Shown here: one piece after another, positions 1-64,000 of the stretch
Numbering within the stretch: position 1 is the stretch's first letter
How the letters are laid out: the number at the start of each line of letters is the position of its first letter
Source: Limisphaerales bacterium
GTDB lineage: Bacteria > Verrucomicrobiota > Verrucomicrobiia > Limisphaerales > JACDHS01
DNA length: 64,000 nt
Reading direction: 5' to 3'
NCBI GenBank assembly: GCA_046597605.1
Contig: JBKJKE010000008.1
Coordinates: 15,284-79,283 of the forward strand
Made by a program: the position numbers and the translations under genes
The notes under the pieces: generated by a model
Databases searched by the model: none
Told to the model about the DNA's origin: nothing
What the model saw: only the letters and a program-made list of their open reading frames with translations

Positions 1-2
1 AC

Positions 3-407
3 GAGCATGTGGAATGGGTCTCCCATCATCTCGACCTGAATTGGGTTTCTCATCCCATCGTGTGCGACATTTTAGCATCGCGCTTTGCTGCAGCCGATTC
101 GTGGCGCGGGTTGGCGGGATGGTTGAATGCGGTGGAAAACCCCGTGGCGAAACAAATGATTACCGAAGCCGCTGCCGAGGAGGGCGGCCCGAACGGGGAA
201 AAAGATTTGAAAGGAACCGCGCATGCCCCCGGACTGGTCCAACAATTCCGTGATAAATTTATTGTACGCGAATTATCGGAACTCACTCGAAAGCTAGCGA
301 ATCCTGCGATCAGTCATGAGGCCTCAATCGAAATACAAAAGATGCAGATGCACTTGCGAAGAATGAAGAGCCAGCCGTTACAGCCCTTGGGCGATAACGT
401 GGATTGA
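3..407 (+). CDS. 3' end of a gene that starts upstream of the window; product not recognised
   Basis: Frame is open from the window edge to TGA 405-407 (track ORF 9..407). No motif I can name. The stop abuts the NfeD-like gene. Confidence 0.4.
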   Translation, partial: EHVEWVSHHLDLNWVSHPIVCDILASRFAAADSWRGLAGWLNAVENPVAKQMITEAAAEEGGPNGEKDLKGTAHAPGLVQQFRDKFIVRELSELTRKLANPAISHEASIEIQKMQMHLRRMKSQPLQPLGDNVD

Positions 408-466
408 TTACAATCTTCGCGGCCAATTCCACTTGCCGGGCGGTTTGCCAAACCTATATTCGCCGC

Positions 467-922
467 ATGGAAACTATCGCCGTGCTGTTGATCATCGGCG
501 TATCGCTTATCGTGGCAGAGTTTTTTCTCCCCGGCGCAATCGCAGGGATCGCTGGCCTTTGCTGCTTGATTGCGGCGATTGTAATGTCTTACCTGAATTT
601 TGGCTTCCAAACGGGCAACGCCGTTCTGTTCGGAGTTTTGGCTGGATTGGTCATCGTTTGTATGATGTGGTTAAAATACTTTCCGAACAGCCGGGTGGCA
701 AAACCGTTCATCTCGGACAGAGTCATCGGGGGCCTCGGGGTAGAGAAGCCAGCCCTGCTGAACAAAGAAGGCACTGCGTATACCGATTTGCGGCCTGCGG
801 GCACCGCAGTCATTGAGGGCAATCGCGTAGATGTTGTTGCCGAAAGCCAGATGATTGTAAAAGGTGCAGCCATCAGAGTCGTTCAAGTAGAAGGAATGCG
901 AGTTGTCGTTAGAGCCGTTTAA
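467..922 (+). CDS. nfeD: NfeD-family membrane protein
   Basis: ATG 467 gives METIAVLLIIGVSLIVAEFFLPG. Hydrophobic helices are followed by an NfeD-type C-terminal beta domain (TAYTDLRPAGTAVIEGNRVDVVAE..IRVVQVEGMRVVV). It lies directly upstream of floA, the classic nfeD-floA pairing. The TTG 404 start in the track is less likely. Confidence 0.8.
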   Translation: METIAVLLIIGVSLIVAEFFLPGAIAGIAGLCCLIAAIVMSYLNFGFQTGNAVLFGVLAGLVIVCMMWLKYFPNSRVAKPFISDRVIGGLGVEKPALLNKEGTAYTDLRPAGTAVIEGNRVDVVAESQMIVKGAAIRVVQVEGMRVVVRAV

Positions 923-933
923 AACTTTAAAAT

Positions 934-2025
934 ATGGATACCATCACACCAATAATCGGGCTGGTTCTCGGAGATAATATACGACTGATCATCTATGCCA
1001 TCGTTGCGCTGGTCGCGTTCGTCTTTTTCATCCTTTTTGCCAGCTTTGGGATGATCTGGGTGCGGGCACTGACATCCGGCGCCAAGGTAAAGTTCAGTGA
1101 CCTGATTGCCTTGCGCCTCCGCCGAATTCCAGTAGGGCATATCGTTGATTCCCGAATCACCGCTGTGAAATCGGGCATCCAGGTGAAAGATGCCTTCGGC
1201 AATCCACAATTCGTTTCGGTCGACGATCTTTCCACTCACTTCCTGGCGGGAGGTAATGTTGAAATGGTCGTGCAGGCTTTGATCAATGCTCAAAAGGCCG
1301 GCATTCATTTGGACTTCGACAAAGCGTGTGCAATCGACCTCGCGACTAAAGGTACGGGGAAAACGGTGATTGAAGCCGTGCGCACCTCCGTGAATCCGAA
1401 AGTCATTGACTGCCCCGCTCCAAACACAGGGAAGACCACGATTGATGCTGTCGCAAAAGACGGCATTGTCATCAAGGCTCGCGCCCGCGTGACTGTCCGA
1501 ACCAATCTTGATCGGTTTGTGGGCGGTGCCACCGAGGAAACCATCATCGCGCGAGTCGGCGAAGGTATTGTTACTACGATTGGCTCCGCCCAGAGCTACA
1601 AAGATGTTCTGGAGAATCCGGATCGCATCAGTAAAAACGTGCTGGATAAAGGCCTGGATTCAGGGACCGCGTTCGAAATCCTTTCAATCGACATCGCGGA
1701 CGTCGATGTCGGTGAGAACGTCGGTGCCAAGCTGGAATCCGAGCAGGCAGAAGCCAACAAATTGATCGCTCAGGCTCACGCCGAAGTTCGCCGGGCAGCG
1801 GCAGTTGCGTTGGATCAGGAAATGTTGGCCCGTACCCAGGAAATGCGGGCGCGTGTTGTGGAAGCTGAAGCTCAGATCCCGCTCGCCATGGCTGAAGCTT
1901 TCCGTTCCGGCAATCTTGGCATCATGGATTATTATAAGATGAAGAACATCCAGGCTGACACCGGCATGCGCGAAAGCATTGCTGGCCCCAGCAATCAACC
2001 CGGCAAAACACCGGGTCAGACCTAA
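934..2025 (+). CDS. floA: Flotillin-like protein FloA (UPF0365/YqfA family, SPFH-related)
   Basis: Colinear with the FloA/YqfA family as I recall it: N-terminal TM helix, [90 protein letters not shown]. Confidence 0.95.
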
Positions 2026-2047
2026 GCTATCACGTTGACCTTTCCAG

Positions 2048-2812
2048 ATGAGCGGAAGTCTACACTTTGAGCCAATCCTTGCAGCTTCAGGAATTGAATT
2101 CCTCGTAGTGCTGCTGATCATGGCTGCTTCTGCCATTTTCAACTGGTTTCAGAAAAGGAAGAACGGGCAGGACGATTGGAGCAATGTGGAAAAGCCGACT
2201 ACGACTCCCAAGCCGGGCAAGCCTGCTTCAGCCTGGGAGGAAGAACTGCGCCGGATGCTGGAAGGAGATGCTCCCACGCCTTCAGCGCCCACTCCCCCTG
2301 TAATTCGTGAACAACCCCGGCCGGTCATTCGCGAACAAGCCCGGCCTGTTCCGCCACCGCATCCGTTTAGTCCCCCCAATCCCGTGCCGAAGGCGACAGC
2401 CCTTCGGCCCCCTGAGGTCCATTCGAAGAAAATCTATCGGGGGCATTGCGAACAATGTGAAGGACACATTGAGTTCCCGTCCGACATGATGGCTACTGAT
2501 ATCCGGTGCCCTCATTGTAACAAAGTGACACGGCTTTATCCTCACACCGAAACGGTGATGGAACGCCGCAACCACAAGGTTCAGATCGCGGCGACAAAGG
2601 CAGTCCCATGGCTTGAAAAGTTAAAGGAATCACAGCGAGGACGCCCTTCTGCTTTCTCCCCGATCAGTAAACCCGCTGTTCCAAGTGACCCGGGCGAGCG
2701 TAAAAAATCTGCTGAGATACAGCAGGTGGTCTCTCTGTTGGGCAATCCTCGAACGGCCCGGCAGGCAATCATTGCCTCGACCATTCTGAATCCGCCCAAA
2801 GCGATGGAGTGA
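2048..2812 (+). CDS. Membrane-anchored proline-rich protein with a C4 zinc ribbon
   Basis: One N-terminal TM helix (GIEFLVVLLIMAASAIF). Pro-rich linker with a short internal duplication (PPVIREQPRPVIREQARPV). Zinc ribbon CEQCEGHIEF-x10-CPHC. Third gene after nfeD-floA on the same strand. Confidence 0.6.
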   Translation: MSGSLHFEPILAASGIEFLVVLLIMAASAIFNWFQKRKNGQDDWSNVEKPTTTPKPGKPASAWEEELRRMLEGDAPTPSAPTPPVIREQPRPVIREQARPVPPPHPFSPPNPVPKATALRPPEVHSKKIYRGHCEQCEGHIEFPSDMMATDIRCPHCNKVTRLYPHTETVMERRNHKVQIAATKAVPWLEKLKESQRGRPSAFSPISKPAVPSDPGERKKSAEIQQVVSLLGNPRTARQAIIASTILNPPKAME

Positions 2813-2882
2813 TGCAGCACTTGGTCCTCGGCCGGGATTTGCCATTTGCATTTTTTACCTTTTACTTTGAGATTCCCTGCTG

Positions 2883-4148
2883 ATGCGACGCGTTTATTTA
2901 GATCATCAGTCCACCACACCGCTGTTGCCCGAGGTGTTTGAGGAAATGAAGCCATATTTCCTGGAAGCTTTCGGGAATCCTTCCTCCCTGCACCACCATG
3001 GTTTGCGCGTTCGGGACGCAATGATTAAAGCACGTCAGCAATGTGCCGCACTGATTAACGCCGACTCCCCCGAGGACATCATCTTCACCAGTGATGGCAC
3101 GGAATCTACGAACCTGGCGATCAAGGGCGTCGCTTATGCCAATCAACGAAAAGGGAATCATTTTGTAGTCGCGGAGACGGAGCATCCGTCAGTGATCAAC
3201 TCACTCGAATTTCTGGAAAAGCAGGGTTTTACCTTTACCCGCGTCAAAGTGGATCCAGAAGGGGTCATCAATCCGGAAGACGTTCGTGCAGCCATCACCG
3301 ACAAAACCATCATGATCGCAGTGCATCATGCGAACCATGACATTGGCACAATCCAGCCGGTGAAAGAAATTGGCAAGATTGCCAACGAGAAGGGGATTCC
3401 GTTTTACGTGGATTGTGAAGCTAGCGCTGGATGGCTTCCGATCGACGTTCAGTCCTGGGGCGCGAACCTCGTCTCATTCTCAGCGCATCGTTTTTACGGG
3501 CCAAAAGGGGTGGGGGTGCTTTACCGAAACCGCCGGGCTCGTCTGATCAGTATTTTGCATGGCGGCGTGCAGGAGGGCGGTCGTCGTTCGGGAATGGAGA
3601 ATGTCCCGGCAATCGTTGGTGGCGGTCTTGCTGCGGAAATCGCACTGCGCGAGATGCCTGGACGCATCGACCACACTGGGAAGCTCCAGAAACGTTTGTG
3701 GGACGGCCTCAAGGCGAACATCAAGTTCATCAAACTGAATGGTCCGGAACCCGGTCCAAAGCGCATCTCGACCAATCTGAATCTGAGCACCGAGTTTATC
3801 GAAGGCGAAGGTCAGCTATTGTTGTGCGATAATTTTGGCATCGCGGTGGCCAGTGGTTCCAGTTGCGTCAGCAAATCGTTAAAAATCTCGCACGTTCTTT
3901 CTGCGATTGGCCTTGATCACGCGCTCGCCCAGGGGAACATCATTATGTCGCTTGGCAAAGACAACACGGAGGAAGAGGTCGACTACACCATCGAAACGTT
4001 CGTCAAGATCGTGAACAAGCTTCGTGGTATGTCGCCGATGTGGGATGAGTTCGAACGCGGCATTCTGGATTCGGTCATCGCACCCACCGGTCGCGGCAAA
4101 TCGTTTTCACAGCACGCTGCCGATATCTCGGGCAAAGCGGCTCATTAA
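2883..4148 (+). CDS. Cysteine desulfurase (NifS/IscS, class V aminotransferase) homologue with Arg in place of the PLP-binding Lys
   Basis: Family motifs are present: YLDHQSTTP, GNPSSLHHHG, FTSDGTESTNLAIKG, VAETEHPSV, YVDCEAS, and the active-site Cys loop ASGSSCVS. The canonical S-x-S-x-HK-x-x-GPKG reads SFSAHRFYGPKGVG (codons cat cgt at 3486-3491). Confidence 0.85.
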   Translation: MRRVYLDHQSTTPLLPEVFEEMKPYFLEAFGNPSSLHHHGLRVRDAMIKARQQCAALINADSPEDIIFTSDGTESTNLAIKGVAYANQRKGNHFVVAETEHPSVINSLEFLEKQGFTFTRVKVDPEGVINPEDVRAAITDKTIMIAVHHANHDIGTIQPVKEIGKIANEKGIPFYVDCEASAGWLPIDVQSWGANLVSFSAHRFYGPKGVGVLYRNRRARLISILHGGVQEGGRRSGMENVPAIVGGGLAAEIALREMPGRIDHTGKLQKRLWDGLKANIKFIKLNGPEPGPKRISTNLNLSTEFIEGEGQLLLCDNFGIAVASGSSCVSKSLKISHVLSAIGLDHALAQGNIIMSLGKDNTEEEVDYTIETFVKIVNKLRGMSPMWDEFERGILDSVIAPTGRGKSFSQHAADISGKAAH

Positions 4149-4172
4149 CAACCCGGTAATTTCTCTTCTTTG

Positions 4173-4204
4173 AAAAGCCTCTATCTTTCGATAGAGGCTT
4201 TTTG
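4173..4204. terminator. Bidirectional rho-independent terminator between convergent genes
   Basis: aaaaGCCTCTATC-tttc-GATAGAGGCttttt. Perfect 9-bp stem flanked by an A-run and a T-run, between the stop at 4148 (+) and the stop at 4232 (-). Confidence 0.8.
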
Positions 4205-4231
4205 GCGCTTACCGCCTGCTCCGACTCGTAG

Positions 4232-7200
4232 TCAATCAGACTTGGGAACAAAGAAGACCCCGATATCGAGCGGAGCATTTGGGACATTTGTCTTCTCCGT
4301 TTCCACCGTGAATTTAGAACTCGATCCGCCTTGCACGAAAAGTTGATATTCTCCGGGCAAGACATCTGGAATCTCAAAGGTGCCGTCTGGATGTGGTTTC
4401 AAATTGCCTCGGAAGTAAAGCTCTCCCAAATCGCTATTCTGAAATTCGATCCATGCCTTCCAATCATTTTCGTCTCCGCGTCCTCCGACGTGTGGAGCTG
4501 TCGGGTGAAAATTCATCATCACGCCTTCCCAGGAGCTACGTCCATCGAGACGTCCTTTGACGGTCCTTCCGCGTCCGCCTAAAATGATTTTGGTAGGCAC
4601 CCCGCTTGTAACGTCGACATGGGCGAACATCCCAGGGAGAACAACTCCGGTGCTTCCCTTGCCAGGCATACTCAAAGTGAAAGGCAATGAGACCTGGGTC
4701 CGCCCGGGTAGAAGTTTCTCAATTACGAATCGACCCTTTAAATCCGTGCCCGCTTTCGCGTATTGGTGAACAACCCCGGATTCGGCATAATCCCGATAGG
4801 TCAAAAGGGAAACTTCTTCGTTAGCGCCCGCTTTATCTTTCCAGACAACTTCGCCTTCGATTCTCCCCCACGCCTGCAGATGAATCTCCCGCATCTGTTG
4901 AAATTCAGAAAAAAGCATTTCTCGCACCCCGCTGTCATGCACGATCAGCGCCACTGCGGTGGGATCGTTTAAGTCTGGTGCAGAGAAACCCCCTTCCGCA
5001 TCGGTCTGAACAAAGAGGGGCCGGCGCCATTGGTCCTGTGGTTTGTCCTCCGGTGGATCTTTGAATCCCCTCAGTTTGCCATGATCAAGCACGGCATCGC
5101 GATGACTCATGGCCAGCGCCAGAGTCGCTCCAGAAGCCGGCATTCCGTCCGGTGTCAAAACACGACCTCGGATACCAGGGTCCTCGACAAGCACAATTGA
5201 GAAGGCCTTCGCCCCGTCACTTTTCTTGAACACGACTGTAGAGGCAGGACGATAGCCATCTGCTTCGACTCTAATGGACATTTCCTCGTAGCCTCGGTCC
5301 AGGGGCCAGTCGAATAAACCGTTGGTGCCGAAACGCAGCGTGTGGGGTTGCCAATTTATGATCCCGTCCGGACTCTCGGGGCGTCTTTTAAGACTGCCTG
5401 CAAGCACACGAAAAACCGGCATCGGTCCTTCTTTACTAAAAACCTTGAGGCGAATGGAATTGGTAAAAGCTGGAATGCCGCTTTCGGGTTCAACCCGCAC
5501 CGGTGCTGGCCGATTTTCGGACCGCTTTCCCAATTCTCGATCACGTGCTTTGGTTTGCCGTTGCAACCGGAAATCTGCCGTGGCCTTTTTGCCATCAACG
5601 ATAAACTCCAACGGAGTGTTTGTTTTATAACCGGGTGCCCAGGCCGTTAGATCCGGCGGATCAAAGCGAGTAGGCCTCGAACTTTTGTACCAGGTCCATT
5701 GAGTTTGGAATACGTAGCGACCTGCCGTGTCACTTGAAGCCTCGTGAATTTCACCGGGTGGATCGATTCGAAGGGTGCCTTTGACTTGCGCTCCAGGAAT
5801 CGGTTTTCCCGTTTTGTCGTCGATCACGGTGCCGCTAACGGCGAGGGGAGGGCCTGCTGTGGTGAGGTAAACTTCTCCTTCGGTCGAAGCCTTCATCTTA
5901 AATGGCAGCGGCGCGGCGAGTCCCACGAGTAAACCCACGATTACGAAAATCGCCGTTGTTCCCAGCCAGATCCGGCGTCGAAGTGGGCTCAGATCCAGCG
6001 GGAAAAACCAAGGCGTGCTGAGTAAAATCGGGGTCGCTATCAGCGCAACGAAACTCAGTAGAAGCAGCGCAAGCGGGAATTCCATTTGAAATCCCAGACC
6101 GACGCTGAAGAAGGCAGTAATGAGCGTAACGGCATAGGCAGCGCGAAATCGTTTAACAAGTCCCAGGGCCAATAACATCTTCAGTGACACATCCACCAAA
6201 AGACCTGGCCAATCTTTACCGTTCATTCCTACCATTACCAACTCGCACAAAGCACTCACCATCAGAGCAAATGCCGAAACCCATAGAATTTTCGGTCTTC
6301 CTTTAGGCGCTGCTCCGGAAGCGGTGCTCGACTGCCGCGACAACGGGGGAGGGGGACAGGGTGTTGTTCCCTGTGTATTCTCCCCAGGGGTGGAGGCGAT
6401 CGTTTCCACCTCGGTTTTGAACACACTCGCTTGCGAGTATCGCCGGTCCGGATTTTTCTCCAAAGCGCGCAGCACCACTTCATCCAGACGAACATCGATT
6501 TGTACTTTTCGAGAAGGAGGTTCCACTTGTTTGCCGGGCAACTCACCGGTGAGCATCTGATAGAAAACCACGCCGAGGGCATAGATATCGGATCGATGAT
6601 CCACTTCCAATGGTCTGTCTCTCTGTTCCGGAGACATGTAGCTGGGTGTCCCCATGACCGTGCCGCCATCAGTCAAAGGGGTGCCGGCTGGGTGGTGAGT
6701 TCCGTCGGTGGCCCCGTCAGGAACGCCGACCAACTTCGCCAATCCGAAATCGGCCACCTTTACGCGGCCTCTTCTATCCAATAAAATGTTCTCGGGTTTG
6801 ATGTCGCGATGAACAATGCCGTGGTCGTGCGCAAACTGCAGTGCATCGCAAATCTGGGGAACGATTGCCAATGCTTCCCGAGGGGAGACGCGCCCCGCAT
6901 CCAGCAATTCGCGCAGGTTCAAACCATCAACGAATTCCATCAGGAAGAAGAAGAGGCCATCGGCCCGGCCAAATTCATGGATGGTAACGATTCCAGGATG
7001 ATTCAGTTTGGCGAGTGCCTTTGCCTCTCGGGCGAACCTTTCTGCAAATGCGGGGGCGTCACTGATACCCGGTGGGAGGATTTTCAGTGCAACGATCCTA
7101 TCGAGATCTTTTTGCCTCGCCTTATAAACGGCACCCATCCCACCGCGTCCCAGTAACTCGATAATTTCAAGGTGCGGAAATTTCGAAGCCAGCTCGGCTG

Positions 7201-7381
7201 GCGTCGGTGGTGGTAGATTGGGCGCCTTTGCTTTCGTTGAACCAGGCTCTCCACTGAAATCAGTCTGACTCGCCATATTCATCGCCATCACGCACCGAGG
7301 ACACAACCCGGCCGGGGCGTTTGGCGGAAGAGGGGTACCGCACTGGGGACAAATCGGGCGAGTTGAGCTCATACCATTCAA
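4232..7381 (-). CDS. Membrane Ser/Thr protein kinase with N-terminal zinc ribbon and C-terminal beta-sandwich sensor region
   Basis: CPQCG..CPRC ribbon. Hanks motifs GRGGMGAVYKA, VALK, HRDIKPENILL, DFGLAK, SYMSPEQ. A block of TM helices mid-protein. C-terminal carboxypeptidase-regulatory-like segments (VSGTVIDDKTGKPIPGAQV, IRGRVLTPDGMPASGATL). Confidence 0.9.
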   Translation of the reverse strand: MNGMSSTRPICPQCGTPLPPNAPAGLCPRCVMAMNMASQTDFSGEPGSTKAKAPNLPPPTPAELASKFPHLEIIELLGRGGMGAVYKARQKDLDRIVALKILPPGISDAPAFAERFAREAKALAKLNHPGIVTIHEFGRADGLFFFLMEFVDGLNLRELLDAGRVSPREALAIVPQICDALQFAHDHGIVHRDIKPENILLDRRGRVKVADFGLAKLVGVPDGATDGTHHPAGTPLTDGGTVMGTPSYMSPEQRDRPLEVDHRSDIYALGVVFYQMLTGELPGKQVEPPSRKVQIDVRLDEVVLRALEKNPDRRYSQASVFKTEVETIASTPGENTQGTTPCPPPPLSRQSSTASGAAPKGRPKILWVSAFALMVSALCELVMVGMNGKDWPGLLVDVSLKMLLALGLVKRFRAAYAVTLITAFFSVGLGFQMEFPLALLLLSFVALIATPILLSTPWFFPLDLSPLRRRIWLGTTAIFVIVGLLVGLAAPLPFKMKASTEGEVYLTTAGPPLAVSGTVIDDKTGKPIPGAQVKGTLRIDPPGEIHEASSDTAGRYVFQTQWTWYKSSRPTRFDPPDLTAWAPGYKTNTPLEFIVDGKKATADFRLQRQTKARDRELGKRSENRPAPVRVEPESGIPAFTNSIRLKVFSKEGPMPVFRVLAGSLKRRPESPDGIINWQPHTLRFGTNGLFDWPLDRGYEEMSIRVEADGYRPASTVVFKKSDGAKAFSIVLVEDPGIRGRVLTPDGMPASGATLALAMSHRDAVLDHGKLRGFKDPPEDKPQDQWRRPLFVQTDAEGGFSAPDLNDPTAVALIVHDSGVREMLFSEFQQMREIHLQAWGRIEGEVVWKDKAGANEEVSLLTYRDYAESGVVHQYAKAGTDLKGRFVIEKLLPGRTQVSLPFTLSMPGKGSTGVVLPGMFAHVDVTSGVPTKIILGGRGRTVKGRLDGRSSWEGVMMNFHPTAPHVGGRGDENDWKAWIEFQNSDLGELYFRGNLKPHPDGTFEIPDVLPGEYQLFVQGGSSSKFTVETEKTNVPNAPLDIGVFFVPKSD

Positions 7382-7577
7382 TTACCGGTGCATCGCCTTT
7401 TGTTACAGAGATAGCTACCGGGCACCGATCCGCCGACCGGCTTCGAACCATCCGTCGACGGAACTGCCTTCGTACGGGAGAACAATAAAGTAATTCTTAA
7501 CCTGTTCAGTCTTCAGCAGGTTACCGAAAACGAGAGGTCTGTCACAGAGGATCTTATCCAGCCTGAGTCCCTTTGCT

Positions 7578-7925
7578 TCGGTCGGCAAACCAATCCGACG
7601 GACTCTTTTCAGGATCCGAAATATACCCTGTCGGCTCCAACAACGTCTTTTTAAGACCGGAAAAGTACTATGTCGGACCTGACAGGGTCGTTTCAAGGAC
7701 CTGAAACGTAATATGTCAGCCCCGACAGGCCCGTTTTAGAACCTGAAATGTCGTATGTCGGCTCCGATGGAGCCATTTCAGAATCCGAAATCTACTATGT
7801 CGGCCCTGACAATGGTCGTTTTAGAAACTGAAATCTGCTCTGTCAGGCCCGACCGGCTCGATTTAGAAGCAATTGATGACCATGTCGGACGTGCCAGAAC
7901 AGGCTCAGGATCCAGCTGGGCGTGC
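7578..7925. repeat. Tandem array 1: about 8 degenerate 42-43 bp hairpin units
   Basis: TGTC(G/A)G anchors at 7629, 7671, 7714, 7756, 7798, 7841 and 7883, spaced 42 or 43 bp. Units carry TGTCGG-N3-(C)TGACA and GTTTCA-N6-TGAAAC inverted repeats (perfect at 7690-7707). Confidence 0.85.
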
Positions 7926-7965
7926 GCTTGGCTCACCAGAAGTTTCTACTTTGCCGCTTTCTGCC

Positions 7966-10900
7966 TCACTTTTCCACTGCGGGACTGGTTGTGACGAATT
8001 GTTCGCCTTCTGTGTTTCCCACCCTCCTTGGCCAGGAGACTTGGGCGGAGGCTGGGTTGGACAATGTGTGATTGATGTGTTTCAAACCTTCTCTTCCCGA
8101 CACCACGCACGCAGGCGCATTGTCGAAGTTAATATGCAGCTGCCCATCGATTGGACGAGGCTCCCCACTGCTCAAGTCTCGAAGGCTGCGGAAAGTTGCC
8201 AGGGCTCGAGGCAAAACCGGCGAGTATTGTATACTCATACTCGCGTAGGAAATCCTGGAATCCGCGAGCAACCGGCTTAGTTCCCCGGCAAACTCATGCT
8301 CAAAGCGGGCGCGTGTTTTCTCTGCCCGGTCGATCATCGTGGCGACATACACGCTGCCGAGCACCACGACAAAACCGGACACAATGATCGCAATGCCCGC
8401 CCAGTGGTGACGCCTAAGGGGCGCAGTGTTATCAGCTACCGGGTCCTGAGCTCGAGTCAGGCTGGAGCAAATTTTCCGGATCAGGAATACATTCAGGGGC
8501 AACATGACGAGCATTGCCTCTATAGGGCCCACCTTGAACGCAGTCGCTATGGCAACGAGAAGCGCATCCAAAGTTAACAAGGGAAAAAGCAGCGAACCGA
8601 ACAGAGCCAGAGGCAATCCGGACAAATGTCCCCGAGAGTGCCGGATCTGGGAGAGGGCAATGAAGCCTAAGAGAGTCGTTCCTAAGACGGCGCTTACGCC
8701 CACGATGGTGAGCGACAGCAGTATGCCATTCACCAGGTCGTGCCCCAAAGACCTCCGGAGATCAATCGCAGCAGACAGTCCAAAGGGCGACCAGAGAACT
8801 ACCGTGAGCAAGAAACAGAAAGCCCACGCGGCACCAAGAATTGCGCTACGAGAAAGACGAGGATGCGCTCTCTGATCTGAACTGCATGCAAACCGGGAGT
8901 CACTTCGGCATATCCAAATTGCACCCATCATCAGGCCGAGAAATGTTGCAAGGGCGGCGACAATAGAATTTGGCTTCGGCCTGTTAGAAACAGTGGGCGC
9001 TTCGGTCGCGGTTGGCTGGTTTGGACGGATCCCATCGGAGTTTATCGCTGCCTTGTTGGCCTCCAGTTCCGCCAGTTTGTAGCGGAAGACAATTCCCCGA
9101 GGTTGTGCACTGAGGCCAAGGATCTGCAGAATTCCATAGTTGGTTTGAGCGGTCTTGAAGAGGTAGGTGGCCGGAAATTGCCCCGTGCCGATCAAGGACA
9201 TAGTGTCGGCCTTCTCGAGGGTGAGTTGTTGCCGAACAAGGTAGGAAGGGAGATTGGTCCAGGAGGCAGTGGGGGTTGCAATAACAGAACGACAGAGGGC
9301 CACCAGTCTAGGAGCCTCCATGCTAAGGTCGGGCAATAGATCGATCCCGCTCTTGAGCCATTGCGATTGTTCGTGGCGAATTCTCTCCAAGGTTTTGGTT
9401 TGGTTAGTGACAGTAAAATCCGGGGGCGATGCCATGCGACCGGTGTCCAGATCGTATCCATCGTCTCGGGCCGACTCCGCGTTCACGGTCGCCGTTCGAA
9501 TCGGACCGAAGCCTGGCAGAGTGGAATCGCTATCTTCGTCCTCTACAATTACTCGGTTGAGATGGAAGAGGATTTGATCCGAAAGCTGCTGAGCGAGATC
9601 CCCCGTGATCTGCAGCCTTCCCATTGGGATCTCGGAGTTGACGACCGGTGCCGTCAACACGGCATTATCAAACAAAATCGCAATCTGCTGGTTTATGTGC
9701 TCTCGGGTTATTTGAGCGAACAGATCTTTTCCTGTTTCCGTGAGGATCAACTCAATCTCCGGCCTTTCGGTGACCTGATTCTTGGTGAGAAAAGCCGCCG
9801 CAACAGATGTTTCATCCATCAACATCTGTGGGCGTAGCCGCAGTTTGTGCGTGGCAGTTCGGGGATCGCTGAATTCTTCGAGTATGCCCTTGTCAGACTG
9901 TTCAGCGACCAGCCGAAATTGCAGTCGTTGACGGTTCGGTATTTCCGTTTTGCCCGGTGGGACTTTATCTCGCGAGATCTGTTCCCGATCAGACGCGGGT
10001 TTATAGGGCGCGTCCTTGTATTCCGGATAGCGACGTTCGCGAGCATCGCTGTAAACAACACCAAAACGATTCGCAAACCACATGGCTTCCTCCGCAGTGC
10101 CTGGATTATGAACGACTTGTTCGACAAAATCTTCCGTGGGGTCTGAACCTTTCTTCCATTGCAGTCGGACGATGACGGTGGTTCCGGTGGCGTCGTATAC
10201 ACGTGTGTCCCAACGCTGCGGGTTACCTGTGCCCAGAGGTGTGCTGGCGAGAAGCGAGCCATCCGGGCGAAAAAGATCCACACCAAGAACGAGTTCCTGC
10301 GGGCCGCTCTCTGAATTAATCCCCATACCGAGGAACCGGGCATGGAAGCGGTAGCCTACCGCATTGGTCTGAATGAAGGTGTGTTCATCTTTGGTTTTTA
10401 ACCAGGTCTGGTATTCAGGCATGCGCCGCACGTCGGCCAGAAAGGATTTCGGATCGGGATAAGAGACTTGGCTCCCATCCCAGGCTAGGGTCAAGGTAAC
10501 AGTGGGATACAGTGACCTGCGCTCCGCAATATTTTTGTTCGCCGCCTGATTCACCAACTTGTACTGCACCTTTACACCAGCAGGGCTTTCGGAAAATCCA
10601 CCGATCTGCAGAAGTCCGCGATTCCCCGACACTGTCCGAAAAGCAAAAAGTTCAGGAGAACTCAGCCCGGTAATTTTATAGGATCGAAACCCGTGCTTTA
10701 CACTTGGATCCGCCAGGGTGAGGTGATTAGTCCCGTCGTTAAGGGCCGAATCAATGTCCTCGACTGTGACCTTTTCCCATTCTACGCCGGTAATCGAAGC
10801 AAGCTTCAGCGGAGTCCATAGGTCCCATTGCTTCTTATGACTGAATGCCAATAGATCAATTCCGTGCTCCGCAGACCATTGGATCAGGACATCCTCACCT

Positions 10901-12666
10901 TGTTTTTCCAAATCGGTGGGCACTTCAACTTCTTTGCCTTCATCCATGTCGTACCCCTTGATCGGGCGTTGGGTGGAAAACGAATACAGCACGTGTTTAA
11001 TTGAAGCCGTGAACGGAGCTGGGTGAGTGCTTTTGCTTGAAGCATCGGTTTTAGTGCGGGTATGGAAAATAACTTTTCCAATGATATCAGTCGCCTGAAC
11101 AGCCTGATTGGCCTCACCGCTCCGCGCCACCTCCAGGACTCCTTGGGTCGGACCAGCACTGATCGCGCGCCCCAGCCACACCTGTCCGTTACGCCGAAAC
11201 GCCACGATATCTCGTTCTTCGAATTGTTTACTGAGCCGGTTTGCAATGACGTAACTACCCTTTGGAATTTCTGGATCGACTGCGTCCGTTTTGAGACGAA
11301 GGGGAGCAATCACCATCAGGAGCGCAACCGCGATCAAGGCTGCAAGTGGCAGTTCCCAGATCAACGATCTAATGTGGTTGATCCATCCATTGCGCATCCT
11401 GCGCCCGATCCTTGCAGCGATGCTGCTCTCTGGTGAAAGCGGGGCCTGCAACGGCCAGCCACCATTTGGATTTTTTTTGGCCATATGCCATGCCATCAGG
11501 CTCATCAGCCAGGCGAGAATACCGCAGGCAATCAACATCCCCAGACCCGCATTCCGATTATCGTCTCGCCAATGGACCAGCGCCGCCACGACTCCGATGG
11601 CGGCCATTGCGAAACTGATATTGCCCCAGAGGAGTTCCGGGTGAGCCACAACTCTCTTCTGGAAAGTTTGACTTGGGGTAGAAGAGACAGTTTCGACATC
11701 GGCCTTCAGGCCGCTTGCCTGGGCATAACGGCGTTCCGGAGTTTTCTCCAATGCCCGCAGAACGATCTCATCCAATCGAACATCGATATGCACCTTTTTG
11801 GAAGGAGCCTGTATCTGCTTGCCCGGCAGTTCGCCCGTGAGCATTTGGTAGAACACGACACCAAGTGCATAAATGTCGGCGCGGTGATCTACTTCGGTCG
11901 GACGATCCCGTTGTTCGGGTGCCATGTAGTGGGGCGTGCCCAGGACCCCAGTGACGCTTTGCTCTGATGCGGCACCTGAAGCGGACTCAGCCCCCATTTG
12001 TCCCACAATCTTTGCCACACCGAAATCGGCCACCTTCACGCGGCCTTGACGGTCGAGCAGGATGTTCTCCGGCTTAATGTCGCGATGGACAACTCCGTGG
12101 TCGTGAGCGTATTGCAACGCGTCGCAAATCTGGGGAACAATGGCGAGGGCTTCGCGTGCACTGATCCGCCCCCCGTTAAGTAACTGGCGGAGATTCACCC
12201 CATCAACAAACTCCATCAGGAAGAAGAAGAGTTCCTCGGTTTCACCAAACTCGTAAAGGGTGACGATCCCCGGATGGTTCAAGTTCGCGAGTGCTTGAGC
12301 CTCGCGGGTAAAGCGTGCTGCAAAAGTTATGTGGTCACCTATTCCAGGCGGAAGGATTTTTAACGCCACGAGACGTCCGAGTTTCTTCTGTCGGGCTTTG
12401 TAAACTGCACCCATTCCTCCGCGGCCGATGAGTTCAATAATTTCCAACTGCGGAAAACGAGCGGCGAGTTCCTCGGGAGCCGGTGGAACGAATGCGCCGG
12501 CTTCTGCCTGGGCAGCACATTCTTGTGAATCGGTAGGAAATCCCGCTTTGAGCAAGCATTCCTGGCAAAGGCCTTTGGGCGCAGTAGGCGTTAAAGCTTT
12601 TCCGCAGCTGGGGCATTGAGGCGTTGTATTCATTCTCTTACCCACTTCTTCGGGAAAGCCGGGCAA
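7966..12666 (-). CDS. Giant multidomain membrane Ser/Thr protein kinase (zinc ribbon, kinase, S26-like segment, SecD-P1-like segment, polytopic C-terminus)
   Basis: CPSCG..CQEC ribbon. The kinase core is nearly identical in motif order to the downstream kinase (GRGGMGAVYKA, HRDIKPENILL, DFGVAK, HYMAPEQ). TM helices. A LepB-like stretch (SYVIANRL..DIVAFRRNGQVWLGRA..IIGKVIF). A SecD head-like stretch (IAILFDNAVLTAPVVNSEIPMGRLQITG). The C-terminal ~400 aa are polytopic. The start may be ATG 12633 (MNTTPQCPSCG). Confidence 0.9.
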   Translation of the reverse strand: MPGFPEEVGKRMNTTPQCPSCGKALTPTAPKGLCQECLLKAGFPTDSQECAAQAEAGAFVPPAPEELAARFPQLEIIELIGRGGMGAVYKARQKKLGRLVALKILPPGIGDHITFAARFTREAQALANLNHPGIVTLYEFGETEELFFFLMEFVDGVNLRQLLNGGRISAREALAIVPQICDALQYAHDHGVVHRDIKPENILLDRQGRVKVADFGVAKIVGQMGAESASGAASEQSVTGVLGTPHYMAPEQRDRPTEVDHRADIYALGVVFYQMLTGELPGKQIQAPSKKVHIDVRLDEIVLRALEKTPERRYAQASGLKADVETVSSTPSQTFQKRVVAHPELLWGNISFAMAAIGVVAALVHWRDDNRNAGLGMLIACGILAWLMSLMAWHMAKKNPNGGWPLQAPLSPESSIAARIGRRMRNGWINHIRSLIWELPLAALIAVALLMVIAPLRLKTDAVDPEIPKGSYVIANRLSKQFEERDIVAFRRNGQVWLGRAISAGPTQGVLEVARSGEANQAVQATDIIGKVIFHTRTKTDASSKSTHPAPFTASIKHVLYSFSTQRPIKGYDMDEGKEVEVPTDLEKQGEDVLIQWSAEHGIDLLAFSHKKQWDLWTPLKLASITGVEWEKVTVEDIDSALNDGTNHLTLADPSVKHGFRSYKITGLSSPELFAFRTVSGNRGLLQIGGFSESPAGVKVQYKLVNQAANKNIAERRSLYPTVTLTLAWDGSQVSYPDPKSFLADVRRMPEYQTWLKTKDEHTFIQTNAVGYRFHARFLGMGINSESGPQELVLGVDLFRPDGSLLASTPLGTGNPQRWDTRVYDATGTTVIVRLQWKKGSDPTEDFVEQVVHNPGTAEEAMWFANRFGVVYSDARERRYPEYKDAPYKPASDREQISRDKVPPGKTEIPNRQRLQFRLVAEQSDKGILEEFSDPRTATHKLRLRPQMLMDETSVAAAFLTKNQVTERPEIELILTETGKDLFAQITREHINQQIAILFDNAVLTAPVVNSEIPMGRLQITGDLAQQLSDQILFHLNRVIVEDEDSDSTLPGFGPIRTATVNAESARDDGYDLDTGRMASPPDFTVTNQTKTLERIRHEQSQWLKSGIDLLPDLSMEAPRLVALCRSVIATPTASWTNLPSYLVRQQLTLEKADTMSLIGTGQFPATYLFKTAQTNYGILQILGLSAQPRGIVFRYKLAELEANKAAINSDGIRPNQPTATEAPTVSNRPKPNSIVAALATFLGLMMGAIWICRSDSRFACSSDQRAHPRLSRSAILGAAWAFCFLLTVVLWSPFGLSAAIDLRRSLGHDLVNGILLSLTIVGVSAVLGTTLLGFIALSQIRHSRGHLSGLPLALFGSLLFPLLTLDALLVAIATAFKVGPIEAMLVMLPLNVFLIRKICSSLTRAQDPVADNTAPLRRHHWAGIAIIVSGFVVVLGSVYVATMIDRAEKTRARFEHEFAGELSRLLADSRISYASMSIQYSPVLPRALATFRSLRDLSSGEPRPIDGQLHINFDNAPACVVSGREGLKHINHTLSNPASAQVSWPRRVGNTEGEQFVTTSPAVEK

Positions 12667-12691
12667 AGGTTACATACGCGTTTCGAAATTG

Positions 12692-13447
12692 TCATTTCCC
12701 CGCGACTACTCCCATCAGATAGCGCAATTCTTCCTTCACTTCTTCCGGGGTCGCAACGGTATTGGCTATCTCGGATTCAAGCAGCTCGCGATAACGTTTC
12801 CGCAAACGGTGGACCGCAGTTTTTACAGCGCCTTCGCTTAAACCGAGTTCGGAGGCCAACGCCGCATAAGGCTGAGATTCTCTTGAACCAGTAAGCGTTT
12901 GCTTCAAGACGACGAATTGGCGCCTCTTTTCTTCGCCGCGGAATTCACCCTCCAGTCGATTTAATACTTTATCCAACAACGCAGTCGCCCATTCACGGTC
13001 GAAGGCTCTATCCACATTCGTCGGATCAGCAGGTTCGAGATCAAAACGTTCTTCGGCCATTGCCAGATCCAGCGAAAGAATTTGTCGGCCACCGCCGCGT
13101 TTTTGCGTCTGCAATTTTGCCCATTCGTCAGCGAGGAAATGGTTCATGGCACCAAGCATGTAGGAACGAAAGCGTCCACGGTCCCGATCCACATTGGCAA
13201 GTGATTGTCGCTCCAGGAGGCACGCAAAGAACGATTGCGTCAGATCCTGCGCATCATGCGGGGAATAGCCACGTCGGCGAACGTAGGCATACAGCGGATA
13301 CCAATAGGTTTGGCACAATTTCTCCAGGGCCATCCCCGCACGGATGGTGTCGGTTCGCCCCGCCGCCAGGACAACGCTCCAGTGCGTCGTCGCAAAATAG
13401 CATTGAGTGCCCGCAGGTTGCCCTGAGGAAATGACGCGGGTGGCCAT
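12692..13447 (-). CDS. ECF-type RNA polymerase sigma-70 family factor
   Basis: N-terminal TTHWSVVLAA..LEKLCQTYWYPLYAYVRRRGYSPHDAQDLTQSFF (region 2). C-terminal YAALASELGLSEGAVKTAVHRLRKRYRELL (region 4 HTH). Lies 25 bp upstream of the kinase gene on the same strand, with no anti-sigma gene. Confidence 0.85.
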   Translation of the reverse strand: MATRVISSGQPAGTQCYFATTHWSVVLAAGRTDTIRAGMALEKLCQTYWYPLYAYVRRRGYSPHDAQDLTQSFFACLLERQSLANVDRDRGRFRSYMLGAMNHFLADEWAKLQTQKRGGGRQILSLDLAMAEERFDLEPADPTNVDRAFDREWATALLDKVLNRLEGEFRGEEKRRQFVVLKQTLTGSRESQPYAALASELGLSEGAVKTAVHRLRKRYRELLESEIANTVATPEEVKEELRYLMGVVAGK

Positions 13448-13582
13448 GTCTTAGTCTTACGTTTTGTCCGAGTGAAACCAAATCGAAAAGGCATTGTCGC
13501 CCACCGTTCTATCTACTACATCGGGAAAAGCAGATGGAGGTTACAATAAAATTTGTGGCAGGCGTAAATCTGATCCCACAGG

Positions 13583-14656
13583 GTGAAAGAGTTCTCCGTT
13601 GATTGGCCAGCGCGTGGCAGTTATACCAGAGGAATCGGAACATCAGCTCATGTTCCCAGGAAGATGCCTGCTCTTACTGAACTGAATGTCGTCCTTCTGG
13701 TCTTTAATCGACCGGAATTAACGGAGCGCGTTTTGGAACGGGTTCGCGACGCTCGACCGACCACTCTTCTGGTAGTTGCAGACGGACCACGCCCCGATCA
13801 TCCGGACGACATTCAAAAGTGCGCAAAGGTTCGACAGCTCATTTCAAGTCGACTGGATTGGGATGTGAGATTGTTGACCAATTATGCTGAGGCTAACATG
13901 GGTCTGCGACAGAGGGTTTCCAGCGGATTGACCTGGGTCTTCGAAAATGTGGAGCGAGCGATCATCCTCGAGGACGATTGTGTGCCCGAGCCCTCTTTCT
14001 TTCCTTTTTGTGCGGAATTGCTCGAACGTTACGCTGACGATACCCGGATCGGCGCGGTCACTGGTGACAACTATCAGCTACCTTCATTTACCTGCGAGGA
14101 AAGCTATTACTTCTCTAAATATCCGCACTGCTGGGGTTGGGCGACCTGGCGACGGGCCTGGAAACATTTTGATCGGGATATGGAACGTTGGCCTGCCTTG
14201 AAGGAGAGTGGTTTCCTCCGAAATCTATTCGATGAGCACCATGCGCTCTTCTGGGAGACGAAACTGGACCGCGTGTATCGTCGGGAAATCAATTCATGGG
14301 CATTCCCCTGGACCTTTTCTTTTTGGTCGCAAAACATGCTTTCGATCATCCCCAAAGCAAACCTCGTCACGAATGTTGGGTTCGGTGAGGCGGGAACGAA
14401 TACTAAAAGAGTCGGCAGTTTGATGTCTGAGCTTCCAACCTATCCGATGGAATTCCCGCTCCGACATCCCCAAAACGTTGTCATCAATTACCCGGCAGAT
14501 TCCTTCACCCAGGGACATATTTATAATCGGAAGCCGCCAACTCCACCTGCCCCTGTTCCAGTCGCACCCAGTGCACCGACAGTTCCTGTTCCCCCGGCTG
14601 CTTCTGAGAATGAAAGTTGGTTGAAACAGCTTTTCGGCAAAACTAGCCCAAAGTAA
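13583..14656 (+). CDS. GT2-like (HlpA/GNT-I-like) glycosyltransferase with Pro-rich C-terminal tail
   Basis: LNVVLLVFNRPELTERVLE..LLVVADGPRPD..AIILEDDCVPEPSFF..YPHCWGWATWRRAW. 13583 is GTG; ATG 13664 (MPALTELNVV) is the more likely start. Confidence 0.65.
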   Translation: MKEFSVDWPARGSYTRGIGTSAHVPRKMPALTELNVVLLVFNRPELTERVLERVRDARPTTLLVVADGPRPDHPDDIQKCAKVRQLISSRLDWDVRLLTNYAEANMGLRQRVSSGLTWVFENVERAIILEDDCVPEPSFFPFCAELLERYADDTRIGAVTGDNYQLPSFTCEESYYFSKYPHCWGWATWRRAWKHFDRDMERWPALKESGFLRNLFDEHHALFWETKLDRVYRREINSWAFPWTFSFWSQNMLSIIPKANLVTNVGFGEAGTNTKRVGSLMSELPTYPMEFPLRHPQNVVINYPADSFTQGHIYNRKPPTPPAPVPVAPSAPTVPVPPAASENESWLKQLFGKTSPK

Positions 14657-14659
14657 CGG

Positions 14660-14975
14660 GGTCGATTCTTTGTGAAGTAAACCCCACAATGCGCGTATTA
14701 CGCTATCGATTCGTTTCGAAGTGACCCCACAATACGGGTATTACGGTGTCGAATCGTTTCGAAGTGACCCCACAATACGGGTATTGCGGTATCGATTCAT
14801 TTCAAAGTGATCCCACAATACGGGTATTGCGGTATCGAATCGTTTCAAAGTGACCCCACAATACGAGTATTGTGGTATCGAATCGTTTCGAAGGGACCCC
14901 ACAATATGGGTATTGCGGTATTGAATCGTTTCGATGTGACCCCACAATACGCAGAGTACCGGGGTTGATTCACCC
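14660..14975. repeat. Tandem array 2: 7 copies of a 43-bp double-hairpin unit
   Basis: CCCACAAT anchors at 14683, 14726, 14769, 14812, 14855, 14898 and 14941, exactly 43 bp apart. Unit palindrome CCACAATAC-GR-GTATTGYGG (perfect at 14856-14875), plus TCGAA-TCGT-TTCGA. Confidence 0.95.
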
Positions 14976-15036
14976 ATGAACGGCCTTGTTCCAGCATTGA
15001 CAATGCGGTTTCAACCGTGACAAGTAACGCCGGTTT

Positions 15037-15780
15037 ATGAGTCAACTCGCCAATCAAGTTGCTGTTGTGACAGGTGCCGGACGTGGAATCGGCCGGGCTA
15101 TCGCGTTAAAGTTCGCGCAGGAAGGTGCGGACGTCGTATGCGTTTCCCGCACCGTTGAGAATTCCGAAAAAGTGGCTGCCGAAATCCGCGCCCTTGGTCG
15201 CAAAGCATGGGCTTTTGCGGTGGATGTCTCGGATGCAGCCGCAGTGGCCGCCGCGGGCGAAAAGATTCTGACTGAGGCGGGCCGGGTGGATATCCTGGTG
15301 AACAACGCCGGCGTGACCAAAGATGGATTGCTCATGCGAATGAGTGAGGCTGACTGGGATGTGGTCTTGAACACCAACCTCAAGGGAGCCTTTTCCTTCA
15401 CCAAGGCCTTTACCCGCGCTTTTGCCAAACAGCGTTCGGGACGTATCATCAATATCAGTTCAGTCATTGGTTTGATGGGCAATGCGGGTCAATGCAATTA
15501 TGCGGCGAGTAAGGCTGGTTTGATTGGATTCACCAAATCGATTGCCCGTGAACTGGCTTCCCGTGGCGTGACTTGCAATGCCATTGCTCCCGGGTTTATT
15601 GAGACCGACATGACCAGTGTCTTGAATGAAGAGATGCGTAATGGTTTACTGAAACAGATCCCTTTGAACTCTTTCGGTAACGCTGAGGACATCGCTAATG
15701 CGACGCTCTTTCTCGCTACTTCAGGGGCACGCTATATCACTGGACAGGTGCTGACAGTGGATGGTGGAATGGTAATGTGA
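15037..15780 (+). CDS. fabG: 3-oxoacyl-[ACP] reductase
   Basis: SDR motifs TGAGRGIGRAIA, NNAG, and the S-x12-Y-x3-K triad (SSVIG..YAASKAG). Full-length FabG-like protein directly upstream of acpP-fabF. Confidence 0.95.
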   Translation: MSQLANQVAVVTGAGRGIGRAIALKFAQEGADVVCVSRTVENSEKVAAEIRALGRKAWAFAVDVSDAAAVAAAGEKILTEAGRVDILVNNAGVTKDGLLMRMSEADWDVVLNTNLKGAFSFTKAFTRAFAKQRSGRIINISSVIGLMGNAGQCNYAASKAGLIGFTKSIARELASRGVTCNAIAPGFIETDMTSVLNEEMRNGLLKQIPLNSFGNAEDIANATLFLATSGARYITGQVLTVDGGMVM

Positions 15781-15989
15781 CCTCGCATTTCGACACACGG
15801 ATCCAGATAAGTCGGCAAGGCTGTGGAAATTCCCTCTCGACACGCCAGAGGGTTGTCGTTAGGGATGGATGGGCGGAGCGAAGTGAGTTGCGCTCCAAAA
15901 TAAATTTTCAGTAGAAAAAAATTACAGAAACAGAACTTGACGCCTCGTTCTTACGTGGCATAGAGACAACCAACAAAACGGAGAAACCC

Positions 15990-16235
15990 ATGGCAGAAAA
16001 AACAATTGAACAGAGAGTAAAAGATATCATCGTCGAGCAACTCGGCGTGAATCCTGATCAGGTCACCCCTGACGCAAAATTTATTGAAGACCTCGGTGCT
16101 GACTCCCTCGACACCGTGGAATTGGTCATGGCTCTGGAAGAAGAATTCGGCAACGAAATTCCTGACGAACAGGCCGAGAAACTGCAGAGCGTCGGCGATG
16201 TCATCAAATTCATCGAAGACCAGCAGTCTAAGTAA
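15990..16235 (+). CDS. acpP: Acyl carrier protein
   Basis: 81 aa with the phosphopantetheine site [24 protein letters not shown] Shine-Dalgarno about 8 nt upstream of the ATG. Confidence 0.97.
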
Positions 16236-16252
16236 CGGAAGAGATAATTTGC

Positions 16253-16292
16253 GGGGCAGCAAGCTTTCGTGCATGCTGCCCCTTTAGTTTTT
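16253..16292 (+). terminator. Hairpin plus T-run between acpP and fabF (attenuator or partial terminator)
   Basis: GGGGCAGCA-12 nt-TGCTGCCCC followed by tttagttttt. It ends immediately before ATG 16293. Confidence 0.6.
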
Positions 16293-17552
16293 ATGGCAAG
16301 TAACTGGACAGAACGTCGCGTCGTTATCACTGGCTTGGGATTGGTCGGCCCGCTTGGGTCCGACGTGGAAACTTTTTGGAAGAACGTTGTTTGTGGCCAA
16401 TGCGGTATCGACAGGATCTCACACTTTGATGCTTCGCAGTTCGACTGCCAAATCGCCGCGGAAGTCCGCGGTTTCGATCCGACCCCTGCTTTCCCTTCGC
16501 CAAAAGAGATCCGACGCACAGACCGTTTTGCCCAGCTGGGAGTCCATGCTGGTTGGCAGGCTTTGCTCGATTCCGGTCTGGACCTGGAAAAAGTGAACCG
16601 GGACGAGATTGGTTGCTTTATTGGCTCCGGGATCGGCGGGCTGCAAACCACCGAAGAACAACACAAAGTTTACCTGCAAAAGGGTCCGGGACGCATTTCG
16701 CCCTTCATGATTCCGATGCTCATTCTGAACATGGCTTCCGGCCTGTTCTCAATGTATTACAAACTGCGCGGTCCGAACGTTTCAACCTGCTCCGCTTGCG
16801 CAACTTCCACTCATGCAATCGGTGAAGCCTGGCGGACCATCAAGATGGGCGATGCCTCGGTCATGTTCGCCGGAGGCAGTGAAGCGACGATTGTTCCCCT
16901 CGGCATCGGTGGTTTCTGCGCGATGCGCGCGATGAGCACCCGCAATGACGAACCCAAAAAGGCCTCGCGTCCTTTCGATGTCGGTCGTGACGGTTTCGTG
17001 ATGGGAGAAGGAGCCGGAGTCCTGGTTCTCGAAGAGCTGGAACACGCCAAAGCGCGTGGTGCTAGAATTTATTGCGAATTGCTCGGATACGGAAATACCG
17101 CAGACGCAAACCACATGACCGCACCCTCTCCCGAAGGAGAAGGCGCCGCGCGTTGTATGAAGATGGCACTGCGCAATGCTGGGTTGAATCCTACTGATGT
17201 TTCCTACATCAACGCGCACGGAACATCTACGCCCCAGGGTGACATTGCGGAAACCCAGGCGATCAAAACGGTTTTCGGCGATCACGCTCGCAAGCTTGCG
17301 GTCAGCTCGACCAAAGGTGCCACGGGTCACATGCTGGGCGCGGCTGGCGCGGCCGAGATGGTGCTCTGTGTTAAAGCAATTCAGCAGCAGATCGCCCCGC
17401 CTACGATCAACCTCGATAATCCAGATCCGCTCTGCGATCTCGACTATGTGCCACACACGGCACGTGAAATGAAGATCGATGCCGTGGTGAATAACTCGTT
17501 CGGATTCGGTGGCCACAATGCCACGATCGTCGCCCGAAAATTTGTTGGTTAA
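16293..17552 (+). CDS. fabF: Beta-ketoacyl-[ACP] synthase II
   Basis: RVVITGLG, active-site [41 protein letters not shown]. The track start at 16269 lies inside the upstream hairpin, so ATG 16293 (MASNW) is preferred. Confidence 0.95.
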
Positions 17553-17613
17553 CGTCCCCACTCGCTCCCGTCGTGTCCGTGGACTGCGACCCGGTCGAGC
17601 CTGCGACAGGAGT

Positions 17614-18879
17614 ATGAACTTTCTATCCTTCATCGAGGCGAAGCGCGAAGGGCAAGCGCTCTCGCCCGAGCAGATTCGTTGGTTCGTTTCCGAATACACC
17701 GCCAGGCGCATTCCCGACTACCAGATGGCGGCAATGCTCATGGCCATCTATTTTAAAGGGATGGTCACGAACGAGACCGCTGCGCTCACCACCGCTATGC
17801 GCGATTCGGGGGACGTTCTGTCCTTCCCCAAAGAATCACGGCCCGTTGTGGATAAACATTCCACCGGTGGAGTTGGAGACAAAGTTTCCCTACCGCTCGC
17901 ACCCCTTTTAGCGTGTCTTGGTTTTCGCGTACCGATGATTTCGGGGCGAGGTCTGGGAATTACGGGAGGGACACTCGATAAGCTGGAGTCAATCCCAGGA
18001 TTTCGAACGGCGCTTACGTTCGAACATATTACTGAGCAGGTTCAAAAAATCGGATGTGTGATCTGTGCTCAGACAGAGAAAATGGTTCCTGCTGACAAAG
18101 CGCTTTATGCATTGAGAGATGTGACCGGGACGGTGCCGTCGATTCCTTTGATCACAGCTTCCATATTATCAAAAAAGTTAGCGGAAGGATTGGACGCACT
18201 GATCCTGGATGTGAAATTTGGGTCCGCTGCATTTATGCAAACCCGGGAACAGGCGCAGCAGTTGGCAGATGCGATGGTTTCGCTCGGAAATGCCTGTGGG
18301 GTCAATACCCGGGCATTCTTGAATGACATGAACACTCCGTTGGGGCGCACTGCGGGAAACTGGCTGGAGATCAAAGAATCGGTGGAATGCCTCGAGGAAC
18401 GTGGCCCCGCCGATTTGCGGCGGTTGGTCGTGGAATGTGCCGCCCATCTCCTGGAGCAAACGGGGCGAAGCACCTCTTTTACCGAAGGGGAGAACATCGC
18501 AAGCCAGATGCTGGCTTCAGGCGCGCCCCGTCGCAAATGGAACGAGATGCTCGCGGCCCAGGGTTCTGACCTGGACGCTTTTTCGCGCAAGCTTGCGCTT
18601 CCGGTCAGCGCGCGATTCGTAAAGGAACTGAAGGCAAGCTGTAGCGGAGTCATCCAGAAGTGTGATGCACGCATCTTCGGCGAAATTGTCCGAGATCTCG
18701 GGGGCGGTCGGGTCACCCGGGAAAGCGTTATCGATTTCAACGTGGGAATGGACGAGATTGCCAAACCGGGAGATAAGGTTGTGGCAGGAGAGATACTCGC
18801 ACGAATCCACGCGTCTGACGAGCAATCGGCTGAATCGGGACTGCGACAACTGGCAAAGGCTTTTCACATCGCTCAGTAG
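17614..18879 (+). CDS. deoA: Thymidine / pyrimidine-nucleoside phosphorylase
   Basis: MNFLSFIEAKREG..IPDYQMAAMLMAIYFKGM..DKHSTGGVGDKVSLPLAP..SGRGLGITGGTLDKLESIPG. The track start at 17509 overlaps fabF; ATG 17614 fits the family N-terminus. Confidence 0.92.
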   Translation: MNFLSFIEAKREGQALSPEQIRWFVSEYTARRIPDYQMAAMLMAIYFKGMVTNETAALTTAMRDSGDVLSFPKESRPVVDKHSTGGVGDKVSLPLAPLLACLGFRVPMISGRGLGITGGTLDKLESIPGFRTALTFEHITEQVQKIGCVICAQTEKMVPADKALYALRDVTGTVPSIPLITASILSKKLAEGLDALILDVKFGSAAFMQTREQAQQLADAMVSLGNACGVNTRAFLNDMNTPLGRTAGNWLEIKESVECLEERGPADLRRLVVECAAHLLEQTGRSTSFTEGENIASQMLASGAPRRKWNEMLAAQGSDLDAFSRKLALPVSARFVKELKASCSGVIQKCDARIFGEIVRDLGGGRVTRESVIDFNVGMDEIAKPGDKVVAGEILARIHASDEQSAESGLRQLAKAFHIAQ

Positions 18880-18974
18880 CATCTTTTCCCTGTTGCGGAG
18901 GCCGGTAAAAAGGCCCTTTCCAGTGGCTCGTTTCGTGATACATTTCTGGCGACCACTGACAGCCTAAATCAACA

Positions 18975-20267
18975 TTGAAAGCACTCATTTCCACGAACCG
19001 GCGTACTGAGCGAGTTTTCCTCGTCGGCGTCGAACTCAAGACCGGCTCCGCCTTCGATACTCGCGACTACTTGGACGAACTGAAAGAACTCGCCACCAGT
19101 GCAGGCGCGGTCGTTGTGGACGAAGGCACCCAGAAACTGGAAGTGCCCAACGCGAGCACTTATATTGGCAAAGGAAAGGCTGAGGAATTTGCGGGCATCT
19201 GTCGGGAGAAGAATATCGATACCGTGATCTTCGATGATGAGCTTTCGCCTGCTCAGACGCGTTCCCTTGAAAAAATTTTCGAATGCAAGATCCTGGATCG
19301 TACGGCGCTGATCCTCGACATCTTCGCGCAACGTGCGCGAACCCGCGAAGGCAAGCTGCAGATCGAACTCGCCCAACTGCAACATCTGTTGCCGCGACTC
19401 ACCCGTTTCTGGGGCCATTTGTCTCGCCAAAAAGGTGGTATCGGTATGCGCGGTGGTGAAGGTGAATCACAACTCGAATCCGATCGGCGCAAAGTTTCTG
19501 AACGTATCGATAAGATCGAGTCGGAGCTCGAGACCGTGCGTCGTCAGCGAGCCACTCAGCGCAATGGACGGCAGCGTAACCTCTGGCCGATCGCATCCAT
19601 CGTTGGATACACGAATGCCGGCAAATCGACATTGCTCAACAAGCTGACCGGGGCGGCCGTATATGCAGAACAGAAGATGTTCGCAACGCTGGATCCAACA
19701 ACGCGTCGTTTGCATTTGCCGACGAATCAAAATGTTTTGCTGACCGACACGGTAGGTTTCATCCGCAAGCTGCCTCATGATCTGGTTGAATCTTTCAAAG
19801 CTACGCTGGAAGAAGTGGTCCAAGCTGACTTGTTGATTCATGTCGTGGACTCCAGCCACGAACAAGCGGAAGAGCAAATCATTGCCGTCAACAACGTCCT
19901 CGAAGAATTGGGCGCCGCGGGCAAGCCCACGATAACGGTCTTCAACAAGATCGATCGTTTCGAAAATGGAGAGTGGCGTAATCGTTTTCAGGTTCAGTTT
20001 CCCAATGGCATCGGAGTTTCGGCAAAGACAGGCGTGGGGATAGAGGCGCTGGTGGCAGAGATCGGAACTCAGCTCCGTCCCATTCGTGAGTTTGTGGAAT
20101 TGCACGTGCCGCACGAGCAATCCGCGGTGATTGCGCGAGTGCATGAGGTCGGACAGGTAGTGGAGCGAAACTACACGGGCAAGAAAGCGAAATTCAAAGT
20201 ACGGATTCCGCCGCATTGTCATTCTGAATTTGCTCCATTCATCGTTCAGGAAATTCAGGCTGCTTAA
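18975..20267 (+). CDS. hflX: GTPase HflX
   Basis: HflX N-domain (RVFLVGV..LDIFAQRARTREGKLQIELAQL). G motifs GYTNAGKSTLLN, DTVGFI, NKID. TTG start at 18975. Confidence 0.93.
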   Translation: MKALISTNRRTERVFLVGVELKTGSAFDTRDYLDELKELATSAGAVVVDEGTQKLEVPNASTYIGKGKAEEFAGICREKNIDTVIFDDELSPAQTRSLEKIFECKILDRTALILDIFAQRARTREGKLQIELAQLQHLLPRLTRFWGHLSRQKGGIGMRGGEGESQLESDRRKVSERIDKIESELETVRRQRATQRNGRQRNLWPIASIVGYTNAGKSTLLNKLTGAAVYAEQKMFATLDPTTRRLHLPTNQNVLLTDTVGFIRKLPHDLVESFKATLEEVVQADLLIHVVDSSHEQAEEQIIAVNNVLEELGAAGKPTITVFNKIDRFENGEWRNRFQVQFPNGIGVSAKTGVGIEALVAEIGTQLRPIREFVELHVPHEQSAVIARVHEVGQVVERNYTGKKAKFKVRIPPHCHSEFAPFIVQEIQAA

Positions 20268-20358
20268 TATTTGGGAACTGATTGTTCGCGATTAACGGGT
20301 CGCGGTAATCACGTGCGCTTGTTTGGAGGACGGCTTTGCCGGAATATGGCAGCGTCCC

Positions 20359-23358
20359 ATGAACAAGTTGTCGCGTTATCTTTTTCTGCTGCTGGTCTCT
20401 CTCGTTGCGTGGCCCTGTGTTGCGCAGACAAACTTCGCGGTGCTGGCGACGGACGGTGCCTGGACCTGGTATAACGATCCTCGTGCGGTGTTCCACAATG
20501 GCGCTCTCTACTTTGGCTACGTCCGCAACAGCGACGGAAAATCAGCTCTAAGTTCACTTCAACTCCAAACCGGCAAGCGCACCGAACTTTGGAGCAGCGC
20601 GTTGGCTCAAAAAGATGATCACAACAATCCTGCGTTGTTAGTGAAGCAGGATGGCCATTTACTGGCCATTCACGCCCGGCATGGCTCAGACCCGTTTTTC
20701 AGCTATCGACTCTCGTCCACCACCAATCCGATCGCGCCCATTAATTGGAGTCAGGAATTCACCAGTACGAATAGCGGCGGGGTGACATACGCGAATCCAT
20801 TTCAACTTTCGGGCGAGAGCGGTCGCATCTACAACTACATGCGCAACCAGAACTTCAATCCGACAGTCGTTAGTTCCACAAACGGCGGGCAGACCTGGTC
20901 CAGTGCCCTGCATTTCATCAAGACCGGAACCGGCGGGACCCGTCCCTATGTGAAATATTGTTCCGACTATGCGGAGCGGATTGATTTTCTCTATACCGAC
21001 GGCCATCCCCGTAATGAAAACAACTCGCTCTATCACATCTTCTATCGCCAGGGCGCTTACTACACGACAGAAGGAACGTTGGTGAAGAATTATGCCGATC
21101 TACCAATCCTGCACGACTCAGGGGAACGCGGCTCAGTGATTTATCAATACAGCGATGTCCCGACCAATGATCCCAATGCGCATATCCCCACGGGGCGCGC
21201 CTGGTGCACAGAAATAACCTATCAAACCAACGGTGCGCCGGTTGCGCTTTTCACGGTCCAACGCGACAACGTCACGGTGTCGAATTGGACTGGTGATCGT
21301 ATTTATTATTATTACGCGCGCTGGACCGGGAGCAATTGGCAGAAACGTTTCATCGCTCATGCGGGACGTCCTCTCTACGAATCTGAAGATGATTATCCCG
21401 GCGGCATTTGCACGGATCCAGAGAACTCCAACATCATTTACATTTCCAGCAATGCGCAGAATCCATTCGATCTCACCACCACGACGAATGTCCCTTTGCG
21501 CGCGAACTCTCGCTATGAACTCTATCGCGGAATCACCAGCGACGGTGGCCTTACGTTTAGCTGGGAGGTGATCACTACGAATTCCACCAAAGATAATTTG
21601 CGCCCTTACATGCCGAGGCGACACAATGGCGCTACGGCGGTGATCTGGTTTCGCGGCACATACACCACATTCACCAGCTACAATTGTGAGATCGTGGGAC
21701 TTTTCTCCACCAGCATTCCCCGCACTCCGCAAGTCAGCATCAGCAGCCCAACCAACTCCCTGGTTTGGATGACTAATTCGGGAAACAAATTGAAACTCAG
21801 CGCCGTGGTGGTCGATGACGAGTTACCTCAAGCTCCCAGCCTGCTTTGGTCGACTGCGGCGGGACCAACCAATGCCGTTTTTCTAACGCCGAATAGCACG
21901 AGCAGTTTCGCTGAGTTTTCCATGCCTGGGACGTATACGTTGCGGATCATCGCCGATGATACCCTCGCGAGCAGTTTCGCCGAAACGACTGTTGTTGTGG
22001 GCAATGAGGCTCTTGAGCAGGCAGATGCATCGCGAGTGATGTGTTTGAAGTTCGACGAGACTTCTGGAGGCGTTGCCCAGGATAGTTCCGGCAGTGGCAA
22101 TGCAGGGGCGATATCAGGACCGGTCGTGTGGAACGCAACCAATGGGATGCGAGCAGGAGCTATTGAACTCGATGGCGCGACCGCTCAGGTTGTTGTTCCT
22201 GATGCGCCTGCGCTGGACAGCACAGCCGCTTTCACTTTGGCGTATTGGTTCAAGGCTAATAACTATCTGGTCGATTCCGCCGGCCTCGTTTCGAAGCGAC
22301 TCAATGTCGCGGACAACAATGCCTACACCACGTATTTGAAAAGCACGGATCGCCGAATTTATGTCGACATTGTGGGAGGAGACAACCGGTTCTCCAGCAG
22401 CACCTCGATCAGCACCGGGCTCTGGTACCATGTGGCGTTGGTGTTCAATGGATCGCTGCCGGTGGCGCAACGCGCACAGCTTTGGATCAATGGTGATCTT
22501 GATGTGACGGCAAGCGAGAGCAGTGTCACCATTCCCGACTACACCTCAAGCGTTCGCATTGGCAACACGCATCCGGGAGCGACCAATTGGTTCAGTGGCT
22601 CGTTTGATGACGTGCAGTTTCTTCGACGCCCTTTGAGCGGTGCGGAAATCAAATTGCTCGCCGTGCGTCATCGTACGCCGACTGTATTTGCCGGAAGTGC
22701 CCCTGCTGTATACAGCGGTGTCATAGGAACGTTGAGCGGTAGTGTCTTAAATGGAACGACCTCGGCAGCTGTTTCAAGCTGGTCTCAATCCGGTGGACCC
22801 GGCAATGCCCTTTTCGGAAATTCCAACTCCCCCGCTTCGACGGTAAGATTTTCGCGCGGCGGAACTTATGTTCTGCGGTTGCAAGCGGAAGATCCACTGG
22901 CAACGGTTGCACGCGATCTCGTGGTTTCAGTCGGAGCTAACACCAACGTCTTCGAAGATTGGGCGGCATTCTATTTAACCGAAGGCATGCGTTCCGAGAT
23001 GGCGGATCCTGATGTGGATGGAGTTGCCAACATCTTCGAATTCGCATTCGGGATGAATCCCACGCAAGACGATGCCTTTGCGTTTTCCCCCAGTTCTGCG
23101 GGTGTCGGTAAGGCGAGTATTGAAAACTTTGGGGGGACTAATTTCCTTTCCCTCAAAGTGAAGCGACCAACCGGACGGCTAGGCATAACTTATGCCGGAC
23201 AGGCCTCGGCAGATTTGGCGATATGGGAGGTGGCCTTCCAACAAGGCTCGCCAGCGGACAATGGAGACGGAACTGAGATTCTCACTTTACGCGATTTCGT
23301 CCCGAGAGAGCAGGCACCCCAACGATTTCTAAGATTGCAGGTCAGCCGGCAGTTTTAA
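20359..23358 (+). CDS. Secreted BNR/sialidase-like beta-propeller protein with LamG (concanavalin A-like) domain
   Basis: Signal peptide MNKLSRYLFLLLVSLVAWPCVAQ from ATG 20359. BNR-type SxDxGxTW-like motifs (STNGGQTWS, TSDGGLTFSW). LamG-like block (AFTLAYWFKAN..WYHVALVF..GSFDDVQFLRRPLSGAEI). Confidence 0.65.
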   Translation: MNKLSRYLFLLLVSLVAWPCVAQTNFAVLATDGAWTWYNDPRAVFHNGALYFGYVRNSDGKSALSSLQLQTGKRTELWSSALAQKDDHNNPALLVKQDGHLLAIHARHGSDPFFSYRLSSTTNPIAPINWSQEFTSTNSGGVTYANPFQLSGESGRIYNYMRNQNFNPTVVSSTNGGQTWSSALHFIKTGTGGTRPYVKYCSDYAERIDFLYTDGHPRNENNSLYHIFYRQGAYYTTEGTLVKNYADLPILHDSGERGSVIYQYSDVPTNDPNAHIPTGRAWCTEITYQTNGAPVALFTVQRDNVTVSNWTGDRIYYYYARWTGSNWQKRFIAHAGRPLYESEDDYPGGICTDPENSNIIYISSNAQNPFDLTTTTNVPLRANSRYELYRGITSDGGLTFSWEVITTNSTKDNLRPYMPRRHNGATAVIWFRGTYTTFTSYNCEIVGLFSTSIPRTPQVSISSPTNSLVWMTNSGNKLKLSAVVVDDELPQAPSLLWSTAAGPTNAVFLTPNSTSSFAEFSMPGTYTLRIIADDTLASSFAETTVVVGNEALEQADASRVMCLKFDETSGGVAQDSSGSGNAGAISGPVVWNATNGMRAGAIELDGATAQVVVPDAPALDSTAAFTLAYWFKANNYLVDSAGLVSKRLNVADNNAYTTYLKSTDRRIYVDIVGGDNRFSSSTSISTGLWYHVALVFNGSLPVAQRAQLWINGDLDVTASESSVTIPDYTSSVRIGNTHPGATNWFSGSFDDVQFLRRPLSGAEIKLLAVRHRTPTVFAGSAPAVYSGVIGTLSGSVLNGTTSAAVSSWSQSGGPGNALFGNSNSPASTVRFSRGGTYVLRLQAEDPLATVARDLVVSVGANTNVFEDWAAFYLTEGMRSEMADPDVDGVANIFEFAFGMNPTQDDAFAFSPSSAGVGKASIENFGGTNFLSLKVKRPTGRLGITYAGQASADLAIWEVAFQQGSPADNGDGTEILTLRDFVPREQAPQRFLRLQVSRQF

Positions 23359-23474
23359 TCTTCACGAAACCTTTTTTTGAGATCGGAACGTCGAAAACGC
23401 TTGCCTCCTCAAACGCAGCTAAACTAGAACGGGCGCTTACCGATTCGCCGTAGGGCGAGTTTTTCGTTTAACTC

Positions 23475-25607
23475 ATGAAGAAAACATTCGTATTTGCCGC
23501 GCCTGCGTTAGCAGCTGCCTTTCTCTGTGCCACTACCGTCTCCGGACAAACGGATACTGCTCTGGCTAACTCCTCCACCTATCGGATGCCGACAGTGACT
23601 GTCTATGGGAGCTCGACCAATGCGACCCAACCTGTGGTTCAATCGGCCAACGCTGTGACGGTTCTTGCGGGCGAACAGATTCGGCCCGGAAGCATTACCA
23701 CGACCCGCGATCTGGGCACTTATATCCCGAATCTTACGGTCTTCGATGCCAATAATGATCGTACCCCCAAGTTTTCTGTGCGCGGACTGCGAGAAAACAA
23801 TTTTGCAGCAGGTGAACCAGCCGTTGGTTTTTATGTCGACGATATTCCCTACACCGATCTGAATTCCCGCGGGCTCGCTTTGTTTGATGTCGAGCAGGTT
23901 GAGTTCCTGCGCGGACCGCAGCATACCCTCTTTGGTGCGAGCGGACCCGGCGGAGTTGTTAATGTTGTGACCCGCCAGCCCGGAAACGTCTGGGAAGGCA
24001 GAGGTGGATTTACCTACGGAAATTACAACAGCCAAACCTACGACGCTTCCATTCGTGGACCAATCGTGGCGGATACCCTCTCGCTCGGTGTTTCGGGGAT
24101 CTACTCAGAACGGGATGGATTCGTGCGCAACCTGGTTAACGGGAACCGCATCGACGATAAAGAAACTCTCGGCGGACGTGCGCAATTGCGCTGGACCCCA
24201 ACCGAGACCCTGGATTTTTCGCTGATCCTGCATGGCCAGCAGTTCGAAGATGGTTTCGTCCCGACTTATTATCCCACGGTTGATCCTGACCGATTCCATG
24301 TCTATCGCGACTATGATGGGTCGGTGGATACCGAAACCTATGGTGTCGCTTTCAAAGGCAGCTTCGAGAACGATATGCTGAAGGTCACGTCCGTGACTTC
24401 GTACCGAACCTGGAAACAAGACTTGTTGCAGGACTTTGATTTCTCCCCGTTTCCCGCACGTATTGGTTTCAACAATCCTGAGCTCGAACAATGGAGCCAG
24501 GAATTGCGCTTTCAATCGAGTGACCTCGATCAGCCGTTGCAATGGCTGGGCGGTCTCTATTTCTCACATGCTGATTCTCAGAACGACAGTGGCAGTGTGG
24601 AGCTCACCCCGCTTCCCGGATCTCCTTTGCCACCGCCAAGTACTTTCCGCACGTTGTCGGAGAACGAGAACGAAACATACGCCATTTTTGGCCAGGCGAC
24701 CTACACGGTTGGAGAGAAGCTCGATCTAACGGCCGGATTGCGTCTGAGCTACGAAGATCGATCGATCGATCGCGTCCGTCAGTTCGAAAGTCCATTCATA
24801 CCGACAAGCCCACTGAGCGCCTATTCCGCCTCGGATGAGTTTACGGATATCTCCCCCAAGGTTGGTGTGAGCTACAGAGTAGCGGACCCGGTTGAAGTTT
24901 ATGCCAGTGTTCGCCGTGGATTCCAGAGCGGTGGATTTAATGCTGCAAACGATAACCCAGCGCAATCGCGCTATGGCTCTTCCCATTCATGGCATTACGA
25001 AGTCGGGGCGAAGTCCAGGATGATGGAAGATCGGTTTGTGCTCAACGCAGCGGCCTTCTACGCCGACTACGATCACTATCAGACGTATCGAATCAATCCG
25101 CTGAATCCGGCTGATGCTTATTTGGTGAATGCTGAAGATGTGAATACTTACGGCGTCGAAGTGGATGCTATTCTCCGTCCAGTGACAGGATTGGATCTGA
25201 GCGCTGCCATCGGCGTGGTGCAGGCGGAGTTCAACGAATATCAGGATCCAAACACTGGTGCTAATTTCGATGGGAACGACATCAATTTCGTTCCGGAATT
25301 CACCGCAAGTGTTGCTGCTCAGTATCGTTTCCCGTTCAACGTATACGCACGGATCGAATTGCAAGGTCTGGGGGACTACTGGTTGGACGAAGCAAATAGC
25401 ACCAGGCAAAAGGCATTCGGTTTGTTGAATGCGCGCATTGGCTACGAACACAAGAACTTCGAAGTCTACATCTTTGGCCGAAATCTATTGGACAAAGAAT
25501 ACGACAACAACGCACTGGACCTGCGTAATGCCTTCCAACCCGATCTGCTCGTGCGTCAACCGGGTGACCCAATGACCTTCGGCATTGCAGTCGCCGGCAA
25601 GTTTTAG
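23475..25607 (+). CDS. TonB-dependent outer-membrane receptor
   Basis: Signal peptide. Plug motifs (VTVLAGEQI, VRGLRENN, VGFYVDDIPY, VEFLRGPQHTLFGASGPGG). Long beta-barrel ending in the aromatic terminal residue ..AVAGKF. Confidence 0.92.
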   Translation: MKKTFVFAAPALAAAFLCATTVSGQTDTALANSSTYRMPTVTVYGSSTNATQPVVQSANAVTVLAGEQIRPGSITTTRDLGTYIPNLTVFDANNDRTPKFSVRGLRENNFAAGEPAVGFYVDDIPYTDLNSRGLALFDVEQVEFLRGPQHTLFGASGPGGVVNVVTRQPGNVWEGRGGFTYGNYNSQTYDASIRGPIVADTLSLGVSGIYSERDGFVRNLVNGNRIDDKETLGGRAQLRWTPTETLDFSLILHGQQFEDGFVPTYYPTVDPDRFHVYRDYDGSVDTETYGVAFKGSFENDMLKVTSVTSYRTWKQDLLQDFDFSPFPARIGFNNPELEQWSQELRFQSSDLDQPLQWLGGLYFSHADSQNDSGSVELTPLPGSPLPPPSTFRTLSENENETYAIFGQATYTVGEKLDLTAGLRLSYEDRSIDRVRQFESPFIPTSPLSAYSASDEFTDISPKVGVSYRVADPVEVYASVRRGFQSGGFNAANDNPAQSRYGSSHSWHYEVGAKSRMMEDRFVLNAAAFYADYDHYQTYRINPLNPADAYLVNAEDVNTYGVEVDAILRPVTGLDLSAAIGVVQAEFNEYQDPNTGANFDGNDINFVPEFTASVAAQYRFPFNVYARIELQGLGDYWLDEANSTRQKAFGLLNARIGYEHKNFEVYIFGRNLLDKEYDNNALDLRNAFQPDLLVRQPGDPMTFGIAVAGKF

Positions 25608-25610
25608 TTT

Positions 25611-25644
25611 CACAAAAAATCCGGCAGCGATCACTCGCTGCCGG
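25611..25644 (-). terminator. Rho-independent terminator between convergent genes
   Basis: CCGGCAGCGA-tcac-TCGCTGCCGG (10-bp perfect stem, 25621-25644), followed on the minus strand by ATTTTTTG. Confidence 0.8.
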
Positions 25645-25671
25645 ATGTAGATAACACAGAGACTACTCTGA

Positions 25672-26793
25672 TCATTTTTCCCAATGACTCAAAAGGTCTT
25701 TGGGAATTTTTGCTTTTTCGGGATAGATCAAATAAACGGTGTTGTTCGACTTGCTCCACGCGTTGATCACGTTCTGACGTTTATAGACCCGACGTGAATC
25801 TTTCGTTGGGTCCGTTCCAGGATCGTTGATGACCACGTCGCCTTCTTTGGTAAATCCGCGCACCACCACGATGTGACCATTGCCTGTTTTCTTGCGGCCT
25901 TCTTCCAGCAAATCCCATGGCGATGAGATGATGACCGGGTATCCGGCACCAATCCACTGTTCCAATTCACTGACTCCGGCAAAGCGTGTGACGTAAGCCC
26001 GCATGCCTTCGAAGCTTCCAACGACGGCCGTGTTGAATGGCCAGTTACCGGTACCTTCCCATCCTTTGTCGAAAATCGCTGGCACCAACTGCGGCACATC
26101 CAGATCCAACTCGGGACGATTAAGCTTCTTCGACCAATGATTGAGAACCATGGATATGGAGGTGGGACTGCACCACCCTTTTTCATCCGGGTAGGCATTT
26201 TGTGAGCGCCCGATGACGTCGAGTTCCTTGCCCCAGGAGGTTCGAGCGGACGAGGGGGGCTGAGGAACCGCGGAGGAATCGCAAAAAGAAATACCCACAA
26301 ACTTTAGCTCGGGCACCTTTCCCTGCTCGCCGGAAGTGAGGGTGATGCGAATCTCGGCTTTGGCTCCCGAGCGGTTCAGGACGAGGGTATCTGCCAGGAC
26401 GTTGCCGTCCTCATCTTTTTGGCCCTTGATACTCTGTCGCTCCGTTCGACTGCTGTCCGGAGACCAGATCCCAAGGTTATAAAACCTGGTGGCCTTATCG
26501 GGATAAATGCCGCGCGCTTCTATTTTGAGCATGCTGCCGGTCGGCGCGTGGACGTTCCAAGAGACAACGAGCTCATTCCAATTGATCGGAACCGTGTAGA
26601 CCGGCGAGGTAAGGACGACCTCGCTGTCGTTTGTATGCTGCTCTTTCTGGTAATTTGAAAAGCGTTCCACGCCAATAAAATGGCTGAATGGCTCGACATC
26701 TTTCGCTGCAAAAACACTGTGTTGCAGCATCACGAGGGTGAGAAGGAGTGCCTGATGGGCAAAATGGGGAAAACTATGCACGAAAAATTTCAT
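25672..26793 (-). CDS. Secreted peptidase C39-like (papain-fold) domain protein
   Basis: Signal peptide from ATG 26793 (MKFFVHSFPHFAHQALLLTLVMLQHSVFA). C-terminal domain with nucleophile context GWCSPTSISMVLNHW and a downstream GHIVVVRGF..VINDPG. Confidence 0.6.
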   Translation of the reverse strand: MKFFVHSFPHFAHQALLLTLVMLQHSVFAAKDVEPFSHFIGVERFSNYQKEQHTNDSEVVLTSPVYTVPINWNELVVSWNVHAPTGSMLKIEARGIYPDKATRFYNLGIWSPDSSRTERQSIKGQKDEDGNVLADTLVLNRSGAKAEIRITLTSGEQGKVPELKFVGISFCDSSAVPQPPSSARTSWGKELDVIGRSQNAYPDEKGWCSPTSISMVLNHWSKKLNRPELDLDVPQLVPAIFDKGWEGTGNWPFNTAVVGSFEGMRAYVTRFAGVSELEQWIGAGYPVIISSPWDLLEEGRKKTGNGHIVVVRGFTKEGDVVINDPGTDPTKDSRRVYKRQNVINAWSKSNNTVYLIYPEKAKIPKDLLSHWEK

Positions 26794-26858
26794 TTTCAAC
26801 TTTGCCCTCGACTGTAGCATCCGTAGGACTTTCTGAAAATATAAACCGACTAGGAACC

Positions 26859-27695
26859 ATGAAACTTTATCGTCTGAATCGTCTCTTTAACGCCAAGTCG
26901 AATCGCTGCTTCGACGTAGCAATCGACCACGGGTTTTTCAACGAACGCGCCTTTTTGCAGGGGATTGAGAATCTCGACAAGTCAGTCCGCACCATTGTGG
27001 CCGCGGCCCCGGATGCAGTGCAGTTGACGGTGGGGCAAGCTCATTACCTTCAATCCCTGCCGGGTCGTCATAAACCCTCTCTCGTGCTCCGAACCGACGT
27101 TGCGAACGTCTATGGCAACGTGCTGCCTCGCACTTTGTTCAGTCGCATGATTGAGCGTCCTGTGGAGCAGGCGATTAACCTCGACGCAACTTGCGTGGTG
27201 GTAAACCTGTTCCGCATTCCCGAGCAACCGGAAGTCGCCGATCAATGCATTCAGAACATCTTGAAGATTAAGCCCGAGTGCGATCGCTATGGCATACCAT
27301 TGATGATCGAACCGCTTGTGTTCCAATCAAATCAGAAAGCAGGGGGCTACATGGTGGACGGGGACTTGGAGAAAATTCTTCCGCTCGTACGTCAGGCTGT
27401 TGAACTAGGTGCCGACATCATCAAGGCCGATCCTACGGATGACGTTAAACTTTACAGCAAAGTAGTCGAAATTGCTGGCCGTATTCCAGTGCTCGTTCGC
27501 GGCGGCGGCAAAGCTCCGGATGCTGAGATCCTCGCGAGAACGGAAGAGTTGATGAAGCAGGGGGCTGCCGGAATTGTTTACGGTCGTAACATCATTCAAC
27601 ACCATGATCCTGCCGGAATGACGCGCGCATTGATGGCGGTGGTGCATGATGGAGCGACCGCGTTGGAAGCCGCCAAGTTCATCAAGGGTTCCTAA
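26859..27695 (+). CDS. Class I aldolase of the DhnA/FbaB/LsrF (DeoC-LacD) family
   Basis: MKLYRLNRLF..CFDVAIDHGFF..DAVQLT..VVVNLF..PLMIEPL..GADIIKADPTDD..PVLVRGGGK..GIVYGRNIIQH. ATG 26859 is preferred over the track start 26748, which overlaps the divergent gene. Confidence 0.8.
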   Translation: MKLYRLNRLFNAKSNRCFDVAIDHGFFNERAFLQGIENLDKSVRTIVAAAPDAVQLTVGQAHYLQSLPGRHKPSLVLRTDVANVYGNVLPRTLFSRMIERPVEQAINLDATCVVVNLFRIPEQPEVADQCIQNILKIKPECDRYGIPLMIEPLVFQSNQKAGGYMVDGDLEKILPLVRQAVELGADIIKADPTDDVKLYSKVVEIAGRIPVLVRGGGKAPDAEILARTEELMKQGAAGIVYGRNIIQHHDPAGMTRALMAVVHDGATALEAAKFIKGS

Positions 27696-27719
27696 TTTGG
27701 TAACCATAGAACGTTTATT

Positions 27720-28850
27720 ATGAGTCAAAAATTGCGATTGGGTATTATCGGTGGTGGTTTAATGGGCCGTGAGGCTGCCAGTGCGTTTGGTCGCTGGTTT
27801 GTTCTGGAAAAGTTTCCAGTCCAGGTGGAATTGGTCGCGGTGTGCGATCTCCAGGAGAGTCTCCTCGAGTGGTTCAAGAAGGTTCCAACGGTGAAACTGC
27901 TCACCAAGGATCACAACGAGCTACTGAAATCTCCGGACGTCGATGTCGTTTACGTTGCGGTGCCTCACAACCTGCACGAGAAACTCTATCTCGACGTGTT
28001 GAATGCCGGGAAAGATCTTCTCGCAGAGAAGCCTTTCGGTATCGATTTGCAGGCAGCGCGAACCATCCGTGATGCGGCAAAGAAATCCGGTCGTTTCGTT
28101 CGTTGCAGCTCCGAGTTTCCTTTCATGCCGGGTGCGCAGCGCGCTCTGCAAATCGCCCAGGGTGGACAGTTCGGCAAGGTGCTCGAAGTCCGTTCCTGCT
28201 TTTGGCACGCCAGCGATCTTGATCCAACGAAGGCAATCAATTGGAAACGCCAAAACAAATTCTGTGGCGAAATTGGGGTGATGGGCGACCTCGGTATGCA
28301 TGTGGTGCATTTCCCGTTTCGTCTCGGATGGTTTCCAAAGCGCGTCTACGCTCAATTGCAAAAGATCTACACCGAGCGTCCGGACGGCAAGGGTGGGATG
28401 GCCCCCTGCGACACGTGGGACAATGCATTGCTCCACACGGATGTGGATATCAACGGGCAAAGCGATGTGCCGGTTCGTTTTGAAATGAAACGATTGGCTC
28501 CAGGAGAAACGAATACCTGGCAGATCGAAATCCTTGGGACTGATGGCGGCGTTCGCTATAGCACCAAGGAACCCAAAACCCTTTGGACGTTTACCCGCGG
28601 CAAAGAACAAATCTGGCAACGGACCGATCTCGGTTATCAAGTGCCGTTTCAAACAATCACCGGTGGGATATTCGAAGCTGGCTTTCCGGATTGCTTCCTT
28701 CAGATGTGGGCCGCGTATGCTGCGGAACGCGCGGGTGCTCTGGAAGGTCGCATGGGCTGCGTAACGCCCGATGAAGCGGTGAAGAGCCACGAGTTGTTTG
28801 CTGCCGCTCTTGAATCACATAAGAGCAAGAAAGTCATCGAGCTTTCGTAA
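27720..28850 (+). CDS. Gfo/Idh/MocA-family NAD(P)-dependent oxidoreductase
   Basis: N-terminal Rossmann motif LRLGIIGGGLMGREAA. DVVYVAVPHNLH and LLAEKPF motifs typical of the family. Confidence 0.85.
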   Translation: MSQKLRLGIIGGGLMGREAASAFGRWFVLEKFPVQVELVAVCDLQESLLEWFKKVPTVKLLTKDHNELLKSPDVDVVYVAVPHNLHEKLYLDVLNAGKDLLAEKPFGIDLQAARTIRDAAKKSGRFVRCSSEFPFMPGAQRALQIAQGGQFGKVLEVRSCFWHASDLDPTKAINWKRQNKFCGEIGVMGDLGMHVVHFPFRLGWFPKRVYAQLQKIYTERPDGKGGMAPCDTWDNALLHTDVDINGQSDVPVRFEMKRLAPGETNTWQIEILGTDGGVRYSTKEPKTLWTFTRGKEQIWQRTDLGYQVPFQTITGGIFEAGFPDCFLQMWAAYAAERAGALEGRMGCVTPDEAVKSHELFAAALESHKSKKVIELS

Positions 28851-28907
28851 GCCGATTCACCCACCCGTCGCAGTTCGACTTACAAGCAGTTGATGAACCC
28901 ATGGTTC

Positions 28908-30374
28908 TCAACTGCTTTTTTGTTTCGAGCGGAGTTGTTGGATCAGAGACATCTTGAACTGATGCAATCCGTCTTCCAGGCCAACCACGTATTCTTCAGG
29001 AACCTTCAACCGCTTCACCGCTGAGGGTAGTTTCTGGATCTGCTGTTGGGCATGCTCCCGAAGGACCGGGAGTGCGGAGGACTGATAGACCAACTTTCCG
29101 GATCGAAAAATTGGGACCAGTAGATCTTCATGCTCCAAAGAGTTTGGCATCGTTCTCGAAGGGAATGCACCAGAGGTTGGAACAATAGTCCACTGCGACG
29201 GCGGGGTGCTCGCCGAATCATAGATGGCATCGCCGCAAAACTCGCCGTTCCTGTAAAAACGCCGTACCTGCTGAATTCCTGGAGTCGACATCTTGATCGG
29301 TTGTTCGGAGAGCTTGATTTTGTATTGCCAATTGCCTCCCGGTTGGCGAATCGCTGCGAGCTTGTAGACACCGCCCAACGCAGGTTGATCAAAAGCCGTA
29401 ACCATATTCGTCCCAACTCCCCACACCCCAATCGTCGCACCGCGTTGCTTCAGTTCCTGAATGCCGTATTCATCCAGGTCGTTGCTCGCGATGATGAACG
29501 CTTGGGGAAAACCACCTTCATCCAGGATCTTGCGTGATTCGACGCTTAGTTTGGCGAGATCGCCGGAATCGAGACGGATGCCGTTCATCTCGAAGCCGCG
29601 TTCGCGCAGGCGCTTACCCGCCGTCACTGCGTTGCGAACTCCTTGCAAAGTGTCGTAAGTATCGACGAGGAACACGCAGTTGTTCGGCATCGCATCCGCA
29701 TACTTCTCGAATGCCTCCAGTTCGCTATCAAAAGACATCACCCAGCTGTGGGCATGAGTGCCTTTAACGGGAATACCGAAGAGTTTGCCAGCGAGGACAT
29801 TGGATGTCGCAGTGCAGCCGCCGATGAACGCAGCGCGACTGGCGCTGAGCGAACCGTCAACACCTTGAGCGCGGCGAAGGCCGAACTCTATGACCGGGTC
29901 ACCATCAGCTGCTGAACAAACGCGAGCTGCTTTCGTGGCGATCAATGTTTGAAAATTGATCAGGTTCAATAAGGCGGTCTCCACGATTTGTGCCTCTATA
30001 ATAGGACCTCGCACCCGGAGCAATGGTTCGCCGGGAAAAACTGCCGTGCCTTCTGGAATAGCATCTACATCACAACTGAACTTAAGCTCTTGCAGATACT
30101 TTATAAAAGCGGGCTCGAACAATGGCTCACCATCATTCCCATTTAGTCCGGATAAATAGGCCGCATCCCGATCGTCGAATCGGAGGTTCTCGAGGTAACC
30201 GATGGCGGCTTCCAGGCCTGCAGCGATGCTGAAACCGCCTTGAAATGGATTTTTCCGAAAATGCAGGTGAAACACCGCTTCGGTTGTCGCCGCCCCCGAA
30301 CGCCAGTAGCCGTAGGCCATGGTGAGTTGGTAGAGATCCGTCAGCAAAGAATAGTTGGGGGGTTGCGTCTGCAT
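28908..30374 (-). CDS. pncB: Nicotinate phosphoribosyltransferase
   Basis: [46 protein letters not shown] motifs. Length fits the family at 488 aa. Confidence 0.9.
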
Positions 30375-30465
30375 AGCGGTCGACGCGTATTGCTAAACGA
30401 TCCCGGCAAGCTGGCAAACATTTTTCGAGAAGATATCCCTCACCGCTGAGCTGGGAGATGACGAC

Positions 30466-30920
30466 CGCGACACCAGAGCGCGCTACAAGTCGTTGCAGGT
30501 CCCGAGGAGCACATGAAACCTGCGTTACAGGCCGCTGCGGATCCCGCGAGCACATGAAACCTGCGTTTCCGGTCGCTGCGGATCCCGCGAGCACATGAAA
30601 CCTGCGTTACAGGTCGCTGCGGATCCCGCGAGCACGTGAAACCTGCGTTACAGGTCGCTGCGGATCCCGCGAGCACGTGAAACCTGCGTTACAGGCCGCT
30701 GCGGATCCCGCGAGCACATGAAACCTGCGTTTCAGGCCGTTGCGGGTCCCGCGAGCACATGAAACCTGCGTTTCAGGCCGCTGCGGATCCCGCGAGCACG
30801 TGAAACCTGCGTTTCAGGCCGCTGCGGATCCCGCGAGCACGTGAAACCTGCGTTTCAGGCCGTTGCGGATCCCGCGAGCACGTGAAAACCTGCGTTTCAG
30901 GTCGTTGCGCGCGGGGAAAT
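30466..30920. repeat. Tandem array 3: about 11 copies of a 41-bp hairpin unit
   Basis: GAGCAC anchors at 30507, 30548, 30589, 30630, 30671, 30712, 30753, 30794, 30835 and 30876, exactly 41 bp apart. Unit GAGCAC(A/G)TGAAACCTGCGTT(A/T)CAGG(C/T)CG(C/T)TGCGGATCCCGC with hairpin TGAAAC-CTGC-GTTTCA (for example 30719-30734) and GCGG-ATC-CCGC. Confidence 0.97.
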
Positions 30921-31081
30921 GAACTGTAACACGCGTCACAGGTGCTCCTTGAGAAGGCATCTGAACATTTTTTACGGTGCAAACCGATGGGGGAATTGTA
31001 ACCTGTTCCCTTGCTTTTCCCGTCTTGAGAGAATGCGGTTGGTTTCGAACCAACCCGGGAATCAGTCGATTAATTGCTGAA

Positions 31082-34000
31082 ATGAATTTGCTCCAACTCG
31101 CCATGCGTCGTCCGTTGACGATCGTGGTCCTGATCATCGCCCTCTGCCTTGGGGCCTGGATGGGTCTCAAGAAGATGTCGCAGGACATTTTTCCGCCACT
31201 TGGTATTCCGACAATCTATGTGGCACAGCCCTACGGCGGTATGGACCCGGCCCAGATGGAAGGCTATCTCACCTATTTCTACGAGTATCACTTTCTTTAC
31301 ATCACAGGAATCGAGCATGTCGAATCCAAGTCCATCCAAGGCGCTTCGATTATGAAGCTGCAGTTTCATCCGGGCACGGACATGTCGCAGGCGCTTTCCG
31401 AAGTAATCGGCTATGTAAACCGCTCCCGCGCCATGATGCCGCCTGGAACGGTATCGCCTTTCGTGACAAGATTTGATGCAGGAAGTGTGCCCGTGGGTTA
31501 CCTCACCTTCTCCACGACGAACGAAAATCGCACGGTCGGTCAGATGCAGGATGCGGCTTTGAATTTGGTTCGTCCATTGTTCGCGACCCTACCCGGGGTT
31601 TCAGCGCCACCTCCATTCGGTGGCAGCGCTCGAACGATTCTTATCAACGTTAAGCCAGATCGGATGCGTGCTTATAACATGTCCCCTGACGAAATCGTTG
31701 CAGCCGTCTCGCAAGCCAACATGATCAGTCCCTCGGGGAACATGAATCTGGGTGATAAATATCCGATCGTGCCGGTGAACGGCATCGTGAAGAATATCAA
31801 GGACCTGGAATCGGTGGCGTTGAGAACGAGCGCTAATGGTGCCGTGTTTTTGCGTGACGTCGCCACGATTGACGATGGCGCAGATATCGTCAGCAGCTAC
31901 GGTCTCGTGAATGGACGGCGCACGGTTTATATCCCGGTCACTAAACGTTCCGACGCTTCCACCTTGTCCGTCGTAAACCTCGTTAAGGAAAACCTCCCGA
32001 AGTTCCAAAGCGTAGTGCCGGACGATGTGAAGGTGAGCTATGAATTCGATCAATCGCCAGTGGTGATTCGAGCGATCAAAGATCTGGCAAAGGAAGGTCT
32101 GCTGGGAGCGATTTTGACCGGCATCATGGTGCTCCTGTTTTTGCGCGATTGGCGTAGTGCATTAATTGTCGTGCTGAACATCCCGATTTCGGTGGCAGCG
32201 GCGGTCTTCGCTCTCTGGATAACTGGGCAAAACATTCACCTCATGACGCTGGGCGGGCTTGCGCTGGCAATTGGAATTTTAGTCGATGAAGCGACTGTCA
32301 CGATCGAGAACATCCATACGCATCTTGCGCGCGGCACCGGCGTTTCTCGCGCCGCCTTTGATGCAACAAATGAAACGGCTGGCCCACGGTTGCTGGCTAT
32401 GTTGTGTATTCTCGCGGTATTCATTCCGGCTTTTTTCATGACTGGTGCTGCCAAGGCGCTATTCGTTCCACTGGCGTTGGCGGTCGGATTCGCGATGATC
32501 GCTTCCTATTTCCTATCGAGCACACTGGTTCCAGTGCTCGCGGTGTGGGTCGTGCGCAAGCATGCGCAGAAGGAATTGGCGCACGCGAAGAAGAGCCGTT
32601 CCGCATTTGAAAAATTCCAGGAAAGTTACGGTCGTTTTGTCCGAAGCCTTGTTTCGGTGAATTGGTTGGTATTCGGTATTTATCTCCTTATAGCAGGACT
32701 GATCGTCTGGATGGTGGGTACGAAGCTCGGCCTCGATATTTTTCCAAAAACGGACTCAGGCCAACTCGCATTGCGACTCAAAGCACCGGTCGGAACGAAA
32801 GTGGAACTTACGGAGAAGCTTGCGCTTCAAGTGCTGGACATCATCAAGCGCGAAGCTGGACCGGAAAAGGTAGCGCTGACGATGGGATTGGTAGGTGTTC
32901 ACGCGCCCAATTATCCAGTGAACTTGATTCATCTGTGGAATGGTGGCCCAGAGGAAGCCTGGCTGGCGGTGCAGCTCGTCGCCGGTTCTGATATTAAAAT
33001 CGAAAGTTTTAAAGAAAAGCTTCGCGAGGTGTTTGTTCGCGAATTGCCCGAGGTCCGCTTTTCGTTTGAGCCGAGCGACATCGTAAACCGCGTCATGAGC
33101 TTTGGGGCGAGCACTCCGATCGAAGTGGCAGTGAGCGGGCCTAACCTTGTCGTGAACAAAGAACACGCCGACAAACTTTACGAGAAGTTGAAAGCGATTC
33201 CATCACTGAGAGATGTGCAGTTCGGGCAATCGCTGGATTTCCCAACCGTCGAGGTGAACATTAATCGCGAGCGAGCTGGTCTGCTGGGAGTCAAAGTTGG
33301 TGACATCACCCGGTCACTGGTCGCTGCTACGACGTCGAGCCGTTTTACCGTCGCGAATTACTGGGCCGACCCGAACTCCGGAGTGAGCTACAATTTGCAG
33401 GTTCAAATTCCCCAGACAAAAACATCCTCCCTCGAAGACTTGCAGAATGTGCCTGTGGCGAGTCGTGACGGGCAGTCGGTATTGTTGCGCAGTGTGGCGA
33501 ACGTTACCCAGGGGACCGCAGTGGGCCAGTACGAACGCTATAACATGGCGCGGGTGGTTAGCATCACCGCTAACATTCACGGCTCGGATCTTGGCAGTGT
33601 TGCGAAAGAAATCAGCAAAGTGATCGCCGAAGTGGGAGCTCCTCCTGCCAAAACGAATGTCGCTGTGCGTGGCCAAACGGTTCCATTGAAAGAACTCCTG
33701 AGCAGTTTTCAAAGCGGGCTGATCATGTCAGTCATTGTCATTTTTCTTTTGCTCAGTGCCAATTTTCAATCGTTGCGATTGTCATTCGTGGTGGTTTCCG
33801 CTGTTCCTGCGGTGATCGGGGGAGTTGTGCTCGCGTTGTGGTTCACAGATACGAGCCTGAACATTCAATCGGCAATGGGCGCGATCATGGCCATCGGTGT
33901 AGCAGTGGCGAATGCGATTCTCCTTGTCACGTTTGCAGAGCGGAGTCGCATTGATGGGATGATTGCGAGCGATGCCGCGGTGGAAGGTGCGCGCAGCCGA

Positions 34001-34279
34001 CTGCGGCCGATTCTGATGACCAGTTGTGCGATGATCGCGGGAATGATGCCGCTCGCTTTCGGAATGGGCGAAGGCAGCGATCAAACTGCGCCGCTTGGCC
34101 GGGCAGTGGTTGGTGGCCTGGTGGGCGCAACGCTGGCGACACTTTTCGTATTGCCTGCGGTGTTCTCTATTTTACGCCGTAAATCCAGCACGAGTTCACG
34201 ATCGCTCGATCCCAATGATCCCTTGAGCGGGCATTACACTTCCCAACTCCGTGCCGAACCTCTTGAGAAAGTTTCATGA
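31082..34279 (+). CDS. RND-family efflux transporter, inner-membrane permease (AcrB/CzcA superfamily)
   Basis: MNLLQLAMRRPLTIVVLIIA. About 1065 aa with a 12-TM RND layout and two large periplasmic loops. Motifs LGGLALAIGILVDEATV and AIGVAVANAILLV. The track GTG start at 30977 would run into the repeat array. Confidence 0.92.
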   Translation: MNLLQLAMRRPLTIVVLIIALCLGAWMGLKKMSQDIFPPLGIPTIYVAQPYGGMDPAQMEGYLTYFYEYHFLYITGIEHVESKSIQGASIMKLQFHPGTDMSQALSEVIGYVNRSRAMMPPGTVSPFVTRFDAGSVPVGYLTFSTTNENRTVGQMQDAALNLVRPLFATLPGVSAPPPFGGSARTILINVKPDRMRAYNMSPDEIVAAVSQANMISPSGNMNLGDKYPIVPVNGIVKNIKDLESVALRTSANGAVFLRDVATIDDGADIVSSYGLVNGRRTVYIPVTKRSDASTLSVVNLVKENLPKFQSVVPDDVKVSYEFDQSPVVIRAIKDLAKEGLLGAILTGIMVLLFLRDWRSALIVVLNIPISVAAAVFALWITGQNIHLMTLGGLALAIGILVDEATVTIENIHTHLARGTGVSRAAFDATNETAGPRLLAMLCILAVFIPAFFMTGAAKALFVPLALAVGFAMIASYFLSSTLVPVLAVWVVRKHAQKELAHAKKSRSAFEKFQESYGRFVRSLVSVNWLVFGIYLLIAGLIVWMVGTKLGLDIFPKTDSGQLALRLKAPVGTKVELTEKLALQVLDIIKREAGPEKVALTMGLVGVHAPNYPVNLIHLWNGGPEEAWLAVQLVAGSDIKIESFKEKLREVFVRELPEVRFSFEPSDIVNRVMSFGASTPIEVAVSGPNLVVNKEHADKLYEKLKAIPSLRDVQFGQSLDFPTVEVNINRERAGLLGVKVGDITRSLVAATTSSRFTVANYWADPNSGVSYNLQVQIPQTKTSSLEDLQNVPVASRDGQSVLLRSVANVTQGTAVGQYERYNMARVVSITANIHGSDLGSVAKEISKVIAEVGAPPAKTNVAVRGQTVPLKELLSSFQSGLIMSVIVIFLLLSANFQSLRLSFVVVSAVPAVIGGVVLALWFTDTSLNIQSAMGAIMAIGVAVANAILLVTFAERSRIDGMIASDAAVEGARSRLRPILMTSCAMIAGMMPLAFGMGEGSDQTAPLGRAVVGGLVGATLATLFVLPAVFSILRRKSSTSSRSLDPNDPLSGHYTSQLRAEPLEKVS

Positions 34280-35376
34280 TAAATAAATTTCGTTCACTCC
34301 AAATGAAATCATTCCTGGTCAGTGTGGGTGTGGCTATCGCCGCAACCCATCTCTCCAGCTGTAAACCCGCGGCAGAAGTTGTGGTTGAGAAGAAACCTGA
34401 AGTGCCTGTGTCGGTGAAACTGGTTCATGCTAAACGCGGCGATATCATCCGATCGGTATCCCTGCCGGCAAACATGACAGCCAACCAACAAGTGACCCTT
34501 TATTCCAAAGTGGGTGGCTACCTCAAACAGATCGGTGTGGATCGCGGTGATGAGGTGAACAAAGGAGATTTGATTGCGGAGATCGAAGTGCCCGAGATGC
34601 TCGCGGAACTCGCGCGCAACAAAGCGGAGCTAAAAATTGCGGAGTTGGACCAAAAGCGAATTGCCGACGCACAGAAGAAAGCCCCTGACCTGATTGTGTT
34701 GCAAAGCATCGACACCGCGACCGCGAAGGTCGAAATGGCACGGGCGAACCTCGACCGGATCGAAACTTTACTCAGCTTCTGCAAAATAACGGCGCCTTTC
34801 TCAGGAGTGGTGACCCGGCGCATGGTGGATATTGGCGCTTTCGTCCCAGCCGCTACTTCCGGGAGCGCCGCGCAGAACGCGGCGATCGTGACTATCTCGG
34901 ATTTCAGCACAGTCCGCGTGATGATCTCCGTGCCTGAATTGGAGGCACCTCTCATCAAGAAAGGTCTTCCAGTCAAAGTCAGTGTCGAAGGTTTGCCCGG
35001 TCAGGTTTTTGAAGGAAGCGTCACCCGCTATGCCCACACCCTGGATGATGCGACCAAGACGATGGTTGTCGAAGTGGACCTGCCGAATCCGAAACGGGAA
35101 CTGCGTCCGGGGATGTTTGTGACCGCCCGCATTGGGGTGGAAAAGCGAACCGATCGCGTGCTGCTCCCGGTCGAAGCGGTCATGATCGAGAAATCGGGCC
35201 CTTCAATTTTTACCGTGGCCGATAAGAAAGCTAAAAAGACGGCAGTTAAAATCGGCTTCAACGATGGAGCGAATATTGAGATCGTAGAAGGAGTGCAGGC
35301 GGGTGACCCCATTGTTGCCGTTGGAAAATTACCATTGGCTAATGGGCAGGCGGTCGTGATTGCTGACGCGAAATGA
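34276..35376 (+). CDS. RND efflux periplasmic adaptor (membrane fusion protein, HlyD family)
   Basis: Lipoprotein-like signal (..IAATHLSSC). Lipoyl/hairpin/beta-barrel order (GDLIAEIEVPE..ITAPFSGVVTRR..MISVPE..GMFVTARI). ATGA overlap with the RND stop. Confidence 0.9.
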   Translation: MINKFRSLQMKSFLVSVGVAIAATHLSSCKPAAEVVVEKKPEVPVSVKLVHAKRGDIIRSVSLPANMTANQQVTLYSKVGGYLKQIGVDRGDEVNKGDLIAEIEVPEMLAELARNKAELKIAELDQKRIADAQKKAPDLIVLQSIDTATAKVEMARANLDRIETLLSFCKITAPFSGVVTRRMVDIGAFVPAATSGSAAQNAAIVTISDFSTVRVMISVPELEAPLIKKGLPVKVSVEGLPGQVFEGSVTRYAHTLDDATKTMVVEVDLPNPKRELRPGMFVTARIGVEKRTDRVLLPVEAVMIEKSGPSIFTVADKKAKKTAVKIGFNDGANIEIVEGVQAGDPIVAVGKLPLANGQAVVIADAK

Positions 35377-36731
35377 GAACTCGTTTAGGATTAATTGGGT
35401 TGCTGGGATGCGCCGTTTTAGCCGGTGTTGCAGTGTCGGCGCAAGATTCGGCACCTCCCGCTCAGAAAACGGAACTGCCAAAACGCGGAGACGCCTGCAT
35501 TGTGGATCTTCCCACGGTGCTCCGGCTGGCCCATGCACAAAATCTGGATGTGCAGATAGCCCGAGAAAGACTCGCCGAGGCAAAAGCGAATCGCACCAGT
35601 GCCACCTGGCAATTCTTTCCCTACATTTCTCCCGGCATCTCCTATCGTAAACACGAAGGTCGCGTGCAGTCGGTCGAGGGCGACGTGTTTGACGCGAGCA
35701 AAGGGTCCTACACTCCCGGCGTAACGCTGGGCATGCAGGTCGATCTCGGTGAAGCCTACTATCGTGAGCTCGCTGCCAGGCAGCAGGTGGAAGGGGCTGA
35801 CCAAGGAATTGCCGCTCAACAAAGCACGAGTGCTCTCGTTGCAGCACAGAGTTATTTCGATCTGTTATTTGCCCAGGCTGCGGCCGATGTCGCACGCGAT
35901 GCATTGCGGATCTCAACGAACTACCAGGATCAGGCGGAACAAGCGGTGGATGCCGGCGTTGCTTTCCGTGGAGACGCGTTGAGGGTCAAAGTACAGGCAC
36001 AACGCAATCGTCTGGCCATCGAGCAAGCGGAACAACAGCGCAAGCTGGCATCCGCTCGTCTGGTGGAAGTCTTGCACCTCGAACCCGGAATGGAGCTCGT
36101 TCCCGAGAACGATGAAATTGTCCCGCTCGCCCTGGTTGATACAAACGCTGCACTTAAATCGTTGGTTCAGCAGGCGCTGGCGAACAGAGCAGAATTAAAA
36201 CAAAGTGGAGCCTCAGCAAACGCCGCTCGCCTTGCAGCGAAGGGCGCAATCTACGGTCCCATGGTTCCGACCATCGGCGCACAGGTTTTCGCGGGAGGCC
36301 TGGGCGGAGGCACGGGCGGCGACCTTGGCAATTTCGGGGATCAACAGGATTATGTTGTGGGCTTGAGCTGGCGGATCGGTCCCGGTGGTATGTTCGATAC
36401 CGGTCGCACGAAGGCAACAGAGTCTCGAGCGAAGTCGTCGGAGCTTTTAACTGAGAAGCTGCAGGCTGACATTGCTCGTCAGGTGATCGAAGCAGCCGTC
36501 AAAGCGCAATCGTTACGGCGTCAGATCGACATTGCCCATGGCGCTCTCCAATCGGCAGACGACGGCCTGAAGCTCGCCCAAATGCGACGCGAATTCGCGG
36601 TTGGTGTAGTGCTGGAAAATATCCAGGCGGAACAAGACTTGACCCGTGCCCGCCTCGATTATCTTAGCGCGATTGCTGATTACAATAAAGCGCAGTACCA
36701 GTTGAAGCATGCAATTGGCCAGGGTCTTTAA
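35373..36731 (+). CDS. TolC-family outer-membrane efflux protein
   Basis: Signal peptide, then two repeated helical/beta TolC-like halves (..LRLAHAQNLDVQIARERLAEA.. and ..ALANRAELKQS..). ATGA overlap with the adaptor stop. Confidence 0.88.
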   Translation: MRTRLGLIGLLGCAVLAGVAVSAQDSAPPAQKTELPKRGDACIVDLPTVLRLAHAQNLDVQIARERLAEAKANRTSATWQFFPYISPGISYRKHEGRVQSVEGDVFDASKGSYTPGVTLGMQVDLGEAYYRELAARQQVEGADQGIAAQQSTSALVAAQSYFDLLFAQAAADVARDALRISTNYQDQAEQAVDAGVAFRGDALRVKVQAQRNRLAIEQAEQQRKLASARLVEVLHLEPGMELVPENDEIVPLALVDTNAALKSLVQQALANRAELKQSGASANAARLAAKGAIYGPMVPTIGAQVFAGGLGGGTGGDLGNFGDQQDYVVGLSWRIGPGGMFDTGRTKATESRAKSSELLTEKLQADIARQVIEAAVKAQSLRRQIDIAHGALQSADDGLKLAQMRREFAVGVVLENIQAEQDLTRARLDYLSAIADYNKAQYQLKHAIGQGL

Positions 36732-36867
36732 CCAGAACCCTAAGGACGGCGATGATGCCTGATTCAACGGCTTATCTGTCCCAATCCAGCGACGCCATCG
36801 TTACGTTTGTGTGAACTGCTGTTTGTTTATTGACCAAAAAGTCAAACTCGGTCAACAAGCGGGACGT

Positions 36868-38166
36868 ATGGCAAAGTTTACACACAAGATTCTTCTAACC
36901 GGTGCGACAATTATTCTGGGGTCCGGGGCAACAATTCACGCCCAATCTGCTGATGCGCTAATTGACAAGCTGGTGGACAAGGGGATCCTCAGCGTCAAAG
37001 AAGCAAACGAACTTCGGGAAGAATCCGACAAGAATTTCTCCACCGCCTATTCCACCAGGACCGGAATGCCTGAATGGGTAACGTCTCTGAAGTTCAGCGG
37101 AGACCTCCGACTTCGTTATGACGGCATTTATTCTGAGGTCCCTGGATTTGTAGATCGTCATCGTGGACGCTTTCGCCTCCGCTACGGTGTGACCGCTTCC
37201 CTGCTGGAGAACTTTGAAGTGGGCTTTCGCCTAGCCTCGACAACTTCCGCAGGTGGCAACGATGGCGGAGATCCCATTTCTACCAACGAAACCTTTCAAA
37301 ATAATGGCAACCGCAAGGCAATTGGGATCGATCTTGCCTACGTCAAATGGGCACCCATTGACTCTGCCGATTGGACTGCCTCTCTCACATTAGGGAAATT
37401 CGAGAATCCGTATTCCTTCTCTGAGATGTTGTTCGACAACGATTACACGCCGGAAGGGCTGGGAGAACAACTGACGTATCGTCTCAGCGAAACTCATAGC
37501 TCCAAGCTGGCTCTCGGCCAATTTTTTCTCGACGAAAGCTCCAGCAGCCGTCGCGACTCTTTTATGGTCGGCGCACAAGCGCGCCTGAATTCAAATTGGA
37601 ATGAGGACTGGCAGACCACGTTAGGAGTCGGAGCATTGGGCATCGTGAATCCCGCTGCTTTGACGAGTGACGCTGTGCCGGATGTAAACAAGGGTAACAC
37701 ACGCCGCGACGGTGTCCTCATGCATGACTATAACCTCGTCGTGGCAGATGTCGGTGTAACCTACACCTTTGACAGTGCTCCGTTTTATTCCGGAACGTTT
37801 CCGATCCGCCTGGCGGGTGAATACATTTATAATTTTGGGGCTCCAGACAACAATATGGCCTTCGGTTTCGGTCCCACGTTCGGCAAAGCGGGTAAGCGGG
37901 GCACCTGGGAATTTTCCGCCAAGTACAAAGAAATGCAGGCCGATGCGATGTATGAGGAGACGGTTGACTCAGACTACGGTGCCTTCTACCCTTCATATGG
38001 CGCTGGTACGAACTTGCGCGGCCCAGTGTTCCGGTTCAGTTACTCTCCTTACGATTTCCTTACTCTCTCAGCAATGTATGCGCTGACGGAGTTAATTAAT
38101 GAAGTGCCCAGTGGTAGGGAAAGCGACGGATCCAAACTCATCCTTGATGCAGTTTTTAAATTCTAG
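36868..38166 (+). CDS. Outer-membrane beta-barrel porin-like protein
   Basis: Signal peptide MAKFTHKILLTGATIILGSGATIHAQ. N-terminal helical DALIDKLVDKGILSVKEANELRE, then alternating-pattern strands (LKFSGDLRLRYDG) and a terminal ..LDAVFKF. Confidence 0.75.
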   Translation: MAKFTHKILLTGATIILGSGATIHAQSADALIDKLVDKGILSVKEANELREESDKNFSTAYSTRTGMPEWVTSLKFSGDLRLRYDGIYSEVPGFVDRHRGRFRLRYGVTASLLENFEVGFRLASTTSAGGNDGGDPISTNETFQNNGNRKAIGIDLAYVKWAPIDSADWTASLTLGKFENPYSFSEMLFDNDYTPEGLGEQLTYRLSETHSSKLALGQFFLDESSSSRRDSFMVGAQARLNSNWNEDWQTTLGVGALGIVNPAALTSDAVPDVNKGNTRRDGVLMHDYNLVVADVGVTYTFDSAPFYSGTFPIRLAGEYIYNFGAPDNNMAFGFGPTFGKAGKRGTWEFSAKYKEMQADAMYEETVDSDYGAFYPSYGAGTNLRGPVFRFSYSPYDFLTLSAMYALTELINEVPSGRESDGSKLILDAVFKF

Positions 38167-38179
38167 GTGGGAACAACGT

Positions 38180-38455
38180 TCACGAATGGCGTGGATCGGT
38201 CCCGAACATTTTCACCATCTTGTTATAGATGCCGAGCAAAAGAAAGGTGGGTGCCCACTGACCGACAAAGAGAGCATTTTTGCTTCGCCCCGCCATTTTT
38301 AATGTGAGGGAGGCTGCGATGGAAGCCCCTGCCGCCACGAGGAACAGGTCGGACGGCAACCTGGCAGTGGTGCGCTCGATTGCGGTGGTGATCTTTCCCT
38401 CAGGATATGCATGCGCAGCAGTGACATCGTTTCTTTTGGTTTGTTGTGTTTCCAT
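38180..38455 (-). CDS. Small membrane protein, function unknown
   Basis: ATG 38455 (METQQTKRND..). Two hydrophobic helices (LFLVAAGASIAASLTL, WAPTFLLLGIY). Convergent with the porin gene. Start uncertain (track 38542). Confidence 0.45.
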   Translation of the reverse strand: METQQTKRNDVTAAHAYPEGKITTAIERTTARLPSDLFLVAAGASIAASLTLKMAGRSKNALFVGQWAPTFLLLGIYNKMVKMFGTDPRHS

Positions 38456-38665
38456 AGATGTTTTCCTTTTCCAATCCCTCGTGCTTACGAAGTGGCTGTA
38501 ACCTCGCCCGTTGGAGCCGTTCGAACTATTGGGACGTTTCATTTTTTTGGATTGAAGGATTCACGGCTATCTCTCTTGGCAATGAAGCAACGCAAATGGC
38601 TGGCTCCGGTTAGCTCAAAACGAATCCGGCTTTTCGGAAGGGTAAACACCCGGTAGTCTCCGTCT

Positions 38666-39640
38666 GTGAGTGATGATGTGCGCGACGGTGAAGTTCAAGA
38701 CGAGTGGATTGCCAGTTTCCTACAGCACCTTGCCACAGATCGCGGCGCCTCGATTTTTACCCAGCGCAATTACCGCGAGGCTCTCACTGAGTTTTTCTGT
38801 TTTTACCGAGAGGAGCGGAAGACCTCTCCTGATTGGAAAACCTTACAACGCGACGATTTCCGGGCCTATCTTCGTTTTCTGGGTCGCGGCGGGCGGAGTC
38901 GCGCTTCCATCCAACTTCGATTTAGCGCGTTCCGTACATTTTACAAGTTCATGATCCGGCGCGGACATGTGGTTTCAACGCCGATTAAAAACATCCTGCT
39001 TCCGAAACCGGAGAGGCGGTTGCCGAAATTCCTGACCGCAGATCAAATGCTGGCGCTTCTGCATGCTCCTTTGAAGAAGTATGAAGAACTTAGCAAAGTC
39101 GCCCAGGAAAAGAGCGGCAGAAAAATCGACTCTGCTCCCTACTATCGTGATGTGGCTATCCTGGAAACCATTTACTCCTGCGGATTGCGTATCAGTGAAC
39201 TCTGCGGCCTGCTGGCAGAGGATATCGACTGGAGCGAATACTCTGTGCGCGTGCGCGGAAAGGGAAAGAAAGAGCGGGTCGTTCCCATTGGAGAACCTGC
39301 CATGAAATCCATTCAAGTTTACTGGCAAAAATTGCCTGCATTTCCCAAGGGAGAAGCGCCTGCGTTTTATGCTGATTTCGAAAAGGCCGCACCCGTTTAC
39401 CCTCGATCGATTCAACAAAATTTGAAGACCTACCTCGAACAGGCGGGCCTGGACCCGGGGCTGACCCCGCACAAGTTGCGTCACAGTTATGCTACCCACC
39501 TTCTCAATGCTGGAGCGGACTTGCGCAGTGTGCAGGAGTTATTGGGCCACGCCCATCTGGTCACGACGCAGATTTATACACATGTCACGATCGATAGACT
39601 GAAGCAGGCTTATGAAGGCGCGCATCCGCGAGCGAAATAA
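38666..39640 (+). CDS. Tyrosine recombinase, XerC/XerD type
   Basis: N-terminal SAM-like core-binding domain (FLQHLATDRGASIFTQRNYREAL). Catalytic residues in context: GLRISEL, GKGKKERVVP, HKLRHSYATHLL, LLGHAHLVTTQIYTHV. Confidence 0.9.
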   Translation: MSDDVRDGEVQDEWIASFLQHLATDRGASIFTQRNYREALTEFFCFYREERKTSPDWKTLQRDDFRAYLRFLGRGGRSRASIQLRFSAFRTFYKFMIRRGHVVSTPIKNILLPKPERRLPKFLTADQMLALLHAPLKKYEELSKVAQEKSGRKIDSAPYYRDVAILETIYSCGLRISELCGLLAEDIDWSEYSVRVRGKGKKERVVPIGEPAMKSIQVYWQKLPAFPKGEAPAFYADFEKAAPVYPRSIQQNLKTYLEQAGLDPGLTPHKLRHSYATHLLNAGADLRSVQELLGHAHLVTTQIYTHVTIDRLKQAYEGAHPRAK

Positions 39641-39689
39641 ACCCTTGCCAAACGGGGGGGGAGCGGTGGATATTCTCGGCGCTTCTGGA

Positions 39690-39772
<83 letters not shown>

Positions 39773-40153
39773 AATCTTCAATAGAATCAGGGGCTTTACT
39801 GCTGTTTGATCAGCTCAAAAAGCATTGAAATAAATCTGCAAAAAGATCTGTCTGTCCGAGTTTTGTCCGGTTTTTAGGCTTTTGGGAGGCGGGGGGGGTG
39901 GGTTTTCAAATTCTCTTTCTCAGCTAATGGAAACCGGGGGTGGACCAGCCGATTCACATTAAATAAGCGTCTCAAAGAATGTTTCTTTGCAGTCCATGGC
40001 CAAATTCCAGTTGACACCAAACGGCTAAACCTCGTTAGCAGCAGCCAATTCCAACGATTACGACTATCTGGCAAAGAATGAGTTTCGCCTCAAAAACAGA
40101 TCAATCGGTGAAACGTCCCAAATAGCTCGTTTTTACCCTATAGGTCTCTACTA

Positions 40154-41197
40154 ATGGCTGGCACCCGCGCATCCGCGCGTCTTCTTACAATGAAAGATAA
40201 AATCGGAAAAACCAAAGCAGCTCCAAAAAAATGGGTGACGATCACAGAAAAAGATGTTTTCGAACACTTAGAACCCGAGCAGCGAAAAGAGGTTCGCCGT
40301 AAGTTGCACGTCCTGAAGACGCGAAAAACTAAAAATGCGGAGGAACGAGAGTTCCTTGCTCAGGATGACGCTCGAAAATGGAACGAATACTATTCGAAAT
40401 CCCGCGAGCTTTATGATGAGAAGGCTTTCTTTGCTGCGATGCAGACCATCCACCAAACCATGAAACACGCGGAATGGTTTGCTGCGAACACACCCTATCC
40501 TTTTGCCAAAAACTATCACTCTCCTATTCTGAGCCTCGCTAGTGTTTCATGTAGATACTTGCGCAAATTGGCCACCCTGGGGAACGAGCACGCCATCCGA
40601 GAAATCGGCCAAATTGCCGTTGCAGTGTGTGAAACGTTGGACGAGCTAATCTGCAAGGATTCCAAGAATGCTGAGGGAAACGCAGAGAAGATGAGTTACT
40701 CAGCAGCACAACTTCCTTATTGGCCGATGCTCCACTTCAAGCACACAGCCGGAAACAATCATTTTCCCCGAGTAGCAGAGCGATTACGCCTTGGAAGCAG
40801 TTGTTATATTAATGTATCCGAAACCGCAAATTACAGCCTGCAAACGCCCATAAATGCATTTGTTTGGCAGTGCCTGAGGGAGTTTCAAGATTTTCACCAA
40901 AGAATCTACTGGGCGCAACGTCATCAAGAATCGTTGGATGGCGCATTGGCAAATTATGGATGTTCACAGGAAGAAATCGAAATTTACAGGAAGAGCTTCC
41001 AATTGCCTCCTCTCACCAAGTCCAATTCCCTGAGCTGGGCTGATACAGCCCTGATGCCTTACATTAGATTGAAGTTCCCGAGTTTGCTGGATGTCCCCGC
41101 CTTCACGGGAATTAACACCGGACCAAACGGTCGCCGCTACGCACCTGCCCGAAAAGCAGTGATTCAGGCTCTTAAATCGCTAGCGCGGTCAGAGTAG
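40154..41197 (+). CDS. Hypothetical protein (island cargo)
   Basis: 347-aa ORF with a Lys-rich N-terminus and no motif I can name. The start may be ATG 40190 (MKDKIGKTK). Confidence 0.55.
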   Translation: MAGTRASARLLTMKDKIGKTKAAPKKWVTITEKDVFEHLEPEQRKEVRRKLHVLKTRKTKNAEEREFLAQDDARKWNEYYSKSRELYDEKAFFAAMQTIHQTMKHAEWFAANTPYPFAKNYHSPILSLASVSCRYLRKLATLGNEHAIREIGQIAVAVCETLDELICKDSKNAEGNAEKMSYSAAQLPYWPMLHFKHTAGNNHFPRVAERLRLGSSCYINVSETANYSLQTPINAFVWQCLREFQDFHQRIYWAQRHQESLDGALANYGCSQEEIEIYRKSFQLPPLTKSNSLSWADTALMPYIRLKFPSLLDVPAFTGINTGPNGRRYAPARKAVIQALKSLARSE

Positions 41198-41425
41198 CCT
41201 AAGCATGGGCTGGGTTAACCTACGGCATAGCTGACAGATTCTCCTACCGGAGCGAATCCGATATTCGGATCGGATGAAAAAGAAAAAAGCGAAGCCTCAA
41301 AATGTCAAAAATCGGAAGCGGAAGAAATCGCGACGCAAGCGACAGGCAACTTGGAAGAAGATTTTGCTGAATGCGGCCGTCGTTGGACTAAAATGGCTAC
41401 TGGATCGACACGATGGGCGAATTTC

Positions 41426-41704
41426 CTAAACCGCTGAATTGCCCTTGAAGAAGGCTTTCATAGTCTCTTTCGCCTGCTCTCCTTGCGGCAATAACGTTTC
41501 TACAGGCACTCGGAGAGAGTGGGCCAGGCAGAGAAGCTCGCAGTCGGCAACCCATCGAATTTGAGTTTCGATTTTGGCTAGTGTTTCACGGCTCAGATCC
41601 CAGCCCAGCAAATGGCACCTCGCTGCGAGCATCGGTTGGGTTAAACCGTGTTGCTCTCTCAGTTGTTTTATCCGAGGCCCAACTATGTTTCGCGGCCGGG
41701 TCAT
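41426..41704 (-). CDS. XRE-family helix-turn-helix transcriptional regulator
   Basis: IKQLREQHGLTQPMLAARCHLLGWDLSRETLAKIETQIRWVADCELLCLAHSLRVPVETLL is a typical Cro/C1-type HTH. Divergent from the 41778 gene. Confidence 0.8.
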   Translation of the reverse strand: MTRPRNIVGPRIKQLREQHGLTQPMLAARCHLLGWDLSRETLAKIETQIRWVADCELLCLAHSLRVPVETLLPQGEQAKETMKAFFKGNSAV

Positions 41705-41777
41705 AGTTCCGAATTCAGAACTTGACCGTACATGCGATTGGCCGTGCTATGGTTCGGAATTCAGAACGGCCAGACTT

Positions 41778-43025
41778 ATGAATGCCCCATATCTAAAATG
41801 TCACTGCTTCCACTGTGGCGGCGGAATTGAATTTAACGCGAGCGATGTTGGAGCATGTGTCGAGTGTCCACATTGCCAGCAAGAAACGTCACTTAAAAAT
41901 CCGCCCGTTGAAAAGTCCGAAAAGCCTATGCTCTGGAAAGTCATCTCCTTATGCATGCTTGTCGCGATAATTGTTGGTTTTCTTGGAATGCCATTGCTTC
42001 GAAAGGATGCAAAAAACGGGGGAGCCAAAAGTTCCGCTGCTGTTTACCAAGCTGCGCGAGTTTCGGGACAGGTCTTTATTGTCCAACAGAATCGTGAAAC
42101 GGTGAAAATGAGCATGGTAGCGGTGCAAGTGGTCAATACCAGAACTGCAAACGCACGACTGGCAGAGAGGCGGATACAGGCGCGAGACAATTTGACTAAA
42201 TTGGAAGCGCAACAAGCGAAAATCAATTTGAAGCTGCCTTACCTGCAGAAGCTTCAGCCCCTGCTTCGAACAAGCGCGAGCCAAAAAGAGCGACTCGCGC
42301 AGCAAGCAATAGAACTGATCCGAATCTACCAAAACGGCGCGACCAGCACGGAGATTCCTGAGTTCTACCGTAAGGATTATAGAACGAAGCTTACAGGGGC
42401 GCAGGCTTCTTATAGTCGCGCCAAATCCGAGTATCAGGCGGCGGTAGCCCAATCAGACAAAACAGATTCAGAATTGGAGCGGTTGGAATCTGAATTAAAA
42501 GATGTGGAAGCGAGAATCAGCTACTGGAGCAGCCCTGCAATCTACTTTGACACAGCCTGGCCCAACGTGATTGCGGAGACAACTACAGACGCTGACGGCA
42601 AGTTTATGCTCGAACTACCGAGCGAGGGAGAATTTACCATCACGGCACACACGTCTCGTCTGACAACAGACGGTAAAGAATCTTTTGGATGGCTTGTTCC
42701 TGTTCGGGCCGGCAGCGGAGACATCCTGCTCAACAACAATAATTTGGCCGTCTTGCCACCAGAAAATCCGGATGAACTAATTGCAAATGCAACGACCGGG
42801 AACAGTGATGCACAATTTCGCTTGGCAGTTCTGCATCTCACAGGAAACGGCGCGCTACAAGACTCGATTGAAGCATACAAATGGCTTACCATTGCCGCGA
42901 CAGGCGGAAACGCTTTGGCCGAAGGATTGCGCAACGATGTGTCTCAAACTTTGAATCAAAGCGAGCAAAACGAGGGCAAGAGGAGAGCCTTGGCCTTCAT
43001 GAATGCAAAGGCTCCGCCACTGTAG
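41778..43025 (+). CDS. Membrane-anchored zinc-ribbon / coiled-coil / beta-sandwich / Sel1-repeat protein (island cargo)
   Basis: ATG 41778 (the track start 41574 overlaps the XRE gene). CFHCGGGIEF-x10-CPHC ribbon. TM helix WKVISLCMLVAIIVGFLGMPLL. Long coiled coil. DADGKFMLELPSEGEFTITAH beta-sandwich motif. C-terminal Sel1-like AQFRLAVLHLTGNGALQDSIEAYKWLTIAATGG. Confidence 0.7.
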   Translation: MNAPYLKCHCFHCGGGIEFNASDVGACVECPHCQQETSLKNPPVEKSEKPMLWKVISLCMLVAIIVGFLGMPLLRKDAKNGGAKSSAAVYQAARVSGQVFIVQQNRETVKMSMVAVQVVNTRTANARLAERRIQARDNLTKLEAQQAKINLKLPYLQKLQPLLRTSASQKERLAQQAIELIRIYQNGATSTEIPEFYRKDYRTKLTGAQASYSRAKSEYQAAVAQSDKTDSELERLESELKDVEARISYWSSPAIYFDTAWPNVIAETTTDADGKFMLELPSEGEFTITAHTSRLTTDGKESFGWLVPVRAGSGDILLNNNNLAVLPPENPDELIANATTGNSDAQFRLAVLHLTGNGALQDSIEAYKWLTIAATGGNALAEGLRNDVSQTLNQSEQNEGKRRALAFMNAKAPPL

Positions 43026-43033
43026 AGAGCGAG

Positions 43034-43855
43034 TCAGTCAGTAAGATAGGCTTCGTTCTTTTCTGCACGTTTACTGGGTTCACAGAACCGTAGCACTGCG
43101 AAATTACACTCCTGAATTCGATCAACAATACGATCTCCAAGGGCCTCTTTAAGTTTTTCTTCTGGTAGGTTGCTGGTCAAAATTGTCGGCAGCCTGTTCG
43201 CGTATCGTTCGTTAAGAATATCGTAGATCAAAGGTTCTTCATCCCGCCCCCCCACACTGACCCCGACTTCATCTACGGCCAGCAGCGAAGTTCTCATGCA
43301 GCGTTCGCGCATATCTTCTGCCCGCTGGTCCCGGTACGTTGCGCGGTGTTTAGCAAGTAACTGGCTTTGAGTTAAGAACAGCCCTTTGCCGTGCAGTTGC
43401 AGTATTGCCGATGCAATGTGAGTCTTGCCGGTCCCTTTGTCTCCGAGCAGGAGCAAAAATCCTTTAGGTTTAGCTGCGTATGCGCGGCAGTGGTGGAGGT
43501 TGAGGTTACAAGTAGGGTTACAATACCGGAGCTGATCCAGAGTGGCGCCCACATACTTGGCCTGGATCCCACGATCTCTCCAATAAATGACTAATGCATG
43601 CCGCTTTCTTTCACCTTCGCAGATCTGGCACGGCAAGTAATACGATTGAAACACCTTCGCCTGCCAGTTTTCGCGAGTGGTCTTTTCAAAATCTATGCCC
43701 GATTGTGTTTGATGCGTGGGGCACTTCGCCGATTGCGGTTGCTCAGCTAGCCACTTTTGCAAGTCCGTCTCAAATTGTAGTTGTCGTTCACGCATGAGGC
43801 GAAATCTTTCCTCAATGCCTTCTATCGTTCGATTGATTGGTTCCGTTGCACTCAT
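43034..43855 (-). CDS. DnaC/IstB-like AAA+ ATPase (replication helper)
   Basis: Walker A LLLLGDKGTGKTH, Walker B LLAVDEVG, sensor TILTSN. N-terminal Cys-containing region. Confidence 0.8.
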   Translation of the reverse strand: MSATEPINRTIEGIEERFRLMRERQLQFETDLQKWLAEQPQSAKCPTHQTQSGIDFEKTTRENWQAKVFQSYYLPCQICEGERKRHALVIYWRDRGIQAKYVGATLDQLRYCNPTCNLNLHHCRAYAAKPKGFLLLLGDKGTGKTHIASAILQLHGKGLFLTQSQLLAKHRATYRDQRAEDMRERCMRTSLLAVDEVGVSVGGRDEEPLIYDILNERYANRLPTILTSNLPEEKLKEALGDRIVDRIQECNFAVLRFCEPSKRAEKNEAYLTD

Positions 43856-43856
43856 A

Positions 43857-44363
43857 TTAAAATTTTTTGTAAGCAGGAACAGCCTGCTTCTTAGGAGCTA
43901 ATTCATTTATTTGTTCTGAATTTCTTCTTATGTCGGTCACGTCCCCTGTATTCGCTGGTGACGGAACGATTGGACTCATTGGCTTAGCGTTCGGACTTGG
44001 TGACGTAACCGCGAGAAGGGTATAGTTACTCGGCGCTCTCAGATTGGGCGTCGACACTCGAATCAGTTCAATTTCCTCTAAAATTTTCAGGCGTCGCTGA
44101 ACTGTCTTGATCGATACTCCGCTGTTTTGCGCGATGTAGCTGTGCGTGGTTTGAAAGACCTCTGATTCCTTGTTGGAAGCTATTTCGCAAAGTGCGAGGT
44201 AAACTGCCAGCGCCGAAGAAATTGCGTTATCACGGTCGAACGCCTCACGAATTTTGCGAAGTGCGCGCTTGTCCATCCAACACCAAGCAACACCATTTCC
44301 CTTCTTGAGTTCTCGATGCTGCTGGAATGGGCGTCCTGATGGATTTGAGCAATCTTCGATCAC
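43857..44363 (-). CDS. Winged-helix DNA-binding protein, probable replication initiator of the element
   Basis: ALAVYLALCEIASNKESEVFQTTHSYIAQNSGVSIKTVQRRLKILEEIELIRV. Its stop is 1 nt from the DnaC-like start. Confidence 0.55.
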   Translation of the reverse strand: MIEDCSNPSGRPFQQHRELKKGNGVAWCWMDKRALRKIREAFDRDNAISSALAVYLALCEIASNKESEVFQTTHSYIAQNSGVSIKTVQRRLKILEEIELIRVSTPNLRAPSNYTLLAVTSPSPNAKPMSPIVPSPANTGDVTDIRRNSEQINELAPKKQAVPAYKKF

Positions 44364-44422
44364 AAGGGGTTCCTGTCGGGAAAAGGGCTACAATGAGCGC
44401 AGCGGATTCGTGCATCAGCCGA

Positions 44423-44614
44423 TTAACTTTCTAGCGCGAGAACGTCTTCCAACCGATAACGCAGTAGCCGACCGTTGAATCGGATTGGCTTTAGGTCCGT
44501 TCGCCGTGCGATTGTGTGAATGCAAACGTTCCACCTTTCAGCCACTTGTTTGCGGGTAAGCAGTTTGGAGTATTCGGGGAGACTAGCGGGTTCGTTTTGT
44601 AATGTTCGTTTCAT
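44423..44614 (-). CDS. Excisionase/AlpA-type helix-turn-helix protein
   Basis: LLTRKQVAERWNVCIHTIARRTDLKPIRFNGRLLRYRLEDVLALE resembles the Xis/MerR-type HTH_17 pattern. ATG 44614 is preferred over the track start 44683. Confidence 0.65.
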   Translation of the reverse strand: MKRTLQNEPASLPEYSKLLTRKQVAERWNVCIHTIARRTDLKPIRFNGRLLRYRLEDVLALES

Positions 44615-44716
44615 AACTTTTGCAAACAGCGCGGTCGTGCGCTGAATTGCACAGAATGAACACGAAATGTTCGTTACCCTCACTGGGGAGAATGTTGCGG
44701 TAGTTTATCACCCCAC

Positions 44717-45535
44717 CTATCGCTTTGCCTTCGTGACAGCCGAGAGTGGCTGTTCTGCTTTCGGCAGAAACGGGAATAGCTCGTAAAAGTCCTGCGCGGC
44801 CTCTACTCTTCTCGCGTATAGCTCACGTTCTTGCGAGTCTTGGGTGTCTTTACCCTTAGCCCTCTCTTTCGGTCCAAACCGATGCCAAGCAACAGGAAAG
44901 CATTCCTTCATGTCCGCTAGGAGGGAATGATGTAACAAACGCATGATTGCCAAGTTATCCAATTTGCGAAGCCAACTGGTTGCCTTTGTACGTCCCGTCC
45001 GCTTTCTGAACCCGATTTTATCTGGCCGATTGTCGGCGACCCACTTTTTGAATGAATCTACGATTTCTGCATCCGTGTAAAAGGCCCAATCAATTTCAAC
45101 TGCGGCTCGTTCCCGACCTGACTCGCAATCAATGCCCGTTCGTTCGTCTCCCCGACTGATTATTTCCTGTTTCATTCGGCCAGTATCCGCAGATACAAAA
45201 GCCGGAAGTCGAAATGCTCCCGCCGAAAGCGATTGGAAATCGTTGCAGACATGTTCCCGCCATTTTGGGTTTAGGTCTTGCCAGGCGTACGAAAATAACT
45301 TTGAACCGGTGACGGCGGGCCACACAAGAGGGCTCGGCAAAGATAGCAACACGCCATTGACCCTCGCGGCGTAATGAAATCCTTTCGGAAGAAACGGGGC
45401 CTGCGCCTCGCCTTCATAATGCGCGATGATAGAAGGCGACTCCCGCGCATACTCATAAATGCAACAAGCGATAATCTCCCTCTCGGTTGCTTTTGCCAAC
45501 GGCTGAAAATCCCAATCATGCTTCGAAATGCTCAT
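44717..45535 (-). CDS. Hypothetical protein (island)
   Basis: 272-aa ORF whose start overlaps the integrase stop by 4 nt. No recognisable motif. Confidence 0.55.
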   Translation of the reverse strand: MSISKHDWDFQPLAKATEREIIACCIYEYARESPSIIAHYEGEAQAPFLPKGFHYAARVNGVLLSLPSPLVWPAVTGSKLFSYAWQDLNPKWREHVCNDFQSLSAGAFRLPAFVSADTGRMKQEIISRGDERTGIDCESGRERAAVEIDWAFYTDAEIVDSFKKWVADNRPDKIGFRKRTGRTKATSWLRKLDNLAIMRLLHHSLLADMKECFPVAWHRFGPKERAKGKDTQDSQERELYARRVEAAQDFYELFPFLPKAEQPLSAVTKAKR

Positions 45536-46938
45536 GCCGCTTCATTGGCTGCGTTTTCCGTTTTTGGTTGCTCCTGCATCAAATTGGAGATCGCTAGGAA
45601 TGTTGGTTTCTTTTTGTCTATGTAGAACTCGCGGGTGAGATTGATGGAGCTATGACGCAACGCGACGCTTGCGGCGTAAATTCCGGCCTGGGCGCAAATC
45701 TGCGATCCAAACTCTTTTCTGAGTGCGTGAAGCGCATTTCGCGCGGTCAAACCTTTTCCCCGCAACCATTGAACCGCTTCATTAAACAAACGATTGCATC
45801 GGTAATGATGGTTTCGGGTGCTTCCGGCCTTCGGTTGGACATCAGATCGAATGACAAACGGAGAACCGTGCCCCGGTTTCGGCATGTATGTTTTGAGTAT
45901 CTGCAACAACCCCGGGTCAACGTCAATGTCAGCTTCGGATTCAGCAGACTTGGTGCTGCCATGCTCTGTGGTCTCTACTCGGATGGCATGTCTCTGCCAC
46001 TGAATCTGCCTCCATTGCAACTTGTCGATTTCATTCCGTCTCAACCCTGCCCCCAGAGCCAAAAGCACGATCTTGAACAGTTCCGGACGTGGCTCACCAA
46101 TCTTACCCTCGCCTAAGTGTCCTTCCTCCAATTCTCGTTTCGCGGACATCAGTATGAGGGCAGGTTCAATTTCCGATTTGTAGCGCGATTTGCCAGCGTC
46201 TGGAAGTGCCACGCCTTCGAGCGGCAAGGGGGATGGCAGACGCACTGTTAGGTGCTTCCGGATGGCCGGAGTAAAGAGTGCCTTGCTCGAAAGGAGTATG
46301 CTGCGGATTGTAACGCCGGTTCGTTTGAGTTGTAGCGGGTTTTTGCTAGCTGCTTTCAACTCGCAAATTTTCCAGTCATTGATTTTTTCCGGAGTCAGCT
46401 TGTCCAAACGAACGGAGCAAACTTTGTCGAGCCACTGTTTGTAGCCGCCATTGACGTAATCGTGCTTGGCCTTTCCCCCTTCGATCTTGAAGGCTCCTGC
46501 AACAAGCGAGCGAAATTTCTTTGCGTAAATCTCATACGTAACGGGCTTCAAGCCACTAACCGCCTTCACTTGGTCCAAGAACTCGCCAACTGTGCAACCA
46601 TCCTTTGCTACTTCCATCCCAGGTTTGTATTTGGCGAGGGTATGCGTCCAGCCTTGGGTAATCAGATTCAGATAAATGTCTTTGGCCTTCACCGCCGCAT
46701 CGGCCTTGTTCGCTGTATCCAGGTTGAACCATGCCTCTTTTCCCAAATGGGTGATTCGAACCTGCCACGTTGGAATTACAACCGTTTCGCCATCGCGGGA
46801 TTGGTAAGAGCGTTTCTTAAGTCGAGCCTGCCAGTAGTCCTGATGGGTTTTGGGCAAGCGAGTCACCTTCGCTGTCCGCGACTGTCCGCCTTCTGTCCGT
46901 TTCTGGCTGTCCTGAGTTGTCATAAACTGTTCTTTCAA
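45532..46938 (-). CDS. int: Tyrosine-type site-specific integrase
   Basis: Catalytic-domain residues in context: GAGLRRNEI (Arg), HALRKEFGS (His-x-x-Arg), LRHSSINLTREFY (His...Tyr). Located about 95 bp from attR. Confidence 0.9.
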   Translation of the reverse strand: MKEQFMTTQDSQKRTEGGQSRTAKVTRLPKTHQDYWQARLKKRSYQSRDGETVVIPTWQVRITHLGKEAWFNLDTANKADAAVKAKDIYLNLITQGWTHTLAKYKPGMEVAKDGCTVGEFLDQVKAVSGLKPVTYEIYAKKFRSLVAGAFKIEGGKAKHDYVNGGYKQWLDKVCSVRLDKLTPEKINDWKICELKAASKNPLQLKRTGVTIRSILLSSKALFTPAIRKHLTVRLPSPLPLEGVALPDAGKSRYKSEIEPALILMSAKRELEEGHLGEGKIGEPRPELFKIVLLALGAGLRRNEIDKLQWRQIQWQRHAIRVETTEHGSTKSAESEADIDVDPGLLQILKTYMPKPGHGSPFVIRSDVQPKAGSTRNHHYRCNRLFNEAVQWLRGKGLTARNALHALRKEFGSQICAQAGIYAASVALRHSSINLTREFYIDKKKPTFLAISNLMQEQPKTENAANEAA

Positions 46939-47032
46939 TATTCCACCGCGAGGCCGTCAGTATTGGTTAAATACGCATTCCTACTGAACAGAAGTGAATT
47001 GTGAAGAAAAGTTGAGAACGGTCAAGAGAAGA

Positions 47033-47085
47033 ACTGAAAATCCTTGTGTCCCCGGTTCGATTCCGGGTCCTGCCACCACTTTCAG
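47033..47085 (+). repeat. attR: duplicated tRNA-Phe 3' half
   Basis: Same 53-mer as 39720-39772. No 5' tRNA half precedes it, so it is a remnant target duplication and not a second tRNA. Confidence 0.9.
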
Positions 47086-47293
47086 CCAAGCCCGCAAACG
47101 GTTTCCATACTTTGACTAAGTCCGGTCCCGCCGCTCGTTAGCCCTATTTTGTGCGATGTGAATACTGGTATCTCCTGTGCCTGACTATGCTTCCGCTCCA
47201 GAGACCTTGGTTTAAATCTCAACGAACGGCGGTGATGAAGCGTCCAGAAGAACTTAACCGCCTTTAAAATTTCGACGATTGGGGATCAAGACT

Positions 47294-47980
47294 CTAAGCC
47301 CCCTTTTGTGCTTCGATCCACTGAACCGTATAACGGATTAATTCAGCGGCCGTTTTCAGCTTTAGCTTTGCCTTCACATTCATGCGATGGACTTCCACCG
47401 TTTTTGCGCTGATATGCAATTTTGCGGCAATATCCTTCGTCCCCAAACCTAACCCAAACAGTTGGAAAACTTCGAACTCTCTATCCGTCAGATTTTCCAC
47501 GGGCGATGCAGACGCTCCACCGCGCATACCCGAAAATATCTCGAGAATCTTGGCGGACATCTTTTCACTGACGTAAATCTGCCCGCTCAGGACCTGGCGA
47601 ATGCCTTCCATGATTTTTTTGCCGCCTGCCTGCTTCATGATGTAGCCACGCCCCCCCGCCCTGAGCACTCGCTCTGCATACATGTTTTCGTCATGCATCG
47701 AAATAACCAGCACACTCAGTTTCGGATCCATTGCTAACAAATCTTTAATTAGTTCCAGGCCGTTCTTGTCGGGGAGGGTTATGTCAGCCAATACCAGTTC
47801 CGGTTGCCTGCTTTTGAATAGCTCCACTGCCTCTGCCGCACTTTCGGCTTCACCACAAACTACAAGGTCCGGTTCATTGCCGATAATTTGACGCAGTCCT
47901 TCCCTCATCATGGGATGATCATCCACCAGGAGAATCTTGCGCCTCTCGTTCCCTGCGGCCTTTTTTGTTTTTGCCGTCAT
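47294..47980 (-). CDS. NarL/FixJ-type response regulator (REC + LuxR HTH)
   Basis: KILLVDDHPMMREGL..LVLADITLPDKNGLELI. C-terminal LTDREFEVFQLFGLGLGTKDIAAKLHISAKTVEVHRMNV. Confidence 0.93.
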   Translation of the reverse strand: MTAKTKKAAGNERRKILLVDDHPMMREGLRQIIGNEPDLVVCGEAESAAEAVELFKSRQPELVLADITLPDKNGLELIKDLLAMDPKLSVLVISMHDENMYAERVLRAGGRGYIMKQAGGKKIMEGIRQVLSGQIYVSEKMSAKILEIFSGMRGGASASPVENLTDREFEVFQLFGLGLGTKDIAAKLHISAKTVEVHRMNVKAKLKLKTAAELIRYTVQWIEAQKGA

Positions 47981-49389
47981 GTAGTTATTGTGCCCGAAGC
48001 ATTACTTGAGGGATGAGGGAGAAAGCATACTACGGCTGCCCCCGTGGGTTTTTGGTTTTGCACAAGTATGGTTGCTCCAATCATGCTGGCGCGATACTGC
48101 ATGATACGCATTCCCATTCCTTTCTGTGGAGCGGCTGTTTGCTGAATACCGGTGCCATTATCGCGCACTGCTAAAACGGTCTTCTCCCTGGTAGCTTCTA
48201 ATACGATCTCGATCTCTTGGGCTTTCCCATGCTTCACCGCATTGTTCACCGCCTCTTGGGCTATGCGGAAAAGATGTGTCGATGCAGTCAAATCTTCTAC
48301 TCGAACGGGAATGGAGCATTTGAAGCGGCAGTTCACCTGGAAAAGTTTTTGTGTATTTGCCGCCAATTCGCCCAGTGCGGCCATTAAGCCCTCTGATTCA
48401 AGCACCAGCGGTGAAAGACCACGAGCTAACGAACGTGTTTGACTAATGACATCTCTGATCTGGGCAGTAATCCCCTCAACCTGTGCCTTCGCTTTAACCC
48501 CAAGCTTTTGCCCAAGAGCTTCTGTCATCAGTTCAATCCCGGCTAAATGTTGGCAGATGCCGTCATGAAGGTCCTGACCGATGCGCCGCTGTTGCATCTC
48601 GCTGATTTGCAGGACTTCGTTCTCAAGGCGTTTATGCTCGGTTATGTCCAGGGCGGCGCCGGTGATACCTACTACCTGCAACCCCTCTTTTATTGGCTCC
48701 ACCGTCATATCGAAAACACGCTTCGTCCCATTTATGGTGCAGGCAACCTCCTGTCTCAAGCCGATGCCAGTCGCTAAAGCACGTAATTTGATCTGAATCA
48801 AACGGTCCGCCTCACGTGCGGGAAACATGTCGCTATCCATCTTTCCGAGCAGGCTGTTTTCGGATTCTTCTCCCGGCGCGTTATGAACCCATGTATACCG
48901 CAAATCCGTATCCTGCGTAAAAACGAAGATGGGCGAATGCTTCAGTGCCACGCGAAATCGCTCTTCACTCACCCGCAATGCCTCTTCCGCTTTGGCTAAT
49001 TGTTTATCACGATCTATTTGGGAAATCGTCCGACTCACAACCGTCGGCAGAACCTCATAAAACTGCGCGTCCTTCACCACATAATCGAGCGCCCCGGTCT
49101 TCATCATCTCTACGGCTACGCGTTCATCACCTTGCCCTGTGATGATGATGAATGGCGGCAACCTCTTGGCCGCGTTTAGGCGCGTAATGAATTCCTTGGC
49201 CTCAAAATCCTGCAGTTTAAGGTCGAGCAGCAAAAGATCTGGAAAGTTCTTTTCCAACCAGGCTAACGCGCCCTGTCCAGAATCTTGCGTTTCAACCCGA
49301 TAACCGTTCCGTGTGAGTGCTTTCTCAACCAGGCGTAGCAATCCTTTATCGTCATCAACTACAAGTATCGATTGGCCATTTGCCTTCAT
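47977..49389 (-). CDS. Hybrid sensor: N-terminal receiver + PAS + HisKA_3/HATPase histidine kinase
   Basis: REC (ILVVDDDKG..LLLLDLKLQD). PAS (EERFRVALKHSPIFVFTQD). H-box RIGQDLHDGICQHL. ATPase N/G boxes (QEAVNNAVKHG, DNGTG, GMGMRIM). 4-nt overlaps with both neighbouring response-regulator genes. Confidence 0.9.
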   Translation of the reverse strand: MKANGQSILVVDDDKGLLRLVEKALTRNGYRVETQDSGQGALAWLEKNFPDLLLLDLKLQDFEAKEFITRLNAAKRLPPFIIITGQGDERVAVEMMKTGALDYVVKDAQFYEVLPTVVSRTISQIDRDKQLAKAEEALRVSEERFRVALKHSPIFVFTQDTDLRYTWVHNAPGEESENSLLGKMDSDMFPAREADRLIQIKLRALATGIGLRQEVACTINGTKRVFDMTVEPIKEGLQVVGITGAALDITEHKRLENEVLQISEMQQRRIGQDLHDGICQHLAGIELMTEALGQKLGVKAKAQVEGITAQIRDVISQTRSLARGLSPLVLESEGLMAALGELAANTQKLFQVNCRFKCSIPVRVEDLTASTHLFRIAQEAVNNAVKHGKAQEIEIVLEATREKTVLAVRDNGTGIQQTAAPQKGMGMRIMQYRASMIGATILVQNQKPTGAAVVCFLPHPSSNASGTITT

Positions 49390-49838
49390 AAGCCGCTGCT
49401 ATGAATCTGCGGTACCTGCACCAGTGAAAAGAAAAACCCCAGCTGCTTTATGGCGTCGGAAAACTTGTCATAGTCGACAGGTTTGACCACATAACTATTG
49501 CAACCAAAACTGTGGCATCGTTCAACTTCCCGCGGATCCTCTGTGGTCGTCAACATGAGGACAGGGATCTTTTTCAATTCGTTATCCATCTTGATTTGGC
49601 GAAGAACCTCCACCCCGTCCACCTGGGGCATCCGTATGTCCAGTAACAGTAAGTATGACGCTTCCACCGACCATTGGCGTTCCCCCCTTCGAAAGAGAAA
49701 TTCAAGAATTTCCTGGCCATTCTCAAAACGCTCGATTCTATTATGCAGCCCGGCCCGGCGCAGATTCTTTTCAATCAGGCGAGCATGGCCCTCATCGTCC
49801 TCCGCTACGAGGATTATAACCTCTTTGGTCACACTCAT
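49386..49838 (-). CDS. Single-domain (CheY-like) response regulator
   Basis: ILVAEDDEGHARLI..LLLLDIRMPQVDGVEVL..PVLMLTT..YVVKP. No output domain. Confidence 0.9.
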   Translation of the reverse strand: MSVTKEVIILVAEDDEGHARLIEKNLRRAGLHNRIERFENGQEILEFLFRRGERQWSVEASYLLLLDIRMPQVDGVEVLRQIKMDNELKKIPVLMLTTTEDPREVERCHSFGCNSYVVKPVDYDKFSDAIKQLGFFFSLVQVPQIHSSGL

Positions 49839-49919
49839 TGTTTATTCTTTATGGCCACCCCTGAGGGCAAGGAAACAAAGAACGCGCTTCCTTCGCCCGA
49901 CCCAGCTCGCTGGCACGTG

Positions 49920-50843
49920 TTAAGGAGCGAGGCTTTCGCGATATTCACTTGGGGACTGACCCAGCAGGTTTTTGAAAACGCGATTGAAATGGGTCAAAGA
50001 TTGAAACCCGACTTCATAAGCGATTTCGCTGATTCTCAAGTTCGGATTGAGCAAAAGATTTTTTGCCTTTTCGATTCTTAGTCTGGAAACGTAATCGGTG
50101 AAATTAATCCCAGTCGTCTTCTTGAACATTTTGCAGAAATAGAACGTGCTCATGTTTACTGCCCGCGCGACTTGCTTGAGGGATAGCTCTTCCGTCTGGT
50201 TTTCTGCGATGAACTCCTTGGCACGGGTGAGGAATGGCGGTTCCGCATTCTGCTGCTGAACCACGATCTGATTGCTGACAAGAGACATGTGTTGGGCAAA
50301 AATCGACAGGAGGTTCACCATCGCCTCATGCTGTTTCGGCGATATTACCTTCGTTTCAAAATAGGCTTCCCGAAGACGACTCTTTTCAATGTCTAACCCC
50401 CATTCTGCGATCAATTTGGCTGTTCGTTCGAACTGTGTATTTGTGGGATCTTTCGTAAATACCTGGCCAGTCTGCAGGAATCCTACCAGTTTGTCGCCTA
50501 GACGAACCGGTACTGCTGTGTCACATAACCCAAGCTCACAAGTCAAGGTCTCGGCTTCTAATTGCGCCTTTTCTGCAAGTTCCTGCTGGAGGCGGAGGCA
50601 AGCGGCACAACTCCGACTCTTCTCGGCCATCATGGCGCAGAACCTGTTTTCGGTTTTTTTGCCGCGGTGCGGCAGGTTCCATGTCTCCACTGGACGCAAT
50701 GTTACCGGCATACCAGTCGTCTGGCTGAATGCTTTCTCGTAATCCTGGTAAATTTGCGAGTTTGTCAGCGCCTCGATGAGGGCCTTGTTCTGCTTGCTGG
50801 TTGTCTGCAGTTCAAGTGGTGATTGGCCTAATATTGCTTCCAT
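49920..50843 (-). CDS. AraC-family transcriptional regulator with N-terminal PocR-like sensory domain
   Basis: N-terminal FCAMMAEKSRSCAACLRLQ..LTCELGLCDTAVPV..GFLQTGQVF (PocR-like). C-terminal dual HTH (LSLKQVARAVNMSTFYFCKMFK..ISEIAYEVGFQSLTHFNRVFK). Confidence 0.85.
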   Translation of the reverse strand: MEAILGQSPLELQTTSKQNKALIEALTNSQIYQDYEKAFSQTTGMPVTLRPVETWNLPHRGKKTENRFCAMMAEKSRSCAACLRLQQELAEKAQLEAETLTCELGLCDTAVPVRLGDKLVGFLQTGQVFTKDPTNTQFERTAKLIAEWGLDIEKSRLREAYFETKVISPKQHEAMVNLLSIFAQHMSLVSNQIVVQQQNAEPPFLTRAKEFIAENQTEELSLKQVARAVNMSTFYFCKMFKKTTGINFTDYVSRLRIEKAKNLLLNPNLRISEIAYEVGFQSLTHFNRVFKNLLGQSPSEYRESLAP

Positions 50844-50981
50844 GAAAGCAATATAAAGCTACGGCACCCTTAAACCTATTGGCAGCAATCCCACCGCAGC
50901 CTGTTGAAAAGAAATTAGAAGGACTAAGGAATTTCCTTAGTGACAAACAGAAGACGAAGCAATTTTCCACTCACTTATTGA

Positions 50982-51464
50982 TTAGTTGCCGCGAGTCGAT
51001 TGCAGCCTTTCGATGACGACCTTAGTTATTTTCTTGATCAATTCATAACCCAGCTTCGGATCGTTTTCGCATTGTTCAAGCAAGCGGGTGCCGTAGAAGA
51101 AAATGGCCTTGGTCCGTTCGGTAGACGAAGTGCGCGCGTCAAAATGCCAGACATGCGGCGGAAAAAGCCAGGACCACCCCAAAACGTCTCCGGCCCCGAT
51201 CTCTTGTATCAGAACCGGTCCTTCCGCATGGAGCGACTCAAGTCTCACTTTTCCTTCAGTAATGAGATAAAACCGGTTTGCCGGATCGCCTTCGCGAAAA
51301 ATCTGCTCACCCTTCTCAAACTCCTTTTGCATTGCTGTTTCTCCTATGACAAGGAGGTGGCTCTCACTAAACCCTTTAAGAAAAGGATGAAGCGGCTCCA
51401 GAAATTTACGATCGGCTTGCGCATTCTCAGTATCCATCTGGTGTTTATGTAACTTGGTTGGCAT
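50982..51464 (-). CDS. Stand-alone cyclic-nucleotide-binding (Crp/Fnr-type effector) domain protein without a DNA-binding domain
   Basis: FREGDPANRFYLITEGKVRLES..DVLGWSWLFPPHVWHFDARTS. The protein ends right after the C-helix. ATG 51464 overlaps the upstream stop (TAATG). Confidence 0.8.
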   Translation of the reverse strand: MPTKLHKHQMDTENAQADRKFLEPLHPFLKGFSESHLLVIGETAMQKEFEKGEQIFREGDPANRFYLITEGKVRLESLHAEGPVLIQEIGAGDVLGWSWLFPPHVWHFDARTSSTERTKAIFFYGTRLLEQCENDPKLGYELIKKITKVVIERLQSTRGN

Positions 51465-51736
51465 TATCGCGCTCCTGAAACACACAATACGGGTGCGGGG
51501 GATTCCGACTGCAGGCTGCTCCTAGTTTTGATTTCTTGGAAACGCTTTACATTCGCACCGTCCGTTTCATCGAACAAGGCAAACTCCTTCTCCAATAACA
51601 TCAGGATGAAGTATGCGACAAATGCGATCGCTCCAACCGGACGCCCCAACCAAAAGACGATATTTTCCTGTAAATCGCTAAAACCAACAGCAAAAGCCAA
51701 CAGTGAAACACAAAGGAGGATAGATTTAGTTTTCAT
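51464..51736 (-). CDS. Small two-helix membrane protein
   Basis: MKTKSILLCVSLLAFAVGF..PVGAIAFVAYFILMLL. 1-nt stop/start overlap with the cNMP-domain gene supports co-translation. Start uncertain (51736 or 51796). Confidence 0.5.
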   Translation of the reverse strand: MKTKSILLCVSLLAFAVGFSDLQENIVFWLGRPVGAIAFVAYFILMLLEKEFALFDETDGANVKRFQEIKTRSSLQSESPAPVLCVSGAR

Positions 51737-51913
51737 ACCTTGGCAATATGCTGGATCCATCTTCTGGACGCTTCTCTGGAATTGCTCCAAATCCACCCTA
51801 TTTTGTCTTGTGGCAATTGCGTACCTTCTTCAATCCGGCACTGCCAGGACAAGATTTAGCTATCTCTCAACAAAGCGCGTGTAGAACCATGCCTTTTCGA
51901 GTCCTAGAGTCGT

Positions 51914-52900
51914 TTGCAAAGGACAATTATGAAAACGGAACGAGCAAAAACCAGTCCGCTCCCAACAAGGGAGCTGACCAGCCGCGAGAGCAACAAAGCC
52001 CCAGTCAAGTCTTTGGCCAATACCAGGCTAAAGCAAATTGTTGTAGCTGTGGATTTCTCGCCTTGTTCCGAAACTGCCTTGAGGCATGCCTGCGACCTCG
52101 CCAAATTTCATGAAGCACCATTGCTGCTGGTCAGCGTGGTCGAACCGCCCCGCGTCTTTGCCGAGCCCAATGTTCAACCTTATGCCGATTGGGATAAGTC
52201 CGTCCTCGGCACCGTCCGCACCCAACTGGACGACCTCGTGAAGGCCGAAGTCCCTGCATCGATTACCCTCAAAACGGAAGTACGCATTGGTAAAGCATCG
52301 GCGAAAATCATTGAAGCAGCCCAGGCTTCGAGCGCAGACCTGATCGTCATCGGAACCCATGGCTACACCGGCATTAAACATTTCCTGCTGGGAAGCACTG
52401 CCGAGCGGGTTGTTCGTGATTCCCATTGTTCCGTCCTGGTCGTGCATGAAAGCGATAAAGCTCCAAGGAATCTAAGTAGGCCCTCTGCAAGGAAAATTCT
52501 GGCTCCGGTCGATTTTTCCCCGCATTCGAAGCTGGCGACACAATACGCCTTGGGCTGGGGGGAAAATCTCGGCGCAAACGTAGATCTCTTAAATATTGTG
52601 CCGATCCACTATGCCGCTGGCGAGTACGACCTCGTGGACTACCAACTCCTGGCTGCGGAACAATTGAACAGCGGGGAAAAACAGCTTGCGGAGTGGGCCC
52701 AGGCATTGGGCTGCGGGAAGGCACCTGTGAGGCACGGCAGACCGTCCACTGAGATTGTCGAGTTTGCCCATGAACATGATTTCGATTTGATCGTCATTGC
52801 CACCCGTGGGCAGACCGGTCTGAAACATCTCTTGCTTGGAAGCACAACGGAGGAGGTCGTCCGCCATGCGCGCTGCCCTGTCCTGGTGTTGCGTTGGTAA
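51914..52900 (+). CDS. Universal stress protein with tandem UspA domains
   Basis: Two copies of the pattern (I)VVAVDFSP..S..AL..A and DLIVIGTHGYTGIKHFLLGSTAERVV / DLIVIATRGQTGLKHLLLGSTTEEVV. Confidence 0.9.
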   Translation: MQRTIMKTERAKTSPLPTRELTSRESNKAPVKSLANTRLKQIVVAVDFSPCSETALRHACDLAKFHEAPLLLVSVVEPPRVFAEPNVQPYADWDKSVLGTVRTQLDDLVKAEVPASITLKTEVRIGKASAKIIEAAQASSADLIVIGTHGYTGIKHFLLGSTAERVVRDSHCSVLVVHESDKAPRNLSRPSARKILAPVDFSPHSKLATQYALGWGENLGANVDLLNIVPIHYAAGEYDLVDYQLLAAEQLNSGEKQLAEWAQALGCGKAPVRHGRPSTEIVEFAHEHDFDLIVIATRGQTGLKHLLLGSTTEEVVRHARCPVLVLRW

Positions 52901-52913
52901 ACCCCCGTTAAGT

Positions 52914-53801
52914 ATGCAAATACAAGAGAAACATGGGGCATCAAGCGCGCCCCACCCAAAAACTGCCGGAAGCAGCCTTCGCCCTCCCAGCCACTCTTTA
53001 GGCAATGGCCTGATCCGGGCGATATTGTCCCCTCGAGCTGGCGGTCTGGTTCTCGATGTGAACGTGAATCCTGGCGCCTCTTGTAATTTCGCTTGCGCTT
53101 ATTGCGAGGTCGACCGTACGGCATCGCTCCCAGACCTCCGGGCTGTTTCATCGATCGTCGCTGATGAACTCACCCATGCTCTTGATTTCGTACGCTCGGG
53201 CCGGATCTATGAGCTCTCCGGCTTCAAGCAGCTTGCTTCTCGAGGTTTTGAATTGCGACAGGTTGCTTTGACCGGAGACGGCGAACCAACTCTGGTGCCA
53301 AACTTCCGGGAAATTGTTGAAGCAGTGATGCACGTTCGCGCCCTGGGTCGATCCTTCTTCAAGGTAGGCCTCCTGACAAATGCCAGCCGACTACATTTGC
53401 CCCAGGTGCAGCAGGCGTTACAATATTTTACGAGGGAAGATGAAGTGTGGCTCAAACTCGATGCCGGCTCTCAAGGCCACTTGCAGAAGATCAATGGCAC
53501 CACTTTCCCTCTCGAAACCTTATTGAATAATATTCAGCGTACAGCAAACCGGCGGCCTGTGGTCATCCAAACACTGTTTTCATTTCTGTCGGGCGAACCT
53601 CCTCCGCCGCGAGAGATTGCTGCTTTCGTGCAGAAGTTGCTGGAATTGCGAAACAAGGGCGCCCAAATCTCGTCCGTTCAGATTCATTCGGCCAGTTCGT
53701 CTGATTACGATAGCAAGTGCAGGCATCTCCCTCTGCAATCGTTGTCCGGAATTGCGCGCACTATCCGCGCGGCTACCGGTTTGAAAGTAGAAGTTTACTG
53801 A
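52914..53801 (+). CDS. Radical SAM protein (small, substrate unknown)
   Basis: CX3CX2C cluster motif NPGASCNFACAYCEV and the SAM-binding LTGDGEPTL. ATG 52914 is preferred; the track start 52836 overlaps the USP gene. Confidence 0.8.
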   Translation: MQIQEKHGASSAPHPKTAGSSLRPPSHSLGNGLIRAILSPRAGGLVLDVNVNPGASCNFACAYCEVDRTASLPDLRAVSSIVADELTHALDFVRSGRIYELSGFKQLASRGFELRQVALTGDGEPTLVPNFREIVEAVMHVRALGRSFFKVGLLTNASRLHLPQVQQALQYFTREDEVWLKLDAGSQGHLQKINGTTFPLETLLNNIQRTANRRPVVIQTLFSFLSGEPPPPREIAAFVQKLLELRNKGAQISSVQIHSASSSDYDSKCRHLPLQSLSGIARTIRAATGLKVEVY

Positions 53802-53931
53802 CCACCGTCCATTGTTCGAGACTGTGCAAAATCGGTGCATTTCTGGCCAAGTACAGTGGAGATCACTGTTCGCGCATCGCTTATCTTAAACTTGAATTAA
53901 GAAGCCGTTAACACCGGCAAAAAGGCGAAAC

Positions 53932-54402
53932 ATGACAACACAATTGAAAGAACAAATTATCAATCATCCTTTTCTCTGCACGATGTCCCAGGAGAACCAG
54001 GAATTAGTCACAAAAAATGCTAAGCGAGTGGAATACGCACCCGGAGAAATCATTTTTCGCCAGGGCGAGCCTGCCAACCGTTTGTTTCTCATCGATTCAG
54101 GCAGGGTCAACCTTGAATCCGCGCAGGGTGGCGGACAGTCGGTACGTATCCAGACCCTCGGTGAAAAAGAGGTGATCGGTTGGTCATGGCTCTTCCCTCC
54201 GTTCAGCTGGCACTTCACGGCCCGTGCGGTCGAACCCACCATCGTCACCGTGCTCGACGGTGGACATTTACTCGTCACAGCAGAAGAAAATCCCTCGTTC
54301 GGTTATGATTTGATGCGACGCGTTGCACAAATCGTCATCGAACGCTTGCAAACCACCCGCAAACAAGTGAAACCGGCGGATGAACAACTTTCATCCAACT
54401 GA
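53932..54402 (+). CDS. Stand-alone cyclic-nucleotide-binding domain protein, paralogue of 50982..51464
   Basis: FRQGEPANRLFLIDSGRVNLES..EVIGWSWLFPPFSWHFTARAV..ERLQTTR. Same motif order as the other copy, and no HTH. Confidence 0.8.
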   Translation: MTTQLKEQIINHPFLCTMSQENQELVTKNAKRVEYAPGEIIFRQGEPANRLFLIDSGRVNLESAQGGGQSVRIQTLGEKEVIGWSWLFPPFSWHFTARAVEPTIVTVLDGGHLLVTAEENPSFGYDLMRRVAQIVIERLQTTRKQVKPADEQLSSN

Positions 54403-54687
54403 AGTTGTTTGCTCAATGGCAATGGCAGAAGCCTTGCGGCATTGCCCACGTCGGTCTCTTTGACCTGAAGTCCGTTTTGGTTGAGTGCAACCGGGTTCGA
54501 CTTGTTCAAGGGGACGTTGGCAACGAGTGAACTTTTCGAGGGTTTTTTCCACGGTGGCAGTCCAAACAAAGGGTGTTGGATCGGTGTTCCACATTGTCAG
54601 GAATTCCTGAATGGCTGCTGGCAGTTCCTGCACGCTTCGAAAAGCCTCGCCTTTGGGGGCGAGGATGGAGGAGAGGTGGCCCTTCGC
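54391..54687 (-). pseudogene. IS630-family transposase, C-terminal remnant
   Basis: ..FRSVQELPAAIQEFLTMWNTDPTPFVWTATVEKTLEKF matches the conserved IS630 C-terminus (..KPFVWTKTA..IL.K). No DDE core lies upstream in frame. Confidence 0.7.
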
Positions 54688-54899
54688 TCACATTTTGGCG
54701 GTCCCGAAATGCGTGTCGATTAGTGTCCGTTCGCGGATTACTTCTGGTTCCTTCTCCTTGGGGGAGAAAACCAGAACATATTATTCACTGAACCACTTAC
54801 GTGGTGGGGTTAGGATGAGAGCGAGCAATCCTGTTTTTAGACCGTTTTTCCCCGTCTCCCTCCCCCGAAAACCCCGTTTTTGTTGGGCTTTTTTGTTAC

Positions 54900-55130
54900 A
54901 CAGCACCTGTAACGCGCGTTACAGCCCGTTGCGAGACTTGCGAGCACCTGTAACGGCCGTAACGGGTCGTCGCCAGACTTTCCGGCACCTGTAACGCGCG
55001 TTACGGCTCGTTGCGAGACTTGCGAGCACCTGTAACGGCCGTAACAGGTCGTCGCCAGACTTTCCGGCACCCGTAACGCGCGTTACAGCTCGTCGCGAGA
55101 CTTGCAAGCACCTGTAACGCGTGTTTCAGG
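54900..55130. repeat. Tandem array 4: 6 copies of a 41-bp unit in two alternating subtypes (82-bp higher-order period)
   Basis: GCACC anchors at 54903, 54944, 54985, 55026, 55067 and 55108, exactly 41 bp apart. Subtype A carries the perfect palindrome CTGTAACGCGCGTTACAG (54907-54924). Subtype B carries CTGTAACGGCCGTAAC(G/A)GG. Confidence 0.95.
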
Positions 55131-55134
55131 ACAA

Positions 55135-55249
55135 TTGCAGAAGCGGGTTTGGATGCTCCGAGCTGATGCTCCTGCCAGATGCGATGAATCGTGTTCTTAC
55201 TGACTTTTTGGGCCCGGCCAGTGGGCGTGTGCTCCAATGTGTTGAACAT
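55135..55249 (-). pseudogene. IS630-family transposase, internal HTH remnant
   Basis: ..HTPTGRAQKVSKNTIHRIWQEHQLGASKP resembles the second HTH (..ISKSTVHRIW..HGLKPH) of IS630-type transposases. The frame then runs into array 4. Confidence 0.55.
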
Positions 55250-55261
55250 CTGGCCGGTCGC

Positions 55262-55576
55262 TTAAACTTCTGGATGCCGTCCCTTCCACCGGTAATGAGT
55301 TCGCACCAGGTTGGTTGCAATCGTGTAGAGCCAGGTGGAGAACTTTGCCTCGTGCCGAAACTTGGTCCGGTTCGAATAGACCTTCACAAACGTCTCCTGT
55401 GCCACGTCGTTCGCTTCTGCCTCGTTTGCTAATCGATGTGTTGGCGATTGCCAATGCTCTCCGAGCTGCCTTGCCTCCAAGCGACTCAGCGATTTCTGAA
55501 GAGTCTGTCCGGGTTTGCCCATTTCGACACTTAACCAACTCGTTCTGCTCAGAAGACCAAATTCCTTTGGGTACAA
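55262..55576 (-). pseudogene. ECF sigma factor, truncated after region 2
   Basis: ..NEAEANDVAQETFVKVYSNRTKFRHEAKFSTWLYTIATNLVRTHYRW is sigma-70 region 2. A stop follows and no region 4 exists; the IS630 remnant starts 13 bp downstream. Confidence 0.7.
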
Positions 55577-55629
55577 AGTAAAGGTCGAACCTCAGATTCG
55601 ACCTTACTTCGCTGAATTAGAGAGTTAAA

Positions 55630-56022
55630 TTACTTCTTTTCTTTTTTCCCGAGAACGGTGCAAAAAGCATCAGTGCTGCCGCAGTGACTGCACTTGTGCG
55701 TTACCTGTTCGGTGCTCGCCTTGCCGGTCTGAGAAACCTCGAAACTGTTCTTGCAGGCGGGGCATTCATGTTTGGCACCTTTTTCAGTGGTGCCAGCTGG
55801 GTTGCGGCCTTCAGCTACACGGGTGACAGCAACCGTTTTGCACTTGGGGCACGCCATGGCGACTTGATCGCCGGACTTCACTGCGGTGATGTCAGCTCCA
55901 GTGAGGAGCGGCTTGCTGAAAAGGCGTTCTGCTCCTTTCTCTTGAGCACCGACTGTGGCTGCTGCAAAAAGGGTGATAGCTGCGACGGCTGCTGCAATGG
56001 ATTGGATGATGGTTTTTTTCAT
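55630..56022 (-). CDS. Small secreted Cys-rich (3x CxxC) putative metal-binding protein
   Basis: Signal peptide MKKTIIQSIAAAVAAITLFAAATVGAQ. CPKC, CPAC and CSHC pairs plus a seventh Cys. Lys-rich tail. Confidence 0.65.
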   Translation of the reverse strand: MKKTIIQSIAAAVAAITLFAAATVGAQEKGAERLFSKPLLTGADITAVKSGDQVAMACPKCKTVAVTRVAEGRNPAGTTEKGAKHECPACKNSFEVSQTGKASTEQVTHKCSHCGSTDAFCTVLGKKEKK

Positions 56023-56307
56023 ATTGTTATTTCGATTATTTATTGTCCTCAGCGCTCTAAGAACAAGATCACTCTAGTTAGCCATCTCGTCTGCCTCTCA
56101 CCGGATCTTGGTTGAATAAAACCAAATTTTGTTTATCGCTTTACAAAATTTCCCGCCGGCAGAGGCAAATTCATTTCACACAACAATTCCCATTCACATC
56201 CGGGATCAGGTAAGGGATTCAGAAGCCGTATCTTCCTCAAAAACTGGCTGAAGCGGTGCGCAGTTCTCTCGATAGCAAATAACAGTTTGTCATCAAGGCG
56301 GAGCGTT

Positions 56308-57765
56308 TTAAAAGTTAACCAGCAGTTGCAGGTATACGAAGTCTGCATCCTTGGCGCCTCCAACCGGAGCGAGTGAGCCTTCCACGTAATCACCGACAAA
56401 GAAATGACCGTAGCCAAGCTGCGCGTTTGCGTAGGAGGTGATCGCATAGGTGGCGATCGCGTCCACTTCGGAGCCGATGTAGCTGCCTGAGCCAGTATTG
56501 ATGCCATAACCGCCCGCAGTCCGCGGCGCACCGTTCACCTGGTAAAAGAAGTCGCTTTTCTCAGCGAGCCAGAAGGCATGGTAGTCCGCTTGCAAGGTCA
56601 GTTTCGCCAAGGGTTTAAGCGAAGTAGTCAAACGGACGTCGTGAATGTTCTGCCAGGAGACAAAATCCATGTAGCCGTAGAACTTGTGGTTGGTCGGAAA
56701 CAAATTGTCGAACGTTCCATGTTTGTCATCGGTTGGATCATTGTCGCCGGATGCAAAATCATATTCGAGGCCGACCCGTGGTTTGCAGGCGGCGGCGGCG
56801 AAGGTGTAACCGCCAGCAACATGCGATGCGAAAGCTTGATGCTCCAAACGTGAGCTCGCGGGAGAAAATTTGTAACCGCCCCCCTGGGCTGCCGCTTCAG
56901 CGGAATAATCCCAGCCATTAAACTGGTCCGGCAATGACTTTACGCGTGCGCCTACTGTATAGATGTCGCGGGGAGAAGCGCCGGTCAGAAATGGCGGAAG
57001 TCCCGCTCCAATCGTTGTGGGCGAATCGGCGCCCGTATTCCGGGCGAGGAAATAAACCTGGGTTTCCTGCCAGGGGAGAAGCTTCTTGGTGGAGGCATAC
57101 ACGCCAGAGAAAATGTCATAATCGTTGGCGACGTTGAAATTGTGTTCATCGGGGATCACTACTCGGCTGACGAAGGCATCGACCCATCCGAACTCATTTT
57201 CGGCCCGCAATTTTCCTGCATCGAAGACGCGACCCATGTTGCCCCAGTCGAATGTGCCGATCAGGCGCTCGTCGCCATAGGCTAGTTCCTGCCGCCCCAC
57301 CTTGGCGGTGAGCGGAAATGTTTTGGAATTGCCGACCGAGAGATAAGCCTGGTGTAAATCGAAGGTGTCCTGCTCGGGACTCGGTTCGCGACGGTCGTTG
57401 AACGATCTGCTGTCGCGTCCCTCTGCAAAGATGTTGAACCAATCGATCGGCTTGTAGCCCATGTGAATTTTCTCACGGAGTAAGAGGTAGGAATTATCAT
57501 CGATCGGGGTGCTGGCGCTGAAATCCACCGCACCGGGAGTGGTAGGAACGGCGAAGTATTCCCGGTGATCGAAACGCGCCCGAACTTGTCCGCCCAGGTC
57601 CCATTTCTCGAAAGCCGGCGATTGTTCACGTAACCGATCGTTCACCAATCCTGCGCTGGCAGGAGCAGGGGCCGATGGCGCACTGGTTTGGATCGACTCC
57701 TGGGCGTGGCTCGCGGAAATGTAGGCCGCCGATACTAACGTGATGGTCGCAAGGGCAATTTTCAT
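56308..57765 (-). CDS. Outer-membrane beta-barrel protein (alginate-export/AlgE-like family)
   Basis: Signal peptide ..ISASHAQ. WDLGGQVRARFDHREYF-type strands throughout. Terminal ..YLQLLVNF. Its start is 2 nt after the senC stop. Confidence 0.7.
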   Translation of the reverse strand: MKIALATITLVSAAYISASHAQESIQTSAPSAPAPASAGLVNDRLREQSPAFEKWDLGGQVRARFDHREYFAVPTTPGAVDFSASTPIDDNSYLLLREKIHMGYKPIDWFNIFAEGRDSRSFNDRREPSPEQDTFDLHQAYLSVGNSKTFPLTAKVGRQELAYGDERLIGTFDWGNMGRVFDAGKLRAENEFGWVDAFVSRVVIPDEHNFNVANDYDIFSGVYASTKKLLPWQETQVYFLARNTGADSPTTIGAGLPPFLTGASPRDIYTVGARVKSLPDQFNGWDYSAEAAAQGGGYKFSPASSRLEHQAFASHVAGGYTFAAAACKPRVGLEYDFASGDNDPTDDKHGTFDNLFPTNHKFYGYMDFVSWQNIHDVRLTTSLKPLAKLTLQADYHAFWLAEKSDFFYQVNGAPRTAGGYGINTGSGSYIGSEVDAIATYAITSYANAQLGYGHFFVGDYVEGSLAPVGGAKDADFVYLQLLVNF

Positions 57766-57767
57766 TT

Positions 57768-58421
57768 TTACTTTTGGGCGGATGGACTGCTGAGCAAGGC
57801 GAGACCGCCTACAGTGCGGACCGTCTCGTCAACGGATTGATTCAAGCCAACCTGTTGATGCACGATTTCACCTTCGGCATTCAGCAGGGTAATAATGTTG
57901 GAATGCACAAACTGGCCCCGGGCATCTTTCTTATATTTCACTCCCAGCAAGGCCGCCAGCTCCAGAACGTCATCCGCGTTGCCGCTTAACAAGTTCCAAT
58001 CAGCACGAATGCTCTGGGCAGAGCGAAACGTTTTCAGGGCAGCGGGGGTGTCTCGCGCAGTGTCGAATGAAACAAAGGTCACGCGCACTTTTCCTCGCCA
58101 CGCCTGGGGCAATGCGTCCTCGATGCGCTGCACATCATGGAGAAGAATCGGACAGGCAAACTCACAACTCGCGAAAAACATCGTGATCAATTGCGGGCGA
58201 CCACGCCACTCGTTCAGGACAACGGCATTGCCGCCGTCGTTGGTCCAGGTCGATTCAACCTGATAAAGCGATTTGTCACTTAAGGTCTTCTTTACTTCGG
58301 ACACTTCGGCAACCGATTCACTGCAACAGTTGGCTTTGGCCTCTGCAGGTTTATGCACGCAGGAGACGAATGAGAGAGCCAGTGCCGCGGCAAATAAATA
58401 AAATGATGGTCGTGGTTTCAT
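57768..58421 (-). CDS. senC: SCO1/SenC-family copper chaperone (thioredoxin fold)
   Basis: Lipoprotein-type signal MKPRPSFYLFAAALALSFVSC. Metal-binding CEFACP (CxxxC) plus a downstream conserved His (FVHS). ATG 58421 forms an ATGA overlap with the upstream stop. Confidence 0.85.
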   Translation of the reverse strand: MKPRPSFYLFAAALALSFVSCVHKPAEAKANCCSESVAEVSEVKKTLSDKSLYQVESTWTNDGGNAVVLNEWRGRPQLITMFFASCEFACPILLHDVQRIEDALPQAWRGKVRVTFVSFDTARDTPAALKTFRSAQSIRADWNLLSGNADDVLELAALLGVKYKKDARGQFVHSNIITLLNAEGEIVHQQVGLNQSVDETVRTVGGLALLSSPSAQK

Positions 58422-59233
58422 AAGTCTTTGGCGCAACGGAATCCCAGATTATGAACGGTGTAGCTCGCCTGCAGGCTGCTGCGGAATCCGTAGCGCATAA
58501 ACGCGGGAAAATTGTCACGATCCTTGGCCCCTTCCGAGCCGCCACCGCAAAACAATTGGCGGTCCAACCCGGTATCGCCGCGAGCATCGCCTGTGACCAT
58601 CGCCGTATTGAAGTCCGCCACCCATTCCCAAATCAAGCCATGGAGATCATGCGCACCGATGTAATTGGCCCGGCCCAACCCAGCCACTGGCAATACTTGC
58701 GGTGATGGCACCGAATACCAGCGTTGGATCTGCCGCGTGAATGCAGGGTCGTTATTGCCATCGATGCGCGTGGGACTGGCGGTCGCTGCGTATTCCCATT
58801 CGGCGGTGGTGGGAAGACGCTTTCCTTTCCAGGAGCAATAGGCTTTTGCGGCGAACCACGATACGTGGGTGGCCGGGACGTTCGTGCCATTGTTGGTGCC
58901 TAATGCAAGATCTCCCGCCCACAGTTTCAAATATTGATCATCTGCGAAGAGGCGTTTGACCTGGGATCGGCGCCACTTCGGATTGGCGCGGACGAATTCG
59001 AGGAACTGGCCATTGCTCACAGGGTACACATCAAGCGAGAACGCCTGCACCAGGACGTTGGTGGGATCCTTTTCGGCGCGAAACAAGGGGACGTAAACGC
59101 CCGCGGGAACTGAGACCATTTTCTCTGGGAGCGGGATGCTGAAGGGTTCTTGCGCGGGCGCTTGTGAGAACAACAGCAGCGCGCACAGGAGTGCGGAGGC
59201 GGACTGCTTTGTTTTCACGTGTTTCATTTTCAT
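58418..59233 (-). CDS. nirV: Formylglycine-generating-enzyme (SUMF1) family protein, NirV-like
   Basis: Signal peptide. FGE-sulfatase domain motifs (FSLDVYPVSNGQFLEFV, HVSWFAAKAYCSWKGKRLPTTAEWEYAA, LGFRCAKD). Directly downstream of nirK, as nirV is in other denitrifiers. Confidence 0.75.
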   Translation of the reverse strand: MKMKHVKTKQSASALLCALLLFSQAPAQEPFSIPLPEKMVSVPAGVYVPLFRAEKDPTNVLVQAFSLDVYPVSNGQFLEFVRANPKWRRSQVKRLFADDQYLKLWAGDLALGTNNGTNVPATHVSWFAAKAYCSWKGKRLPTTAEWEYAATASPTRIDGNNDPAFTRQIQRWYSVPSPQVLPVAGLGRANYIGAHDLHGLIWEWVADFNTAMVTGDARGDTGLDRQLFCGGGSEGAKDRDNFPAFMRYGFRSSLQASYTVHNLGFRCAKDL

Positions 59234-59251
59234 GGGCTCGCTCGCGCGAGG

Positions 59252-60790
59252 TTACTCGAAACTGTTCACAACCGGGGCGGGTGATTCGCTCCGCACTTTG
59301 CGCACCTCCGGAGGAAGCACGGCGTCGCCTGCGTTGCCGAAACTGTTGCGCACGTAGGTGAGCACGTTGGCAACTTCCTCATCGGAAAGGTTGTTCAGAG
59401 GAACCATCACACCGTTGTATTTCTTTTCATTCACGGCAATTTCACCAGACAGCCCTTGCAGCACGATGCGGATGGAGCGGTCCTTGTCTGCCATCAGGAA
59501 ATCAGCTTTGGCGAGCGGCGGAATGGTGTTGGGAATGCCTTCGCCCGACATTTGATGGCACACGAAGCAGGTTTGCATGAAGACCTGCTTTCCTTTGGCG
59601 ATTTGGATGTCCTTGGTCAGACCGGCAATCTTGGTGTCTGTTTTGATCGCTTCCTTGACCTGCGCCTGCAAGGCGGCGACTTCCTTGCCTGCCTCCAAAC
59701 CTGCCGGGCCCTGGCTACCGAGGTAGACGGAGTCTACTTCTTTGCCCGAATAGACGATGAGATCTTCGGGACCGGTCACTTTCAACATTCCTAATGCGCC
59801 CTTGTTGAAGGCGCGGAACAGGGCGTGGTCGACCATGATGTAGGTACCAGGAACTTCCACTTTGAAATCCACCATTGCGGAACCGCCCGCTGGAATCATG
59901 GTGGTCTGGACGTTGCGAGAAGAAGGAACGGTGCTGCCTTCCGGGTAGACGCGATCAAAAATTTCACCGATGACGTGGAAGGAAGAACTTAGGTTCGGAC
60001 CGCCATTCCCAACATATAAGCGCACTGTTTCACCTACTTTGGCTGTGATTGCTTTGTCGCCGACCAGGGAACTAACGGCACCGTTGAACACAACGTAAGT
60101 GGGTCTTTCATCCACCGCCTTGTTCTGATCAAAGAATTGCAGTCCCTCATCCCCGAACTTTCCACCGGTATAGAACTCGCCCTGCATGACATAATACTCC
60201 TTGTCCACCGGCGGAAGTCCTTCTTTCGGTTCCACCAGGATCAAGCCATACATCCCGTTCGCCACGTGCATTCCGACTGGAGCCGTCGCGCAGTGATAAA
60301 CATAAAGCCCGGGATTTAACGCTTTGAACGAAAACTGCGAGCTATGTCCCGGAGCGGTGAACGAAGATGAGGCGCCACCACCAGGGCCGGTCACCGCGTG
60401 GAGATCAATGTTATGCGGCATCTTGCTGGTCGGATGATTATTTAAGTGGAACTCCACGAGATCACCTTCACGGATCCGAATGAAACTTCCCGGCACATCT
60501 CCTCCGAACGTCCAGAACAAGTACTCCACTCCATCAGCCAGCCGTTTCACCACCTCTTGAACTTCCAGCTTTACGATGACTTTGGTCGGATGCGTCCTTT
60601 TGATCGGCGGTGGAACCAGTGGTGCCTGGGTGAGAACTGCGTTCTCTTCTCCGATTATCGTCGGATCGACTCCTTTCGCGTCCGGCCCACGTGACTTGAC
60701 TGCTTCTTCTGCGGCAAAGGATTCCGCGGCTGGAAGCAGGAATAGCAATCCGGCAAGCGCCGCGCATCTCAGTAACCTGTTTGTTCTCAT
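59252..60790 (-). CDS. nirK: Copper-containing nitrite reductase NirK with C-terminal cytochrome c domain
   Basis: Signal peptide. Cupredoxin motifs [13 protein letters not shown] and [20 protein letters not shown] (T1/T2 Cu ligands). C-terminal CFVCHQ haem-binding CxxCH domain. Confidence 0.92.
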
Positions 60791-61093
60791 ATAGGCAGCT
60801 TAGGGATGCTAGAAAGCATTGCACAGCGTCCATTGGCAACGACTGCACATATATTGTTATCGGTAATCACCCCGAGTGTTCGGGTAAAACCGTGCCCTAG
60901 GTCCACCGCCATTAGTCAAGGGGATCGGTGCCTTCTTGAGGGCCAATGCCTGTTTTGTAACTAGCTTGGGTGGGAGCGGGGGTGGAGGCCCAGGAATTTG
61001 GCCGAACATGAGAAAAGCGCCAAGGCCCGGCTTATTCTTCCTTTCCGCATTCCTGGGGCGTTGCCCGACTGCTAGTTGAGAAGCTGCTCAGCT

Positions 61094-62071
61094 CTATCTG
61101 AACGACGCTGGTCGGGATGTCGCTGCGCGATATAACGGTATGTCCTGTCGCAAGGGTTTTGAGGCGACGTAAAGCTTCAAGTGCTCGGAAAGCTTTTCCG
61201 CCGATTCCAGCGGCCCTTTGGCTTTGAGAGTGGGAAGGATTTCTTCCAGAGTCCGGCGAGCTTCCACGAACCTGCCACCACTCGCATAAGCGGCAGCAAG
61301 AGCATCGTAATAACGCGGCGAACGATCACCCAGTTGCATCGCTTTTAGAGCAAGATCCAAAGCTTCCTTGGGATTCCGGACGCTTGAGTCAGGGTGAATT
61401 GCCAGGATAGCAGCGAGGTTGCAGAGAGGATCAGCCCAGGTTGGAGCAAGCCGAATAGCAATGCGCCAGGCATTAATTGCTTCGAACGTTTTCTGCTCTT
61501 TGAGCAGGGCAAAACCGTTCTCGTAATGTTTCTCAGCCGCCTGCATCCAAATTTGTTTTGCTTCCGCCATGCTCGGGCTGTTCTCCAGCTCCGGATGGCT
61601 CTTCCGAATTTCCATCAGGTTGGCGATGAGGTCGGTATCCTCGGGCGTCAATCTCAATGCCGTCGCGCAGTGCAGGATGGCTTTCGGGACCTCGCCCTTG
61701 TGGTAGAACGCCACGGACAAATTGTTAAGGATTTTTGGTGAATTCCGCCGCAATCTCACAGCTATTTCTCCATGCTTGATCGCTTCGTCCCATTGTTCTG
61801 CCTCGCAAAACAACCGGGTAAGATTTGCATGGGCCTCGAAGTATTGCGGTACAGCACGCACCGCCTCCTGATACGCCTGAATGGCACCCGCCTTGTCCCC
61901 CCTGCGTTCCAGGATCATTCCTTTGTTCCAGTGGGGGATACCGGGGGTCAGGTCAGCGGTGCGGGAGATAAATTCTGTCTGAGATTCGTCAGCAGCAGTG
62001 GCAATTGGCTGAGCATTGCCGCCTTTCTTGAGGGACTTGAGAGCCCAAAAAGCTGTTTCGAACACGTTCAT
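61094..62071 (-). CDS. Tetratricopeptide-repeat protein
   Basis: Successive 34-aa A-x-x-Y/A-x-P patterns (AIQAYQEAVRAVPQYFEAHANL, AILHCATALRLTPED, AINAWRIAIRLAPTWADP, YDALAAAYASGGRFVEA). Confidence 0.8.
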   Translation of the reverse strand: MNVFETAFWALKSLKKGGNAQPIATAADESQTEFISRTADLTPGIPHWNKGMILERRGDKAGAIQAYQEAVRAVPQYFEAHANLTRLFCEAEQWDEAIKHGEIAVRLRRNSPKILNNLSVAFYHKGEVPKAILHCATALRLTPEDTDLIANLMEIRKSHPELENSPSMAEAKQIWMQAAEKHYENGFALLKEQKTFEAINAWRIAIRLAPTWADPLCNLAAILAIHPDSSVRNPKEALDLALKAMQLGDRSPRYYDALAAAYASGGRFVEARRTLEEILPTLKAKGPLESAEKLSEHLKLYVASKPLRQDIPLYRAATSRPASFR

Positions 62072-62383
62072 TACGGATAGGTGCGGGGATTGTATTGAAA
62101 GGGGACACCGGATTCAAGGTAGACAATATCAAATGTGGTCGGCCACCGCAAACTCTCACCGTAGGATCAATGCAGGCACGCAGGCGTCACGAGATCACCC
62201 CGAAGTGGTGTGTTAGAGCTGTGCGAGGGGCAAGGTCATATGAAGGATCGAGCCTTTTTCGGATTGGCTGGAGATGGTTGCCGTACCGGAAATGGCCTCC
62301 ATGCTTTTGCGAATATTGCTGAGTCCGTTAAAATCGCACATTTTTGACCCGCCGCACGCTGTTCTTTTCTTGTTCTGTTCCTT

Positions 62384-63004
62384 TTACTTTACTGAAAACA
62401 CGGAAAGATCATCGAATCGAATGGGGGTTCCAGCAAAGGGGGTTCCCGAAATCGAGGCCTTGCCCGCGTCTAACTTCGCGTTTTCATTAAACGAGATTTC
62501 AATCGAATTAGTTCCTGATTGAGAAACTTTTCCAAGCAGTTTTATCCCGCTGTCAGTGGTGCTCGCTGTGAGATTCAGATCGGTCCATTCTCCCGATTTC
62601 CATGTATACTGGCTGGTTTGGACGACTGTATCGCCATTTAAAAGCTCGATGGCTTTTTTGGCGGGCGATACCTGGAGCTTATAACCTCCAACCCCGTTGA
62701 GAGCTATGGAAAAGGCGGGCATACGGCGACCTTTTGAGGTTGCGAAGACTCTCGCCGAAACACCATTCGCGTTCGTCGAAGGTCCGAACATAACGGTGTA
62801 TGTGTCGGTGGGGGTCCCCGGTAGCTCGAGAAGCTTGTTTGTACCCTCTTCGTGTACCGTGAACTGCCCATCCAGAACCATTAAATCATCCGGGACCTTG
62901 CCGATCTCGGCCTTTTGAAAATCATTCGTGTAAAGAACCTCGGCATGGATTGTGCAGGTCAGCAGCACGAGCGATGCGATCACTGTGGCGGAAGTTTTCT
63001 TCAT
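62384..63004 (-). CDS. Secreted beta-sandwich protein, function unknown (lectin/DUF1080-like by composition)
   Basis: Signal peptide MKKTSATVIASLVLLTCTIHA. All-beta pattern with W..G.W and FDDLSVF near the C-terminus. 3 nt from the upstream permease stop. Confidence 0.55.
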   Translation of the reverse strand: MKKTSATVIASLVLLTCTIHAEVLYTNDFQKAEIGKVPDDLMVLDGQFTVHEEGTNKLLELPGTPTDTYTVMFGPSTNANGVSARVFATSKGRRMPAFSIALNGVGGYKLQVSPAKKAIELLNGDTVVQTSQYTWKSGEWTDLNLTASTTDSGIKLLGKVSQSGTNSIEISFNENAKLDAGKASISGTPFAGTPIRFDDLSVFSVK

Positions 63005-63007
63005 AAA

Positions 63008-64000
63008 TTATTCGTTGCGCAATGCTTTGAGTAGTTCACCGCGGAGTGAGAAATTGGTTGCGACCCAGGTCGAAAGCAGGCCACAGAACAAAATTGCTCC
63101 GAGCAGGAAACTGAGAAACAGAAACGGAAGCTCACTGCCCCGGAAGACCAAGCTCGGCACAACGGCAATCAAGGCGCCGGTGATTCCGATCCCCAGGCCC
63201 AACCATAGTAGCAGAATGTGCTCACGCAAAACCAATTGGCGTAACATCTTTTTGCGAAATCCAAGCGCTTGAAGGGTCGCGAATTCATTGCGGCGCTCAA
63301 ACACGTTTCGCAGCACGACAATCCCCAATCCTGCACTCCCAAGGAGCAATCCGAGGCCACCAAGAATTTGGAAAGTATTCAAATAAGTATTTTGCACCGC
63401 ATTAAATGCAGCCAGGCGCTCGTCCGCGGCCGTGAGCTCCAAGCCAACATCGCGCAACGCGCGCGCGAATGTCTGCAAAATTGCGCTTCGGGTTTTAGAC
63501 GGTGCATCAATGAGGAACATTCGATACCCGGCTTCAGACGGGAACTTCTCAACGAACGCTTTTTCATCGATAAGCAGGCTTCCTTGCAAAATGGAATTGG
63601 CCACGCTCCCTACAATTCGAATCTTAAATTTATTTCCGCGTTGATCTGTATAGTCAATGAGGTCTCCCACACTCTTGCCCATGGCATACTTGATGGAGGC
63701 TGCGTCGCCGATCGCAGGAATCTCGTCCGTGGTGGGGTTAGTCAGGAGATTCCATGGATTCGAAATTGTCTCCCCGCCGATAGTTTTTACGAATGTGAAC
63801 GATTTACGCGAGGCCAGTGCCTGTGGATCCACCCCGAGAAGACGGGGCCGTTGTGCAAGGTTCAAGTTCAGGCAACTCGCATCATCGCCGTCCCTGACCC
63901 GCAATGAAACGATATTGACCCCGGCAAGGTCTGACTCTTCCAGTCCGAAGAAGGCACGACCTGCTGGCGCATCCAAACTCTTAATCACGGGAAAAGCGGC
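63008..64000 (-). CDS. ABC-transporter permease, FtsX/MacB-like (C-terminal part; gene continues beyond the window)
   Basis: FtsX domain: FQILGGLGLLLGSAGLGIVVLRNVFERRNEFATLQALGFRKKML..LLWLGLGIGITGALIAV. The frame is open to the window end. Confidence 0.85.
   Translation of the reverse strand, partial: AAFPVIKSLDAPAGRAFFGLEESDLAGVNIVSLRVRDGDDASCLNLNLAQRPRLLGVDPQALASRKSFTFVKTIGGETISNPWNLLTNPTTDEIPAIGDAASIKYAMGKSVGDLIDYTDQRGNKFKIRIVGSVANSILQGSLLIDEKAFVEKFPSEAGYRMFLIDAPSKTRSAILQTFARALRDVGLELTAADERLAAFNAVQNTYLNTFQILGGLGLLLGSAGLGIVVLRNVFERRNEFATLQALGFRKKMLRQLVLREHILLLWLGLGIGITGALIAVVPSLVFRGSELPFLFLSFLLGAILFCGLLSTWVATNFSLRGELLKALRNE

Follow-up and report, generated by a model that had tools for sequence, protein, structure and literature searches.

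Array 1, a tandem repeat lying between two Ser/Thr kinase genes in the 64,000-nucleotide stretch of DNA from a Verrucomicrobiota bacterium analysed here (the window), is best explained as a locus-specific minisatellite that arose by tandem amplification, is now decaying and probably lacks a sequence-specific function. We give this explanation about an even chance of being right. The array would have originated by local tandem amplification of a short dyad element, through slipped-strand or unequal recombination, with a first step from ~21 to 42 bp and later growth partly by 85-bp blocks of two units. Since then homogenisation would have ceased, leaving the units to drift. Its present role would be at most that of passive spacer DNA and of a part of any read-through transcript, and it would not be a sequence-specific RNA, promoter or bent-DNA element. 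Array 1 contains non-coding, intergenic tandem units of tens of bp, as bacterial minisatellites do.

The repeat was recovered by several independent approaches. Tandem Repeats Finder (TRF) reported it at 7618-7868 with a period of 42, 5.9 copies, 70% matches and a score of 169, and with looser penalties at 7595-7888 (7.0 copies, score 270). A repeat search found six in-register copies with spacings of 42, 43, 42, 42 and 43, and a degenerate unit pattern matched five times where 0 matches were expected. Base autocorrelation reached 0.50 (lag 85) and 0.48 (lag 42), against a mean of 0.314 +/- 0.012 for the maximum over lags in 1000 shuffles; the corresponding per-lag z values were 10.1 and 9.8. 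An nhmmer profile of the unit bounds the array at 7593-7870, with a barely recognisable last unit extending to ~7901. Periodicity above background, on which an earlier sequence-only reading had let the array stand or fall, is thus backed by TRF, autocorrelation and nhmmer. All seven TGTC(G/A)G anchors of that reading proved exact (7629, 7671, 7714, 7756, 7798, 7841 and 7883), and between 7400 and 8000 the + strand has no further such hexamer, at a density of 0.56 per kb over the window as a whole. Its figure of about 8 units is a fair one, given six clear 42/43-bp units and two marginal ones. The looser copy that it placed near 7580 amounts to only half a unit, 7593-7646 matching the distal part of the unit model. 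An independent Logan assembly of the same sample (SRR31159418) is base-for-base identical over 3232-8288, so array 1 is not an assembly artefact.

Table 1. Coordinates of the kinase cluster, array 1 and the other tandem arrays of the window.
Feature	Position	Strand	Evidence and remarks
Kinase B	4232..7372	-	1046 aa from ATG 7372; Pkinase and CarboxypepD_reg (Pfam)
Putative ECF-type promoter, kinase B	7379..7407	-	TGTAAC (7407-7402), N13, CCGGTAAT (7388-7381), 8 nt, ATG
Array 1	7593..7902	.	TRF, repeat search, autocorrelation, nhmmer, unit alignment; non-coding
Array 1, clear units	7606-7647, 7648-7690, 7691-7732, 7733-7774, 7775-7817, 7818-7859		
Array 1, marginal parts	7593-7605, 7860-7901		Half unit; very degenerate last unit
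Dyad 1, best copy	7690..7707	.	GTTTCA-N6-TGAAAC; other units TTTYAG-N3-CYGAAA (alignment columns 2-16)
Dyad 2, representative copy	7798..7811	.	TGTCGG-CC-CTGACA
Kinase A	7966..12633	-	1555 aa; N-terminal CPxCG..CxxC motif, Pkinase, SecDF_P1_head (Pfam, translation, Logan gene call)
Putative ECF-type promoter, kinase A	12646..12674	-	TGTAACC..TTTCCCGAAG; PWM 27.7, top match in window
ECF sigma factor gene	12692..13447	-	Pfam Sigma70_ECF, Sigma70_r2, r4_2; heads cluster
Upstream ECF-type motif, sigma gene	13545-13517	-	PWM 18.6
Array 2	14657..14971	.	43 bp x ~6.8 copies, 86-89% matches; sequence unrelated to array 1
Array 3	30478..30950	.	41 bp x ~10 copies, 93-95% matches; related to array 4
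Array 4	54901..55133	.	41-bp units, two alternating subtypes (period 82)

The alignment of seven units spans 43 columns; identity averages 74% per column and 61% between pairs of units. The unit is composed of two related dyads ~21 bp apart, TTTYAG-N3-CYGAAA and TGTCRG-N2/3-CYGACA, and the two inverted repeats per unit that had been proposed for this periodic non-coding array are thereby confirmed. The dyad centres fall at 19.0 and 40.5 of the 42-bp consensus, or 20.5-21.5 bp apart, and the array as a whole holds ~14 short palindromes spaced roughly two helical turns. Both dyads conform to one pattern, T-K-T-C-R-G, 2-3 nt, C-Y-G-A-M-A, an element of ~21 bp. The perfect GTTTCA-N6-TGAAAC first read at 7690-7707 is correct by sequence and is perfect in that one unit only. 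The best-conserved part of the unit is the left arm of dyad 2, TGTC-G, which is invariant in 7/7 aligned units (T24, G25, T26, C27 and G29 of the alignment). In the dyad-1 helix 76% of cells pair, with 0 compensatory changes, and in the dyad-2 helix 86% pair. For both dyads together the figure is 80.5%, against 37-51% when they are slid, with no excess over shuffles. From this and the lack of compensatory changes, the dyad symmetry appears to be inherited and not kept by covariation.

Array 1 is alone among the four arrays of the window in having a significant half-period (z = 4.5 at lag 21 and 3.8 at lag 22). Together with the visibly related dyads, this signal makes the 42-bp unit look like an old dimer of a ~21-bp element, and the slightly greater strength of the 85-bp signal over the 42-bp one suggests later growth in two-unit blocks. 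A heptamer substructure (42 = 6 x 7) was rejected, as lags 7, 14, 28 and 35 gave no signal. The units have drifted to ~61% identity through one-sided substitutions, and identity shows no nearest-neighbour gradient among them. Array 1 is indeed more degenerate than the others, as it had been described, with 61% mean pairwise unit identity versus 77-95% matches within arrays 2-4; from that value it can reasonably be inferred that it is older or less homogenised than they are.

On the minus strand the gene order is ECF sigma, kinase A, array 1 and kinase B, and the linkage of ECF sigma factors to Ser/Thr kinases is a known arrangement (PMC7826278). Between the stop codon of kinase A and the distal end of the array are ~64 bp, and the array fills part of a 593-bp intergenic gap (7373-7965). 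The sequence-only reading correctly set the array in this gap and the kinase A stop at 7966, but kinase A has 1555 aa and not 1566; the start of kinase B is most likely ATG 7372 and not 7381, for a protein of 1046 and not 1049 aa. Homologues align from residues 1-8 of kinase B when it is started at this ATG, and the public gene call uses a later start (1018 aa). As had been supposed, array 1 separates two co-directional kinase genes and would be contained in any read-through transcript; no intrinsic terminator was predicted between the kinases. The gap has no coding content, all six frames being stop-rich, and units of 43 bp would break any reading frame. A sigma-gene remnant or coding repeat was also rejected, since tblastn returned noise only and every frame contains stops. 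The locus looks chromosomal, with dnaG and fabG-acpP-fabF nearby. The closest DNA-level relatives of kinase B are Verrucomicrobiota metagenome-assembled genomes that match in the kinase domain only, at 48-73% identity; a contig scan for an orthologous locus gave only such kinase-domain paralogues, in the same identity range, and a protein search found no full-length relative except in the same genome, whose 88-kb contig is in both NCBI and Logan. None of the collections searched yielded a close relative.

Upstream of related kinases there is a conserved motif. Of 71 related loci, 63 have GTAAC in the ~100 nt preceding the kinase start, and alignment of 52 upstream regions on it brings out a common yGTAAC-N15-C(G/T)T(A/C)(A/T)G, whose end falls ~10-15 nt short of the ATG. 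Known ECF promoters have an AAC/CGT architecture, and by analogy we infer that the conserved motif is probably an ECF-type promoter. A position weight matrix (PWM) was built from 49 distinct sites in other Verrucomicrobiota kinase upstream regions, with none taken from the window; the lowest training-site score is 10.4 and the 99.9th percentile of the window is 2.3. The putative site of kinase B scores 8.9 and ranks 10 of 128,000 positions. Its layout, TGTAAC-N12-ACCGGTAA-N8-ATG, is exactly that of three other loci (L002, L019 and L027), where the TGTAAC-to-ATG spacing of 35 nt is identical, and relatives without any array have the same spacing. The agreement with these three loci supports the start codon at 7372.

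Since kinase B would have its own promoter 186 bp beyond array 1, the array is not the core promoter. The suggestion that it forms part of the second kinase's promoter region is therefore not supported for the core promoter, for which there is the conserved ECF-type site at 7407-7379; array 1 might still act on kinase B as an upstream regulatory element. The real regulatory signal here would be the putative, strongly conserved GTAAC-type promoter that phylum-wide precedes the start codons of ECF-linked Ser/Thr kinases by ~35 nt, and a separate promoter for kinase B would mean that the two kinases can be transcribed independently.

The sequence-only reading had proposed that a single profile might recover all four arrays of the window. 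We searched with nhmmer profiles of dimerised units, one per array. The array-1 profile matches array 1 only (7593-7870) and the array-2 profile array 2 only, while arrays 3 and 4 match each other at E values of 1e-8 to 1e-9. The array-4 profile touches 7691-7708 of array 1 only at E = 8, consensus alignments of array 1 with arrays 2 and 3 gave z = 1.0-1.7, and pairings of array 1 with arrays 4a/4b were absent among the best 16 consensus pairs. A common profile thus fails, with only arrays 3 and 4 being related, and homology of array 1 to arrays 2-4 was rejected by nhmmer profiles and consensus alignments alike. The TGAAAC/GTTTCA arms that array 1 was said to share with array 3 are present as hexamers, but the single perfect copy in array 1 has them in the opposite order (GTTTCA-N6-TGAAAC, versus TGAAAC-N4-GTTTCA in array 3). 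Nor were copies of the array-1 family found elsewhere. None was detected by nhmmer in the rest of the 64-kb window, by unit pattern in a further 17 kb of this genome (two extensions of the flanks, in which there were no more arrays either), or in 1.2 Mb of other Verrucomicrobiota loci. Searches of JGI metagenomes gave 0 matches with the array-1 pattern and 0 with the array-3/4 pattern, and a scan of IMG/VR viral sequences gave 0 matches.

Arrays of the same unit length do recur. A TRF scan of 1.29 Mb of mostly Verrucomicrobiota loci detected non-coding long-period arrays in L011 (41/82 bp), L014 (two arrays of 41 bp) and L015 (42 bp), as well as a 21-bp dyad array in L007. With those of the window there are eight non-coding arrays in four genomes, three of them besides this one, all with periods of 41-43 bp and none with a period of 30-40 or 44-60 bp. 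A dyad scan confirmed two dyads in arrays 1 and 2 and in L011, and weakly in L015. The second dyad of array 3 was seen only by eye; in array 4 the second dyad called by the scan overlaps its first, and a distinct second dyad was visible only by eye; and the scan found no two-dyad layout in one of the L014 arrays (L014a). In most of these arrays the dyads lie ~20-21 bp apart, and array 1, with its non-coding head-to-tail units of 41-43 bp and two dyads at this distance, has the same build. Consensus alignments revealed no shared sequence beyond arrays 3 and 4, and there is no common neighbour gene family, the neighbours including a Calx-beta/Kelch protein, an SSF symporter, UbiA and kinases. 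Array 1 is accordingly grouped with these recurring 41-43-bp, mostly two-dyad Verrucomicrobiota arrays by architecture and not by sequence. In both L015 and L007, a kinase with the promoter type of kinase B has a dyad-rich tandem array 200-300 bp upstream, a weak lead because the loci were chosen for containing such kinases.

The main rival to a decaying minisatellite is a DNA-level platform, which we consider somewhat unlikely. Under this explanation the ~14 dyads would be phased, operator-like sites on one helix face, and a dimeric protein coating the spacer would insulate the kinase B promoter from kinase A read-through, or regulate it, by a logic resembling that of sopC or iterons. The rival stays alive through arms 5-7 bp long and separated by 2-6 nt, which are the size of operators and not of stable hairpins, through dyad centres two turns (20.5-21.5 bp) apart, and through the TGTC-G half-site found in all units, whose invariance despite drift elsewhere could reflect selection on a binding site. 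A unit of 41-43 bp corresponds to ~3.9-4.1 helical turns in every one of the eight arrays, and such constancy across unrelated arrays points toward a platform. There is also a precedent in sopC of plasmid F, which comprises 12 direct repeats of 43 bp, each with a 16-bp inverted repeat bound by SopB (PMC3177203). Array 1 resembles sopC in its head-to-tail repeats of this length, ~four helical turns, with short inverted repeats. However, sopC has one 16-bp dyad per unit and near-identical units, whereas array 1 has two dyads and 61% identity; sopC lies beside sopAB on a plasmid, whereas array 1 is flanked by kinases and apparently chromosomal; and array 1, unlike sopC, has three more arrays of different sequence close by. 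Pfam annotation of the flanks (two Ser/Thr kinases, the ECF sigma factor and an aminotransferase) revealed no parA/parB (sopA/sopB) beside array 1 and no classical operator-binding regulator or partition protein, the only nearby DNA-binding protein being the ECF sigma factor. Further evidence against a platform is that four sequence-unrelated arrays within 81 kb would require several different proteins, that erosion of the right arms and of dyad 1 is already severe, and that relatives have the same kinase promoter without any array.

A broader and more doubtful proposal is that array 1 is an eroded member of an undescribed, phylum-wide class whose 41-43-bp unit and two-dyad layout are kept but whose sequence can vary freely. 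Literature searches returned no prior description of such arrays in Verrucomicrobia. The tight range of 41-43 bp and the recurring two-dyad layout across unrelated arrays are unlike unconstrained slippage and count against the minisatellite explanation; this constancy of unit length and layout hints at a functional constraint or a ruler-like generating mechanism. If the class is genuine, it would imply either a DNA-binding factor that reads structure or phase along one helix face, making the arrays chromosomal analogues of sopC or iterons, or a ruler-type duplication of fixed length. A real constraint would mean a novel DNA-binding or repeat-generating activity in a poorly studied phylum, with a simple signature by which more cases could be found. 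As a decaying intergenic minisatellite, array 1 alone changes little, and the pattern across the eight arrays is the more useful result.

An RNA-level element seems quite unlikely. Hairpins in the 3' UTR of kinase A or between the cistrons would protect the transcript from 3'-5' exonucleases, or bring about its termination or processing, in the manner of REPs and BIMEs in E. coli operons. The array is indeed placed for such a role, 64 bp past the kinase A stop and on the path of any read-through, and as a whole it folds with a z of about -5. However, the fold z does not differ between the strands and reflects base pairing of one unit with another, while single units (-3 to -15 kcal/mol, z of +1.9 to -2.7) fold no better than shuffles. 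No compensatory changes are present, G-U versus A-C asymmetries favour different strands in different units, and no terminator-like site was predicted. A gathering-threshold Rfam scan of the whole window returned a tRNA only. The one Rfam family with a sub-threshold match to array 1 is STAXI (RF01728), likewise a tandem array of a small structured unit, or tandem hairpin; the match is weak, at 20.3 bits, half the gathering score of 40.5, with many broken or non-canonical pairs, and array 1 lacks the integrative-element gene context. Like the REPs and BIMEs of enterobacteria and pseudomonads, array 1 is intergenic and palindromic and lies between co-directional genes, as these elements often do, a position in which mRNA stability can be affected. 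REPs form strong GC-rich stems, and their orientation alternates within BIMEs. They are also dispersed in hundreds of copies, whereas array 1 consists of weak dyads in direct array and, in the DNA searched, occurs at one locus only. REPs carry GTAG or CGTC tags (PMC3733652), and the unit alignment of array 1 has neither tag at a dyad end and no stable stem-loop.

That array 1 descends from a mobile element, MITE-like or a satellite, which moves from locus to locus and inserted itself into the kinase spacer, is improbable to much the same degree as an RNA element. The behaviour of the other arrays speaks for mobility: arrays 3 and 4 are homologous though 24 kb apart, array 3 ends in one inverted, array-4-like unit (~30888-30946), and array 4 has a truncated ECF sigma gene and a weak transposase-like fragment next to it. 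Support was weak both for terminal inverted repeats flanking array 4 and for assigning the neighbouring fragments to IS630. For the array-1 family itself, none of the collections searched contained a second copy or solo unit, Pfam identified no transposase near the array, and no convincing terminal inverted repeats or target duplications were found, the only candidate being a 6-bp CCTGAG/CTCAGG pair.

It is very improbable that the units repeat, or serve as decoys of, the local ECF-type promoter, with TGAAAY and CCCGAC at N13 resembling the -35 GTAAC and the -10. By eye the units do read TGAAAY-N13-CCCGAC on the + strand where the promoters of the cluster read TGTAAC-N13/14-CCCGA, and units of array 3 reach a PWM score of 7.2, but the best scores in array 1 are -2.1 (+) and -4.7 (-) against at least 10.4 for the training sites, and copies on the + strand would point antisense into kinase A. 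The 49-site PWM thus speaks strongly against promoter copies or sigma decoys for array 1. Hardly any likelihood is left for intrinsically bent DNA, in which four-turn repeats would add their bends in phase: a wedge model, with parameters that we take to be those of the Bolshoy/Trifonov table, gives 3.95 turns per unit, and random tandem 42-mers are often strongly curved, but array 1, with an end-to-end/contour ratio of 0.97-0.98, proved less curved than 87% of the 229-bp stretches taken as background and than 90% of the random 42-mers in tandem, and 7/8 consensuses of the grouped arrays lie in the ordinary random range, the most curved, L011, being at the 14th percentile.

Among known repeats, array 1 fits best with bacterial minisatellites or VNTRs such as the mycobacterial MIRUs, intergenic tandem units of 40-100 bp in gene clusters that arise by slippage or recombination. 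MIRUs form dispersed sequence families and often contain short ORFs overlapping the flanking genes, whereas array 1 has dyad symmetry, cannot be translated and has no sequence counterpart in the DNA searched. The boxB module of the pneumococcal BOX element is also an intergenic unit of ~45 bp, with a variable tandem number and secondary-structure potential. It is bracketed by boxA and boxC, and BOX is dispersed genome-wide, whereas nothing comparable flanks array 1. In architecture, array 1 is closest to sopC-type arrays and to minisatellites such as MIRU and boxB, and it is a member of none of these. A CRISPR array was rejected, since the whole 42-bp unit repeats and the linkers, of 6-7 nt, are homologous between units. 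Separately, a genuine CRISPR array with a period of 61 was observed at one of the other loci (L028).

Upstream of the kinase matches in comparison loci L002-L081, conservation is strong for an ECF-type promoter-like motif, yGTAAC-N15-C(G/T)T(A/C)(A/T)G, which ends about 10-15 nt 5' of the ATG. Of 71 Verrucomicrobiota and Planctomycetota loci, 63 have a GTAAC motif upstream of the ECF-linked Ser/Thr kinase gene, and in the window the conserved motif stands before the sigma gene and both kinase genes, with a variant before an AcrB-like transporter gene (table).

The motif bears on the start codons of two genes. Kinase B, the kinase gene at 4232-7372 (minus strand), is annotated publicly as 1018 aa, a call that starts 28 codons too late; a CPxCG...CPxC motif conserved at the N-terminus and the constant spacing between promoter and ATG put the start at 7372, giving 1046 aa. 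For the AcrB-like gene, a mechanical call starts at GTG 30977, so that the promoter-like motif at 30997 falls within the ORF, and the Pfam ACR_tran match opens at residue 39 of this long ORF. Translation probably begins instead at an ATG near 31034.

Coordinates of promoter-like motifs and repeat arrays in the window (first seven lines) and of repeats in comparison loci
Feature	Position	Strand	Description
ECF-type promoter-like motif	12674-12646	-	5' of kinase A
ECF-type promoter-like motif	13545-13517	-	5' of sigma gene
ECF-type promoter-like motif	7407-7379	-	5' of kinase B
ECF-type promoter-like motif, variant	30997-31033	+	5' of AcrB-like transporter; spacer 2 bases longer
Array 2	14657-14971		43 bp x ~6.8 copies, 86-89% matches
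Array 3	30478-30950		41 bp x ~10 copies, 93-95% matches
Array 4	54901-55133		two 41-bp subtypes alternating, period 82
Arrays in other Verrucomicrobiota MAGs	L011 2310-2627; L014 3-184 and 8306-8634; L015 2489-2849; L007 1-338		
Short heptamer tandem repeats	L005 9888-9913; L012 1097-1133; L042 10814-10881; L059 1582-1693; others		

Between array 1, the degenerate array separating the kinase genes, and kinase B, the spacer beside the kinase B promoter shares an exact 10-bp direct repeat, CCGACCGGCT, with one array 1 unit (7433-7442 and 7849-7858). In a predicted RNA fold, the spacer at 7418-7440 can also base-pair with the array's proximal end (7579-7600). Both the repeat and the pairing may be due to chance.

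Arrays 3 and 4 are homologous. Array 3, flanked by the divergently oriented NAPRTase and AcrB-like genes, terminates in a single inverted unit of the array 4 subtype (about 30888-30946). Four of its units carry GTTACA instead of GTTTCA in the hairpin arm, and TGTAAC thereby arises on the minus strand. On one flank (55001-55576, minus strand) array 4 adjoins a truncated ECF sigma gene that retains only region 2 (55262-55576), together with a fragment (55001-55249) weakly resembling a transposase HTH. An adjoining ORF (54391-54633, minus strand) had no Pfam match and, only by eye, looks like a transposase C-terminus. The region resembles a rearrangement scar. The edge of array 4 coincides with the end of a contig in Logan, an independent assembly of the same sample.

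Array 2, within which an independent assembly breaks, begins directly after the stop codon of a 357-aa protein that found no match in a Pfam search, and its other end lies 66 bp before fabG. Its dyads are CCACAATAC-GGG-TATTGCGG and TCGAA-TCGT-TTCGA.

Non-coding tandem arrays with units of 41 or 42 bp, and one with a 21-bp unit, are found in other Verrucomicrobiota MAGs. Dyads are evident in most, and none shows a sequence relationship to the window arrays. In L015 and L007 a kinase gene follows 200-300 bp downstream of the array. The Verrucomicrobiota and Planctomycetota loci also repeatedly contain short tandem repeats of a heptamer, in 3-6 copies; two of these lie about 30-70 bp upstream of the -35 element of a kinase promoter, at 67 and 111 bp 5' of the ATG. 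In contrast to the window-type arrays, which lack spacers, L028 7074-10905, from a Chthoniobacteraceae MAG, is a genuine CRISPR array with a period of 61 and the repeat CGGACCATCCCCACGGGCGTGGGGAGAAC.

What the first reader, a model, noticed from the sequence alone, without database searches (positions are those of the whole stretch)
14660..14975. Array 2: seven 43-bp double-hairpin units between a glycosyltransferase gene and fabG-acpP-fabF
CCCACAAT anchors are exactly 43 bp apart from 14683 to 14941. Each unit has a 9-bp-stem palindrome (CCACAATAC-GA-GTATTGTGG, perfect at 14856-14875, with compensable G/A and C/T variants in other units). Each also has a second small inverted repeat, TCGAA-TCGT-TTCGA. 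The array starts 4 bp after the glycosyltransferase stop and ends about 60 bp before fabG, directly upstream of a core fatty-acid-synthesis operon. The sequence differs from arrays 3 and 4, but the architecture is the same: a short 5' segment, a palindrome, a linker of about 16 nt, and a period of about 42 bp. It shares the core TCGTTTC(A/G)A(A/G)G with array 1.
Basis: seen in the sequence. Interest (0 to 1): 0.7.

Follow-up and report, generated by a model that had tools for sequence, protein, structure and literature searches.

The report
Palindromic 43-bp minisatellite upstream of fabG
The repeat is a real, non-coding 43-bp tandem array just upstream of the fatty-acid synthesis operon, and it belongs to a previously undescribed, clade-restricted class of ~42-bp palindrome-bearing minisatellites in a few Verrucomicrobiota genomes whose unit length is conserved while their sequence is not.

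Summary
The array is real. It has seven CCCACAAT anchors exactly 43 bp apart, six full units and degenerate edge units (14657-14981). It fills the gap between the stop codon of a GT-A-like gene and a conserved fabG core promoter/leader.

The double-hairpin description is only partly right. The 9-bp stem is perfect in one unit, and five of six units carry an A.C mismatch. There are no compensatory changes. The core shared with array 1 is at chance level.

The unit sequence was not found anywhere else: not in 81 kb of the home genome, GTDB species representatives, JGI metagenomes, IMG/VR or plasmids. No Rfam family matches. No promoter or terminator consensus is repeated inside it.

The architecture does recur. 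I found ten arrays in six genomes of a narrow Pedosphaerales-like clade (FabG at least 86% identical). All have periods of 41-43 bp, and at least eight unit sequences are unrelated. Most carry one or two palindromes, and some show higher-order repeats. Five of seven clade genomes have such an array upstream of the fab operon. None was found in about 2 Mb of more distant loci.

Best reading: satellite-like palindromic minisatellites, closest in kind to pneumococcal boxB arrays, REP/BIME and BrickBuilt, acting if at all through structure rather than sequence. A selected architectural role at the fab promoter remains plausible.

The parts
14657..14680 (.). Degenerate half unit ('leader') directly after the upstream gene's stop codon
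   Evidence: Hand alignment of CGGGGTCGATTCTTTGTGAAGTAA to unit positions 19-43 with a 2-nt deletion gives 17 matches. In strict register it matches only 7/43. The repeat finder extends the family to 14640 at 65% identity.
14681..14938 (.). Six full 43-bp units, consensus ACCCCACAATACGGGTATTGCGGTATCGAATCGTTTCGAAGTG
   Evidence: TRF, unit listing and alignment A3 with 93% mean column identity.
14939..14981 (.). Degenerate terminal unit. The first 13 nt are identical to the consensus and the rest has diverged.
   Evidence: 20/43 in register. It shares CGGGGTYGATTC with the leader, consistent with edge units that escaped homogenisation.
14856..14875 (.). The only perfect copy of the large palindrome, CCACAATAC-GA-GTATTGTGG
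14878..14891 (.). Small inverted repeat TCGAA-TCGT-TTCGA. An exact copy also lies at 14749-14762.
   Evidence: Helix 2 is 86.7% paired across the units.
13664..14656 (+). Upstream gene: a GT-A/HlpA-like putative glycosyltransferase (330 aa as called in public data) with a Pro-rich C-terminal extension
   Evidence: No Pfam, NCBIfam or PDB hit. Homologues are named glycosyltransferase family 2 / family A / HlpA-like. Most homologues cover only about 75-85% of the query.
14988..15036 (+). Conserved fabG core promoter/leader segment (TTCCAGCATTGACAA...TGACAAGTAACG...ATG). The array ends just upstream of it.
   Evidence: Nearly identical segment in L002, and a related double motif in L004, L166 and L167. 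Its function as a promoter is inferred.
15037..15780 (+). fabG (3-oxoacyl-ACP reductase)
   Evidence: Pfam adh_short, 3.9e-66.
15990..16235 (+). acpP
   Evidence: Pfam PP-binding.
16269..17552 (+). fabF (beta-ketoacyl-ACP synthase)
   Evidence: Pfam ketoacyl-synt N and C domains.
7592..7868 (.). Sister array W1: 42-bp period, about 6 units, 70% matches, lying between two minus-strand Ser/Thr kinase genes
30480..30950 (.). Sister array W3: 41-bp period, about 10 units, 95% matches, capped by one inverted W4-type unit. It lies between divergent NAPRTase and AcrB genes.
54901..55135 (.). Sister array W4: 41-bp period with an 82-bp higher-order repeat. It is homologous to W3.
   Evidence: (z = 5.2).

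Best explanation
Array 2 is one locus of a lineage-restricted family of non-coding, palindrome-bearing minisatellites with a unit of about 42 bp.

These arrays behave like satellite DNA:
- Units are homogenised within a locus by slippage or unequal exchange. This preserves the period while the sequence drifts.
- Edge units decay.
- Multi-unit higher-order repeats arise.
- Whole arrays are occasionally copied to new loci.

The palindromes are probably what lets the units keep expanding, through hairpin-assisted slippage. They also give the DNA, and any read-through RNA, a hairpin- or cruciform-prone character.

At this locus the array is a roughly 325-bp structured spacer between the stop codon of a GT-A-like gene and the conserved fabG core promoter. 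Any effect on fabG-acpP-fabF would be structural and independent of sequence: spacing or insulating the promoter from upstream transcription and supercoiling. It is not a specific RNA gene, riboswitch, terminator or operator.

Shown: the array, its anatomy, the lack of covariation, uniqueness of its sequence, recurrence of the architecture and period in relatives, and the satellite-like signatures.
Inferred: the expansion mechanism, common descent of the period, and any insulating effect.
For: - Real array with exact 43-bp spacing.
- The 41- and 43-bp periods are not multiples of 3, so they are not coding repeats.
- No Rfam family matches, even at E<=1.
- No repeated promoter or terminator consensus.
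- No compensatory pairs, and the main stem is mismatched in 5 of 6 units.
- Unit sequence absent from GTDB representatives, JGI metagenomes, IMG/VR, plasmids and the rest of 81 kb of home genome.
- Ten arrays in six clade genomes, all with period 41-43 bp.
- Unit consensuses are mutually unrelated except W3/W4.
- None in about 2 Mb of loci from organisms with FabG <=83% identical.
- Satellite signatures: degenerate edges; higher-order repeats of 82, 84/126 and 123 bp; inter-unit identity ranging from 63 to 95%.
- Dispersal of the same family to two loci: W3/W4, and the two L002 arrays with an 83-bp shared tail.
- Third-codon identity of fabG among clade members is only 44-54%. Neutral sequence is therefore saturated, and unrelated unit sequences are expected even for orthologous arrays.
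- Palindromes are enriched over shuffles in most families.
- Arrays occur in co-directional (tandem), divergent and convergent gene contexts.
Against: - Five of seven clade genomes carry an array upstream of the fab operon although the upstream neighbour differs in each. That is far more than the background density of roughly one array per 35-40 kb predicts. It argues for either long persistence under selection or a local hotspot.
- A purely neutral array should be lost easily by contraction.
- The narrow 41-43 bp range (four helical turns) across unrelated sequences could reflect a functional or mechanistic ruler rather than inheritance.
- One compensatory stem change separates W3 from W4 (TGAAAC/GTTTCA versus TGTAAC/GTTACA).
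- The genome-wide census and expression data are missing.
Confidence: 0.55

Rival explanations
1. Selected architectural cis-element of the fab promoter, and of other promoters. A helically phased array (about 4 turns per unit) of cruciform-prone palindromes would be recognised by a structure-specific nucleoid protein, or would act as a supercoil buffer or insulator upstream of a very strongly transcribed operon. The period and hairpin potential would be under selection, and the sequence would not.
For: - An array lies upstream of the fab operon in 5 of 7 clade genomes, despite different upstream neighbours and saturated neutral divergence.
- The array ends immediately upstream of the conserved core promoter segment.
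- All periods are 41-43 bp.
- Palindromes are retained in at least 6 unrelated families.
- One compensatory change separates W3 from W4.
Against: - Two clade genomes (L002, L168) lack an array upstream of fabG.
- The distance to fabG varies from about 55 to about 380 bp.
- Arrays also lie between convergent genes (W4).
- Palindromes decay in older arrays: W1, L167, and the A.C mismatch in 5 of 6 W2 units.
- The positions of the two palindromes within the unit are not constant.
- No candidate binding protein has been identified.
Confidence: 0.25
2. Structured RNA element. The array would be transcribed, as the 3' UTR of the upstream gene or as its own transcript. Its tandem hairpins would then stabilise, terminate or insulate transcripts, or sponge an RNA-binding protein, as proposed for REP/BIME and BOX.
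For: - No intrinsic terminator separates the upstream gene from the array, so read-through is likely.
- The whole array folds somewhat better than shuffles: z = -3.1 on the + strand and z = -4.5 on the - strand.
- BOX and REP elements are reported to form RNA stem-loops (PMC3049150, PMC3733652).
Against: - No covariation.
- On the sense (+) strand the hairpins are disrupted by A.C mismatches in most units. The better-folding strand is antisense to both flanking genes.
- Pooled wobble asymmetry across arrays is nil, 29 versus 28.
- The trimer of the W2 consensus folds no better than shuffles, z = -0.4.
- No Rfam match.
- No U-tracts after the stems.
Confidence: 0.1
3. REP/BIME- or MITE-type mobile element. 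The units would be recognised and multiplied by a dedicated transposase (a RAYT or IS200/IS605-like enzyme acting on hairpins, or a MITE with an internal minisatellite such as BOX or BrickBuilt). The arrays would be insertion products rather than local slippage products.
For: - Imperfect palindromes of REP-like size.
- Family-specific sequences that differ between genomes.
- The same family at two loci: W3/W4, and L002a/b with an 83-bp shared tail in inverted orientation.
- An inverted terminal unit at the end of W3.
- A 19-bp direct repeat flanking the L004 array.
Against: - No GTAG or CGTC tag next to the stems (criteria from PMC3733652).
- Strict head-to-tail arrangement, which is rare for REPs (PMC3733652).
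- No solo or dispersed copies of the W1 or W2 units in the window.
- No Y1 transposase among the window's genes.
- The W2 leader and tail are just degenerate units, not terminal inverted repeats.
Confidence: 0.1
4. Degenerate or spacer-less CRISPR array.
For: The repeats have partial dyad symmetry, and the unit size falls within the range of CRISPR repeat-plus-short-spacer lengths.
Against: - The entire 43-bp unit is repeated at 89-93% identity, so there are no unique spacers.
- No cas genes among the window's annotated genes.
- Four such arrays with three unrelated unit sequences occur within 64 kb.
Confidence: 0.01

Closest known systems
Pneumococcal BOX elements (tandem boxB modules between boxA and boxC)
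   Same: - Intergenic and non-coding.
- A short module repeated head-to-tail in variable number.
- Predicted stem-loops.
- Found next to promoters, with reported positive or negative effects on neighbouring genes.
- Module number changes by slippage or unequal crossover (PMC3049150).
   Different: - BOX has conserved boxA and boxC terminal modules with inverted-repeat character, and one sequence family per genome at more than 100 loci.
- Here the ends are only degenerate units.
- Each locus has essentially its own sequence.
- Only the period is shared.
REP / BIME (repetitive extragenic palindromes; GTAG and CGTC superfamilies; RAYT-associated)
   Same: - Imperfect extragenic palindromes with stems of 6-9 bp.
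- Species-specific sequences, sometimes clustered and reiterated in tandem.
- Proposed roles in supercoiling, termination and mRNA stability (PMC3733652).
   Different: - No GTAG or CGTC tag.
- Strict head-to-tail orientation with a fixed 41-43 bp period, whereas BIMEs alternate in orientation.
- No dispersed single copies seen.
- No RAYT seen in the window.
BrickBuilt MITE/minisatellite of Porphyromonas gingivalis
   Same: - A species-restricted intergenic minisatellite without spacers.
- Multiple loci per genome.
- Leader and tail segments.
- Possible influence on neighbouring transcription (PMC4596501).
   Different: - BrickBuilt has a 23-nt unit and one conserved sequence family with inverted-repeat ends and promoter elements.
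- Here the unit is about 42 bp, the sequences are unrelated between loci, and no promoter consensus is repeated.
Eukaryotic-style satellite/minisatellite DNA evolving by concerted evolution (own knowledge)
   Same: - Period conserved while sequence turns over.
- Higher-order repeats.
- Degenerate array edges.
- Locus-specific homogenisation.
   Different: These are tiny arrays of 3.5-10 units in a compact bacterial genome, and each unit carries palindromes.
Mycobacterial MIRU/VNTR loci (own knowledge)
   Same: Intergenic tandem repeats of about 40-100 bp inside or next to operons.
   Different: MIRUs are sequence-related across loci and are proposed to carry small coupling ORFs. Copy-number polymorphism has not been tested here.

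Membership tests
CRISPR array | Direct repeats separated by unique spacers of similar length | tested here: not met
   Units are contiguous. The whole 43-bp unit is repeated at 89-93% identity.
CRISPR array | cas genes in the neighbourhood | tested here: not met
   Pfam scan of most predicted genes (about 47 of 57 ORFs) in the 64-kb window found no Cas families. The rest of the genome is not testable.
REP/BIME | Imperfect palindrome of 20-40 bp in extragenic DNA | tested here: met
   A 20-nt imperfect palindrome in each unit, perfect at 14856-14875.
REP/BIME | Conserved GTAG or CGTC tetranucleotide at one foot of the stem | tested here: not met
   The unit has GTGAC before the stem and no GTAG or CGTC. 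Candidate tags in the sister arrays are not conserved between units (criteria from PMC3733652).
REP/BIME | Many dispersed copies per genome, single or in alternating orientation | tested here: inconclusive
   No other copy in the 64-kb window at up to 3 mismatches. No new arrays by TRF in the ~17 kb of flanking home sequence. All copies are head-to-tail. The whole genome was not available.
REP/BIME | Associated RAYT (Y1 transposase) gene | not testable with these tools
   None found in the window. The rest of the home genome could not be read.
BOX / BrickBuilt-type MITE with internal minisatellite | Distinct terminal modules with inverted-repeat ends flanking the tandem module | tested here: not met
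   The leader and tail of array 2 are degenerate units. The only flanking inverted repeat is a 15-nt match (13 of 15 complementary), whose perfect 9-nt core is at chance level by my own estimate (about 0.4 expected in a 450-nt region). An 83-bp shared tail exists for the L002 arrays, and W3 has an inverted cap unit.
BOX / BrickBuilt-type MITE with internal minisatellite | Same element at many loci in one genome | tested here: inconclusive
   W3/W4 and L002a/b show two-locus families. Array 2's unit was seen at one locus only.
Intrinsic terminator (array) | GC-rich stem followed by a U-tract | tested here: not met
   No terminator-like site in 13400-16400 apart from one at 13489-13502 on the minus strand.
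Known structured RNA family (Rfam) | Covariance-model match at or near the gathering score | tested here: not met
   The only hit in the window at gathering score is tRNA. The best hit in the array at E<=1 is TEG147, at 19.7 bits against a gathering score of 56.1.
Structured RNA (any) | Compensatory base changes maintaining the stems | tested here: not met
   0 of 14 pairs changed on both sides, and the covariation score does not exceed shuffles. Power is low because the units are recent copies.
Iteron/operator array | Cognate binding-protein gene adjacent, and the same site conserved in orthologous promoters | tested here: not met
   Arrays upstream of fabG in relatives have unrelated palindromes. 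No regulator gene is adjacent.
VNTR/minisatellite | Head-to-tail non-coding repeats of 10-100 bp | tested here: met
VNTR/minisatellite | Copy-number polymorphism between strains | not testable with these tools
   The only second assembly of the same organism breaks inside the array.

The most novel reading that the evidence does not exclude
The 41-43 bp period, not the sequence, is the selected or mechanistically imposed feature. This clade would have a system that either builds arrays in units of about four helical turns with a molecular ruler, or reads phased hairpin/cruciform arrays with a structure-specific protein. An ancient copy would be kept upstream of the fab operon as an architectural promoter element. 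That would be a sequence-free, period-defined class of bacterial cis-element.
Probability: 0.15. Interest if true: 0.8.

Novelty: new variant of a known kind. Interest (0 to 1): 0.5.

Why it matters
If the reading holds, a small group of soil and freshwater Verrucomicrobiota carries bacterial satellite DNA with a fixed unit length of about four helical turns, two palindromes per unit and essentially free sequence. A copy sits repeatedly upstream of the essential fatty-acid synthesis operon.

That would give a tractable case for three questions:
- How minisatellites are born, homogenised and retained in compact genomes.
- Whether period and hairpin potential alone can be selected.
- Whether such arrays insulate or tune strong promoters.

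There is also a practical point. These arrays break short-read assemblies. Three Logan contigs here end at or near them, so they are under-represented in metagenome-assembled genomes and easy to misannotate as small ORFs or CRISPR-like arrays.

Tried and rejected
- **Exact-pattern scans for array 2.** A 25-specified-base pattern that matches 5 of the 7 units found nothing in GTDB species genomes, JGI metagenomes or IMG/VR. A W3/W4 pattern found nothing in IMG/VR. blastn against plasmids found nothing.
- **Rfam.** Nothing at gathering score or at E<=1.
- **Promoter and terminator scans of all four arrays.** No repeated consensus.
- **Covariation within array 2.** None.
- **Strand-of-function inference from G.U versus A.C asymmetry.** Array 2 favours the minus strand, but pooled counts are 29 versus 28 and the events are not independent. 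Rejected as evidence.
- **Homology between array 1 and array 2.** Chance level.
- **Hidden degenerate arrays.** Lag autocorrelation found none beyond the TRF hits.
- **Orthologous-position test for W3.** NAPRTase relatives are only 67-69% identical and show no arrays, so the test is uninformative.
- **Aligning fabG-upstream regions of relatives.** Only the last ~55 nt align, so orthology of the arrays cannot be shown by sequence.
- **parS, FabR or other operator resemblance.** The CACGTG-core palindromes in L005 and L166 were considered. This was dropped because the palindromes differ between genomes and the operator sequences were recalled from memory only.
- **CRISPR, iteron and coding-repeat readings.** Rejected; see the membership tests.

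Full report
**1. The observation**

The sequence at 14657-14981 is a genuine tandem array. TRF reports a 43-bp period at 14681-14951, with 6.3 copies, 89% matches and score 416. CCCACAAT occurs at 14683, 14726, 14769, 14812, 14855, 14898 and 14941, exactly 43 bp apart. Five units match the 41-nt consensus within three mismatches, against none in 100 shuffles. The six full units are 93% identical column by column.

The 24 nt before the first unit and the 43 nt after the sixth are degenerate units. The array therefore starts right after the stop codon (14654-14656) of the upstream gene. It ends 55 bp before the fabG ATG (15037).

An independent Logan assembly of the same organism carries the same sequence, and its contig breaks inside the array. 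So the array is real, although its copy number may not be reliable.

fabG, acpP and fabF are confirmed by Pfam. The upstream gene has no Pfam, NCBIfam or PDB sequence match. Its homologues are named glycosyltransferase family 2 / family A / HlpA-like by their sources, so 'glycosyltransferase' is plausible.

**2. The hairpins**

The large palindrome is perfect only at 14856-14875. In five of six units the third pair is A.C, and other departures are also one-sided transitions. No pair changes on both sides, and the covariation score does not exceed shuffles.

The exact small inverted repeat occurs in two units only. As sense-strand RNA, the double hairpin forms in one or two of seven units. It forms better on the antisense strand, where A.C becomes G.U.

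The whole array folds modestly better than shuffles, with z = -3.1 on the + strand and z = -4.5 on the - strand. A trimer of the consensus unit does not (z = -0.4).

There is no Rfam match. There is no terminator or sigma-70-like consensus inside the array. The core said to be shared with array 1 is a 9-mer that 39% of random windows equal or exceed.

**3. Where else the unit occurs**

The unit sequence was found nowhere else:
- not in the window;
- no new arrays by TRF in the ~17 kb of flanking home sequence recovered from Logan contigs;
- not in GTDB species genomes, JGI metagenomes, IMG/VR or plasmids.

**4. The architecture recurs**

The window holds four arrays with periods of 42, 43, 41 and 41 bp.

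The organism is a Verrucomicrobiota bacterium related to Pedosphaera. The best GTDB FabG match is 83% identical. I fetched fabG loci from closer relatives, with FabG 86-92% identical. These contain six more arrays with periods of 41, 41, 41, 42, 41 and 41 bp.

Consensus units are mutually unrelated, except W3/W4 (z = 5.2) and the two L002 arrays. Most units carry a 16-24-nt palindrome and a smaller one. Palindromes are significantly enriched in most families but weak in W1, W2, W3 and L167.

About 2 Mb of loci from organisms with FabG <=83% identical contain no such array. The feature is therefore confined to a narrow clade.

**5. Satellite-like behaviour**

- Edge units are degenerate.
- Inter-unit identity ranges from 63 to 95%.
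- W4, L005 and L167 show higher-order repeats of 82, 84/126 and 123 bp.
- Families are occasionally copied. W3 and W4 lie 24 kb apart and differ by a compensatory A-T to T-A change in the stem, with intermediate mismatched units in W3. The two L002 arrays share an 83-bp tail and lie in inverted orientation around 9.4 kb that includes the fab operon.
- Third-codon identity of fabG among clade members is 44-54%. Neutral DNA is therefore saturated, and unrelated unit sequences are compatible with common descent. Unequal exchange would conserve the period automatically.

**6. Context**

Arrays lie in several gene contexts:
- between co-directional genes (W1, W2, L002a);
- between divergent genes (W3);
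- between convergent genes (W4).

Within the sampled regions no RAYT, cas or rep gene was found.

Five of seven clade genomes have an array within roughly 55-380 bp upstream of the fab operon. In L005 it lies upstream of an ornithine decarboxylase gene that directly precedes fabG. This holds although the upstream neighbour differs in every genome.

Only the last ~50 nt before the ATG are conserved. This segment contains a double TGACAA / TTCTGTCAA motif, and array 2 ends just upstream of it.

Outside this position I saw five arrays in about 190 kb. The fabG-upstream position is therefore strongly enriched. This is the main argument that the arrays are more than junk.

**7. Interpretation**

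I commit to the following reading with confidence 0.55. Array 2 is a member of a lineage-specific class of palindromic minisatellites of about 42 bp. They are maintained by hairpin-assisted slippage and unequal exchange, and they act, if at all, through structure rather than sequence. At this locus the array is a structured spacer between the upstream gene and the fabG promoter.

The rivals are:
- a selected, helically phased architectural promoter element (0.25);
- a structured RNA (0.1);
- a REP/RAYT- or MITE-type mobile element (0.1);
- a degenerate CRISPR array (0.01).

The shown steps are the anatomy, the uniqueness of the sequence, the lack of covariation, the recurrence of period and palindromes, and the satellite signatures. 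The inferred steps are the expansion mechanism, descent of the period, and any effect on transcription or supercoiling.

**8. Comparison with known elements**

The closest known kinds are:
- pneumococcal BOX elements with tandem boxB modules (PMC3049150);
- REP/BIME (PMC3733652);
- the BrickBuilt minisatellite-MITE (PMC4596501).

Array 2 fails the defining tests for each. It has no GTAG or CGTC tag, and REP clusters are rarely head-to-tail. It has no distinct terminal modules, and no multi-locus sequence family was shown for its unit.

What is new is a conserved period with free sequence across loci and genomes, together with the recurrent position upstream of the fab operon. Literature searches found no description of such arrays in Verrucomicrobia.

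**9. Verdict**

It is a new variant of a known kind (intergenic palindromic minisatellites) and of moderate interest (0.5). The interesting part is the clade-wide regularity, not this array's sequence.

Noticed in passing
window 39690-47085: The 3' 63 nt of tRNA-Phe (39690-39765) are repeated at 47025-47085 with 95% identity. The repeats bracket a ~7.3-kb integrated island. It carries a tyrosine integrase (45532-46938, minus strand), an IstB-like ATPase (43034-43855), an HTH protein (43857-44363) and lower GC content. A separate XerC/D-like recombinase (38666-39640) lies just upstream of the tRNA.
   Followed up: partly
window 54747-54819; L002 17356-17405; L005 3778-3846: A ~70-nt conserved non-coding element (GGGGAGAAAACCAGAACATATTA...TTACGTGGTGGGGTTAGGATGAG) sits at non-orthologous positions in three genomes. 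In L005 it lies between fabG and acpP. In the window it lies 80 bp upstream of array W4. Two hairpins are predicted and there is no Rfam match. It could be a small RNA or a mobile-element end.
   Followed up: partly
window 30924-30947: Array W3 ends with a single inverted unit of the W4 type (CTGTAACACGCGTCACAGGTGCTC), 15 nt after the last direct unit. This gives the whole array terminal inverted repeats and makes it look BIME- or MITE-like.
   Followed up: partly
L002 6644-7049 and 16311-16679: Two copies of the same 41-bp array plus an 83-bp tail lie in inverted orientation (92% identical). They bracket a 9.4-kb segment that contains the whole fabG-acpP-fabF-PYNP-Mg-chelatase block. This is a potential invertible or composite segment. 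The Logan contig L003 of the same organism spans only the segment between the two arrays and ends short of both.
   Followed up: partly
L004 9395-9413, 9672-9690 and about 9290 (inverted): A 19-bp motif, TTATTCCACCGAAAACGTT, flanks the L004 array as a direct repeat. A third, inverted copy lies 100 bp upstream. It could be a target duplication, an attachment-type site or a repeated operator.
   Followed up: no
window 14520-14656: The GT-A-like protein has a Pro-rich C-terminal extension of about 45 aa (…PPTPPAPVPVAPSAPTVPVPPAAS…) that appears to be missing from its homologues, most of which align to only about 75-85% of the query and are mostly ~300-330 aa long. The extension ends exactly at the array, which suggests the reading frame was extended into former intergenic DNA.
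   Followed up: partly
window 14988-15036; L002, L004, L166 and L167 just upstream of fabG: A conserved double motif lies within 45 nt of the fabG start codon across the clade: TGACAA-N14-TGACAA in the window and L002, and TTCTGTCAA-N9-TTCTGTCAA in L004, L166 and L167. It leaves almost no leader. It could be a promoter or a regulator-binding site.
   Followed up: partly
window 4232-7381 and 7966-12666: Two large paralogous Ser/Thr kinase genes on the minus strand flank array W1. They share 74-75% identical segments (12006-12324 with 6731-7048). An ECF sigma factor gene of the PF07638 type lies next to them (12692-13447).
   Followed up: no
L054 3083-3650 and 20342-20632; L073 20512-20735: Two Cohnella genomes carry non-coding-looking tandem arrays with a 51-bp period near their fabG loci. 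This unrelated case shows that lineage-specific fixed-period minisatellites may be more widespread.
   Followed up: no
L001, L170 and L003 contig ends: Short-read (Logan) contigs end inside or near these arrays. L001 starts in array 2, L170 ends at W4, and L003 covers only the region between the two L002 arrays and stops short of both. Arrays of this kind are therefore systematically lost or truncated in metagenome assemblies.
   Followed up: partly

Follow-up and report, generated by a model that had tools for sequence, protein, structure and literature searches.

The intergenic region between pncB and an RND efflux operon contains a real, non-coding and spacer-free tandem array of 41-bp units (array 3, Table 1). 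With a probability of about one half, we regard it as a REP-like extragenic palindromic minisatellite without GTAG/CGTC tags that was amplified head-to-tail in situ and belongs to a class of ~42-bp arrays typical of the lineage. The class is specific to Limisphaerales-like Verrucomicrobia and matches no catalogued family. The window, i.e. the whole stretch of 64,000 nucleotides that was analysed, holds all four arrays that had been named earlier.

Array 3 and its surroundings

Tandem Repeats Finder (TRF) reported 9.8 copies of a 41-bp unit at 30507-30909 with 95 % match, 0 % indels and a score of 671. The register listing agrees with the ten occurrences of GAGCAC predicted at exact 41-bp steps from 30507 through 30876, and a two-fold pattern of the unit core matched 11 times in the window versus 0.00 times in 100 shuffles. 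About 11 near-perfect units had been proposed, but the one at 30466 is degenerate. The nine full units are all distinct, with variation confined to columns 7, 21, 23, 26, 29 and 35, and each carries a dyad 1 (TGAAAC-CTGC-GTTWCA) and a dyad 2 (GCGG-ATC-CCGC). The perfect 6-bp stem TGAAAC/GTTTCA, thought to be present in each unit, occurs in units 6 to 9 but is imperfect in the others: units 1, 3, 4 and 5 carry GTTACA (A.A mismatch), unit 2 carries GTTTCC, and a single A is inserted in unit 10. All whole units are arranged head-to-tail, both edges of the array are degenerate, and one inverted unit lies at its end. This solo unit matches the array-4a unit at 22/24 positions, better than it matches array 3; an inverted partial unit adjoins the array end also in the L096 array of a relative. 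No inverted repeat of at least 12 nt was present within 30380-31000. Stops occur in all six frames, the longest open stretch having at most 74 codons. The array resembles a CRISPR in its regular, partly palindromic repeats of similar size, but was rightly predicted not to be one: the 41-bp period is conserved in full, unique spacers are absent, and Pfam/NCBIfam scans of the tested window proteins yielded no cas domains.

Table 1 Arrays and flanking genes in the window (positions of the window)
Feature	Position	Strand	Basis or remark
Array 1, ~7 units of 42/43 bp, ~70 % identity, dyads GTTTYA..TGAAAY and TGTCG..CGACA	7604..7905		unrelated in sequence to array 3
Array 2, ~7 units of 43 bp, 89 % identity, dyads TCGAA-TCGT-TTCGA and CCACAATAC-GG-GTATTGCGG	14663..14963		unrelated in sequence to array 3
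pncB (nicotinate phosphoribosyltransferase), left neighbour, transcribed away from array 3	28908..30374	-	Pfam NAPRTase_N, NAPRTase_C, NAPRTase
Array 3, degenerate leading unit	30466..30506	+	in register; ~14 of last 20 positions equal the consensus
Array 3, nine full 41-bp units, consensus GAGCACATGAAACCTGCGTTTCAGGCCGCTGCGGATCCCGC	30507..30875	+	TRF, register listing, 41 spacing throughout
Array 3, tenth and last unit, 1-nt insertion (GTGAAAAC), diverged 3' third	30876..30916	+	also in Logan contig L095
Inverted partial solo unit GAGCACCTGTGACGCGTGTTACAG, facing the array 3 end	30924..30947	-	blastn-short; 2-mismatch pattern search; covariance-model match 41.7 bits; also in L095
RND efflux operon	31085..36731	+	Pfam ACR_tran, HlyD_D23, OEP
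AcrB-type pump	ATG 31085 or 31103, to 34279	+	ACR_tran; Logan gene call starts at 31103
Membrane-fusion protein	34276..35376	+	HlyD_D23
Outer-membrane factor	35373..36731	+	OEP
Array 4, six 41-bp units, two alternating subtypes (82-bp higher-order repeat)	54901..55146	+	TRF 82-bp row, 94 % match

Pfam agrees with the divergent pncB and RND efflux operon as neighbours. The array had been described as filling almost the entire ~700-bp space between them; it occupies 58 % of 710 bp, or 68 % with the degenerate and inverted end units. Unique flanks of 91 bp on the pncB side and 137-168 bp on the efflux side are free and leave room on either side for the promoters that had been presumed inside or beside the array. 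No sigma-70-like site was found inside array 3. On the minus strand, the inverted end unit gave the sole terminator-like match, a rate as expected from shuffles. Further promoter readings were rejected as well. If TGAAAC/TGTAAC is taken as the -35-like box of an ECF promoter, CGT follows 13 nt downstream, not 16-17, and the GG-N10-GC spacing of sigma-54 promoters occurs in some array-4 units only. A XerC/D-like recombinase (38666-39640) was ruled out as an integron integrase.

Further arrays in the window and in related genomes

TRF placed array 1 at 7618-7868 (42/43 bp), array 2 at 14681-14951 (43 bp) and array 4 at 54901-55129 (41 bp, better 82 bp). The alignment of array 3 with the array-4a unit scored 42, with 17 as the 95 % value of the null distribution, and the array 3 consensus is identical at 28/41 positions, not at 30/41 as counted originally. 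The four arrays have the period of 41-43 bp and the dyad content in common; sequence kinship is significant for arrays 3 and 4 only. The proposal of one genome-wide hairpin-repeat family is retained in so far as array 3 is one of several similar arrays, extending to related genomes, but array 1 and array 2 have no sequence kinship with each other or with arrays 3 and 4. Within 81 kb of this genome, the array-3/4 unit type is found at two loci 24 kb apart and as one solo copy, arrays 1 and 2 at one locus each, and no other 13-mer family has three or more copies. The 250-bp flanks of the four arrays have no shared modules, their similarity consisting of chance 9-13-mers, and neither MITE- or BOX-like terminal modules around the arrays nor, within 30380-31000, terminal inverted repeats of at least 12 nt were present. 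The gene context varies: co-directional genes flank array 1 and likewise array 2, array 3 separates divergent genes, and the surroundings of array 4 are degraded, containing IS630-like fragments and a truncated ECF sigma gene. The array positions are permissive whatever the orientation of the neighbouring genes; protein neighbours include pncB, the RND pump, kinases and fabG.

Related Verrucomicrobia contigs, chosen via a neighbouring protein, contained three more arrays with periods of 40-42 bp and unrelated sequences. Arrays 1 and 2 and the arrays of the relatives were considered as sequence homologues of array 3; none exceeded chance after multiple tests. The dyad TGTCG..CGACA, shared by array 1 and the L098 array, is not evidence of homology, since unrelated DNA (1.3 Mb) contains it 17 times. 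A comparison of orthologous loci did not succeed: the closest pncB shares 69 % identity, and the relatives of the kinase beside array 1 are domain-level only. The period was 40-43 bp in 7/8 arrays of this genome and its relatives versus 1/41 arrays in 1.3 Mb of other genomes (p=7e-7). This background set, including 80 pncB loci from GTDB genomes of many phyla, had array periods from 20 to 471 bp. A narrow period of ~42 bp is held while the unit sequence changes, and simple slippage gives no reason for it.

The claim that the array is of no described type was borne out in the collections searched. Rfam detected only a tRNA in the whole window at gathering thresholds and nothing within 30380-31090 even at E<=10. 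The exact pattern of the tandem array-3/4 core, functional on the window, was absent from 185,579 species genomes, JGI metagenomes and IMG/VR; a looser array-1 pattern gave nine isolated chance matches in metagenomes and no arrays. Searches with blastn against 72,556 plasmids and against a phage collection gave no match. The window, its extensions and 13 Verrucomicrobia loci were also scanned with a covariance model of the array-3/4 units, which detected no additional copies.

Dyads, folding and signs of growth in place

The stem of dyad 1 comprises 6-7 pairs and encloses a loop of 4 nt. Across the 18 units of arrays 3 and 4 and the solo copy, 81 % of its cells are standard pairs, versus 16-45 % with the partner slid, and one pair is switched from A-U to U-A between arrays 3 and 4 (6 vs 6 units). 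In the old array 1, the stems are 76 % identical versus 60 % for non-stem positions, and one pair occurs in three Watson-Crick types. Folding of the units predicted hairpins as proposed, but their stability is modest, each unit reaching -5 to -9 kcal/mol as ssDNA with z-scores from -0.7 to -2.2, and in about half of the array 3 units they are imperfect. A consistent folding strand was not apparent: G.T mismatches outnumber A.C mismatches in array 1 (10 vs 6), with the opposite trend in array 2. Dyad symmetry over the whole unit reaches 16/20 pairs in the array-4a unit, 15/20 in L098 and 16-18.5/21 in L100; in array 3 it is not significant (12/20 pairs, p=0.18).

The units of array 4 follow an a-b-a-b order with 1-3 differences at lag 2 versus 9-10 at lag 1, and the L096 array of a relative has a higher-order TRF row of 123 bp (3x41). 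In array 3, similarity between adjacent units is higher than a random order would give (763/20,000 permutations, p ~0.04). Since higher-order repeats occur in array 4 and L096 and neighbouring units of array 3 resemble each other, the data point to growth of the arrays in place by slippage or unequal exchange.

The REP-like reading

On this reading, a REP-like palindromic element multiplied head-to-tail at its present site, through replication slippage or through unequal exchange of units; for array 3 this site is presumably a permissive region flanked by two divergent promoters. The arrays probably represent selfish or near-neutral DNA. Any effects may be the generic ones of REP/BIME elements: in transcripts, hairpins could halt exonucleases or polymerases, whereas in the DNA, dyads or cruciforms could bind architectural proteins or gyrase and absorb negative supercoils between the divergent genes. 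All these effects, like REP-like behaviour itself, are what we infer for the arrays.

REPs are short, extragenic imperfect palindromes that are clustered with regular spacing (PMC3733652, PMC2817692). REP clusters may be reiterated in tandem, and REP-rich Verrucomicrobia, e.g. Opitutus terrae, have been reported (PMC3733652). Dyad 1 makes array 3 an extragenic imperfect palindrome capable of forming a stem-loop. The definition of REPs includes a GTAG or CGTC tetranucleotide at the palindrome end (PMC3733652); sequence inspection of arrays 3 and 4 found no conserved GTAG, CTAC, CGTC or GACG beside dyad 1. The conserved tag of these two arrays is GAGCAC, and the dyad is followed by CGCT, CGTT or CGTC, depending on the unit. 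Neither the scanned window proteins nor the Pfam-annotated gene calls of the window extensions included a Y1/HUH (RAYT) transposase. Head-to-tail dimers of REPs are reported as rare (PMC3733652), which counts against the REP-like reading, as do the missing tag, the unseen RAYT, a single solo copy in 81 kb, the moderate stability of the hairpins, the inconsistent folding strand and the narrow period of arrays with unrelated sequences.

REP/BIME clusters had been named as the nearest analogue, and this was upheld. The arrays share with them the extragenic location, the short imperfect palindromes, the regular clustering and an inverted partner at the array end, comparable to the inverted REP pairs in REPINs and BIMEs. 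Here, however, nearly all copies are head-to-tail with one solo unit in 81 kb, whereas REPs amount to hundreds of dispersed singletons or inverted pairs, and the unit sequence varies between arrays with a length steady at 41-43 bp. The original prediction had separated the array from REP/BIME clusters by their alternating orientation. The whole units are indeed head-to-tail, but the contrast is weaker than supposed: because several units, though not significantly those of array 3, are palindromic over their full length, the arrays may equally be taken as ~21-bp half-units in alternating orientation.

Other repeat classes resemble the arrays in part. Minisatellites or VNTRs, such as the mycobacterial MIRUs, are likewise intergenic with units of tens of bp, evolve by slippage or unequal exchange, and exhibit degenerate edges and higher-order repeats; ordinary ones, however, have no common unit length (20-471 bp in 1.3 Mb) and are not built of dyads. 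BOX elements of Streptococcus pneumoniae (boxA-boxB(n)-boxC) and the NIMEs of Neisseria are intergenic hairpin modules of ~45 bp in variable tandem number. BOX is capped by conserved boxA and boxC and NIME units are split by dRS3, whereas the four arrays lack shared flanks. If the arrays are only REP-like minisatellites, they would explain breaks of short-read assemblies at intergenic sites of these Verrucomicrobia, offer good loci for strain typing (VNTR), and add a tag-less head-to-tail variant to the extragenic palindromes, in a phylum with few studies of such elements.

Alternative readings

The arrays may instead be protein-binding platforms, with dyad sites about every 21 bp (two helical turns) on which a dimeric protein loads cooperatively along one face of the helix; we consider this unlikely. 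Such a platform would act as a sopC-like centromere, as an operator or decoy array, or in organising the nucleoid. The sopC locus of the F plasmid consists of 12 direct 43-bp repeats, and SopB binds the 16-bp inverted repeat that each of them contains (PMC3177203). Its size and layout are almost identical to those of the arrays, with a period of 43 versus 41-43 bp, 12 versus 6-10 copies, units in direct tandem and a single 16-bp dyad in each (TGAAAC-CTGC-GTTTCA in array 3). The arrays differ from sopC in that they are chromosomal, several per 64 kb and mutually unrelated, have no sopA- or sopB-like neighbours, and matched no plasmid in blastn. Operators of the CRP/FNR type have 5-bp half-sites with a 6-bp gap. 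Dyad 1, a 16-bp TGWAAC-N4-GTTWCA, has this geometry, and the switch from A-T to T-A is symmetric in both of its half-sites. The whole-unit dyads of the array-4a, L098 and L100 units include loops too short for hairpin folding, and 41-43 bp correspond to 3.9-4.1 helical turns, kept while the sequence is not. A drift of ~0.1 turn per unit, however, would bring the sites out of phase over ten units. At least three unrelated unit sequences occur in the one 64-kb window, so that several proteins or a shape-only reader would be needed. Furthermore, no ParA/ParB or repressor gene adjoins any array, 4/10 of the array 3 dyads contain a mismatch, and array 4 lies in decayed DNA.

A second, distinctly unlikely alternative is a previously undescribed, lineage-wide system set by geometry and not by sequence. 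Its tandem units would span 41-43 bp, or four helical turns, with one dyad axis per half period, and a dedicated machinery sensing length or shape would generate or maintain them. This would fit the 40-43 bp period of 7/8 versus 1/41 arrays and the dyads kept in arrays decayed to 60-70 % identity. The machinery might be a DNA-binding or segregation protein that reads structure and assembles on the arrays, or an enzyme producing copies of unit length. The fixed period of ~42 bp across unrelated sequences and genomes suggests a geometry-reading protein, as SopB on sopC, or an unknown repeat-generating mechanism. Either of them, if true, would be new genome biology in an uncultured lineage.

The arrays are very unlikely to act as RNA, whether transcribed within a structured 5' leader (of pncB or of the efflux operon), as a small RNA or sponge with several hairpins, or as a precursor cut into RNAs of unit length. 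Two hairpins are predicted per unit and some covariation exists, namely the array 1 pair in three Watson-Crick types and the A-U/U-A switch of arrays 3 and 4. The diverged L100 units each still fold as a long hairpin, with arms fitting their own unit best (p ~0.05). Fold z-scores, however, are only -0.4 to -3.9, Rfam gave no match for the array region even at the relaxed threshold, and the promoter and terminator searches yielded no promoter-like site and one terminator-like match at the shuffle rate. In arrays 1 and 2, G.U wobbles favour the strand antisense to the neighbouring genes. Overall palindromic units lack polarity, and arrays occur in every gene context, the pseudogene region included.

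It is also very unlikely that the units are miniature mobile elements, hairpin-ended and IS200/IS605- or REPIN-like, moved in single-stranded form by an HUH/Y1 enzyme. Insertion beside the element's own end sequence would let an array grow serially, and the enzyme would set the unit length. The conserved GAGCAC tag ahead of the imperfect palindrome, common to arrays 3 and 4 and to the solo copy, is consistent with such an element, and the pair of palindromes in each unit is reminiscent of left- and right-end hairpins. Mobility would also fit a uniform unit length despite differing sequences and the presence of the array-3/4 unit type at loci 24 kb apart, with the inverted solo beside array 3 resembling an array-4 unit. 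Yet the scanned proteins and extension gene calls contained no Y1/HUH transposase, a single solo copy occurs in 81 kb, and unrelated unit sequences would require several enzymes. The array edges decay gradually, not sharply, and the higher-order repeats point to block duplication.

Comparison with an independent assembly

That array 3 is an assembly artefact or a mis-called CRISPR is extremely improbable: k-mer assemblies do break at the arrays, but an independent assembly reproduces its borders, first unit and last two units identically, the nine full units are mutually distinct, spacers are absent and no scanned protein has a cas domain. An assembly artefact, named earlier as a possible refutation, is thereby dismissed for the array borders. 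The independent assembly is a short-read Logan assembly of the same sample (SRR31159418), which breaks inside array 3; three of its contigs end or start inside arrays 2, 3 and 4. Because of these breaks the internal copy number of array 3 is that of the one deposited contig, and a collapse of the array is less likely since all nine full units differ from one another. The Logan contigs match the first unit and the last two units base for base. Array 2 and array 1 are likewise reproduced, the former with its last four units at the start of contig L083 and the latter spanned whole and identical in contig L084.

Structure and assembly of array 3

The tandem repeat between pncB and the RND efflux operon was borne out: Tandem Repeats Finder reported at 30507-30909 9.8 copies of a 41-bp unit with 95% matches, 0 indels and a score of 671, and GAGCAC occurs once per 41 bp, with starts from 30507 through 30876 and a spacing of 41 bp throughout. 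A two-core pattern for the unit gave 11 matches versus 0 in 100 shuffles. The original prediction counted about 11 near-perfect units; a ten-unit register in 41-bp steps holds, with a degenerate leading unit and a diverged tenth unit carrying an insertion. All nine full units are distinct, their variation being confined to six columns. The unit combines a 16-bp dyad 1 (TGAAAC-CTGC-GTTWCA) and a short dyad 2 (GCGG-ATC-CCGC), half a period apart. The perfect 6-bp stem TGAAAC/GTTTCA, expected in each unit, is present in four; GTTACA replaces the right arm in four units, GTTTCC in one, and one has an inserted A. Stop codons interrupt all six reading frames. The array does not fill almost the entire intergenic space as supposed: it covers 410 of 710 bp, or 482 bp including the degenerate and the inverted end units, so that 91 bp remain free next to pncB and 137-168 bp ahead of the efflux operon (Table). 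The inverted partial unit behind the array resembles the array-4 unit more than array 3.

An origin as assembly artefact, named originally as a refuting outcome, is opposed by contigs of the independent Logan assembly of the same sample (run SRR31159418), which encode exact pncB, the SDR downstream of array 2, the membrane-fusion protein and two more window proteins. Since these contigs reproduce the window sequence, the borders and end units of array 3 are confirmed; its internal copy number has the deposited 88-kb contig as sole source.

For the RND pump two start codons come into question: the Logan gene call begins at 31103 (1058 aa), and an exact protein starting at 31085 had no match in the public protein collection. 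Upstream, TGTAAC-N18-CGTC resembles an ECF-sigma promoter with a spacer 1-2 nt over the usual, followed by a hairpin just ahead of the start codon; the efflux operon may have its true promoter and leader here, outside array 3.

Positions of repeat arrays, neighbouring features and Logan contigs (L-handles: contigs of other organisms, own coordinates)
Feature	Position	Strand	Period or unit	Details
Array 1	7604-7905		42/43 bp	about 70% identity
Array 2	14663-14963		43 bp	89% identity
pncB	28908-30374	minus		left flank of array 3
Array 3, with end units	30466-30947		41 bp	
Degenerate leading unit	30466-30506			
Tenth unit	30876-30916			one inserted A, diverged 3' third
Single inverted partial unit	30924-30947	minus		GAGCACCTGTGACGCGTGTTACAG
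TGTAAC-N18-CGTC	30997-31024			upstream of RND gene
Hairpin	31037-31055			GGTTGG-TTTCGAA-CCAACC
AcrB pump, membrane-fusion protein, outer-membrane factor operon	from 31085 or 31103	plus		
XerC/D-like recombinase gene	38666-39640			
tRNA gene	39690-39762			
Lower-G+C stretch	40000-52000			about 12 kb
Second integrase	45532-46938			
Cyclic-nucleotide-binding proteins	50982-51485; 53932-54402			
Short ORF fragments	54391-54633; 55130-55249	minus		flanking array 4
Array 4	54901-55146		41 bp	two subtypes in alternation
CGGCAC-N5-ACGC	54983-54997; 55065-55079			after type-b unit
ECF sigma gene	55262-55576	minus		truncated after region 2
Logan contig _17875	spans array 1			more diverged array; 5.9 copies, as in window
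Logan contig _16146	about 14777 to 30543			from within array 2 to first unit of array 3
Logan contig _27443	from 30833			last two units of array 3 and inverted unit, window-identical
Logan contig _10053	ends at array-4 right edge			
L096 array	1412-1664		41-bp unit TTTCTTTCGTCGGTTTTGGAACCAAAAACGTCGTCAGAACT	6.2 copies; 'Verrucomicrobiales bacterium' MAG GCA_028293445.1
L096 inverted partial unit	about 1668-1690			at array end
L098 array	451-545		40/41-bp unit	2.3 copies; dyads TTTCCC-CG-GGAAA, TGTCCGG-TCC-CGGACA
L098 contig end	11117-11146			TAGTCTGTCGGCCCGACAGACTAC
L100 array	about 1931-2275		42-bp unit	8.3 copies, decayed to 60% matches; ENA metagenome contig
L026 array (Pirellulales MAG)	3754-3914		33 bp	hairpin unit
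L039 array (Thermoanaerobaculia MAG)	11465-11570		33 bp	hairpin unit

Dyads and growth of the arrays

In arrays 3 and 4 plus the inverted unit, standard pairs were found in 81% of dyad-1 cells versus 16-45% with a slid partner, and one pair switched from A-U to U-A (6 versus 6 units, 6 intermediates). Stem conservation in array 1 is 76% versus 60% elsewhere in the unit, and one stem pair occurs as T-A, G-C and A-T with G.T intermediates. In L100 the arms pair a little better within a unit than between units (p about 0.05). As ssDNA the units are modestly stable, at -5 to -9 kcal/mol each (z -0.7 to -2.2), two-unit RNA folds reached z -0.4 to -3.9, and wobble counts singled out no strand. Dyad symmetry over the whole length was seen in the array-4 subtype A4a (16/20 pairs), L098 (15/20), L100 (16-18.5/21) and L096 (14/20), so that dyad axes recur about every 21 bp, and for these globally symmetric arrays a reading as half-units whose orientation alternates is equally valid. 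The array-3 unit, at 12/20 pairs, is not symmetric over its whole length.

Array 4 alternates its subtypes, with 9-10 differences at lag 1 versus 1-3 at lag 2, neighbours within array 3 resemble one another more than they would if the units were randomly ordered (p about 0.04), L096 has a higher-order repeat of three units, and array edges are degenerate. In the sequences of arrays 3, 4 and L096 these are the marks that duplication in place would leave, rather than serial insertion; slippage or unequal exchange between units would produce such copies.

Related arrays and the repeat period

The four arrays had been proposed as members of a genome-wide hairpin-repeat family. Four arrays with periods of 41-43 bp do exist, and circular alignment of the consensus units against shuffles related arrays 3 and 4 (score 42 versus a null 95% value of 17), at 28 of 41 identical positions instead of the 30 proposed; by the same test arrays 1 and 2 have no sequence relation to arrays 3/4 or to each other. 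The flanks of the four arrays have nothing in common. Co-directional genes flank array 1 and likewise array 2, array 3 separates divergent genes, and array 4 is surrounded by decayed DNA that holds IS630-like fragments and a truncated ECF sigma gene. These varied contexts argue against a role tied to particular neighbours.

Contigs of relatives were picked via the metallophosphoesterase encoded just left of the window (best-matching proteins, 69-75% identity), the repeats being ignored. Three of the five organisms had one array within 7-17 kb, their unit sequences (L096, L098, L100) being unrelated to the window arrays. The L096 array, with a 123-bp higher-order row, lies between convergent genes, and the Logan contig of this organism (L097) stops exactly at its start. 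Despite their decay, all L100 units still fold into long hairpins of -9 to -31 kcal/mol; an ORF of 182 aa without Pfam family, called across this array, is probably spurious. The terminal palindrome of L098 reads on the minus strand as a GTAG-tagged REP-like element, possibly the sign of a REP or of a further array.

A census with uniform TRF thresholds (score at least 40, period at least 20, copy number at least two) yielded periods of 41, 41, 42 and 43 in 81 kb of host genome, 40, 41, 42 and 282 in 63 kb of relatives, and 41 arrays with periods of 20-471 bp in 89 other loci of many phyla (1.31 Mb). Periods of 40-43 bp thus make up 7/8 arrays versus 1/41 elsewhere (p=7e-7), a comparison in which the window, chosen for its arrays, is a biased sample. 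The relatives, with 3/4 in this range, were picked independently of arrays.

Affiliation and possible function

As predicted, the unit could not be assigned to a described type. The sole Rfam match across the window was a tRNA, and in 30380-31090 there was none at E<=10; blastn of the array against plasmids and phages, and exact-pattern scans for the array-3/4 core in species genomes, metagenomes and viral contigs, were without match. A covariance model of the array-3/4 unit found zero further copies in 260 kb, and dispersed 13-mer families beyond this type were absent from the 81 kb of host genome read. Short tandem arrays of a 33-bp hairpin unit (e.g., GGGGGC-TGAC-GCCCCC with CGTC nearby) in two unrelated genomes indicate that head-to-tail hairpin arrays occur sporadically elsewhere, with different periods.

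In the best-supported reading, array 3 is a REP/BIME-like extragenic palindromic element that would have been amplified head-to-tail into a minisatellite. The observation of the original prediction was confirmed with minor corrections, its interpretation supported in part. Tandemly reiterated REP clusters and REP-rich Verrucomicrobia are on record (PMC3733652; PMC2817692), head-to-tail REP dimers are rare, and REP families are defined by a GTAG or CGTC tag (PMC3733652; PMC2817692). Array 3 was not assigned to a REP family because it lacks this tag and no RAYT gene was seen among the window proteins scanned. Among extragenic palindromic repeats array 3, from a poorly sampled lineage, is a new variant without tag and in head-to-tail order; any function it has is putative. 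By analogy with REP/BIME elements, hairpins in transcripts, cruciforms absorbing negative supercoils between the divergent promoters, or bound architectural proteins might affect pncB or the efflux operon.

The nearest parallel in form is sopC of plasmid F, where each of 12 repeats of 43 bp contains a 16-bp inverted repeat to which SopB binds (PMC3177203). Unlike sopC, the arrays have no partition genes near them and differ in sequence among themselves. No ordinary model explains a fixed period of 40-43 bp across unrelated sequences and genomes, which leaves room for a protein reading the geometry or a dedicated generating mechanism, an unlikely explanation in our estimate. The constraint on unit length is testable.

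Host and neighbouring genes

The host is a Limisphaerales-like Verrucomicrobia MAG. Its SDR protein falls into a >=90% cluster together with that of a 'Limisphaerales bacterium' MAG, in which the DNA of the fabG-acpP-fabF region is 79% identical; close orthologues of the array-flanking genes were not found among 5.8 billion proteins. The ORF fragments around array 4 have a weak Pfam match (HTH_Tnp_Tc3_2, E=0.03) and presumably derive from the C and N termini of an IS630-type transposase; with the adjoining truncated ECF sigma gene they place array 4 in decayed DNA. Array-4 units that come after a type-b unit contain CGGCAC-N5-ACGC, spaced GG-N10-GC as in sigma-54 promoters; array 3 lacks this match, which is probably coincidental. 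A cyclic-nucleotide-binding domain makes up the whole of two small proteins, which lack the CRP/FNR DNA-binding domain; one of them is encoded about 500 bp upstream of array 4. The tRNA gene, within which a Logan contig breaks, adjoins the recombinase gene and is followed by a stretch with a G+C of 48-50% versus 53-55%, carrying the second integrase, an IstB/DnaA-like ATPase and an HTH protein; this stretch is therefore probably an integrated element.
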